Source of the DNA: an uncultured Muribaculaceae bacterium
Lineage (GTDB): Bacteria > Pseudomonadota > Alphaproteobacteria > Rs-D84
Direction of reading: 5' to 3'
Assembly (NCBI GenBank): GCA_965231035.1
Contig: OZ246409.1
Coordinates: 601,101 to 633,100, forward strand
Length of the DNA stretch: 32,000 nt
Shown here: piece after piece, positions 1 to 32,000 of the stretch
Layout of the letters: each line of letters opens with the position of its first letter
How positions within the stretch are numbered: position 1 is the stretch's first letter
Position numbers and translations under genes: made by a program
Notes under the pieces: generated by a model
What the model was told of the DNA's origin: nothing
Databases searched by the model: none
What the model saw: only the letters and a program-made list of their open reading frames with translations

Positions 1-41
1 TTGTTCTTTGTGCACAGGCTTAAACATCAAGGTTTTTATAA

Positions 42-1531
<1,490 letters not shown>

Positions 1532-1693
1532 TAGATTAAACCGTTTCACGAAACGGTCATATTCCAACGGCGACTGTCTGAATATCTCTTTTTGAAAAAT
1601 GTATGGCAATTAGCAGTTAGTATCAGTTATTGCTGGATTGCGTGATCTTATAAGATTATGTGATTAAAAGTAATAGTTGATCACTGTTTTTAT

Positions 1694-1770
1694 GGGTCAG
1701 TAGTTCAGTTGGTTAGAATGTCGCTCTGATACAGCGAAGGTCGAAGATTCGAGTTCTTCCTGACCCACCA
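1694..1770 (+). tRNA. tRNA-Ile (anticodon GAU), 3' CCA encoded
   Basis: 77 nt. Acceptor stem GGGTCAG/CTGACCC, anticodon loop CT-GAT-AC, T arm GAAGA-TTCGAGT-TCTTC. Located in the 16S-23S spacer. Confidence 0.93.
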
Positions 1771-1785
1771 TTTTTATTGATGAGG

Positions 1786-1841
1786 TTAAAATCGTGAAAT
1801 GCTTTCACAGACTTGTCTTTGCAAGTGTTTCACGATTTTAA
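1786..1841 (+). repeat. Perfect 14-bp inverted repeat (stem-loop) in the 16S-23S spacer
   Basis: TTAAAATCGTGAAA (1786-1799) is the exact reverse complement of TTTCACGATTTTAA (1828-1841), with a 28-nt loop. Probably a spacer processing or structural hairpin. Confidence 0.6.
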
Positions 1842-2079
1842 ATGTTCCCTAGGAATTTTTGGAATCTGCTTTTTATAAGTAATTTTGTTAATCGGTTTTT
1901 ATGTCGCAAATCAAAGAAATTTGATTTGTTGAACATCGTAATATAATCTCAAAATATCTTTCTGAAAAAGAGAGTAATCTCGAAAGAGATAATTCAATTA
2001 GAAAAAAAGAACAAGAATCAACTGAATGAACATTTTTAAATGTTCAATGCTTAAAAAACTCATTAAGTAATTTTTTAGA

Positions 2080-2094
2080 CTTACGCTTCAAGCA
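2080..2094 (+). other. 5' arm of putative 23S processing (RNase III-type) stem
   Basis: CTTACGCTTCAAGCA pairs 14/15 with TGCTTGAAGAGTAAG at 4898-4912, bracketing the 23S rRNA. Confidence 0.6.
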
Positions 2095-2100
2095 TAAGAT

Positions 2101-4847
<2,747 letters not shown>

Positions 4848-4897
4848 ATTTTTTGTGTTTGATTTTGCAGCAGTACGCTGCTGTAAAATCAAACCAT

Positions 4898-4912
4898 TGC
4901 TTGAAGAGTAAG
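4898..4912 (+). other. 3' arm of putative 23S processing stem
   Basis: Complementary to 2080-2094. Preceded by a strong hairpin GATTTTGCAGCAG-TACG-CTGCTGTAAAATC (4861-4890). Confidence 0.6.
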
Positions 4913-4966
4913 TTAATAAGAAGATTCTTGATAGTTTGAGATTATAAACGATGTTTATTGTGTTTC

Positions 4967-5085
4967 GTTCTGGTGATTATAGAGCGGGAGTCACCCTCTG
5001 TTTCCATCCCGAACCAGACAGGGAAAACCCGTATCGCCGATGGTACTTTGGCTTAAGCTACGGAAGAGTAGGTCGTCGCCAGAAC
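4967..5085 (+). rRNA. rrf: 5S ribosomal RNA
   Basis: 119 nt. Helix I GTTCTGGTG / CGCCAGAAC. Conserved CCCGAAC, GCCGATGGTACT and AGAGTAGGTCG blocks. Confidence 0.9.
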
Positions 5086-5099
5086 AAAACACAATTCGA

Positions 5100-5125
5100 T
5101 ATAAAAACCAATTCAAACCGCCCAT
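5100..5125 (+). repeat. Direct repeat copy 1 (26 nt, terminator module of the rRNA operon)
   Basis: TATAAAAACCAATTCAAACCGCCCAT. Copy 2 at 5966-5991 differs at one position. Confidence 0.85.
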
Positions 5126-5136
5126 GTGGCGGTTTT
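5115..5136 (+). terminator. Intrinsic terminator of the rRNA operon
   Basis: AAACCGCC-CATGT-GGCGGTTT: perfect 8-bp stem running into a T tract. Confidence 0.75.
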
Positions 5137-5199
5137 AGTTTACAGATATACTTGACTTTTATGTTTTTTGTACTAATCTTTTTACAAAAGAGGTTTTTT

Positions 5200-5505
5200 A
5201 TGATTTCAAAATATTTCAAACCACAAAATCTGACAGATGATGCGATAAAAAAACTGTTTAAAGGCGCGGGTCAAAAATTGAATGAAGTTTTCAATCCAAA
5301 TGCCATATTACATGAAGAAAATGCAATAAGAATAATACGTAACTACTGTGCTATTTTGGAAGAAATAACACCAGAAATGATGAAAAGAGAAGCTTTTAAA
5401 AAGAATGAAAAAATATTAAAAGAAAATTTAAATACTATAAAAAACATCAGAGATAGTATTTTTATGGAAGCAGTTACTATTGGTGCTATTAAAGCAGGTA
5501 AATAA
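5200..5505 (+). CDS. Hypothetical protein (101 aa), AT-rich orphan
   Basis: An internal ATG (MISKYFKPQN...) preceded by AGAGG. The upstream part of ORF 4951-5505 overlaps the 5S rRNA and its terminator and is discarded. No recognisable motifs. Confidence 0.6.
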   Translation: MISKYFKPQNLTDDAIKKLFKGAGQKLNEVFNPNAILHEENAIRIIRNYCAILEEITPEMMKREAFKKNEKILKENLNTIKNIRDSIFMEAVTIGAIKAGK

Positions 5506-5517
5506 AGAAATTAAAAA

Positions 5518-5964
5518 ATGAATAAAGAAACAATGTTGAAAATTCCTTTTAAAGGAATTGAAGAATTTCGTTGTCCTATGGGTGCTTTTTATCTTGTAAA
5601 AGATTCAGATGGTAATCAACCTTTTTTTGATACAGTTTTTTACGAACTTAACTGTGTGAAAGAAAATAATCTGTCGAAAAGAAACGCTTGTTTAGTCGAT
5701 AAAATTATAAAATGTCCAAATTTTTCAAAAAAGAGCGCATGTTGGGAAATTTTTAAAGGACATTATAACGAAGCTGAATTGGATAAGGACACAGAAATTT
5801 TAAAAAATGATTTATATGGGGTTCTAAGTTTTACTTATGCAGATGCAGAATTTTCTGTTGATGATATTAATCATATACGAGAAGTTGAACGAATATTTAA
5901 AAATGAAAGACTTATAAGAAAATATTTGATTCGTTCAAGAAAACAAAATTCTGTAAATAGGTAA
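5518..5964 (+). CDS. Hypothetical protein (148 aa), AT-rich orphan
   Basis: Open frame 12 nt after the previous gene, followed by the duplicated terminator module. No recognisable motifs. Confidence 0.6.
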   Translation: MNKETMLKIPFKGIEEFRCPMGAFYLVKDSDGNQPFFDTVFYELNCVKENNLSKRNACLVDKIIKCPNFSKKSACWEIFKGHYNEAELDKDTEILKNDLYGVLSFTYADAEFSVDDINHIREVERIFKNERLIRKYLIRSRKQNSVNR

Positions 5965-5965
5965 C

Positions 5966-5991
5966 TATAAAAATCAATTCAAACCGCCCAT
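5966..5991 (+). repeat. Direct repeat copy 2 (26 nt, 25/26 identical to 5100-5125)
   Basis: TATAAAAATCAATTCAAACCGCCCAT, followed by a degenerate version of the same hairpin (AAACCGC...GTGGTTT). A third partial copy AATTCAAACCGC lies at 6019-6030. Confidence 0.85.
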
Positions 5992-6023
5992 TTTGTGGTT
6001 TTTAATTAAAAAATTGGGAATTC

Positions 6024-6052
6024 AAACCGCTGGATTTCATAGCGGTTTTTTT
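6024..6052 (+). terminator. Intrinsic terminator
   Basis: AAACCGCT-GGATTTCAT-AGCGGTTT followed by TTTT. Confidence 0.75.
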
Positions 6053-6053
6053 G

Positions 6054-6082
6054 TTTACATTTGTAAAAAGTTGTCCTAGAAT
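6054..6082 (+). promoter_or_regulatory. Putative sigma70-type promoter for 6128-6574
   Basis: TTTACA, 17 nt, TAGAAT. Confidence 0.4.
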
Positions 6083-6127
6083 CTCCCCCGCGAGAGAGAT
6101 TAAGGTAAAAAATAAAAGGTTTATTTT

Positions 6128-6574
6128 ATGGTCTCTCAGAAAGTTACGCAAATGATTAAGTGTGATAATTGTAAATTTTTTAAGAATGGGTGTCCATTGG
6201 GAAACAGTAATGATTTTTGTTTTCCTGTTTTTATAGAATGTTTATATAACAATTTTTTTAAAAAAGAAGAAATTGAGAATATTAAGGAAATTTGTGATAA
6301 TCGTTTTTTGTATAAAGAAGGAAATATAAGTACAATTGAAGTTTATAAAATTTTTGACCGCATAGCACAAAAAAATAGATACTTAAATACTCCGGGACAA
6401 ATAACTGCATACGCATTAACATATCTTTCTATGTCAGAAATAGTGACAATATTACCATTGTATGAAAGTACAGATTTGTCCATAAGTGAAATTATGCCTT
6501 GGGAGGCTTTAAAAGAAAAAAGTAAAAAAATATATATAATTAATAGGCAAAACAGAAAACAGCCTGTTTATTAA
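6128..6574 (+). CDS. Hypothetical protein (148 aa) with Cys-rich N-terminus
   Basis: AAAGG 8 nt upstream of the ATG. N-terminus CDNCKFFKNGCPLGNSNDFCFPVFIEC. Very AT-rich. Confidence 0.6.
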   Translation: MVSQKVTQMIKCDNCKFFKNGCPLGNSNDFCFPVFIECLYNNFFKKEEIENIKEICDNRFLYKEGNISTIEVYKIFDRIAQKNRYLNTPGQITAYALTYLSMSEIVTILPLYESTDLSISEIMPWEALKEKSKKIYIINRQNRKQPVY

Positions 6575-6588
6575 AGATTTTTAAATTT

Positions 6589-7149
6589 CTAAAAATCATA
6601 ACCAATCGAAAAACCGGCGAAATTAAAACCTTCATTTTTTTGTGTAAAGTTACCATTTGAAAAGTGCAGTGTATAAAATTCAGCATTCCAGTGATCTGAT
6701 AATCTTTTACCAATAAAAAATTTTAAACCAAAAACTAACCTGCTTTCGACCCAACGATCACGACTGTCACGCATGTATGGGCCAAGCCCTCCGCCCAGAT
6801 AATAACCATCCCAATTAAAAAAGGAAGCGTCCCAAGATATTCCAAGTGCCCCAAAAGATAATCCAGTATCAGACCTATACGCAACGTTTTGAACCCAATG
6901 CAGACTTTGACGACCTGGTAATCTAAAAATAGTCGAGGGTTGGCTGTATTGCAGCATAAAATTATTCATACTGTTAAATTCCCAAAAATTAGGGGCAATC
7001 AGTTTGAAAAGAGTACCACTGCCAGTTCCTTGAGAAATGTAAAGGTTTATAGAATTTTTATTATCTTTGCCGAACATTGGATTTACATCATCGGCCAATG
7101 CAACCAATGGAATTATGATAAAAAAAAGTGAAAAAATCAGTCTATTCAT
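6589..7149 (-). CDS. Outer-membrane beta-barrel protein, PagL / acyloxyacyl-hydrolase-like (putative lipid A deacylase)
   Basis: Signal peptide MNRLIFSLFFIIIPLVALA|DD. Alternating beta-strand pattern. An H-F-S-N-G motif with a Glu 9 residues after the Ser (PagL-type His/Ser/Glu arrangement). C-terminal ...GYDF, an OMP terminal-Phe signature. Confidence 0.55.
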   Translation of the reverse strand: MNRLIFSLFFIIIPLVALADDVNPMFGKDNKNSINLYISQGTGSGTLFKLIAPNFWEFNSMNNFMLQYSQPSTIFRLPGRQSLHWVQNVAYRSDTGLSFGALGISWDASFFNWDGYYLGGGLGPYMRDSRDRWVESRLVFGLKFFIGKRLSDHWNAEFYTLHFSNGNFTQKNEGFNFAGFSIGYDF

Positions 7150-7364
7150 AACAGTAGTAATTTTATCTTAGAATATTGGTCAAGTCAACGAGTCATCATT
7201 GATTTGTGTCAAGAATAAATTTTAAAAATTTATATTGCTAAGTTTTAAAAAAGTTCTACGATTCTCGCAGCTTGATAACATTGTTAAAATTAATCTATTA
7301 ATTTATGAGTAGTTTTTAATGTGTTACCGCAAGTCAGTACAAAAATAAAAATGGAGAATAATAC

Positions 7365-7805
7365 ATGAAAAAAGTACTTGTGTTCGGATTGGTAGGAATC
7401 GTATCAGCAATGTCTGCAAACGCAGCTGTTGTTACGAAAAAAGAAGTTGCAAAAACAGAAACAGCTAAACCAGCTGTTGTATTGGAAACAAAAAAAGTAG
7501 AAACAACAAAAACAGTCCCTGTTACAAAAGAAAATACAAAGGTAGCAACAGTAAAAGCAGCTTCTACAAAAGCAGCCCCAGTAACAAAAGGAACCGTAAA
7601 AGCAGAAACTGTTAAAGCAACCCCAGTAACAAAAGGAACCGTAAAAGCAGAAACTGTTAAAGCGGCTTCTACAAAGGAGAACAAAGCAGTAAAAGAAACT
7701 ACAAAAGTAGCAAAAACAGAAAAAACTGCTGTAAAAGAAAAAACTGATTCTAATAAATTAAAAGAAACAGTTTTGTCAAAAACTGAAAATACAACAAAAA
7801 AGTAA
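7365..7805 (+). CDS. Exported Lys/Thr/Val/Ala-rich repetitive low-complexity protein (146 aa)
   Basis: GGAGA RBS. Signal peptide MKKVLVFGLVGIVSAMSANA|AV. The rest is K/T/V/A/E repeats (PVTKGTVKAETVKA x2). Followed by a + strand terminator. The antisense ORF 7334-7816 is its shadow. Confidence 0.75.
   Translation: MKKVLVFGLVGIVSAMSANAAVVTKKEVAKTETAKPAVVLETKKVETTKTVPVTKENTKVATVKAASTKAAPVTKGTVKAETVKATPVTKGTVKAETVKAASTKENKAVKETTKVAKTEKTAVKEKTDSNKLKETVLSKTENTTKK
7576..7663 (+). repeat. 45-bp tandem duplication (2 copies) inside the Lys-rich gene
   Basis: 7576-7618 is identical to 7621-7663 (43/43 nt). The 45-nt period equals 15 codons. Confidence 0.9.
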
Positions 7806-7822
7806 TTTTTGATCATATAATT

Positions 7823-7845
7823 AAACCCACCGTTTGGTGGGTTTT
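7823..7845 (+). terminator. Intrinsic terminator
   Basis: AAACCCACC-GTTT-GGTGGGTTT plus T. Confidence 0.8.
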
Positions 7846-7849
7846 CTTA

Positions 7850-7878
7850 TTTACACAAGATTTTAAAAATGTTATAAT
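7850..7878 (+). promoter_or_regulatory. Promoter of Cys-rich exported protein 1
   Basis: TTTACA, 17 nt, TG-T-TATAAT (extended -10). CAAGGTGTAT follows 9 nt downstream (7888-7897), the same layout as at 10864-10891. Confidence 0.6.
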
Positions 7879-7962
7879 CAGTGATAACAAGGTGTATAGT
7901 GTGAGGCATTAGTCTCAATATTGGCGGTTATTAAGCATCTGTTGAATTATTTGGAGATAAAT

Positions 7963-10044
7963 ATGAAAAGTCGTAATTTCGGCGAAACACTAAAAAATGC
8001 TACTGGTGCAGTAGTTCTGCTGGCAGCAGCGTTTTTTGTATGTTCTACCATATTGTCTATGCGTGCGGTATTTGCAGATCCAATTGCACCGCAGGTTCAG
8101 TACACAGCTGGAACTCCGCAGGCTCAACGCGCCGGATCACAAAGTGCCAGAACAACTCGTGCAAATAGTAATATTTCAAATTCTGACACAACAGATTCCA
8201 GAACTGTAAAAGGAAGAACCGTAGTTTCACGTTCTTCACAATCAAATACTTCAGTTGTTTCAAGATCTGTTGTTGCACGTTCTGGTGCTGTAACTTCCAG
8301 GGCAACACAACAAAACAGATCTGTTCGTGCCAGAGTTGCTGCTATGCCAGTTACACAGCAAGGTGCTTCGGATTCTTCAAGAGTTTCTTTAACAGGCAGT
8401 GCAATCCGTGGCAGCAAAAGCACAACATCAACCACAACATATAATTATTTAGCAAGCAAACTGTATACTGGAAATTATTCTAATATTATTGATACGTCTA
8501 CTGGTTTGATTTCTGCTGACGCATATAACAACTGTATGCAAAGCTATTATTCTTGTATGGATGAAATTTGCACGGCACGCAGCTCGGCACAGCGTCGTTG
8601 TGCTTGCGCTGGTCGTGTAAAAACATTTGCTGAAGCAGAATCAAAATTAGAATCAGCAAATGAAGAACTGATAACAGTTTCTGGTGAATTGGCTTTGTTG
8701 ATTGCTAATAAGGGTAAAGACATAAGTTCGGCATTTGCGTTGACTGATGCTGAAAAAGTTATGAACTGTGTATCTTATAAAGATATGGCCGAAAAATACA
8801 AAGGTGGAACAGATTTAGACAATAATGATGTTGATGATAAAAAAGAATGGTGTTACAACCATATGATTTATGAAGATGCATGTTCAATGCCATCTTATTG
8901 CTCTTCTTCTGGTAATAATTTTGGGTTTGATGTTTCTAACTTGGATGGTTCTGGCAGTGATATTTTAGCTTCTTTGAAATCTTGGGCCGAAGCAAAAGAT
9001 AAAACATTAACAATTACAACCAGTGATGACAGCGCTTTGAGCAGTGCGTACAGCACAATCAGTTCTATTGTTAGCAATATGAGCGGATTAAGCAGCAGTT
9101 TATCAAGTTCTACAACTACTACGGATTCCTTGGCCGAAACTTGGGGATATGAACTGTTTGAATATGCACACAATAATGTTTGCAATCGCGTTTTAGATTC
9201 TTGCTTTAATGGTATCTATGAAGCTTGCGGAACACCACCGTCCACGGGTCGTGATTGTCCAAATGGTAAAACAGCTTGTCCTTATAACTATAACACATAC
9301 ATAACAGTAACAAACACCGGTACTTATGAGTTGAACTTTGTTACAGGAAGCAGTGGAACCAGTTCCAGCTCGGCGGCAACTTGCTATGGTTATTCCAGCA
9401 GCAGTACAGATCCATACGAAGATTTGCGTGGACCGGTTGCTGATGCACGTCGCAGCATACTGCAAAAATATGCTTTGGATGCAAATGCTGATTGTGATTC
9501 TTATGGCGAACAGTTAAAAACAACTGCGCAAAATATTGGGTATCAAAAAGTTGCAGCACAACAGGCTTTGCAGAAAAAACGTTTAGAATTTGCCCAAGCT
9601 GAAGAAACAAAGACTTTGACAGATGCGACAACTGCTGGCACAAACTTTAATGAATGTATAAATGAAATCTATGATTGCTATACAACGCAAGATACTGCAA
9701 ATCCGTCTTGGAGCACATCTCGTATAAAAACATATTGTGCACAGTTGGCCAATGCTCCGCATTGTTATGAAACTATGATATGCAATCCTTCGGGTGCTCA
9801 GTTCAAAGCGGTTATAGACAAGTTAGATAGTGCCACATGTAACTGGAGTCAGGATTACACAGAAAATACTTGCCGTAATATCGTAACGTTGAACGAAATT
9901 ATGACCAGTGCATCAAGTACAGCCGCAACAAGCCTGCCTGCCGAAGGTTTAACAGGTGATTCAGCAGCAATCCGTGAAATGTGCTTGCAGAATGCGATTG
10001 GTACCGGATCCGATACGTTACGAAACTGGACCGCAACACCATAA
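7963..10044 (+). CDS. Large Cys-rich exported protein, paralog 1 (693 aa), unknown family
   Basis: GGAGA RBS plus ATG at 7963; the TTG at 7921 is less likely. Signal/anchor ...MRAVFA|DP. S/T/R/V-rich basic low-complexity region with VVSRS-type repeats. Then CMQSYYSCMDEICTARSSAQRRCACAG, coiled-coil-like stretches, a Ser-rich linker and many further Cys. Clear similarity to 10941-13244. Confidence 0.8.
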   Translation: MKSRNFGETLKNATGAVVLLAAAFFVCSTILSMRAVFADPIAPQVQYTAGTPQAQRAGSQSARTTRANSNISNSDTTDSRTVKGRTVVSRSSQSNTSVVSRSVVARSGAVTSRATQQNRSVRARVAAMPVTQQGASDSSRVSLTGSAIRGSKSTTSTTTYNYLASKLYTGNYSNIIDTSTGLISADAYNNCMQSYYSCMDEICTARSSAQRRCACAGRVKTFAEAESKLESANEELITVSGELALLIANKGKDISSAFALTDAEKVMNCVSYKDMAEKYKGGTDLDNNDVDDKKEWCYNHMIYEDACSMPSYCSSSGNNFGFDVSNLDGSGSDILASLKSWAEAKDKTLTITTSDDSALSSAYSTISSIVSNMSGLSSSLSSSTTTTDSLAETWGYELFEYAHNNVCNRVLDSCFNGIYEACGTPPSTGRDCPNGKTACPYNYNTYITVTNTGTYELNFVTGSSGTSSSSAATCYGYSSSSTDPYEDLRGPVADARRSILQKYALDANADCDSYGEQLKTTAQNIGYQKVAAQQALQKKRLEFAQAEETKTLTDATTAGTNFNECINEIYDCYTTQDTANPSWSTSRIKTYCAQLANAPHCYETMICNPSGAQFKAVIDKLDSATCNWSQDYTENTCRNIVTLNEIMTSASSTAATSLPAEGLTGDSAAIREMCLQNAIGTGSDTLRNWTATP

Positions 10045-10050
10045 AATATA

Positions 10051-10078
10051 AATAACCCGCAAAAGCGGGTTATTTTTT
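10051..10078 (+). terminator. Intrinsic terminator
   Basis: AATAACCCGC-AAAA-GCGGGTTATT plus TTTT. Confidence 0.85.
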
Positions 10079-10186
10079 GGTTATTCTATATCTTTGTTGA
10101 AATATTTATGCAAAAAGCTTGACTTTTTCAAAAATAATGCCATTATTGTATAAAGTTTTAAACAAACTTAGCAAAAAGGTTTAAAT

Positions 10187-10486
10187 ATGGCAGATTTTGC
10201 AATCTTCTCTACTGGCGGAAAACAATATCGTGTAAAAGTTGGCGATGTTGTAAAAGTAGAAAAACTGAATTCCGAAGGCCAGGTCGAATTCGACCAGGTT
10301 TTAATGGTTGGCTCGACTGTTGGTAACCCATTGGTCAAAGGTGCCAAGGTTATCGCAGATGTAGTTGCCCAAGATCGCAACGATAAAGTATTGGTGTTCA
10401 AAAAGAAAAGACGTCAAAACTATCGTCGTACCAAGGGACATCGTCAACATATCACAGTTTTGAAAATCAAAGAAATAAAAGGCTAG
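10187..10486 (+). CDS. rplU: 50S ribosomal protein L21
   Basis: MADFAIFSTGGKQYRVKVGDVVKVEKL..., typical L21. 99 aa. Confidence 0.93.
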   Translation: MADFAIFSTGGKQYRVKVGDVVKVEKLNSEGQVEFDQVLMVGSTVGNPLVKGAKVIADVVAQDRNDKVLVFKKKRRQNYRRTKGHRQHITVLKIKEIKG

Positions 10487-10530
10487 TGTTCAAGATGTTT
10501 ATTGGACATTAAGACTAAAAGGAGCAAGTT

Positions 10531-10797
10531 ATGGCACATAAGAAAGCAGGTTCGGCATCGGTCAACGGACGCGACAGTGCAGGACGCAGATTGGGTGTTA
10601 AAAAATCAGGTGGCAGCCGTGTTAAGGCTGGCAACATTATTATACGTCAACGTGGAACATCGGTTCATCCTGGATTAAATGTTGGCATGGGTAAAGATCA
10701 TACTTTGTTTGCAAAAATTGCAGGCTTGGTAAAATTTAAAAAAGGCTTTGGCGACAGAAAAGTTGTTTCCATTCTTCCAGACGAAGAATCAAAGTAA
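10531..10797 (+). CDS. rpmA: 50S ribosomal protein L27
   Basis: [25 protein letters not shown]...[31 protein letters not shown]. Confidence 0.95.
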
Positions 10798-10804
10798 AAT
10801 ACAG

Positions 10805-10829
10805 CCGCACAGTAAAATGTGCGGTTTTT
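10805..10829 (+). terminator. Intrinsic terminator
   Basis: CCGCACA-GTAAAA-TGTGCGG followed by TTTTT. Confidence 0.8.
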
Positions 10830-10863
10830 GTTTCAGTTTCTTCTTATTTTTTTCAGAATTTTG

Positions 10864-10872
10864 TGTTATAAT
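10864..10872 (+). promoter_or_regulatory. Extended -10 promoter of Cys-rich exported protein 2
   Basis: TG-T-TATAAT. CAAGGTGTGT follows exactly 9 nt downstream (10882-10891). The upstream CTTATTT block is shared with 7844-7850. Confidence 0.55.
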
Positions 10873-10940
10873 TTCATAAACCAAGGTGTGTATTTTTTTA
10901 CATAACCGGGGTGATTTAAAAATTCGCAAAGGCAGAGTAA

Positions 10941-13244
10941 GTGAAAAAACTTTTCTTGTATTCTTTTCTGATTAGTATTTGCACATCTAATGTTTTTGCT
11001 GATAACTCTGTCGTTGCTTCGCGTGCAGTTCCTTCTGCTGCATCTCAGACCGAGGATAATAATTATTCAGAACCCTCACGTGCTGTGGTAAACAGAAATG
11101 CTGTTGCGTTTCCAGTAGCAGTTGCAAAAACAACAGATTTAACCACAAAAGAAAATGACGATGCAGTTGTATCAAGAAACACAACAATGGTTCAGCAAAA
11201 TGACAACGCACGCAGCACATCAGTTGTTACTAAACCTACAATATCAAGATCAGTTTCTGCTGGAAATTCAGAAAGCACAAGACAAGAGCTTGAACAAACA
11301 GTACGGACTGTTGGTCGTAATGCTCGCGTAGAGTCTGCAAGCATAAATGAAAATCCGGCCCTTCGTCGTATGGGTATAACTCTTCGTCCATCCACAGCAG
11401 AAGTTGGAGGTCGTGCAACTATCGGTAATACAGGTGTTCAAACTGGTTCAAACTTTAACCCTGGGAAAAGCCGCAGTGTTCAAAATCGTGCCGCTGCAAG
11501 TGCGCCAACCAAAGAATCAATTGCTGAGGCAACACAACGTTTGCAACAAACAGCAGAACTTAATAAGTCATGCCAAGAACAATACAATGATTGTATGGAT
11601 CAGTTCTGTTCGGTTATTGACGCAAATCAAAAACGTTGTTCTTGTTCGGCTAATCTTTCCAGATACACCAAGGTTGAATCAGCTGTAAAAGAAGCAAATT
11701 CCGAATTGAATGATGTTGCACAAAGAATTCGTTATGTCGGTTTATCCGCTGATGAAATTCGTGCGATTATGAATTCAACCGAAGCTGAAAAAGTTCTGGA
11801 TCAAACTAAGGACACTTCGCAATCAAGGAATATGTTAGATGAAATTGAAAGTTTGATTAAAAATCCAACAAGTGCAACTTCATCTTCTTCAAGTAATATT
11901 TCAACTGGATTGGATATGGATTTGGACTTTTCATCCAGCGGTTCATCAACAGATTTATTCAGCTTGGATTTATCATCTGGCAGCTCGTCAAGTTTTTCTA
12001 ATTTACGTGGTACAGATCTTTACAGTGCTGCAAAGAAACGCTGTAATACTGTTTTGACACAATGCAAAACTGCTGGTGGTACACCACAACAAATAACGGG
12101 AAATTACGATTTGGCAATTGATAAAGATTGTATTGCCTATGAACAAGGTTTAACAAAGATGAATGAAACCTTGAAATCTAATGTTCGCAGTGCAAACCAA
12201 ATGTTACAAAAAGCTAGATTGGCAGTTTTGCAAAACAAGAATCAGTATGATGCCAAAGGTTGCATATCTGCGTTGAATACCTGTATGGTTGACGATATGG
12301 TCTGTGGGTCAGATTATAAAAAGTGTCTGGATCCAACAAAAAAATACATAGACGAAAATGGCAAAGTTGTTTTGGGACAAAATATTTCAAATATCATCGC
12401 CTTTATGGACGGATATAATAATGCAGAAATAGATTCAACTTATTTGACTGGTGCCATGGCTACTTCATATGAACCCAGCTCTTGCATCAGTGCCGATGGA
12501 AAATGTGTTGCAAAGTATCTTTTGGAAAAAATTGGTACCGGCGCAACAATCAAAGATGGTGGATTATGCAGACCTGTATTGGATAAATGTCAATACTATA
12601 CATACGATTCAAACAGTAATTATGAAAAATATAATGATATTGTTGTTAATTATATTCAACGTGCGATGGTAAATATTTATGCTGCGCAACAGAAGATAAT
12701 TTCTGATTACGCGTCCAGTTGCATGGTTGATATCGCAACTTGCTATAACCAGCAGGTCAGCCAAGTTAACACTTGGTCTTCGACCGCCAGTGTCAGCAGT
12801 ATTTATAATGTTATGCGTGGTGCATGCAGAAATGTTGCTTTGACTTGTTCTTATGCAGTATTTGCAAATGATGCTACTTCTTGTCCAACTTCAGCCCCAG
12901 ATACATGTATAAACAGTATATCGCAAATGTTTTATCAATCATTATTGTGTCCAGATAATTCTACTTATCAATCAACACAGCATGCAACAGATAACAATGG
13001 AACAGTTGTTGGTTATGTTAATGAACGTTGTACGTGTAATTCTGGATACAGTGTATGGAGTGGCACTTGCACATCTTCGTGCGTTCTGGGTGAATATCGT
13101 AGTTCTTTGGGTGTTTGCACCAGCTGTCCAATAGGCACATACGGTGGTGGCGTAACAGGTGGAGTAGAGGCGAGCAGTTGCACAACTTGTGCAAGCGGTA
13201 CAACAATCTCTACGGGTTCTACAGATGAAGGTGATTGTGAATAA
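10941..13244 (+). CDS. Large Cys-rich exported protein, paralog 2 (767 aa), with C-terminal GCC2/GCC3 (ephrin-receptor-like) type Cys repeats
   Basis: GTG start. Signal peptide MKKLFLYSFLISICTSNVFA|DN. Low-complexity region with VVASR/VVSRN motifs. CQEQYNDCMDQFCSVIDANQKRCSCS aligns with paralog 1. Ser-rich linker. C-terminus CTSCPIGTYGGG...CTTCASGTTISTGSTDEGDC. Confidence 0.8.
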   Translation: MKKLFLYSFLISICTSNVFADNSVVASRAVPSAASQTEDNNYSEPSRAVVNRNAVAFPVAVAKTTDLTTKENDDAVVSRNTTMVQQNDNARSTSVVTKPTISRSVSAGNSESTRQELEQTVRTVGRNARVESASINENPALRRMGITLRPSTAEVGGRATIGNTGVQTGSNFNPGKSRSVQNRAAASAPTKESIAEATQRLQQTAELNKSCQEQYNDCMDQFCSVIDANQKRCSCSANLSRYTKVESAVKEANSELNDVAQRIRYVGLSADEIRAIMNSTEAEKVLDQTKDTSQSRNMLDEIESLIKNPTSATSSSSSNISTGLDMDLDFSSSGSSTDLFSLDLSSGSSSSFSNLRGTDLYSAAKKRCNTVLTQCKTAGGTPQQITGNYDLAIDKDCIAYEQGLTKMNETLKSNVRSANQMLQKARLAVLQNKNQYDAKGCISALNTCMVDDMVCGSDYKKCLDPTKKYIDENGKVVLGQNISNIIAFMDGYNNAEIDSTYLTGAMATSYEPSSCISADGKCVAKYLLEKIGTGATIKDGGLCRPVLDKCQYYTYDSNSNYEKYNDIVVNYIQRAMVNIYAAQQKIISDYASSCMVDIATCYNQQVSQVNTWSSTASVSSIYNVMRGACRNVALTCSYAVFANDATSCPTSAPDTCINSISQMFYQSLLCPDNSTYQSTQHATDNNGTVVGYVNERCTCNSGYSVWSGTCTSSCVLGEYRSSLGVCTSCPIGTYGGGVTGGVEASSCTTCASGTTISTGSTDEGDCE

Positions 13245-13253
13245 TAATTAAAT

Positions 13254-13279
13254 AAAAGCGGGATTTAATCCCGCTTTTT
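13254..13279. terminator. Bidirectional intrinsic terminator between convergent genes
   Basis: AAAAGCGGGA-TTTAA-TCCCGCTTTT: 10-bp stem with A/T runs on both sides. Confidence 0.85.
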
Positions 13280-13287
13280 AAATTTAT

Positions 13288-13965
13288 TCAAGCAGTGATT
13301 TTTTGCATAAAAGTCGAATGAGTGGCAAGTTCATTTTCATCGATATTAAATTCACGTTTTGGGAAGTTTTGACCAATTTTTGGATGATTTAACATTGCCA
13401 AGTGTTGTTCTGAAATTATTTCTTTTATATCGCGTGCAGGTGCCGCATTTTCAAGTTCCAGAAATACCCGTGCCAAAATTTCTGCGTCAATCAATGCACC
13501 GTGTGCATCCGCACGAGTTACCAAAGAAACACCAAACCATTTTGCCAACGAATCCAAAGTATAGGTTTTTGGACCAAAAACCTTGTTTCTGGCAATTACG
13601 ATTGAATCCATCTGCTGTTCGCGAGAAATTTGTGAAAGCCCCAATTGTGATAATTCATAATTTATAAACGGAAAGTCAAAATCAATCCCATTATGCGCAA
13701 CAATTGGGCTGTCGGCGACAAATTCCAAAAGCCTGGGTGCGATTTCAGAAAACTTTGGTTTATCTTCCAGAAACGCATTTGAAAGCTTGTGAACCATATA
13801 TGAATCTGGTGGAATTATTTTTCCTTCGGGATTTATATACTCGTGAAAAGAATTTTCGGTGATGCGACCGTCTAAAAGCTCAATCGCGCCGATTTCAATA
13901 ACCCTGTCTCCACGGGAATAATCAAAACCAGTAGTTTCAATATCAAAGCAGATTATTCTTTTCAT
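13288..13965 (-). CDS. dnaQ: DNA polymerase III epsilon subunit (DEDDh 3'-5' exonuclease)
   Basis: Exo I DIETTG, Exo II AHNGIDFDFPFI, Exo III HGALIDAEILARVF. 225 aa. Confidence 0.8.
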   Translation of the reverse strand: MKRIICFDIETTGFDYSRGDRVIEIGAIELLDGRITENSFHEYINPEGKIIPPDSYMVHKLSNAFLEDKPKFSEIAPRLLEFVADSPIVAHNGIDFDFPFINYELSQLGLSQISREQQMDSIVIARNKVFGPKTYTLDSLAKWFGVSLVTRADAHGALIDAEILARVFLELENAAPARDIKEIISEQHLAMLNHPKIGQNFPKREFNIDENELATHSTFMQKITA

Positions 13966-13991
13966 TGCTATATCTTCATATTTTTTTGTAT

Positions 13992-13997
13992 TATAAT
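13992..13997 (+). promoter_or_regulatory. -10 element (TATAAT) placed 6 nt before the uvrD ATG (leaderless layout)
   Basis: TATAAT-CAAGTC-ATG, no SD. Lies inside the palindrome ATTATAAT (13990-13997), which also reads TATAAT toward dnaQ. Confidence 0.55.
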
Positions 13998-14003
13998 CAA
14001 GTC

Positions 14004-16082
14004 ATGAATTCAATACTAGCGAAACTTAATCCTGAACAAAAATTAGCAGCCGAAACAACCGAAGGTCCAATTTTGGTACTTTCTGGGGCTGGAACCGGTA
14101 AGACTTGTGTTTTAATCTCCAAAATTGCTTATATCTTGGGTCAGGGTATGACACAACCTTGGCAAATAATGGCACTGACATTTACCAACAAGGCTGCAAA
14201 TGAAATGAAAAACCGCCTGATGGATGCTTCAAACGGTATTTGGAATGCTTTTGATTTATGGTGCGGGACTTTTCATTCTATGTGTCTAAGAATATTGCGG
14301 GCAAATGCTGACCGTGTTGGTTTGCGTCGCGACTTTTTAATTTTTGGCGAAGATGAACAAAAAGCAGTTCTGAAAACTGTGTTTGCAGATATGGGTCTGG
14401 ATGTAAAAGAATATAACCCAGGCGAATGGGTGGAAAAGATATCATCGGTTAAAGACAAAGGATTGGGACACAGATCCGAAGGCAGAATGCAAAAAATCTA
14501 TGATGTGTATAATTCTGAATTATCGCGAATGAATGCGGTTGATTTTGGTGATATTATCTTAAAAGTTTTAGAATTATTTGAAAAAGTGCCAGATGTTTTG
14601 GAATATTATCAAAAGCAATTCAAATACATACTGGTTGACGAGTTTCAGGATACAAACGAAGCCCAACATCAATTTCTGCAAAAGATTTCAGAAAAAAGCA
14701 AAAATATTTGCTGTGTTGGCGATGATGATCAGTCTATTTATTCTTGGCGCGGTGCACAGATTAAAAACATTCTGAATTTTGAAAAGAATTATCCCAATGC
14801 AAAAATAATCCGACTGGAAACAAATTACCGCAGCACGGGGAATATTCTGAATGCTGCAAATTCTTTGATACGACACAATGCCGGCAGACTGGGTAAAGAT
14901 TTGCGTCCGGCACCGGGTGTTAATGATGGAGAAAAGATTTATGTTGTAACGCTGCCCACAGATTGGGACGAAGCACGAATGATTGCGGATTCAATTGAAA
15001 AAAATAATGATGGCAAAAACTATTCAGATTTTGCGGTTTTAATTCGTGCGGGTTCATTATCGCGTTTATTCGAAGAAGAATTTGCCGAACGCAAAATCCC
15101 ATACAGGTTGGTAGGTGCGACCAAGTTCTATGACAGAATGGAAATTCGTGATGCAATCGCGTACACCAGATTGATGGTTTATCAATTTGATGATTTGTCT
15201 TTTGTCAGAATAATTGCAAAGCCGCGTCGTGGATTTGGAAATATTGCGATTGAAAAGCTGCGTGGGTTTGGTGGAAATATGATGGCGGCTTTGCGTGCAG
15301 TACCTTTGTCTGGTAAACAAAAATCCGCCGCTGATGAATTTATAAGTGCATTTGATTTCGAATGGGATTTAATGCGTCCAGAAAATGCAGTTCAAAAATT
15401 ACTGGAAGATTCAGGGTACCTAAAAATGTGGCGAGAAAGCAAAGATATTGACGCTCCAGAAAGATTAGAAAATATCCAAGAATTAATTTCAAATGTAATT
15501 TCTAAATATAATACTTTGCAGGAATTTTTGGAACACGCGGCATTAATGATGACAGACGATAACGATACCGAAGATGGTGTTGGGGGAAGTAACTCGGTCA
15601 GTGTTATGACAATTCATGCTGCTAAGGGTTTGGAGTTTGATACTGTATTTTTACCCGCCTGGGAAGAAGGTATTTTCCCAAATGAAAAGGCGGTAACCGA
15701 TGGCGGAATCGAAGAAGAACGCAGACTGGCCTATGTTGCAATCACGCGTGCAAAACGTCGCGCAGTAATCAGCAATGTAATGTCACGAATGGTATTCGGC
15801 GAAAGAAAATATAACACCCCCAGCAGATTTATTGCCGAGACAGACAGAAGCTTTTTAAATATTCAAGGTGCGGAACGAGCAATAAAACCAAGAATCGAAA
15901 CATCATACAGACCAAGATACACTACACCAAAAACGGATTCTATGGTTGGTAAATTGGCATCGCATACGGAAATGGGTCGTGGCGTTATTATCGAAGAAAA
16001 TGAAAATATTCTGACAATTGCTTTTCGAAATCACGGGATAAAAAAAGTTGATAAAAAATTTGTAAAGGTCGGTGAAGTATAA
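14004..16082 (+). CDS. uvrD: ATP-dependent DNA helicase, UvrD/PcrA/Rep family
   Basis: GAGTGKT, DEFQDTN, VGDDDQSIYSWRGA, TNYRS, TIHAAKGLEFD, YVAITRAK. Start taken at the ATG (MNSILAKLNPEQ), not at the TTG at 13965 that abuts the dnaQ start codon. Confidence 0.9.
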   Translation: MNSILAKLNPEQKLAAETTEGPILVLSGAGTGKTCVLISKIAYILGQGMTQPWQIMALTFTNKAANEMKNRLMDASNGIWNAFDLWCGTFHSMCLRILRANADRVGLRRDFLIFGEDEQKAVLKTVFADMGLDVKEYNPGEWVEKISSVKDKGLGHRSEGRMQKIYDVYNSELSRMNAVDFGDIILKVLELFEKVPDVLEYYQKQFKYILVDEFQDTNEAQHQFLQKISEKSKNICCVGDDDQSIYSWRGAQIKNILNFEKNYPNAKIIRLETNYRSTGNILNAANSLIRHNAGRLGKDLRPAPGVNDGEKIYVVTLPTDWDEARMIADSIEKNNDGKNYSDFAVLIRAGSLSRLFEEEFAERKIPYRLVGATKFYDRMEIRDAIAYTRLMVYQFDDLSFVRIIAKPRRGFGNIAIEKLRGFGGNMMAALRAVPLSGKQKSAADEFISAFDFEWDLMRPENAVQKLLEDSGYLKMWRESKDIDAPERLENIQELISNVISKYNTLQEFLEHAALMMTDDNDTEDGVGGSNSVSVMTIHAAKGLEFDTVFLPAWEEGIFPNEKAVTDGGIEEERRLAYVAITRAKRRAVISNVMSRMVFGERKYNTPSRFIAETDRSFLNIQGAERAIKPRIETSYRPRYTTPKTDSMVGKLASHTEMGRGVIIEENENILTIAFRNHGIKKVDKKFVKVGEV

Positions 16083-16097
16083 TAATTAGAACACTAT

Positions 16098-17453
16098 CTA
16101 TTTCTTTTTATCATCGCCTCGAAAAGCCTTCCACCAGTCTTTACCTGTTTTAACAGTGTTGCCCCAAACTTTTTTAATATCGTCGTTAACCTTTTTACCG
16201 AATCCTTCGTCAACTGTGCCGCCAATTTTTTTTGCAAAATCCCCAGCCTTGGTCGCCAAGTATGCAACCAAGCATCCAACAATCAGAACAGTCATAAAGT
16301 CATCATTTTGCAATGTCGGAACAGTTGCAGCCATATCTGCATCAACCACACCTGATAATATTGCTGCACATACCGCGATTATTACCGATAAAGATACAAA
16401 ATAAATCATCGCGTTTATAAATCGTTTTATCTGGGAATCCAGGGAAAATGTTTTTGCGTTAAATAATTCCAAGAATCCTTTGAATATTGTTCCGGCATAT
16501 GTATCGTTTGTAGTGCTGCCGCCACCAGTACCAAACGCTTCGATCGGGGCACCAAATGCTGAACTGGTTGAAGGCTTTCCGGAAAAGCACTGGGAAATAG
16601 CAGTAAAAGGCAACATCATAACACCCAAGAATAAATCTGCAATTACTGAAAAAGCCATAATTGCAAACTTCCAAATATTATAAATAAATATCACAACAAA
16701 AACGGCACCCGCAGTAAATGTAAATGCACTGGATCCAATTCCCGCCAGCATCCATTTCCATCCCGCAGCCACAGCAGTATAAAAGAATCCAGAAAGACGA
16801 GTAGGCAGACATAAAAGGTTCGAAACCTGTGACGAATCCATAATTGCAAATTGTGAATGACTGGATGAAACATAATTATGAATTGCGGCACAAGTATCTG
16901 GTAACGAAACTCCAATCGTGGATGTAACCGAATTCAAAATCAAATCAGACAAATATGTCCCAATCGTTATAACCGGACCCATAATCCACATAAACAGCTG
17001 AGCAGGACCTTGTTCTATTATTAAAATCCAAATTGTAATCAGAACTGCTTTGCGAATAATATCTTCGACCAATTCGCGGGATTTTTGTGTTGCCTTCATC
17101 ATTTGATATGCTTCCAACATTATCCAAAATGCAAACATCACAATTAAAAATATTGTAACAAATCTGGTCAAGGATTGTTCCAAGACATTGCTGATCATTG
17201 ACATACCACCAATAAATGCACGACCAACGCGAGCTTCGATCGGAACGTAATCTTTGACCAATACATTTTTTTGAAATTCTGATTGGAAAGAAGAAATGTC
17301 GTCAGTTAAATTATTCACAAATAATTCGCGATTATGATCAGTTGCCCAAACGCCAAAATTTCCAACATCACCAGATGGCATGTTTGATGCGGCAAATGCA
17401 CCGTTGCCCAAAACAAAAACAAAACATAAAAGAGTAATTATCTTTTTAAACAT
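16098..17453 (-). CDS. Polytopic membrane protein, array member D (451 aa); TrbL/VirB6-like architecture
   Basis: Signal peptide MFKKIITLLCFVFVLGNGAFA|AS. Several long hydrophobic spans. ...EQGPAQLFMWIMGPVITIG helix. Cys pair in a loop. C-tail ...IKKVWGNTVKTGKDWWKAFRGDDKKK. The start lies 1 nt after the stop of member C. Coding status is high confidence; the family assignment is inferred. Confidence 0.6.
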   Translation of the reverse strand: MFKKIITLLCFVFVLGNGAFAASNMPSGDVGNFGVWATDHNRELFVNNLTDDISSFQSEFQKNVLVKDYVPIEARVGRAFIGGMSMISNVLEQSLTRFVTIFLIVMFAFWIMLEAYQMMKATQKSRELVEDIIRKAVLITIWILIIEQGPAQLFMWIMGPVITIGTYLSDLILNSVTSTIGVSLPDTCAAIHNYVSSSHSQFAIMDSSQVSNLLCLPTRLSGFFYTAVAAGWKWMLAGIGSSAFTFTAGAVFVVIFIYNIWKFAIMAFSVIADLFLGVMMLPFTAISQCFSGKPSTSSAFGAPIEAFGTGGGSTTNDTYAGTIFKGFLELFNAKTFSLDSQIKRFINAMIYFVSLSVIIAVCAAILSGVVDADMAATVPTLQNDDFMTVLIVGCLVAYLATKAGDFAKKIGGTVDEGFGKKVNDDIKKVWGNTVKTGKDWWKAFRGDDKKK

Positions 17454-17454
17454 T

Positions 17455-18912
17455 TTACTTTTTCTTACTTGCTTCTTCGTTTGCTTTTGTTATTTGTTCG
17501 GTAATTTTTTCAGGTGCGCCCCAAACCCTTTTTCCCATATCTTTTATCCATCCACCATAATCAAAAGGTTCTTTTTTATCTTTGGATTCTTCACTGCCAC
17601 CCAGGAATTCATCAATTTTTGGCGATACCACATAAAAATACAGCAGGTATATTCCAAACATCATCAGCAAGAATTCAAATCCATTTCCCATAAAGTCAAA
17701 TGCACCTGGATATTTTCTTTCTACATCTGCACGGCTGGCGGTAAAGCAGTTTTTGAAAGTTGTTTTATCAATTTGGCCGTCTGTTGTGGCGACCTGTTCG
17801 CATTTCGAAAATACAGCCATCACAGATAATGCCTGGTCATCCATATTTTTGCTGTCTTCGGTAATCAATGGTGGCATAATTGAATTGTACCCGTCATTTG
17901 GTCCTGGAAAATATTCGTCTGCAGCAAAGGATACGATTGCATAAGTTATGATAACCTTTAATGTAATTGCCACAATTCGAACAGCTGATTTAACCAATAT
18001 ATTTATTGCGCCGTTAACCACCCCAGATGCCAGTTGCCAAGTACCTTCGAATGCACCAGCCGCAATAATCAAAGGCAGAAAGATTATCAGAAATATCAAT
18101 TTTATAATAATAGAAAGCACTTGGAAAAACAGGTCGAATCCAATAATCAAAAACATAATTACCAGTGCCAATCCCGCAATCCAGGTAAACGCACCACCGC
18201 CCATTCCCATCCAAGAATAATTCATCAATGAAAATCCACCAGCCGCACCAGCCAGCATAACCGTATTCAAATTGCCCATTACGCACATAAAAGGTTTTAA
18301 TACAGGATTTAAAATATCATCATTTTGAACAGTTGTTCCGCACTGGGCAGAATCAGAAATACCACTAGCAGCCATAGAAAGCTCGGACCCAACAAACATC
18401 ACAGGTGTAATTGTTATATTTGTAATTTGTTTTAATACAGTTGTTCCACCAAATCCCAGAACACCCAACAATGCACCCGCCATCATAACCCGAACAGCTT
18501 GTTTCCATACTTTGTCGAACCAAGGTTTAAATTCAAGCTTTTTTTCAGATGCATCCAATTTTGCATTTTTCTTGGCTGCGTCGAAAATATACATTGCGGT
18601 CGTATAAAATAAAAATATTCCAAATCCAATTGCTAACAGTATCCAGATATTGCTAATCATAGCATTCCAGAATTGTTCTGCGGTACTGCCGATTGTTGCA
18701 AAAAGCTTTTCAATATACCCGCAAAGAAAACATCCGTTGGCACTGGCAATATCACCATTTTTAACACCAACTGCACCCAGAAAACTGTTCAGACTGGTAT
18801 AAGTTATTGCAGCCCCACCAATCGAAGAAGACAAATACCAAATACCCAACCCCAACGCAGTTGCGCCCATAATAAATTTTACAGCAATCTGAATCAGTTT
18901 TGCTTTTAACAT
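17455..18912 (-). CDS. Polytopic membrane protein, array member C (485 aa); TrbL/VirB6-like architecture
   Basis: N-terminal anchor, CFLCGYIEKLFATIGSTAEQFW module, many hydrophobic spans, ITPVMFVG helix, loop Cys pair, C-tail ...GKRVWGAPEK...EEASKKK. The ATG abuts the stop of member B (TAAATG). Confidence 0.6.
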   Translation of the reverse strand: MLKAKLIQIAVKFIMGATALGLGIWYLSSSIGGAAITYTSLNSFLGAVGVKNGDIASANGCFLCGYIEKLFATIGSTAEQFWNAMISNIWILLAIGFGIFLFYTTAMYIFDAAKKNAKLDASEKKLEFKPWFDKVWKQAVRVMMAGALLGVLGFGGTTVLKQITNITITPVMFVGSELSMAASGISDSAQCGTTVQNDDILNPVLKPFMCVMGNLNTVMLAGAAGGFSLMNYSWMGMGGGAFTWIAGLALVIMFLIIGFDLFFQVLSIIIKLIFLIIFLPLIIAAGAFEGTWQLASGVVNGAINILVKSAVRIVAITLKVIITYAIVSFAADEYFPGPNDGYNSIMPPLITEDSKNMDDQALSVMAVFSKCEQVATTDGQIDKTTFKNCFTASRADVERKYPGAFDFMGNGFEFLLMMFGIYLLYFYVVSPKIDEFLGGSEESKDKKEPFDYGGWIKDMGKRVWGAPEKITEQITKANEEASKKK

Positions 18913-20124
18913 TTACTTTTTTTCTTCCTTCTTTTCTTCTTTTTTATCTTCTTTCTTTTCACCACCAAAAACGACTTTGCTGACATCTTTGACAGTTTTT
19001 ACAACATTTTCAGTTACCTTTAATGCATCATTTGCCAGACCTTCATTTAATGATTTCTCTTCTTTGACATCAAATACCCCCATAACCATTTTTGTAACTT
19101 CGCCAACCTGGTCGGACAAGAAATTAACAACATAAACCATAACCACACAACCCATCAAAGTCATTGCCGCCAAATTGTCATCGGATAATGCGCCTGCGAA
19201 TATTTGACCGCTGGTTATCATTTGCATCAATTCTGTTGTAGATGTTCCGCTGTTTGAAAAGAACTTGGCAATTATAACCATAACAACTGTATAAGTTAAA
19301 ACCGCTGCGGACAATGCAATTATCGAATTAATGATATTTTTAATCTGACCAGTCCCAAGTTCTTTGCCCAAAGATTTTATCCAGTCAGGTGCATCGGAAT
19401 TTTTGAAAGCGAACATAACAATAGATAATGGGAAAAAGAATGCAAAAAATGTCATTGCAACAATTATGTCTACAAAGTAAAAACAGAATTTTATAAATAT
19501 CTTAAAAAATTCGTAAACCAGATAAAGTCCCATAAAGAACATTAAAATATGTTTTACCAATGTTCCAACACCCGTTAATGCAACCCAAGAAAAAGCATTA
19601 TCCATAACCGCAATACCCAGTTTAATATATGATTGTAACTGGGTTATCGTTGTCTTCATCAGCATTATAATTGTGTTTCTTAATTCTGGTCTGTAAAAGC
19701 CGGTATCATCCATTTCTTTGGGCTGGTATGTGACTTTTTCATTAACTGTTTCATTGTTTGTGTTAACCATACTTTGCGTATATGCCAATGTCATTTGGGC
19801 CACTGGTTCAAAAGTTATTGTTGAAACAAATCTTGGTAAATAAACACCTAATCCCAACAAAGCAAAAACAAACAACGAATTAATCAATACAGGCTTGATA
19901 GATTTTTGATACATTGGGTCTTCGACACCGCCTTTGATATTTTTCCAAACGGCATACAAAATATAAAAAGCCAGGATTAAACAAAATATCAAAATACAGA
20001 ACAATGAAAACTGACGATACACTGCGGCCGCAGCAACAGAAATAACTTGGAACAGGCGATCAAAAACAGGGCAGCCCCAACACTGCACAGATCCATCAAC
20101 TAAACCGTTTAACCATCCGTTCAT
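18913..20124 (-). CDS. Polytopic membrane protein, array member B (403 aa); TrbL/VirB6-like architecture
   Basis: N-terminal CWGCPVFDRLFQVISVAAAAVYRQF module, about 6 hydrophobic spans, LPRFVSTITFEPV helix, C-tail ...GGEKKEDKKEEKKEEKK. ATGA overlap with member A (20121-20124). Confidence 0.6.
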   Translation of the reverse strand: MNGWLNGLVDGSVQCWGCPVFDRLFQVISVAAAAVYRQFSLFCILIFCLILAFYILYAVWKNIKGGVEDPMYQKSIKPVLINSLFVFALLGLGVYLPRFVSTITFEPVAQMTLAYTQSMVNTNNETVNEKVTYQPKEMDDTGFYRPELRNTIIMLMKTTITQLQSYIKLGIAVMDNAFSWVALTGVGTLVKHILMFFMGLYLVYEFFKIFIKFCFYFVDIIVAMTFFAFFFPLSIVMFAFKNSDAPDWIKSLGKELGTGQIKNIINSIIALSAAVLTYTVVMVIIAKFFSNSGTSTTELMQMITSGQIFAGALSDDNLAAMTLMGCVVMVYVVNFLSDQVGEVTKMVMGVFDVKEEKSLNEGLANDALKVTENVVKTVKDVSKVVFGGEKKEDKKEEKKEEKK

Positions 20125-21380
20125 TTCTTTTTTATCCAGCCAGCTGCTGTTCCTATTTTTTTGCCAAAGTCTTTAATGTTTGTCCAAGTATTCTTTGGAT
20201 CATCTTTTACCTTGTTATACATTGCATCTGACCCTGGTGCATATTTGGTTATCATTCCACGTGTCATATTAAATATTCTGAACATCAAATAGAATGTCAG
20301 TATTGTTGATAACCATAAAATAGAATGTTGTCCAAATCCCATTGCACTGTTGGCAACTGTTGGAACATTGCTGGTGGCTGAGCCGTTTGCAGCAACAACG
20401 AATACAGAAGTGTTCCATTGGAACAGCGCGCGAATTATTGCAATATTTATAACCAGTATGAAAGAGCTGGCAATCATAGTAATAACCAGTTGCTGTAATG
20501 ATTTTATAATTCCTTGGAATGGTGGCCATGGATCAATCCATTTATTGCTTTGCTTGGAAACCCAAACCAGAACATTAAAGGGATATAAAACCAGCGACAT
20601 ACCAAAAGTAAATATTCCCTGGATAATAAGCATAGCCATAAAGAGATTACTGGCAACAAAGGTCCAAATTAACAATACTCCGGTTATTAAATTCAAGAAA
20701 TCTTCACCACCATGCGGAACCAGCGTCATTAATCCAGCCAACCCCTTGTTCACAAAATCAAAGCCTCGTTTTATAACTTGGTTATTGGCATGTGAAAGGG
20801 TTGAAACCGGTTGAACCAAGAAGTCACAACTGGACTCTGAAATCCAGCCTTTGTCCAAAACAGATTTTGGGCATTCAATTTTTTTTGCAGGCGCAGTATT
20901 TGTGTTTATGCTGTCCGTAATATTTTCTGTATAGATTGCGCCGAATTTCAAAAATGGATCAACAATAAAATCTGTCACGTAAATTGGTTTTATCTGTAAC
21001 AAAATAGTTGCAGCAATTATTGCACGCATTGCGGGTTTCAAAACTTGGTCTTGGATCATTTGCATACCGGTTATTTTTCCTTCCCACATTTCGCCACCGG
21101 TTTTATCGCTGAACCCAAATAAAGAGAGCCAATTTTTTGGGAAATACATTTTTACAAAATAAAGCCCAATTGAAACACCCAAAATTCCCCAAATAAAAAC
21201 ATAGATAATTCCATCACCATTACCAACAAAGAATTCGTATCCACCAGTTGCAACAGACATCAATGCATCCAAAACTGTTGGAACAATTGGTGCCAGATTC
21301 AAACTGTCAACAATACCCCAGCTGGCATGAGCAGGAGTGATAAATAACAAAGCAAGAAGAGAAAATAACCATTTCTTCAT
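20121..21380 (-). CDS. Polytopic membrane protein, array member A (419 aa); TrbL/VirB6-like architecture
   Basis: Signal peptide MKKWLFSLLALLFITPAHA|SW, then VPTVLDALMSVATGGYEFF amphipathic module, hydrophobic spans, VDPFLKFG helix, loop Cys pair, C-tail ...PKNTWTNIKDFGKKIGTAAGWIKKK. Confidence 0.6.
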   Translation of the reverse strand: MKKWLFSLLALLFITPAHASWGIVDSLNLAPIVPTVLDALMSVATGGYEFFVGNGDGIIYVFIWGILGVSIGLYFVKMYFPKNWLSLFGFSDKTGGEMWEGKITGMQMIQDQVLKPAMRAIIAATILLQIKPIYVTDFIVDPFLKFGAIYTENITDSINTNTAPAKKIECPKSVLDKGWISESSCDFLVQPVSTLSHANNQVIKRGFDFVNKGLAGLMTLVPHGGEDFLNLITGVLLIWTFVASNLFMAMLIIQGIFTFGMSLVLYPFNVLVWVSKQSNKWIDPWPPFQGIIKSLQQLVITMIASSFILVINIAIIRALFQWNTSVFVVAANGSATSNVPTVANSAMGFGQHSILWLSTILTFYLMFRIFNMTRGMITKYAPGSDAMYNKVKDDPKNTWTNIKDFGKKIGTAAGWIKKK

Positions 21381-21387
21381 GAATTTA

Positions 21388-21396
21388 ATTATACCA
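21388..21396 (-). promoter_or_regulatory. Extended -10 promoter (TGGTATAAT on the minus strand), 7 nt before the ATG of array member A
   Basis: The minus strand reads TGGTATAAT-TAAATTC-ATG. No SD, a leaderless layout. Confidence 0.55.
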
Positions 21397-21416
21397 TAAA
21401 ATCGAGAGTCTTTTTA

Positions 21417-21425
21417 TGATATAAT
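21417..21425 (+). promoter_or_regulatory. Extended -10 promoter (TGATATAAT) for array member E
   Basis: A perfect TGnTATAAT 41 nt upstream of the ATG at 21467. The same 9-mer sits upstream of mliC, mraY and murG. Confidence 0.55.
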
Positions 21426-21466
21426 TCAGGTTGTGTTAACATAACCTAGTATGAACAAATGAAAAG

Positions 21467-22786
21467 ATGAACAAATTAAAAAAGTTTTGGATAGTTTTTT
21501 TATCCTTCCTGCCTTTTACGGCTGGGGCGGCTGCACCATTGGTTATTGGCGGTATCGCAGGTATTGGTGTAATTGCAGGATTTTCAATATATCGTTCATT
21601 TGCGCCAGTTAATCCTGCTGATGCTTTATCTTTCTTTTCAACATGTTGGTCGTGTCAGATGTTTTCAGACATTATGGCGACTATGTCGGGTTTGTTACCG
21701 CGTGCGTATCATGCAATTGGAAATGCAATAATTCCAATATGCATAGGACTAACAGCTGTTTGGTTTGGCTGGAATTTGTTGGCGGGATACATTGGTGCAA
21801 ACACAGATAAAAAGTGGGCGTCAGAGCCATGGTCAATGGCCGGTGATTTTGGGACGCATATAATAAAACTGGGTTTTGTGATTGCTTTACTTGCATTTCC
21901 ATTGCCCAGATTGATAACGAATGTTGTTATTGAACCTGTATTTAATGTTGGATTGTCACTTAATCGTGTTGTGTCAGGTGATGAAAAATTTTCAGAATGC
22001 GTTGTTGCAACAGCCTTGGCAGATCCAGTATCCATTGATTCGCGTGCGGCTGAAAGCGGTGCTTATTCACCAAAGCTCCGTCATAATTTGGCGTGCGAAT
22101 TGGCAGGTGTTCACCAAATGACAGGATTGGGAATGACCGTTGGTTGGACAATGCTGAATATGTCTTTTAATTCAAAATATATGCACAAAATTCTTTGGAA
22201 TGTACCGTTCTTTCCAAATATTCCGATTTTCTTTATGGGTTTGTTAATATTGTCATTGTTCTTTTTTGCATTGTTACCCATACCACTATATTTTCTGGAA
22301 ATTTTTATAGAACTATCAATTAATTTAATAATGTTGCCTTTGTTTTTATTGGGGTGGTTATTCAAGGGCTGGTCAATTATCCCGGGGAACGGTGCAGAAT
22401 CAATCCAAGATACAATAAATAAAGTCATCAAAGGCACAGCGGGCATTGCTTTGATTGGTGTTTTTGTTACTTTTGCGATAATGTTTTTAAATTCTATTTT
22501 TGGAAACTGGCAGGGTGCTTCGGCCTTACAAGCAGCATTTGCAAATAACGATTCGACTATTTTGATGGATGGTTTGATGATGAATAATGACAGTCTGGTT
22601 ACAATTATTTTGATGGGTGTATTTATTGCGATGTTTATGGTTAGTATACGTTCGCTTATAGAAGCCTTATTCAGTAAAGTAGGAATTCCATCAAAGTATT
22701 ATGATACTGCAAAAAGTGATCTGCAAAAAATATGGGATAATATGAAAACTTGGTACATTTCGGTCAGCAAGGCTGCAAAAAAATAA
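21467..22786 (+). CDS. Polytopic membrane protein, array member E (439 aa), divergent from A-D; TrbL/VirB6-like architecture
   Basis: N-terminal anchor, CWSCQMFSDIMATMSGLLPRAYHAI module, LPRLITNVVIEPVFNVG (aligns with member B), loop Cys pair, many hydrophobic spans, C-tail ...LQKIWDNMKTWYISVSKAAKK. Confidence 0.6.
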   Translation: MNKLKKFWIVFLSFLPFTAGAAAPLVIGGIAGIGVIAGFSIYRSFAPVNPADALSFFSTCWSCQMFSDIMATMSGLLPRAYHAIGNAIIPICIGLTAVWFGWNLLAGYIGANTDKKWASEPWSMAGDFGTHIIKLGFVIALLAFPLPRLITNVVIEPVFNVGLSLNRVVSGDEKFSECVVATALADPVSIDSRAAESGAYSPKLRHNLACELAGVHQMTGLGMTVGWTMLNMSFNSKYMHKILWNVPFFPNIPIFFMGLLILSLFFFALLPIPLYFLEIFIELSINLIMLPLFLLGWLFKGWSIIPGNGAESIQDTINKVIKGTAGIALIGVFVTFAIMFLNSIFGNWQGASALQAAFANNDSTILMDGLMMNNDSLVTIILMGVFIAMFMVSIRSLIEALFSKVGIPSKYYDTAKSDLQKIWDNMKTWYISVSKAAKK

Positions 22787-22837
22787 AAAATCAAGTTATT
22801 TATTTTACCTTGGGGGCTTTTTTGAAGGTTCCGAATC

Positions 22838-22846
22838 TGGTATAAT
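22838..22846 (+). promoter_or_regulatory. Extended -10 promoter (TGGTATAAT), 8 nt before the ATG at 22855
   Basis: TGGTATAAT-TCAAATCA-ATG with no SD. Confidence 0.45.
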
Positions 22847-22854
22847 TCAAATCA

Positions 22855-23364
22855 ATGAAGTCGGTTCCGATTCTTTATTGGTCACGTAAAACCAACAATG
22901 ATACTGAGTATCAGTTGGCTCGTAAAACGATAAGCTCTGTGCATGGTGTTATGCCAGAAGTTATCGCAGGCGAATACGATATTGTAGAATTATTGTCAAA
23001 AAATCCTGACAGCGTCCTTTATTATCCTGTATTTTGTGGTTCGACTGGCTGGTGGGGCGAATTTTTGGGTGGTCAGGCATCGGTTACAGATAAAATAATA
23101 ATATCCCCTGAATGTCAATTAATGGCCATAGAAATGGGTAGCATCCAACCAAAAAAAGGTCAAAACCAATTATTGGCAGCCGAAATATATCCAACCAGTG
23201 GATTTTTTAAGAAAATGAATTCATCTGTTGCAACAGTTGTTGATATGTTGGCAACTGATGCTGGAACTATCCTGGCATTGTTTTCTGGCAAAAGCCATAC
23301 ACAGCTGGTAAATATTTTAGAATCGACAGGAAACTCCTATTTGGGGTGTATCGGTCGCTATTAA
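22855..23364 (+). CDS. Hypothetical protein (169 aa)
   Basis: Open frame with composition typical of the neighbouring housekeeping genes. No motif I recognise. Confidence 0.6.
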   Translation: MKSVPILYWSRKTNNDTEYQLARKTISSVHGVMPEVIAGEYDIVELLSKNPDSVLYYPVFCGSTGWWGEFLGGQASVTDKIIISPECQLMAIEMGSIQPKKGQNQLLAAEIYPTSGFFKKMNSSVATVVDMLATDAGTILALFSGKSHTQLVNILESTGNSYLGCIGRY

Positions 23365-23396
23365 ACCGACATAAAGTCGTTTTTTCCTGATTTGTC

Positions 23397-23424
23397 TTGA
23401 TTTCTTGAAAAATCTTTGTATAAT
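23397..23424 (+). promoter_or_regulatory. Putative sigma70 promoter of rpmE
   Basis: TTGATT, 16 nt, TATAAT. The ATG lies 27 nt downstream of the -10, preceded by AAGGG. Confidence 0.5.
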
Positions 23425-23450
23425 CGGTGCGCTAAATAAAAGGGTAAAAA

Positions 23451-23663
23451 ATGAAAAAAGCTATTCATCCCGCATATCATGAAATCAATGTCACAACGAC
23501 AGACGGGAAAACTGTAAAAATGTATTCTTCGGTTAAGAAAGATTTGGTCTTGTCTACCGATAATTTGAATCATTCCGCTTGGACTGGTCAACGCAGCAAT
23601 GCTGGTGACAAAGGTCAACGTGCTGCCGACTTTAAAAAGAAGTTCGGTGGATTTAAATTCTAA
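23451..23663 (+). CDS. rpmE: 50S ribosomal protein L31 (Cys-less type)
   Basis: MKKAIHPAYHEINVTTTDGK...HSAWTG...FKKKFGG. 70 aa. Confidence 0.9.
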   Translation: MKKAIHPAYHEINVTTTDGKTVKMYSSVKKDLVLSTDNLNHSAWTGQRSNAGDKGQRAADFKKKFGGFKF

Positions 23664-23686
23664 TTTATTTCTGTATTGGAATCGAT

Positions 23687-24391
23687 ATGGATATCCTGAT
23701 CAAGGGCTCTTCGGAATTAAATAAAATGTTTGCTGCTTTGCAGTATACTGCCTCTGGTCTACGTCGTGATTTTGGCGAAGTTGAAAACCTGCAACAGTCA
23801 CTTCGTGGTGCTATGGATTTTGTTCAAAAAGCATCCCAACGCATCGAAGAAAGTATTCTGTCTGATTTATTATTAGTCAGACCATCAGCAGGATTGTTGA
23901 CACCCAATGTTTCCAAGGATGGTGATGGTCGTGATGAATTTGTTTTGGCACTTTCCGGGGCCGCAAATTTTGTTCGTGGAAATCCAAACTTTGCGATTTC
24001 ATTGGCATTGCGTTCTGGGGACGAAACAAAAATTGCATTGGTTTATTCACCAATAGATGAAAAACTTTATTATGCTGAAAAAGATGCAGGTGCGTACATG
24101 TTTTCGGCTTACCATTCCGCTAGAATCAAGGTTTCAAATTTATCAGAAAAATCAGATTTAACTGTTGGTTACAATGTCGCTGGAAATCATAAAATGATTG
24201 GTGCAAATTCACGTATAACTGGCTGTCCGGCTATGGATTTGGCATGGGTTGCGGCTGGGAAATTCGATGCATATATTTCTGATCCGCTGGATTACGCAGA
24301 AATTGCCGCTGGTGAGTTGTTGATAACTGAGGCTGGTGGAAAAATAAAAATGGATTCAGAGTTAGTTGCGTCAAACGGCAAGGTTTTTTAA
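23687..24391 (+). CDS. Inositol monophosphatase / SuhB family protein with degenerate metal-binding motifs (234 aa)
   Basis: The C-terminal half aligns well with SuhB: ITGCPAMDLAWVAAGKFDAYISDPLDYAEIAAGELLITEAGG. The family DPxDGT motif reads ALSGAA (FVLALSGAANFVRGNPNFAISLAL), and the upstream acidic EE(S/T) motif is absent. Confidence 0.6.
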   Translation: MDILIKGSSELNKMFAALQYTASGLRRDFGEVENLQQSLRGAMDFVQKASQRIEESILSDLLLVRPSAGLLTPNVSKDGDGRDEFVLALSGAANFVRGNPNFAISLALRSGDETKIALVYSPIDEKLYYAEKDAGAYMFSAYHSARIKVSNLSEKSDLTVGYNVAGNHKMIGANSRITGCPAMDLAWVAAGKFDAYISDPLDYAEIAAGELLITEAGGKIKMDSELVASNGKVF

Positions 24392-24440
24392 GAATAATAT
24401 TAAGTTTGGAAAGAGATTGTGGATAGTTCAAGGAAATAAA

Positions 24441-24914
24441 ATGTTTAAAAATATTCTGCAACGATTAAATCAAGTTAAAGAAAATTATCGAATAAAATAT
24501 AGGTATACCGGAATTTATAAAAACCGGGAAGTTGTGAAATTGCAAATTATGAATGCCATGGGTGCTGTAAAATTAGGAGTGTTGTCTTTTAATTTTGGAG
24601 CAACGGTTTTAGAAATAGATAAGGCAAAAAAAATAATACAGGAAGTTTCAGCCAAGGGTGGTGATTATGGTAAATTATTAACCACTGGACCTGTTTTCGA
24701 ATCATTTAGCAAATTGAATAAAAATCTTTCATCTCAAATACATGAAAATTATTTTTTAAAACAGCACTATTTTTCAGTTGTTGATTCAACCATTGATGAA
24801 GTACAAAAAGCTGTAAAAAATTCTGCAGAAAAAGAAGAAAAAGAATTTTCAGATTTTTCAAAAAAGTTGGAAAATTACAGTTTTGATAGTGTTGTTAATC
24901 AATATACATATTAA
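24441..24914 (+). CDS. Hypothetical protein (157 aa)
   Basis: ATG at 24441 preceded by AAGGAA. The longer ORF start at 24366 would overlap the previous gene. No recognised motif. Confidence 0.55.
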   Translation: MFKNILQRLNQVKENYRIKYRYTGIYKNREVVKLQIMNAMGAVKLGVLSFNFGATVLEIDKAKKIIQEVSAKGGDYGKLLTTGPVFESFSKLNKNLSSQIHENYFLKQHYFSVVDSTIDEVQKAVKNSAEKEEKEFSDFSKKLENYSFDSVVNQYTY

Positions 24915-24937
24915 CAAAACATTATCGCTAAAATAAT

Positions 24938-24966
24938 TTGATTATTTAGAATAATTGTCCTAGACT
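24938..24966 (+). promoter_or_regulatory. Putative promoter of mrcA with leaderless layout
   Basis: TTGATT, 17 nt, TAGACT, then 7 nt (TCACCAG), then ATG at 24974. No SD. Confidence 0.5.
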
Positions 24967-24973
24967 TCACCAG

Positions 24974-27016
24974 ATGAGTTTCAAAAAGATTTTACATATT
25001 GTCGCAAATGCTGTTTTCTGGTGCTTTACTGCCGGGCTGGCAGTATTGTCCATTATGGTTTTAATTTATGGTAATGATTTACCTGATTACAGAAAACTGG
25101 CCACTTATGCACCACCTGTTGCTACACGTTTATATGCTTCTGATGGCAGTTTATTAATTGAATATGCTCAAGAACGCCGTGTATTCATTGACTTTGTTGA
25201 TATGCCCCCACAATTAATCCAGGCATTCGTTGCAGCCGAAGATCAAAATTTCTGGACACACCCTGGAATTGATATTCAGGGTATAATTCGTGCATCTGGT
25301 AATAACTTTATGCGTGCGGTGGGATTTAATAAAAGGTTTACTGGTGCGTCCACAATCACACAACAAGTTGCCAAGAACTTCTTTTTAACTTCGGACAGAA
25401 CGATTTCTAGAAAAATTAAAGAGGCAATTCTGGCATTGAAACTGGAACGTTCTTTTTCCAAACAACACATTATGACACTTTATTTGAACCAGATATTTTT
25501 GGGTGCACGCGCGTATGGTGTGGGATCTGCTTCGTTAATGTATTTTAACAAACCTGTTTCGGAATTGAATTTGGCTGAATGTGCTTTTCTTGCTTCTCTG
25601 CCAAAGGCCCCGAATGATCGTGACCGTGCACTGGAACGCAGAAATTACGTTTTGCGCAGAATGGTTGATGAAGGTTATGTAACTAAAAAGCAGGCAGATG
25701 AAGCTGCAAAAACACCTTTGAATATCAATAGTGGTTTTACCGCGCAGATGGGTGAAGATTTTCAATATTTTGCCGAAGATGTCCGTCGTCAGTTATTGAA
25801 TAGTATTGGACGTGAAACACTTTACAATGATGGACTTTATATAAAAACAACGATTGTTCCAGAATATCAAAAAGCAGCGAGTACTGCACTGAATAAGGTT
25901 TTAGATTCTTATAACAATGGCAGAAGTGAAAAAATTCAAGGTGCAATTATTGCTATGAACCCACACACTGGTCGTGTTGTTGCAATGTCTGGTGGACGTT
26001 CTTTTGCAGAAAGCTCTTTTAACCGTGCAACCCAGGCAATGCGCCAAGTCGGAAGTACAATAAAACCATTCGTTTATTTGGCTGCGCTGGAACGCGGAAT
26101 ATCACCTGAATATATATTGTCTGATGAACCAATTGTTGGTTGGAAAGAAGATGATACTTTATGGAAGCCGGAAAATTATGATAAAACATTTTTGGGTGAT
26201 GTGCCTTTGCGTTTGTCTTTGGAAACATCCAGAAACGTTCCAACAGTAAGATTGGTTGAACAAATTGGAGTTCGTGATGCAATTGAATCCGCACAACGAT
26301 TTGGTGTTTATCCAGAAGATCTAAGAAATATAAATTTATCTTTGGCTTTGGGATCTGGGGAAACAACATTGGAAAAATTGGTTTTGGGTTATTCTGCATT
26401 TGTAAACGGTGGACACTTGGTAAAATCAAAATTGGTTGATTATATCGAAGACAGATATGGTCGTGTAATTGGTGATGTTGATATCCCAGGACAAAAAAGC
26501 TGGAAAAAAGATTTAACACCACCATCTGAAAAATCTGATTCTGAACCTTTGTCTGATCCACAAAGTTTGTACCAGTTGGTTTCAATTATGCAGGGTGTTG
26601 TGGAACGTGGAACTGGTAAACAGGCACATGTCCCAGGGCAAACTATTGCTGGGAAAACTGGGACCACAAACGAAGTCAAAGACGTTTGGTTTGTTGGATT
26701 TTCCAAGAATCTTATTGCCGGTGTTTATTTGGGCTATGACACTCCAAAGCCATTGGGTAATGGAATCGGAAGTTACACCGCAGCCGCGATTTTTGCAGAT
26801 TTTATGAAAGTTGCATTGGCAAATGAACCGAATCAGCCATTTTCAGTTCCAGACGGATTAACATTTATTCGTGTTAACCGCAGTAACGGTGTTTCTGCAA
26901 CCCAAGATCCGAATGGAATTATAATTACAGAAGCTTTTAAAGAAAACCAAGGTCCAAATCCTGCACCACAGACAGTAAAATCTTCTAAAAACCCTGTCGT
27001 TGGCGGAGTGTTTTGA
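24974..27016 (+). CDS. mrcA: Class A penicillin-binding protein (PBP1A-type bifunctional transglycosylase/transpeptidase)
   Basis: N-terminal TM anchor. GT51 motifs EDQNFWTHPGID, GASTITQQ, RKIKE. Transpeptidase motifs STIKP (SxxK), SRN (SxN), KTGTT (KTG). 680 aa. Confidence 0.92.
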   Translation: MSFKKILHIVANAVFWCFTAGLAVLSIMVLIYGNDLPDYRKLATYAPPVATRLYASDGSLLIEYAQERRVFIDFVDMPPQLIQAFVAAEDQNFWTHPGIDIQGIIRASGNNFMRAVGFNKRFTGASTITQQVAKNFFLTSDRTISRKIKEAILALKLERSFSKQHIMTLYLNQIFLGARAYGVGSASLMYFNKPVSELNLAECAFLASLPKAPNDRDRALERRNYVLRRMVDEGYVTKKQADEAAKTPLNINSGFTAQMGEDFQYFAEDVRRQLLNSIGRETLYNDGLYIKTTIVPEYQKAASTALNKVLDSYNNGRSEKIQGAIIAMNPHTGRVVAMSGGRSFAESSFNRATQAMRQVGSTIKPFVYLAALERGISPEYILSDEPIVGWKEDDTLWKPENYDKTFLGDVPLRLSLETSRNVPTVRLVEQIGVRDAIESAQRFGVYPEDLRNINLSLALGSGETTLEKLVLGYSAFVNGGHLVKSKLVDYIEDRYGRVIGDVDIPGQKSWKKDLTPPSEKSDSEPLSDPQSLYQLVSIMQGVVERGTGKQAHVPGQTIAGKTGTTNEVKDVWFVGFSKNLIAGVYLGYDTPKPLGNGIGSYTAAAIFADFMKVALANEPNQPFSVPDGLTFIRVNRSNGVSATQDPNGIIITEAFKENQGPNPAPQTVKSSKNPVVGGVF

Positions 27017-27032
27017 TTTTTTAAATATTAGG

Positions 27033-27041
27033 TGATATAAT
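27033..27041 (+). promoter_or_regulatory. Extended -10 promoter (TGATATAAT) upstream of mliC
   Basis: A perfect TGnTATAAT. AAGAGG RBS before the ATG at 27068. Confidence 0.5.
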
Positions 27042-27067
27042 TATAATTGAAGTAAAGAGGCATCAAA

Positions 27068-27346
27068 ATGAAGAAATTATTACTTTGTTTTATCACAGTT
27101 TTGGCCGTTTGTGGGTGTGACAAATCGCACGATTCTTTGAAATGTGGTGAATACGAAGTCACTGTGAAATTACAAGGTGATATTTTAACCACTGTGATTA
27201 ACGGCGATGCAGTTGATTTAAAGCAGGGTATTTCTGCCTCGGGGGTTCGTTATGTTGGGGTTCTTAACGATACCAATGTTGTTATGTGGAACAAGGGTGA
27301 ACATTGGACATTATTCTTGAATGATGAACCCGTTGAGTGTGAATAA
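27068..27346 (+). CDS. mliC: MliC-family lipoprotein (inhibitor of C-type lysozyme)
   Basis: Lipobox ...LAVCG|C. Core VDLKQGISASGVRY....VVMWNKGEHW closely resembles E. coli MliC (LHLKQGISASGARY...YVFWSKGDEA). Conserved Cys near both ends. 92 aa. Confidence 0.8.
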   Translation: MKKLLLCFITVLAVCGCDKSHDSLKCGEYEVTVKLQGDILTTVINGDAVDLKQGISASGVRYVGVLNDTNVVMWNKGEHWTLFLNDEPVECE

Positions 27347-27382
27347 TATTTTTTAGCATAAGTTTATTTTTAATCTATTTTA

Positions 27383-27391
27383 TGATATAAT
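27383..27391 (+). promoter_or_regulatory. Extended -10 promoter (TGATATAAT) upstream of mraY
   Basis: ATGATATAATTC, identical over 12 nt to the site at 21416-21427. AAAGGAG RBS before the ATG at 27414. Confidence 0.5.
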
Positions 27392-27413
27392 TCGGGCATG
27401 AAAAGGAGTTTTT

Positions 27414-28502
27414 ATGCTGACGGATTTTTTGTTGAATTATGGATATGATTTTTTTACCAGCGGATGGATGCAATTTGGTGCCGCTTTTGTCATATCATTT
27501 TTGATAATGCTGATATTCGGTAACTGGTTTATAAATGCTATGCGCAGTTGGCAAAAGAAAGGTCAACCAATAAACGAAGATGTTTTACAGCATCAGGCAA
27601 AATCCGGGACTCCGACCATGGGTGGTTTGCTGATTTTGGGATCAATAATATTTTCCAGTATTTTATTTATGAAATGGTCAAATCCAACCGGTTGGATTGC
27701 ATTGATGTCTTTGGTTATGTTTGGTGCCATAGGTTTCGCAGATGATTATAAAAAAGTTACCAGCCAATCAAAAAAATCATCGAACGGATTGTCCCCAAGA
27801 ATGAGATTGTTATTAGAATTTGTTTGTGTTGTAGTATTGGCACTTTTGGTAAATAAAACTATTCCGCCTTATATCCCAGAATTTTCAGTAACATTACCAT
27901 TCAGCATTATTGTTCCTTTGGGTTGGTTCTTTTATTTAATATTTTCTTACTTTGTTATAACAGGCAGTGCGAACGCAACAAACATTACAGATGGTTTGGA
28001 TGGTATGCTGACAAAACTTTATATGCCAGTTTTGGTTGTTTTAATTGTTGCATTGTATGGTGCAACACGAATTGGCTTTATGGATACCATGATGTTCCTG
28101 CCCCAGGCCAGTGGTTTGTATCCGGTTTTGGGTGCGGCTTTTGGCGCAACATTGGGATTCTTGTGGTTTAATTCAAAGCCAGCCGCAATATTTATGGGGG
28201 ATGTTGGTTCATTGGCATTGGGTGGATTTATGGGTACTGTTTCAATGCTGTTGAAATCTGAAATCATTATGGGAATTGCAGCAGGTATGATGGTTTTGAT
28301 ATTAATGTCTTCGTTTATCCAAACAATGTATTTTAAAATAACTAAAAAAATCACAGGTACAGGAAAACGTGTTTTCAAAATGGCACCATTGCATCATCAT
28401 TTTGAATTAAAAGGCTATACCGAGACAAAAATAGTTGAAAGATTTTTTATCATGTCGATACTGTTTTCTGGATTGGCATTAATTTTATTAAAGTTTGCAT
28501 AA
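27414..28502 (+). CDS. mraY: Phospho-N-acetylmuramoyl-pentapeptide transferase
   Basis: TPTMGG, NATNITDGLDG, MGDVGSLALGG, APLHHHFE. 362 aa, polytopic. Confidence 0.95.
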   Translation: MLTDFLLNYGYDFFTSGWMQFGAAFVISFLIMLIFGNWFINAMRSWQKKGQPINEDVLQHQAKSGTPTMGGLLILGSIIFSSILFMKWSNPTGWIALMSLVMFGAIGFADDYKKVTSQSKKSSNGLSPRMRLLLEFVCVVVLALLVNKTIPPYIPEFSVTLPFSIIVPLGWFFYLIFSYFVITGSANATNITDGLDGMLTKLYMPVLVVLIVALYGATRIGFMDTMMFLPQASGLYPVLGAAFGATLGFLWFNSKPAAIFMGDVGSLALGGFMGTVSMLLKSEIIMGIAAGMMVLILMSSFIQTMYFKITKKITGTGKRVFKMAPLHHHFELKGYTETKIVERFFIMSILFSGLALILLKFA

Positions 28503-28503
28503 C

Positions 28504-29640
28504 ATGCTAAAAAGAACCGAAGAAAGTAAACTTACCAGTTGGTACTTTGAAATAGACAGACGTCTGTTATTCTTTGTCATATTTTTAATATTTGTTGGTA
28601 TGTGGGCAATGGTTTCTGCGGGCAGTGTAGCCGCAGAGCGTATTAATCAGCCTTGGTATTTTTTTATTTTAAAAGCTTTGCCTTTTTACGGAATCGGTTT
28701 CGTTACTTTGTTCTTGACCAGTATGTTGGATAAAAAGTGGGTTTTAAGAATATCCGCAGCAAACGTTGCAATTTGTTTATTTTTACTTTTGGTGACATTA
28801 GTTATGCCAATGACAATCAAAGGCAGTACCAGATGGGTAGATTTGGGGTTTGTCAGCGTTATGCCAGCCGATATTATGAAGCCTGGATTTATAATGATGA
28901 CAGCCTGGTTTTTGGCAAAGATGAAAGAGAAATTTGGTAACGATATTTTCTTTAATCGTGAAGCATGGCGTACAAATCTGTTAAGCTGGTGGACATATTT
29001 GGCGATGTTGGTTCCGGCATTGTTTATAATTTTTCAACATCCAGATTTGGGTACTTTCTTGCTTTATTTTTCTGTGTTGTCGGCAATGTTATTTATCGCA
29101 GGATTGCCGTTGGTTTTAATACCGATATTTATAAGTATCGCAGGTCTGTTTGGTTTATTTGCCTTTTTTACAATGCACCATGTTCATGAGCGTATCATCA
29201 GTTTGTTTTCTGGTGTTGAAAGTTATCAGATAAAACAATCAATTCAATCAATTCAGCATGGTGGTTTGTTGGGCAGTGGTGATGATGCATTTGTGAAACA
29301 ATCTTTGCCGGATGCCCACACAGATTTTGTATTTTCTGCAATCGCAGAAGACAGTGGTGTAATACTGGCATGCGTTTTGCTTTGTATTCTTTTGTATGTT
29401 ATTAACCGTTTAACAAAAAATGCTTTGCGTGCGCGTGACCCATTTGTGTTTTATGCGGCTGGCGGTGCGGCTGCATTATTTGGTGCCCAGGTTTGTATAA
29501 ATATAATGTCAGCTTTGCATTTGTTCGCACCAAAGGGAATGACACTGCCATTCATATCATACGGCGGCAGTAGCTTTGTAGCATTTTGCCTTTTATTTGG
29601 AATGGTGCTGGCAATTATTCGTGAAGACAAATGGAAATAA
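28504..29640 (+). CDS. ftsW: SEDS-family peptidoglycan glycosyltransferase, FtsW by context
   Basis: PDAHTDFVFSAIAEDSG and TLPFISYGGSS motifs. The ATG is 1 nt after the mraY stop; the TTG at 28495 would overlap mraY. Sits between mraY and murG. Confidence 0.8.
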   Translation: MLKRTEESKLTSWYFEIDRRLLFFVIFLIFVGMWAMVSAGSVAAERINQPWYFFILKALPFYGIGFVTLFLTSMLDKKWVLRISAANVAICLFLLLVTLVMPMTIKGSTRWVDLGFVSVMPADIMKPGFIMMTAWFLAKMKEKFGNDIFFNREAWRTNLLSWWTYLAMLVPALFIIFQHPDLGTFLLYFSVLSAMLFIAGLPLVLIPIFISIAGLFGLFAFFTMHHVHERIISLFSGVESYQIKQSIQSIQHGGLLGSGDDAFVKQSLPDAHTDFVFSAIAEDSGVILACVLLCILLYVINRLTKNALRARDPFVFYAAGGAAALFGAQVCINIMSALHLFAPKGMTLPFISYGGSSFVAFCLLFGMVLAIIREDKWK

Positions 29641-29641
29641 A

Positions 29642-29663
29642 AAAAGCGGGATATCCCGCTTTT
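29642..29663. terminator. Bidirectional intrinsic terminator
   Basis: AAAAGCGGG-ATAT-CCCGCTTTT between convergent ftsW and the antisense orphan. Confidence 0.8.
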
Positions 29664-29667
29664 AATT

Positions 29668-30360
29668 TTATTTAACTTTATCTGACAATAAATGTGTACT
29701 TATATTATTCTTTATTTGTGACAGATTAATCAAAAACGATTTCAAAGGGTTAGAACCGTAATATTTCTGATTTCTTTTTTGCATTTCCTCTAATGAATAT
29801 TCGGATAAATAGGTCCTTCCTGAAGCAAAATATGTTTTAGTGTTTATACCTTCTTCGTACAATTTTGGTACCGAACAAATATAACGTTCAAAAGTACCCA
29901 TTTTTAGTGCACTGCTTTGAGCATCCATAATTTTTTGTTGTATACAAAGACCATTTGGTTTTTGCATATTATTTTCATTAATAATAAAATTAAATACTTG
30001 AAAAGGGTATTTAAGTTTAATTGAGTCAATAATATACCCTGTCATTGGATTCTCGAAAACAACCTTGTGGAATTCACCTGCAAAGCGGGCGTCCAAAGTA
30101 ACAGATTTTTTCTTTTTCTTTTTTTCCAAAAGATTAATGAACTCTTTTGGGTAATTATTATAATTAACAGTGTTCAATTCGCTGAAACGAGCAGTTATAT
30201 GAACTTCCAGGGCATTTTTAGTAAATTCGCCCAAGTTTATAACACCGTCTAATTCTGCCAAATCCAGGGTTATTGTTTTTAATAAATTTAATTCTGATAA
30301 ATCTTTGCAATTGTTGCGGGCAATTATTCTAGCCAGATTTTCATTTGATGTACGAAACAT
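29668..30360 (-). CDS. Hypothetical protein (230 aa), AT-rich orphan antisense to the cell-wall cluster
   Basis: AAGGA RBS 5 nt before the ATG. Contains EKKKKKKS encoded by A7/A5/A6 runs. No recognised domain. Confidence 0.6.
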   Translation of the reverse strand: MFRTSNENLARIIARNNCKDLSELNLLKTITLDLAELDGVINLGEFTKNALEVHITARFSELNTVNYNNYPKEFINLLEKKKKKKSVTLDARFAGEFHKVVFENPMTGYIIDSIKLKYPFQVFNFIINENNMQKPNGLCIQQKIMDAQSSALKMGTFERYICSVPKLYEEGINTKTYFASGRTYLSEYSLEEMQKRNQKYYGSNPLKSFLINLSQIKNNISTHLLSDKVK

Positions 30361-30440
30361 AACTATCCTTAACTTTTACCAAATTAATCCACACTCCGTG
30401 CAGGATTTTATAATGTTTTTGTGGAAAATCAAGCGGATTT

Positions 30441-30449
30441 TGATATAAT
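30441..30449 (+). promoter_or_regulatory. Extended -10 promoter (TGATATAAT) upstream of murG
   Basis: A perfect TGnTATAAT 25 nt upstream of the ATG at 30475. Confidence 0.5.
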
Positions 30450-30474
30450 TAACCTGTTATAAATGGAGTTTAAA

Positions 30475-31521
30475 ATGCGTATTTGGATTGCAACAGGTGG
30501 AACCGGTGGGCATGTATTCCCAGCACTCAGCGTGGCCGAAGAATTAGTAAAACGTGGACATCGCGTCACAATTTCAACCGATGGTCGTGTAATGGATATG
30601 GTTAAAAAAAGCAAACCCAAACATTCTGGTGTTGCCTTTATTTGGGCGTCCGGTGTCGGTGCAAAAAGCAAATTAATGCAGGTAATTGCACTTTCCAAAA
30701 TTGCGGTTTCCAGCGTTGCGTTGGTTTTACGATTTATGCTTTTCAGACCAGACCGGGTTGTTGCCTTTGGTGGATATGCATCTGTTCCAGCAGTTTTTGC
30801 AGCACATTTGTGGAAAATACCAACATTGTTGCATGAACAAAATGGTGCAATTGGACGCGCGAATAAGTTTACTATGCGCTGGGTCAGAACTTTGATGACC
30901 AGCTTTCCAAAGGTCGAAGGTATCGGCAACAATAAATCTTTGCGTGTTATTTATACAGGTTTACCAGTTCGTCGTGAATTTTTGGCCGCAGCAAACAGCC
31001 CTTTGAAAATGGAATCAAAAATTTTGGTAACAGGTGGTTCTTTGGGTGCGCAAATATTAGATGAAGTCGTGCCCCAGGCTTTGGCACAAATTAAAAATAA
31101 AAAAATATTTGTTGTTCATCAAACACGCCCAGAAAACGTAGCACGTCTGCAAAAATTCTATTCTGATCAAAAAATTCGTGCAAATGTTTTGTCTTTTATT
31201 CATAATATGGCCGAAGTTATAATTGGCTCCGATTTGGTTATTGGACGTGGTGGTGCCAGCACAGTTGTTGAATTGGAAACAGTTGGACGTCCTGCAATTA
31301 TCGTACCATTGGGAATAAATCCAGACCAGGCCGCGAATGCTGAAAATTTTGCCAAGACTGGTGGTGCGTTTGCAATCCCCCAGGATAAATTTACCCCAAA
31401 ATGGCTGACTGCAACATTGAATGAACTGTTCGAAAATCCTGCACGTTTAAACAAAATGGCTGAAAAAGCGTATATCCCAAATCATGCCGTAACCATGATT
31501 GCAGATGAAGTTTTGAAATAA
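30475..31521 (+). CDS. murG: UDP-N-acetylglucosamine--N-acetylmuramyl-(pentapeptide) pyrophosphoryl-undecaprenol GlcNAc transferase
   Basis: MRIWIATGGTGGHVFPA N-terminus and GRGGASTVVEL C-terminal motif. The ATG at 30475 has GGAG 6 nt upstream. The in-frame ATG at 30463 (MEFK...) is an alternative start. Confidence 0.9.
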   Translation: MRIWIATGGTGGHVFPALSVAEELVKRGHRVTISTDGRVMDMVKKSKPKHSGVAFIWASGVGAKSKLMQVIALSKIAVSSVALVLRFMLFRPDRVVAFGGYASVPAVFAAHLWKIPTLLHEQNGAIGRANKFTMRWVRTLMTSFPKVEGIGNNKSLRVIYTGLPVRREFLAAANSPLKMESKILVTGGSLGAQILDEVVPQALAQIKNKKIFVVHQTRPENVARLQKFYSDQKIRANVLSFIHNMAEVIIGSDLVIGRGGASTVVELETVGRPAIIVPLGINPDQAANAENFAKTGGAFAIPQDKFTPKWLTATLNELFENPARLNKMAEKAYIPNHAVTMIADEVLK

Positions 31522-31594
31522 TTTTTGTATTGGCATTTTTCCGCTTGCTCCGTTTTTATCATTTGTTCTATGATAGTTGCAAGAGAAGGAAATA

Positions 31595-32000
31595 ATGCGT
31601 TCAGCGGTCGTATCTATTTTAGCAATTTTTGCCTGTATTCCTGCTTTTGCAGATGTTCGTTTGCCGGTTGTTAATGTTGCGGCGGGTTCTGTTTCTGCAC
31701 GTGCTGCTTTTGGTGAACCTGATGTTGTCCAGGTCAGTCCATTAATGGTTACAACAAAAACTGCCACTGCAAAGGCAACTGCAGTGACTCCAAGACCAGC
31801 CTCGGTGGATTCTGGCGAAAAGATAATTGCGGCACGTTCTGATGTTTTAACCCCTCGTAAGCCAAGTGGCGATTTGTGGGCCAAGTCTGAAACACCTTTA
31901 CGCTTGCCAGAAAAAAATGAATTTGCAGTTGTTCGCAGTGATGTAGAACTGCCAGAAGAAGACATTCAACCAAAAATTGTTGCGCGGTCAGAATCAAATT
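31595..32000 (+). CDS. Exported protein, 5' partial (runs off the window), possibly a third member of the Cys-rich exported family
   Basis: Absent from the ORF track because it has no stop in the window. GAAGGA RBS, ATG at 31595. Signal peptide MRSAVVSILAIFACIPAFA|DV. Then a low-complexity region with AARSD/VVRSD/VARSE motifs. The frame stays open to 32000. Confidence 0.6.
   Translation, partial: MRSAVVSILAIFACIPAFADVRLPVVNVAAGSVSARAAFGEPDVVQVSPLMVTTKTATAKATAVTPRPASVDSGEKIIAARSDVLTPRKPSGDLWAKSETPLRLPEKNEFAVVRSDVELPEEDIQPKIVARSESN

Follow-up and report, generated by a model that had tools for sequence, protein, structure and literature searches.

Two cysteine-rich exported paralogues beside rplU-rpmA in the Candidatus Enterousia/Rs-D84 lineage: members of an undescribed family with a predicted scaffold role

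The chlamydial proteins OmcB and OmcA of the cysteine-rich outer membrane complex are Sec-exported, cysteine-rich proteins of ~60 kDa, conserved in a host-dependent lineage with small genomes. OmcB has a basic N-terminal region, a disulfide-cross-linked structural role and a beta-rich structure, and an adhesive function has also been attributed to it. The two proteins analysed here, A and B, are likewise exported, cysteine-rich and conserved in a small-genome lineage, but the likeness is a functional analogy only, since A and B show no sequence or Pfam relationship to OmcB/OmcA and are predicted to be all-helical. Autotransporter and inverse-autotransporter (type V) adhesins of diderm bacteria also join a conserved cell-proximal part to a variable distal binding part, whereas A and B have no detected beta-barrel translocator and a helical predicted structure. 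In the twin CX9C and CX3C hairpins of mitochondrial intermembrane-space CHCH proteins, according to one account, same-face cysteine pairs at a fixed spacing form two disulfides that staple two antiparallel helices (PMC12114033). The C-x6-C pairs of A and B, situated on predicted helices, suggest by analogy the same structural logic, although the spacing is x6 rather than x9 or x3, and A and B are 700-aa multi-block bacterial exported proteins rather than small single hairpins. A C-x6-C can also close a local loop, as described for the CX6CC motif of gamma-retroviral Env (PMC11575397).

Genes A and B lie on either side of rplU-rpmA in a window of 32,000 nt (the whole stretch of DNA analysed), with the following features (sequence positions of the window; aa, positions in the protein):

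7850..7878, + strand: promoter-like site upstream of A, TTTACA-17-TATAAT with TG (extended -10), 11 of 12 positions matching
7963..10044, + strand: gene A, 693-aa cysteine-rich exported protein (A subfamily), ORF, 24 Cys in the mature part
7963..8076, + strand: N-terminal signal peptide or signal anchor of A, aa 1-38, ending AVFA/DP, read from the sequence
8077..8442, + strand: basic disordered S/T/R/V-rich tail of A, aa 39-160, with VVSR-type motifs
8509..8772, + strand: shared 'CMD' domain of A, aa 183-270 (hhalign match to B; domain alignment)
9133..9228, + strand: most conserved block of A, aa 391-422, AETWGYELFEYAHNNVCNRVLDSCFNGIYEAC, 99% column conservation
9418..9699, + strand: long predicted helix of A, aa 486-579 (AlphaFold2 secondary structure)
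10050..10075, no single strand: bidirectional intrinsic-terminator-like hairpin after A, 11-bp stem then T run on both strands
10187..10797, + strand: rplU (10187-10486) and rpmA (10531-10797), ORFs, Pfam Ribosomal_L21p and Ribosomal_L27 on the identical public contig
10803-10826: terminator hairpin after rpmA
10864..10892, + strand: extended -10 TGTTATAAT (10864-10872) and downstream CAAGGTGTGTA, 5' of B
10941..13244, + strand: gene B, 767-aa cysteine-rich exported protein (B subfamily), ORF, 32 Cys in the mature part
10941..11000, + strand: classical signal peptide of B, aa 1-20, MKK...NVFA/DN, read from the sequence
11001..11525, + strand: disordered N-terminal region of B, aa 21-195, pLDDT 22-54 (AlphaFold2)
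11547..11807, + strand: shared 'CMD' domain of B, aa 203-289 (hhalign match to A; alignment)
11853..12014, + strand: Ser-rich disordered loop of B, aa 305-358 (pLDDT <50; composition)
12015..12950, + strand: helical core of B, aa 359-670, almost all helices (AlphaFold2)
13008..13241, + strand: variable C-terminal module of B, aa 690-767, Cys-rich short beta-hairpins, furin-like/ephrin-receptor-like
13254..13278, no single strand: bidirectional terminator-like hairpin after B, common to the convergent dnaQ-like gene, 11-bp stem then T run on both strands

Both reading frames and a cysteine block common to them are present where a preliminary description had located them, the block reading exactly as given there, although its word 'giant' overstates proteins of 693 and 767 aa. 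Gene B has a GTG start, while the stop-to-stop frame of gene A extends upstream to a TTG at 7921; its start is placed at 7963 because homologues begin there, at MKSRN. The cysteine block reads CMQSYYSCMDEICTARSSAQRRCACA in A (from aa 191, nt 8533) and CQEQYNDCMDQFCSVIDANQKRCSCS in B (from aa 211, nt 11571). When the window is translated in six frames, a relaxed version of the motif is confined to these two sites, and of the 240 homologues fetched all but one (239) contain the full motif. BLASTP detects no alignment between A and B (E 67), but profile methods are significant: hhalign matches A185-267 with B205-286 (~80 columns) at 97.7% probability and E 2.1e-12, and the family HMM of one protein recovers the other with E 6e-8 and 4e-10. 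Three further weak collinear blocks follow the CMD domain in the profile comparison, among them A370-415 with B336-379 and A497-566 with B385-450; the latter corresponds to the helical stretch that the preliminary description had regarded as shared, and in A it falls within the long predicted helix (hmmsearch domain 2). Judged by these profiles, A and B are distantly related paralogues with a common architecture, as had been proposed, and their alignment is significant outside low-complexity sequence.

The impression that the family was unrecognised held up in BLASTP, profile and Foldseek fold searches: neither protein matches a family in Pfam, NCBIfam, PDB sequences or PDB/BFVD folds, and we found no description of the family in Pfam, NCBIfam, PDB or the literature searched. 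Each protein has >1000 homologues, all named 'hypothetical', and relatives of B are encoded in 291 stretches of a one-genome-per-species collection. The 80 B loci kept come from 80 different assemblies, with B single-copy in every one. An exhaustive search with a CMD-domain profile returned 448 clusters among 1.84 billion representatives, the best of which, on examination, were all A-like or B-like. The named sources of homologues are all uncultured Alphaproteobacteria of the Ca. Enterousia/Rs-D84 type, with genomes of <1 Mb. A and B, each present in a single copy, are thus the two paralogues of a genuine family that is undescribed and restricted to these tiny-genome, partner-dependent bacteria. 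The lineage consists of fermentative anaerobes without respiratory chains, flagella, standard uptake transporters or most biosynthesis; a dependence on other cells and a large number of uncharacterised membrane proteins have been proposed for it (PMC12306168).

Both proteins follow one layout, in which a Sec-type signal sequence leads into a disordered Arg/Ser/Thr/Val-rich tail of 120-170 aa, a cysteine block with a helix, a Ser-rich loop, a highly conserved core predicted to be helical and a variable, Cys-rich C-terminus. The signal peptides had been expected to end FA/D, and both signal-peptide-like N-termini do. In B the family consensus is MKK....FF..AFF.P.AFADD, while the hydrophobic stretch of A spans 18 aa and is unusually conserved, with G15...A38 D39 P40 invariant in the homologue alignment (Kyte-Doolittle hydrophobic segment 9-38; AlphaFold2 helix 6-36). 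The tail of A is strongly basic (net charge +13; AlphaFold2 pLDDT ~25) and variable in sequence, with its Arg positions conserved across homologue columns. The VVSR-type repeats ascribed to both proteins are borne out in A, with 4 copies versus 0.43 in shuffles (p ~4e-4), and not in B, where the single exact copy is not significant and looser variants such as VVASR and AVVNR occur. The N-terminal region of B contains a conserved Arg-rich segment at ~aa 120-185, and R103, R114, G125, R126, R129, R142, R143, R149, G156, G157 and R158 are invariant. The CMD domain of A (column conservation 94%) has the pattern C-x3-Y-x2-C-M-D-x2-C-x9-C-x-C, followed by a helix, and the block at aa 391-422 contains one C-x6-C and overlaps the collinear stretch A370-415. 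The Ser-rich linkers noted previously coincide with low AlphaFold2 confidence. Confidence is also low for the whole A model (pLDDT 49), whereas the core of B reaches pLDDT ~70-90 over roughly aa 390-670 (about 52-55 at aa 361-390), with column conservation of 0.86-0.93 over most of its length, falling to 0.61-0.67 at aa 481-540.

The cysteines of the mature parts (24 in A, 32 in B) are even in number, and almost all are invariant in ~50 orthologues of each protein. The conserved core is predicted to be all-helical with cysteines recurring at i, i+7: B contains 9 C-x6-C pairs versus 1.25 expected (p<5e-5), 8 of them in the core, and A contains 4 versus 0.85 expected (p ~0.009), at positions that AlphaFold2 places in helices. 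Median identity is 59-60% for A and B versus 65% for the neighbouring UvrD, and the core blocks are 94-99% conserved per column, with both N-terminal and C-terminal tails variable. In B, the C-terminal module (column conservation 0.22-0.60) resembles furin-like and ephrin-receptor-like repeats (PF07699; EGFR/HER2; protist surface proteins) in the cysteine spacing and short beta-hairpins of its last ~70 residues. Its score against Pfam Ephrin_rec_like (E 4.8e-4, 20.3 bits) is, however, below the 23.1 cut-off, and the likeness concerns the tail rather than the family-defining core; a precomputed PF07699 entry is present in 3 B orthologues, and the best Foldseek matches, to HER2/EGFR Cys-rich domains, are weak (E 0.6). 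Among 107 B-like cluster representatives, 60 have >100 extra C-terminal residues; of 30 long forms, 7 carry Listeria-Bacteroides repeats (Pfam Flg_new, InlB B-repeat) and 2 carry Ephrin_rec_like, and one is named 'InlB B-repeat-containing protein [Candidatus Enterousia scatequi]'. These repeats lie C-terminal to the core, which is unrelated to internalins, and A and B of the window contain no Flg_new repeats.

The most likely reading, to which we assign a probability of about 0.4, is that A and B are exported, probably disulfide-stapled scaffolds presenting a variable C-terminal module. After export, the even-numbered, invariant cysteines would form disulfides, assumed here, that staple adjacent helices, giving a scaffold that is rigid and elongated; the two proteins would have a common fold and may pair; the scaffold could be held on the anionic cell envelope by the basic disordered tail; and the variable module, facing outward, may bind a partner or host that these metabolically dependent bacteria need. 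The pair could then be viewed as a conserved stalk with an exchangeable tip, and A and B probably form an envelope or surface scaffold. Several lines of evidence are consistent with this: (i) the signal-peptide-like N-termini and the number and invariance of the cysteines; (ii) their heptad spacing on predicted helices; (iii) the common descent of A and B, with collinear blocks (hhalign E 2e-12); (iv) the disordered tails, basic in A; (v) the modular C-terminus of relatives; (vi) extended -10 promoters and flanking terminators; and (vii) the partner-dependent lifestyle (PMC12306168). On the other hand, disulfide bonding is an assumption in a non-respiring anaerobe, the A model is of low confidence, and the surface repeats of relatives are absent from the window proteins. 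The adhesin or host-interaction role suggested earlier is plausible in view of the variable, modular C-terminus, but Pfam/NCBIfam scans of A, B and long relatives found no outer-membrane translocation or anchoring domain (no autotransporter barrel, lipobox or recognised secretion signal). Moreover, because both proteins are single-copy with conservation near that of neighbouring housekeeping genes, their pattern is, as far as the sequences tell, unlike that of fast-evolving adhesins.

The same observations sustain a serious, if less probable, rival, in which both proteins serve the envelope as structural or assembly factors, located in the periplasm or tethered to the inner membrane, essential in the lineage and not surface-exposed. 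For A the tether would be a signal anchor left uncleaved at the N-terminus, and the disordered tails would reach across the periplasm or the peptidoglycan. Near-housekeeping conservation, the single copy of B, the lack of a translocation domain and the nearly invariant hydrophobic stretch of A, more anchor-like than a signal peptide, argue for it, as do neighbouring envelope functions (PagL, PBP1a and the mraY-ftsW-murG cluster). However, where gene order is rearranged B sits among unrelated housekeeping genes, and its context thus offers no link specific to the envelope; the variable tails are unlike a buried machine part, and the Listeria-Bacteroides and ephrin-receptor-like expansions are modules usually found on cell surfaces.

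A five-gene membrane array lies 3 kb downstream. The earlier suggestion that A and B are its extracellular partners is not supported, and it is improbable that they serve as its partners or substrates, with the invariant periplasm-facing CxxC of the array forming or reshuffling their disulfides. CxxC is invariant in M2, M3 and g439, and further loop cysteine pairs are invariant in M1, M2, M4 and g439 (42-45 genomes); array and A/B alike are confined to this lineage, and no more than a few kb separate B from the array in several genomes with rearranged gene order (loci L013, L035, L058 and L064). B-array synteny nevertheless holds in roughly half of the 80 loci, and at least 12 with full 10-kb flanks have B but no array nearby. 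In small, stable genomes, a shared lineage and kept gene order argue weakly for a functional link, and profile and family searches found no similarity of the array proteins to DsbB, VKOR or any other family.

About equally doubtful is an exported redox or metal buffer for an anoxic habitat, with free or metal-bound thiols, an arrangement that would recall the cysteine-rich surface proteins known from anaerobic gut protists. These bacteria lack respiratory chains (PMC12306168), and therefore the usual quinone-linked periplasmic disulfide route may be missing; the C-terminal module also resembles CxxC-containing repeats of eukaryotic surface proteins. Nonetheless, the i, i+7 spacing and even, invariant cysteine counts better fit paired staples, and a buffer has no need for 94-99% conservation of the non-cysteine residues around them. 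Least probable are soluble secreted effectors or toxins acting on a partner or host cell, such as membrane-active helical proteins: signal peptides, a partner-dependent lifestyle and an acidic helical core with a basic tail would fit, but Pfam, NCBIfam, PADLOC-independent scans and the fold search found no toxin or enzyme domain, the genes are neither polymorphic nor multi-copy but highly conserved, with one copy each, and no immunity-like small gene is consistently adjacent at the B loci.

A promoter and a terminator of its own had been claimed for each gene, and the hairpins are real, the A promoter matching at 11 of 12 positions with TG and B having an extended -10. The extended -10 promoters, together with the flanking terminators, point to strong and independent transcription of A and B. 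The composite found 5' of B recurs 5' of A at 7870-7898, and the pattern TGTTATAAT-N9-CAAGGTGT occurs only at these two sites in the window (0 expected). Only its extended -10 part is kept in other genomes, where TGnTATAAT recurs 5' of A.

Two genes, A and B, which encode Cys-rich exported proteins, flank rplU and rpmA in the window, which is an exact match to a contig of assembly GCA_035352695.1. The features concerned are as follows:

41-5084, rRNA operon, after which the protein-coding genes come
7963-10044, plus strand, ORF A, 693 aa
10187-10486, rplU, between A and B
10531-10797, rpmA, between A and B
10941-13244, plus strand, ORF B, 767 aa, GTG start

Both ORFs were found again in the window, confirming that the pair reported in the preliminary description is real and brackets rplU-rpmA; among its observations only the word "giant" was an exaggeration for proteins of 693 and 767 aa. 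The Cys block quoted there is exact (aa 191 of A, nt 8533; aa 211 of B, nt 11571). In relaxed form, the Cys motif occurs only at the A and B sites in a six-frame translation of the window, and all but one of the 240 homologues fetched (239) have the full motif.

Judged by sequence, A and B are old paralogues of one architecture. BLASTP of A against B gave no significant alignment (E 67), so that profiles were needed, and with these the proposed paralogy and common architecture were borne out: the A-family HMM matches B at E 6e-8, the B-family HMM matches A at E 4e-10, and hhalign of the two family alignments returns 97.7% probability and E 2.1e-12 over ~80 columns. The strong segment shared in the reciprocal HMM searches spans the Cys block and continues through the following helix, accompanied by three weaker collinear segments, A370-415/B336-379, A497-566/B385-450 (inside which falls the helical stretch singled out earlier) and A564-586/B591-615, with per-segment E values of 3e-4 to 7.5e-3, each weak alone and in the same order in both directions. 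Downstream blocks common to both subfamilies read G-x-E-L-[FY]..A...C..VL..C, Y.L....DC..Y...L...LQ[KQ].RL and C..[DE]I..CY..Q. We define the family by an 85-aa domain (the CMD domain), C-x3-Y-x2-C-M-D-x2-C-x9-C-x-C plus the next helix, lying ~170-300 residues from the N-terminus; it spans aa 183-270 of A and aa 203-289 of B, and 17 of its columns are invariant over both subfamilies in a joint alignment.

The family is restricted to one lineage, with two single-copy paralogues per genome. Clustered at 90% identity, the homologues of A and of B each form >1000 clusters, typically 55-77% identical and all unnamed or titled "hypothetical protein". In a scan of one genome per species, 291 stretches encode a B relative; the best 80 of these 291 loci come from 80 different assemblies, in which B is thus single-copy. 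The sources of the B loci are titled Candidatus Enterousia, uncultured Alphaproteobacteria or "Rickettsiales bacterium"; they originate in an anoxic spring and in the guts of humans, ruminants, chickens and termites. An exhaustive HMMER search of 1.84 billion representative proteins with the shared-domain profile returned 448 clusters at E<=0.001; all 158 sequences fetched from them classify as A-like (28) or B-like (130), a third class being absent, and the two named sequences are from one Enterousia and one unnamed alphaproteobacterium. Enterousia is placed in the order Rs-D84 and is fermentative, with genomes of <1 Mb; Rs-D84 members have neither flagella nor standard uptake transporters, are unable to synthesise most building blocks, are proposed to rely on other cells and, never cultured, are widespread with Ca. 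Enterousia in human, livestock, bird and termite guts (PMC12306168). One full syntenic Enterousia-type block lies on a contig deposited as "Bacteroides fragilis" (CAVGNU010000001.1), a bin that is probably mislabelled or contaminated.

That the family is undescribed, as first suggested, held in every library searched. Scanned against Pfam and NCBIfam, A, B and 38 relatives gave no family for the core, a PDB sequence search with both family profiles gave nothing below E 0.38, and Foldseek gave nothing at E<=0.001 for the AlphaFold2 models of A and B against PDB or of B against BFVD, returning generic long-helix proteins. The shared domain is absent from the viral contigs scanned, and papers on Enterousia and Rs-D84 are silent on these proteins. 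Among specific candidates, (i) no beta-barrel translocator (type V or inverse autotransporter) was matched by Pfam or NCBIfam in A, B or the 38 relatives, and AlphaFold2 predicts helices and small hairpins only; (ii) the lipobox [LVI][ASTVI][GAS]C does not occur in A or B, because the -1 residues of the signal-peptide cysteines in F-F-V-C-S (A) and I-S-I-C-T (B), V and I, fall outside the consensus; (iii) Sel1 repeats (Helicobacter Hcp type) and Flg_new (PF09479, Listeria-Bacteroides repeat) have no Pfam match in A or B; and (iv) the alanyl-aspartyl peptidoglycan-linkage motif, a feature of Brucella outer-membrane proteins, is excluded as the predicted mature ends begin with D rather than AD. 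Chlamydial OmcB, a Cys-rich envelope protein, is the nearest functional analogue that we can name, but it shares neither sequence nor domains with A and B (no chlamydial or DUF11-type family among Pfam and NCBIfam matches at E<=1 and E<=0.1), and its fold class differs from that predicted here.

Both proteins carry export signals, followed by a disordered tail (basic in A), a helical, Cys-patterned core that is nearly invariant and a variable, modular C-terminus. The signal-peptide-like N-termini with FA|D cleavage noted previously can be read in both sequences: in B, a classical signal peptide of 20 aa (MKK...NVFA|DN), and in A, a 38-aa N-terminus ending AVFA|DP, in which an 18-aa hydrophobic stretch is nearly invariant, so that an uncleaved signal anchor is possible. 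There follows a disordered tail of 120-170 aa (AlphaFold2 pLDDT ~25), S/T/A/R/V-rich with a net charge of +13 in A and less basic (+5) in B; its sequence varies, and several Arg positions are conserved. The VVSR-type repeats ascribed to both tails are enriched in that of A (4 versus 0.43 in shuffles), the tail of B having one exact motif. Beyond it lie the CMD domain, a Ser-rich loop predicted to be disordered, and the helical core, modelled at pLDDT ~70-90 in B and poorly in A (mean pLDDT 49). B ends in ~70 residues of predicted Cys-rich short beta-hairpins; this C-terminal tail scores 20.3 bits (E 4.8e-4) against Ephrin_rec_like (PF07699), for which the Pfam gathering threshold is 23.1 bits, its best Foldseek matches are weak ones to HER2/EGFR Cys-rich domains, and three B orthologues (P0004, P0009 and P0108) have a precomputed PF07699 entry.

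Almost all mature cysteines, 24 in A and 32 in B, are invariant. A step of seven residues from one cysteine to the next occurs nine times in B, where 1.25 would be expected (p<5e-5), and four times in A, where 0.85 would be (p ~0.009); most of these pairs fall within predicted helices. Because positions i and i+7 lie on one face of a helix, this spacing suggests disulfide pairs that would staple neighbouring helices, by analogy with the CHCH twin-CX9C principle; as retroviral Env shows, C-x6-C may instead close a loop locally. The CHCH hairpin is the nearest structural principle, but spacing and scale differ, and CHCH membership, which takes two CX9C (or CX3C) motifs in a helix-turn-helix linked by two disulfides, is rejected for a spacing of x6.

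Conservation is distributed unevenly along the proteins. Over the same genome set, A and B reach median identities of 59% and 60%, compared with 65% for UvrD, 72% for DnaQ and 76-85% for the two ribosomal proteins. Column conservation is 0.9-0.99 in the core (99% over A391-420) and 0.2-0.6 in the N-terminal tail and C-terminus, and length variation is concentrated at both ends. More than 100 extra C-terminal residues are carried by 60 of 107 B-like representatives, and more than 300 by 22 of 107. These extensions are Cys-rich; among long B-like relatives, Flg_new repeats occur in 7 of 30 and Ephrin_rec_like in 2 of 30 at E<=1e-3 (best 2.2e-6), and in long A forms the only similarity is a weak, Cys-rich, CPL1-like one. 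Such C-terminal modules are ordinary surface-protein repeats.

The reading that we favour, at a probability of roughly 40%, can be set out in four steps: (i) the cysteines would form helix-stapling disulfides after export; (ii) the core would thereby be a rigid scaffold, possibly an A-B heteromer; (iii) the basic tail would contact the anionic envelope; and (iv) the variable C-terminal module would be exposed and bind a partner or host. The earlier suggestion of an adhesin survives in part, the variable C-terminal repeats of relatives making an adhesin-like tip plausible. The main rival, somewhat less probable, is that A and B are structural factors residing in the periplasm or tethered to the inner membrane, which would fit their housekeeping-like conservation and the lack of an outer-membrane translocation domain. 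Roles as a thiol or metal buffer or as secreted effectors are each improbable. As large, exported proteins that occur throughout the lineage members sampled and have no homologue of known function or fold, A and B are concrete candidates for the structure, in the envelope or at the surface, that underlies a partner-dependent lifestyle, and they offer a way into the cell biology of a gut lineage that is widespread and uncultured; they are possible targets for antibodies, FISH-coupled sorting and cryo-ET interpretation, and the recurrent C-x6-C helical pattern may represent a new disulfide-stapling motif.

Five polytopic paralogues with Lys-rich C-termini, M1-M4 and g439, form a membrane array downstream of B:

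16098-17453, minus strand, M1
17455-18912, minus strand, M2
18913-20124, minus strand, M3
20121-21380, minus strand, M4
21467-22786, plus strand, g439

The array proteins have no match in Pfam, NCBIfam or PDB sequences, and their homologues are "hypothetical" proteins of the same lineage. Across 42-45 genomes, an invariant CxxC directly precedes a transmembrane helix in M2, M3 and g439, probably facing the periplasm by the positive-inside rule, and further invariant loop Cys pairs occur in M1, M2, M4 and g439. These recall the logic of DsbB and VKOR, by analogy only, and a comparable redox role is conceivable. Identification of the array as VirB6/TrbL of a Rickettsiales-style type IV secretion system is rejected (no TrbL match at E<=10, no Pfam, NCBIfam or PDB support), its neighbours being uvrD, a gene for a 169-aa protein and inositol monophosphatase, with no type IV secretion genes. 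A partnership of A and B with the array, also proposed in the preliminary description, found no support, as B stands alone in at least 12 loci with full flanks; that A and B are substrates of the CxxC array is improbable. As a long shot, A, B and the five membrane paralogues could form one lineage-specific envelope system, in which the membrane proteins would serve as a DsbB/VKOR-like but unrelated thiol oxidase or isomerase set; with it, a non-respiring, minimal alphaproteobacterium could assemble a disulfide-stapled helical fibre of A and B, whose exchangeable C-terminal tip would attach the cell to the partner from which it feeds.

The order PagL - A - rplU - rpmA - B - dnaQ - uvrD - M1-M4 - g439 - 169-aa ORF is found in about half of 80 related loci. 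PagL-A adjacency persists through several rearrangements, and A directly adjoins B without ribosomal genes in three loci (L009, L033 and L039). In L020, the one locus with B alone that was examined in detail, the genes around B are unrelated housekeeping genes, found again in almost none of the other loci. As the genomes are small and stable, synteny is best read as inherited gene order and not as functional coupling, and we rejected assigning function from gene neighbourhood: the neighbours of a moved B are unrelated housekeeping genes, and the PagL-A and A-B linkages look inherited. The PagL-like lipid A 3-O-deacylase (6589-7149, minus strand; Pfam E 1.7e-10, HFSNG motif) implies an LPS-bearing outer membrane.

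An own promoter and a strong terminator for each of A and B, as described previously, are both predicted in the window: an 11/12 sigma-70 match with TG for A, an extended -10, TGTTATAAT, for B, and strong hairpin terminators 3' of A, rpmA and B. These signals are consistent with strong and separate transcription of A and B. A longer element has only two sites in the window (0 expected):

7870-7898, before A, TGTTATAAT-N9-CAAGGTGTRTA
10864-10892, before B, the same element

The extended -10 recurs upstream of A and B in many genomes and alone is general; a shared A/B regulatory element is rejected, as related genomes do not conserve the CAAGGTGT part.

Several small ORFs lie near these genes. 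A 146-aa ORF (7365-7805, plus strand), to which the terminator hairpin at 7823-7844 belongs, encodes a signal peptide, after which comes low-complexity sequence rich in K/T/V/E/A and containing TKGTVKAETVKA-type repeats; it has no Pfam match, and a counterpart was detected in none of the 80 related loci. A 148-aa ORF (6128-6574, plus strand) without a signal peptide has a Cys-rich N-terminus (CDNCKFFKNGCPLGNSNDFCFPVFIEC) and no family match, and is shared only with L001 and L002, which are the closest relatives. Two plus-strand ORFs, at 22855-23364 (169 aa) and 24366-24914 (182 aa), belong to no Pfam family; the former accompanies the membrane array in 38 of the 80 loci, at a median identity of 65%.

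What the first reader, a model, noticed from the sequence alone, without database searches (positions are those of the whole stretch)
16098..22786. Orphan array of five paralogous TrbL/VirB6-like polytopic membrane proteins (four translationally coupled, one divergent)
Seen in the sequence: four minus-strand genes run 21380->16098 with an ATGA overlap (20121-20124), a TAA-ATG abutment (18912/18913) and a 1-nt gap (17454). A fifth gene is transcribed divergently from an 86-bp control region.

The five products (403-485 aa) are visibly paralogous.
- All have several long hydrophobic spans.
- All share a helix ending x-P-[VF]: GPVITIG, ITPVMFVG, FEPVAQM, VDPFLKFG, IEPVFNVG. B and E align over LPR[FL][VI][ST]..[IT][FI]EPV.
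- An N-terminal amphipathic module (VLDALMSVATGGYEFF, VFDRLFQVISVAAAAVYRQF, YIEKLFATIGSTAEQFW, MFSDIMATMSGLLPRAYHAI) precedes the first core TM segment.
- All have a hydrophilic Lys-rich tail.

Inference: a signal peptide or anchor, then an amphipathic segment, TM, a large loop, clustered TMs and a hydrophilic tail is the architecture of TrbL/VirB6 channel subunits. Tandem amplification of virB6-like genes is established for Rickettsiales rvh systems (five rvhB6 copies in Rickettsia). Here the proteins are much shorter. One copy is inverted. The neighbours are uvrD and an orphan rather than virB3/virB4. So this is either a dispersed, remodelled T4SS inner-membrane module or a new membrane-protein family.
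Basis: partly seen in the sequence, partly recalled or inferred. Interest (0 to 1): 0.85.

Follow-up and report, generated by a model that had tools for sequence, protein, structure and literature searches.

The report
Five-gene array of divergent VirB6-like proteins
A tiny-genome gut bacterium (Candidatus Enterousia) carries five ancient, distinct copies of a membrane protein that looks like VirB6, the five-fold base of type IV secretion machines; standard annotation misses them and no other secretion genes lie nearby.

Summary
Five ORFs (A–E, 403–485 aa) lie at the stated coordinates, with the stated ATGA overlap, TAA-ATG abutment, 1-nt gap and 86-bp divergent region. Pairwise BLAST paralogy is weak, but profile comparison joins all five (68–97% through E; unrelated membrane-protein controls ≤0.5%).

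No Pfam or NCBIfam model recognises them. They do align at 95.6–99.6% hhalign probability with distant relatives, two of which pass Pfam TrbL/VirB6. Those relatives match canonical VirB6 on the P…F…W motif (73%, E 3e-5). AlphaFold models of C and E each return R388 TrwI/VirB6 as top PDB fold hits.

The organism is Ca. Enterousia (order Rs-D84, genome about 0.85–0.96 Mb). The cluster is syntenic in 74 of 83 related loci. Four other lineages also carry five-copy arrays, with gene order apparently matching E-D-C-B-A, always among housekeeping genes.

Best reading: five non-redundant VirB6-like subunits of one hetero-oligomeric envelope complex, possibly a heteropentamer. No VirB4/B11/D4 lies within about 52 kb or in 1.6 Mb of related loci. 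Whether a T4SS exists elsewhere in the genome could not be tested. This is a new variant of a known kind.

The parts
16098..17453 (-). Gene A (451 aa), last gene of the D-C-B-A operon. Fastest-evolving paralog (orthologs 39-75% identical). Signal-peptide-like N-terminus, no CxxC, invariant loop Cys pair C188/C215, invariant P160 and P282, Lys-rich tail.
   Evidence: A-E 92.5%, A-D 92.3%, A-B 89.8%; 97.0% to the profile of TrbL-positive relatives
17455..18912 (-). Gene B (485 aa). Invariant CxxC (C61/C64), loop Cys pair C191/C210, P170 and P280. Clear positional orthologs at position 4 of the arrays in other lineages.
   Evidence: 134, 74 and 69 bits to gene 4 of L093, L090 and L092; 98.0%
18913..20124 (-). 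Gene C (403 aa). No N-terminal signal segment, invariant CxxC (C15/C18), P107 and P232, motif FPLSIVMFAFKNSDAPDW. An AlphaFold model was built for this protein.
   Evidence: top 5 PDB fold hits are TrwI/VirB6; matches gene 3 of the other arrays; 99.6%
20121..21380 (-). Gene D (419 aa), first gene of the four-gene operon. Most divergent paralog, no CxxC, loop Cys pair C170/C185, P142 and P267.
   Evidence: A-D 92.3%, D-E 68.5%; D HMM hits array members of other lineages at 5e-7; 95.6%
21381..21466 (.). 86-bp AT-rich divergent control region. It holds two back-to-back extended -10 boxes: TGGTATAAT on the - strand, ending 7 nt before D's ATG, and TGATATAAT on the + strand, about 41 nt before E's ATG.
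   Evidence: read directly from the sequence; promoter function is inferred, not shown
21467..22786 (+). Gene E (439 aa), divergently transcribed. Hub paralog, closest to relatives outside Enterousia. Invariant CxxC (C60/C63), loop Cys pair C178/C210, P157 and P291. Second AlphaFold model.
   Evidence: E HMM hits P0203 at 1e-14 and P0202 at 5e-13 with the whole-library Z; top PDB fold hits are TrwI/VirB6; matches gene 1 of L093, 110 bits; 99.5%
22855..23364 (+). Gene F (169 aa), a soluble protein always found next to E in Enterousia (63-82% identity). Probably has its own TGGTATAAT -10 box. No detectable homolog in the arrays of other lineages, so whether it belongs to the system is uncertain.

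Best explanation
What it is. A-E are five ancient, non-redundant paralogs of a divergent subfamily of the VirB6/TrbL fold. VirB6 is the polytopic inner-membrane protein whose pentamer forms the base of the type IV secretion stalk.

How it probably works. The five are most likely made in matched amounts: D-C-B-A are translationally coupled, and E is driven from the same 86-bp control region. They would then assemble into one hetero-oligomeric inner-membrane/periplasmic platform. A 1:1:1:1:1 heteropentamer is the simplest model. Periplasmic parts would be stabilised by the conserved Cys pair and the CxxC. In Ca. Enterousia, a gut bacterium with a genome under 1 Mb that is thought to depend on other cells, the platform would form the core of a T4SS-like envelope channel for exchange with a partner or host cell.

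Shown versus inferred. Shown here: the genes, the coupling signals, paralogy, conservation, synteny, the VirB6-like fold and the transitive sequence link, and recurrence of five-copy arrays. Inferred: hetero-oligomer formation, stoichiometry, disulfides, promoters, and any secretion function.
For: Fold.
- AlphaFold models of C (pLDDT 62) and E (pLDDT 64) were built from separate ortholog sets plus some shared paralog rows.
- Each returns R388 TrwI/VirB6 chains as top hits among 350,542 PDB chains, with prob 0.97-1.00 and TM up to 0.50 on the target. The best unrelated hits have prob 0.3 or less.

Sequence.
- All five families hit a profile of distant relatives at 95.6-99.6%.
- Of those relatives, P0206 and P0215 pass the Pfam TrbL gathering score (32 and 34 bits against 25.9), and five more score 21-25 bits.
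- That profile matches a six-sequence canonical VirB6 profile at 73%, E 3e-5, over GP-x7-F-x2-TR-x5-W.
- The non-significant best alignments of B, C and E to VirB6 all place their invariant Pro on VirB6 P179.

Non-redundancy and age.
- Each paralog is conserved at 39-82% identity, and the cluster is intact in 74 of 83 loci.
- There are about 900 homologs each for C and E.
- Five-copy arrays recur in L084, L090, L092 and L093. In L093, genes 1, 3 and 4 are E-, C- and B-type, and genes 2 and 5 lack the CxxC, as D and A do.

Stoichiometry and coupling.
- VirB6 is a pentamer in R388, and DotA is pentameric in Dot/Icm (PMC9259494, PMC12857230).
- The start/stop junctions indicate translational coupling.

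Lifestyle.
- Rs-D84 genomes are under 1 Mb, lack most biosynthesis and standard transporters, and are proposed to be obligate symbionts or parasites (PMC12306168).
Against: - No direct Pfam or NCBIfam TrbL/VirB6 hit for any of the five proteins, their orthologs or their consensus sequences.
- Direct family-versus-VirB6 hhalign gives 1.3% or less.
- Fold matches are modest (E 3e-3 to 6e-3, TM 0.3-0.5) and come from medium-confidence models. Long helical bundles can match by chance.
- No VirB4, VirB11, VirD4 or VirB8-10 was found next to any of the seven non-Enterousia arrays examined, in about 52 kb of this genome, or in 1.6 Mb of related loci.
- The published Rs-D84 genome survey mentions no T4SS.
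- L091 has four copies, not five, and Anaplasmataceae T4SSs work with four VirB6 genes, so 'five genes, one pentamer' is not a rule.
- Positional orthology of D and A rests on weak scores and on the CxxC pattern.
Confidence: 0.55

Rival explanations
1. VirB6-derived but independent of a T4SS. The five proteins descend from VirB6 but now form an autonomous membrane complex, such as a channel or scaffold for uptake or cell-cell contact. It would work without VirB4, VirB11 or VirD4 ATPases and without the outer-membrane core.
For: - None of the seven non-Enterousia arrays examined (L084, L090-L095), nor the Enterousia loci, sits next to any recognisable T4SS gene. All lie among housekeeping genes.
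- In other lineages the arrays travel with their own conserved accessory genes (a 2-TM protein of about 80 aa, the acc370 family and the acc500 family). These have no Walker A motif and no Pfam match.
- The Rs-D84 survey reports no secretion system and no standard transporters.
Against: - The rest of each genome was not searched, and Rickettsiales show that T4SS genes can be scattered in islets (PMC2653234).
- No VirB6 homolog is known to function outside a T4SS.
- The accessory genes are absent from the Enterousia neighbourhood.
Confidence: 0.28
2. A new polytopic membrane-protein family unrelated to VirB6, for example a transporter or a membrane-biogenesis factor. The resemblance would be generic to long hydrophobic helical bundles.
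For: - Direct profile tests against TrbL/VirB6 fail.
- Fold-match E-values are only about 1e-2 to 1e-3, with TM 0.5 or less, on models of pLDDT about 62-64.
- The Pfam TrbL hits on the bridging proteins cover mainly the TM-rich half of the model (positions about 80-199 of 215) and barely exceed threshold.
Against: - Two paralog models both pick TrwI/VirB6 first out of 350,542 chains at prob about 1.0, while other helical membrane proteins score prob 0.3 or less.
- MraY and FtsW control profiles score 0.1-0.5% against these families and against VirB6.
- The bridge-VirB6 alignment falls on the known VirB6 P...F..TR...W motif rather than a random TM stretch.
- Seven distant relatives independently score on TrbL at mutually consistent positions.
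Confidence: 0.12
3. Redundant or alternative VirB6 isoforms rather than co-assembling subunits. The paralogs would be used one at a time, as homopentamers, for different partners, substrates or conditions.
For: - Copy number varies: four in L091, four in Anaplasmataceae.
- E has its own promoter side and could be regulated separately.
Against: - D-C-B-A are translationally coupled, which argues for co-production.
- All five types are retained in 74 of 83 loci in genomes under strong reduction.
- Paralog types and order appear conserved between distant lineages.
- Two paralog types (A and D) have lost the CxxC in both Enterousia and L093, which suggests fixed, specialised roles.
Confidence: 0.05

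Closest known systems
Rickettsiales rvh type IV secretion system, RvhB6a-e (amplified VirB6 genes; Gillespie et al. 2009, PMC2653234)
   Same: - Four to five tandem, highly divergent VirB6-type genes (about 80% divergent from one another in Rickettsia), kept despite genome reduction in a host-dependent alphaproteobacterium.
- The VirB6/TrbL domain averages about 413 aa, comparable to the 403-485 aa here.
- Related arrays outside Enterousia (L084, L090, L092) have 'extended' members of 550-860 aa, as RvhB6 does.
   Different: - RvhB6 proteins are recognised by PF04610 and COG3704. These are not.
- rvhB6 genes directly follow virB3-virB4a. These arrays never do.
- The host lineage is order Rs-D84, not Rickettsiales.
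- The family has its own signature (CW.C motif, loop Cys pair), whose presence in RvhB6 was not checked.
- The C profile found only 100 proteins in 1.84 billion representatives, mostly fragments and unnamed proteins.
TrwI/VirB6 of plasmid R388 (PDB 7O3V, 8RT9, 8RTD; Macé et al. 2022, PMC9259494)
   Same: - Best structural match of both models.
- All-helical protein with N-proximal membrane helices followed by further long hydrophobic helices.
- TrwI forms a pentamer at the stalk base, which matches the number of paralogs here.
   Different: - TrwI is a single gene forming a homopentamer and is about 340 aa.
- Sequence identity in the structural alignments is 9-13%.
- TrwI is encoded within a complete T4SS operon.
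- TM-scores are only 0.3-0.5.
Agrobacterium tumefaciens VirB6 / Pfam TrbL (PF04610)
   Same: - Polytopic topology with a large central periplasmic loop.
- Conserved Pro-(x7)-Phe...Trp motif after the loop (VirB6 P179, F187, W197), mirrored by [LFY]P[LF]x6F...W in B, C and E.
   Different: - No significant direct sequence or profile match.
- The proteins here are about 100-190 residues longer.
- They carry the extra N-proximal CxxC module and a Lys-rich C-terminal tail.

Membership tests
TrbL/VirB6 (Pfam PF04610, COG3704) | Sequence match to the family HMM at or above the curated gathering score (25.9 bits) | tested here: not met
   No TrbL hit at E<=1 for A-E, for the Enterousia E orthologs scanned as members of A3, or for the HMM consensus sequences of all five families. 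NCBIfam also gave none. Only distant relatives pass: P0206 at 32.0 bits and P0215 at 34.2 bits.
TrbL/VirB6 (Pfam PF04610, COG3704) | Profile-profile homology to canonical VirB6 proteins | tested here: inconclusive
   Direct hhalign of the family profiles against a six-sequence VirB6 profile gives 0.3-1.3%. Transitively, the families match the bridge profile at 95.6-99.6%, and the bridge matches VirB6 at 73.2%, E 3e-5. The VirB6 profile was small and dominated by Rhizobiaceae. HHpred against Pfam or PDB profiles was not available.
TrbL/VirB6 (Pfam PF04610, COG3704) | VirB6 three-dimensional fold (TrwI-like bundle of long helices) | tested here: met
TrbL/VirB6 (Pfam PF04610, COG3704) | Polytopic inner-membrane topology with a large central (periplasmic) loop and at least 4-5 hydrophobic helices | tested here: met
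   A hydropathy scan finds one or two N-proximal TM segments, a loop of about 80-100 residues, then a cluster of three or more TM segments in all five. The models are all-helical. An invariant Cys pair in the loop of A, B, D and E fits a periplasmic location. The location itself is inferred.
TrbL/VirB6 (Pfam PF04610, COG3704) | Conserved Trp after the post-loop TM helix (the 'essential Trp', PMC2653234) | tested here: inconclusive
   A Trp follows the invariant Pro within 11-18 residues in B (W292), C (W248), D (W281, W285) and E (W297, W302). No equivalent is invariant in A. Equivalence to VirB6 W197 rests on non-significant alignments.
TrbL/VirB6 (Pfam PF04610, COG3704) | Encoded with, or at least in the same genome as, VirB4 and other T4SS core genes | not testable with these tools
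   Neighbourhood tested and negative. Pfam on all window ORFs, 10 kb beyond each edge, and tblastn of Atu VirB1-B11 plus the T4CP against 1.6 Mb of related loci (no hit with E below 0.05) found nothing. The remaining roughly 800 kb of the genome could not be reached.
Rickettsiales rvh-type VirB6 amplification | Four or more tandem, mutually divergent VirB6-type paralogs conserved across the lineage | tested here: met
   Five paralogs, intact in 74 of 83 loci. Five-copy arrays also occur in L084, L090, L092 and L093.
Rickettsiales rvh-type VirB6 amplification | Array directly downstream of virB3-virB4 (islet A) | tested here: not met
   The flanks here are uvrD and F/rpmE. In other lineages an unassigned 2-TM gene of about 80 aa precedes the array, with no VirB4.
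Rickettsiales rvh-type VirB6 amplification | Organism belongs to Rickettsiales | tested here: not met
   Related genomes are named Candidatus Enterousia, which GTDB places in order Rs-D84 (PMC12306168). Some MAGs carry the loose NCBI label 'Rickettsiales bacterium'.

The most novel reading that the evidence does not exclude
The five genes encode the five different protomers of a single heteropentameric VirB6-type ring. The subunit order would have been fixed since before Rs-D84 and several other reduced-genome lineages diverged. The ring would work without the canonical T4SS ATPases and outer-membrane core, as a minimal cell-to-cell conduit used by a bacterium with a genome under 1 Mb to feed on a partner. 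If so, it would also supply a structural reason for the long-unexplained VirB6 amplification in Rickettsiales.
Probability: 0.15. Interest if true: 0.9.

Novelty: new variant of a known kind. Interest (0 to 1): 0.66.

Why it matters
**An unannotated family in a minimal genome.** VirB6 is the least understood core part of type IV secretion. Why Rickettsiales keep four to five very different copies has been an open question since 2009. This family is invisible to Pfam and NCBIfam, yet it takes up five of roughly 900 genes in a minimal gut bacterium.

**A testable hypothesis.** The family is conserved in hundreds of metagenome assemblies from human, ruminant, bird, rodent and termite guts. It recurs as a five-copy array, with an apparently fixed order, in other low-GC lineages. 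VirB6 is a pentamer, so 'five distinct subunits, one ring' can be tested directly with multimer prediction and co-purification.

**Relevance to lifestyle.** It also flags a candidate host- or partner-interaction machine in Rs-D84. The lifestyle of this group is unknown, and its genomes lack ordinary transporters. If the genomes truly lack VirB4, VirB11 and VirD4, this would be the first VirB6-type assembly working outside a T4SS.

Tried and rejected
**Searches that found nothing**
- Pfam and NCBIfam scans of the five proteins, of E-family members and of family consensus sequences gave no TrbL hit. The only near-threshold hit was EI24/CysZ on C (30 bits against GA 32), judged compositional.
- HMM searches of the C profile and the broad E-type profile against PDB sequences found nothing relevant.
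- tblastn of E and of the TrbL-positive P0206 against 72,556 plasmids gave nothing useful, so this is not a plasmid-type TrbL.
- hhalign of each family against Atu VirB6 alone, and against a six-sequence VirB6 profile, was not significant.

**Queries that underperformed or were unavailable**
- A homolog search seeded with an alignment of 18 distant relatives returned only P0203, because the candidate list saturated.

**F and the accessory genes**
- F has no Pfam, NCBIfam or PDB match and no homolog in L084, so it is not treated as a core part.
- The accessory families of other lineages (acc370, acc500, the 147-aa, 185-aa and small 2-TM proteins) have no counterpart in six-frame translations of the Enterousia loci, no Walker A motif and no Pfam assignment.

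**Literature**
- Searches for a T4SS in Enterousia or Rs-D84 found none. The 2023 Enterousia genome paper is not held, and the mSphere paper has no supplements held.

**Readings rejected**
- A mobile element or conjugative island: the context is core housekeeping, GC is even, and synteny is fixed across species.
- Chance ORFs or pseudogenes: about 900 conserved full-length homologs exist for each of C and E.

Full report
**1. The observation**

| Gene | Coordinates | Strand | Length |
|---|---|---|---|
| A | 16098-17453 | − | 451 aa |
| B | 17455-18912 | − | 485 aa |
| C | 18913-20124 | − | 403 aa |
| D | 20121-21380 | − | 419 aa |
| E | 21467-22786 | + | 439 aa |

- The junctions read as described: D/C overlap in ATGA, C/B abut as TAA-ATG, and B/A are separated by one base.
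- D and E diverge from an 86-bp region of 26% GC.
- That region holds two back-to-back extended −10 boxes. TGGTATAAT on the − strand ends 7 nt before D's ATG. TGATATAAT lies on the + strand. This is read from the sequence; promoter function is inferred.
- All five proteins are polytopic with Lys-rich tails.

**2. Paralogy**

- BLASTP gives C-E 2e-10, B-E 3e-6, A-C 1e-6 (C-terminal part only), and C-D, B-C and A-B about 5e-4. Other pairs are not significant. phmmer finds only C-E.

I therefore collected orthologs of every gene from 83 related loci and compared family profiles by hhalign.
- C-E 96.7%, A-E 92.5%, A-D 92.3%, A-B 89.8%, B-E 85.4%, D-E 68.5%. The alignments are collinear over 290-370 columns.
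- Controls: the soluble neighbour F scores 0.1-0.2%, and the unrelated polytopic families MraY and FtsW from the same loci score 0.1-0.5%.
- All five also match one profile of distant relatives at 95.6-99.6%.

Paralogy is therefore real but ancient. Invariant residues across the ortholog families are:
- a second Pro after the TM cluster in all five;
- a Cys pair in the central loop of A, B, D and E;
- an N-proximal CxxC in B, C and E.

**3. Organism and conservation**

- The window carries an rRNA operon and core genes: dnaQ-like, uvrD, suhB-like, PBP1A, mraY, ftsW and murG.
- It lies at about 722-754 kb of an 848,746-bp JGI contig.
- Related genomes are Candidatus Enterousia and unnamed gut, rumen, chicken and termite Alphaproteobacteria. 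They include a circular 958,618-bp chromosome.
- Enterousia belongs to GTDB order Rs-D84. Its genomes are under 1 Mb, lack respiration, most biosynthesis and standard transporters, and are proposed to belong to obligate symbionts or parasites. That paper mentions no secretion system (PMC12306168).
- C and E each have about 900 homologs. All are unannotated and none has a Pfam domain.
- The cluster F-E⇄D-C-B-A is intact in 74 of 83 loci, and the rest are cut by contig ends. Median ortholog identity is 49% for A, 61-65% for B to E, and 69% for F.

**4. What the proteins are**

Direct family searches are negative.
- Pfam and NCBIfam give no TrbL/VirB6 hit for the proteins, for E-family members, or for family consensus sequences.
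- Profiles find nothing among PDB sequences.
- tblastn against plasmids finds nothing.

Three indirect lines agree.

*(i) Structure.*
- The AlphaFold model of C (27 orthologs, pLDDT 62) has TrwI/VirB6 of the R388 T4SS as its top five PDB hits: E 2.9e-3, prob 1.00, TM 0.46 on the target.
- The model of E, built from E orthologs plus paralogs (pLDDT 64), gives the same result: ranks 1-4 and 6, E 6.2e-3, TM 0.47-0.50. Unrelated helical proteins have prob 0.3 or less.

*(ii) Distant relatives.*
- An exhaustive profile search of 1.84 billion representatives found only 100 hits.
- Among the distant full-length hits, P0206 and P0215 pass the Pfam TrbL gathering score, and five more score 21-25 bits.
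- Where the aligned stretches overlap (P0203, P0206, P0207, P0216), they are mutually consistent: TrbL positions about 80-195 correspond to C residues about 170-300.
- The E-family HMM reaches several of these proteins with whole-library significance: P0203 at 1e-14 and P0202 at 5e-13.

*(iii) Link to canonical VirB6.*
- A profile of those relatives matches a six-sequence canonical VirB6 profile (pTi VirB6, AvhB6-type, Acidiphilium, Acetobacter) at 73%, E 3e-5.
- The match falls on the VirB6 motif GP-x7-F-x2-TR-x5-W.
- Direct Enterousia-versus-VirB6 alignments are not significant (1.3% or less). Even so, those of B, C and E all put their invariant Pro on VirB6 P179.

I conclude, at about 0.8 confidence, that this is a divergent subfamily of the VirB6 fold. 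It is not a member of Pfam TrbL as that family is currently defined.

**5. The array is older and wider than Enterousia**

- Context look-ups of distant relatives show five tandem paralogs in L084 (GC 30%), L090, L092 and L093. L091 (GC 52%) has four, and L094 and L095 hold partial arrays.
- All of these sit among housekeeping genes: sufBD, uvrB, asmA, recA, secF and lpxK.
- In L093, gene 1 is E-type (110 bits), gene 3 is C-type (66 bits) and gene 4 is B-type (134 bits). Genes 2 and 5 lack the CxxC, exactly as D and A do.
- In L090 and L092, genes 3 and 4 are again C- and B-type.
- The Enterousia order E|D-C-B-A therefore looks like an ancestral 1-2-3-4-5 array with gene 1 inverted.
- These other arrays carry their own conserved accessory genes: a 2-TM protein of about 80 aa, plus the acc370 and acc500 families. 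These have no Walker A motif and no Pfam match, and they are absent from the Enterousia loci.

**6. Is there a T4SS?**

- No VirB4, VirB11, VirD4 or VirB8-10 is detectable in the window, in the 10 kb beyond each edge, in any related locus, or beside any distant array.
- The remaining roughly 800 kb of the genome could not be searched with the tools available.
- T4SS genes are scattered in islets in Rickettsiales, although virB6 stays next to virB3-virB4 there (PMC2653234).
- The question is therefore open.

**7. Mechanism**

- VirB6 forms a pentamer at the base of the stalk, on which VirB5 and the pilus assemble (PMC9259494). DotA/IcmX is pentameric as well (PMC12857230).
- Five anciently fixed, non-redundant and translationally coupled paralogs fit a hetero-oligomeric, possibly heteropentameric, VirB6-type platform best.
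- The conserved Cys pair and the CxxC suggest disulfide-stabilised or redox-active periplasmic parts.
- All of this is inference. Rival readings are an autonomous VirB6-derived complex, an unrelated new family, and alternative isoforms. They are scored in the rival-explanations section.

**8. Comparison and verdict**

- The closest known system is the Rickettsiales rvhB6 amplification. The phenomenon is the same, but the sequence family, the gene neighbourhood and the taxon all differ.
- I file this as a new variant of a known kind.
'Orphan' is shown only locally.

Noticed in passing
window 41-5084: The rRNA operon (16S, tRNA-Ile(GAT) at 1694-1770, 23S, 5S) has only tRNA-Ile in the 16S-23S spacer. 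The tRNA-Ala usual in Alphaproteobacteria was not detected by ARAGORN or Rfam.
   Followed up: no
window 7921-10044 and 10941-13244: Two large ORFs (707 and 767 aa) have signal-peptide-like N-termini and no Pfam family above threshold. They were BLAST-linked to each other in one run and flank rplU/rpmA. Relatives have counterparts (L002: 807 and 770 aa; L089: 693 and 762 aa). They could be surface or secreted proteins.
   Followed up: partly
window 5518-5964 and 6128-6574: Two adjacent Cys-rich 148-aa ORFs with no Pfam match lie just downstream of the rRNA operon. L089 has a third small ORF (117 aa) beside them.
   Followed up: no
window 7547-7663 (inside the overlapping ORFs 7334-7816 on the - strand and 7365-7805 on the + strand): A 45-bp tandem repeat (2.1-2.4 copies, 87-98% matches) gives a repetitive peptide (…FTVPFVTG…). 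Which strand, if either, is coding is unclear.
   Followed up: partly
window 22838-22846 and 21388-21396: The same extended -10 box, TGGTATAAT, lies 7-8 nt upstream of the ATG of both F and D. If these boxes are real promoters, the mRNAs would be leaderless or nearly so.
   Followed up: no
L001 9592-9969: In one termite-gut relative, a 125-aa gene with Pfam PF05635 (23S rRNA-intervening-sequence protein) is inserted between the D and C orthologs. It breaks the D/C overlap seen elsewhere.
   Followed up: no
L090 5811-7044; L092 2316-3541; L093 4710-5913: Beside the VirB6-like arrays of other lineages lies a conserved trio: an RHH_4 protein of about 70 aa, a 147-aa protein weakly similar to SUKH-1/SMI1 immunity proteins (E 3.5e-4, below threshold), and a protein of about 185 aa. 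This could be a toxin-immunity pair, which would hint at a contact-dependent antagonism role for the array.
   Followed up: partly
L084 4967-5227; L090 9734-10000; L092 6061-6327; L093 9768-10004; L091 9771-10004: A small 2-TM protein (77-88 aa) with a basic tail immediately precedes the VirB6-like array, or sits inside it in L091. Its position and size recall VirB3, but no Pfam VirB3 match was found. No counterpart was found in Enterousia.
   Followed up: partly
window about 23450-23665 (L088 2989-3201) and L088 6606-6884: Small conserved genes fell below the ORF-length cut-off used: rpmE (L31, 70 aa) between F and suhB, and an MliC-like lysozyme-inhibitor gene (92 aa) after PBP1A.
   Followed up: no
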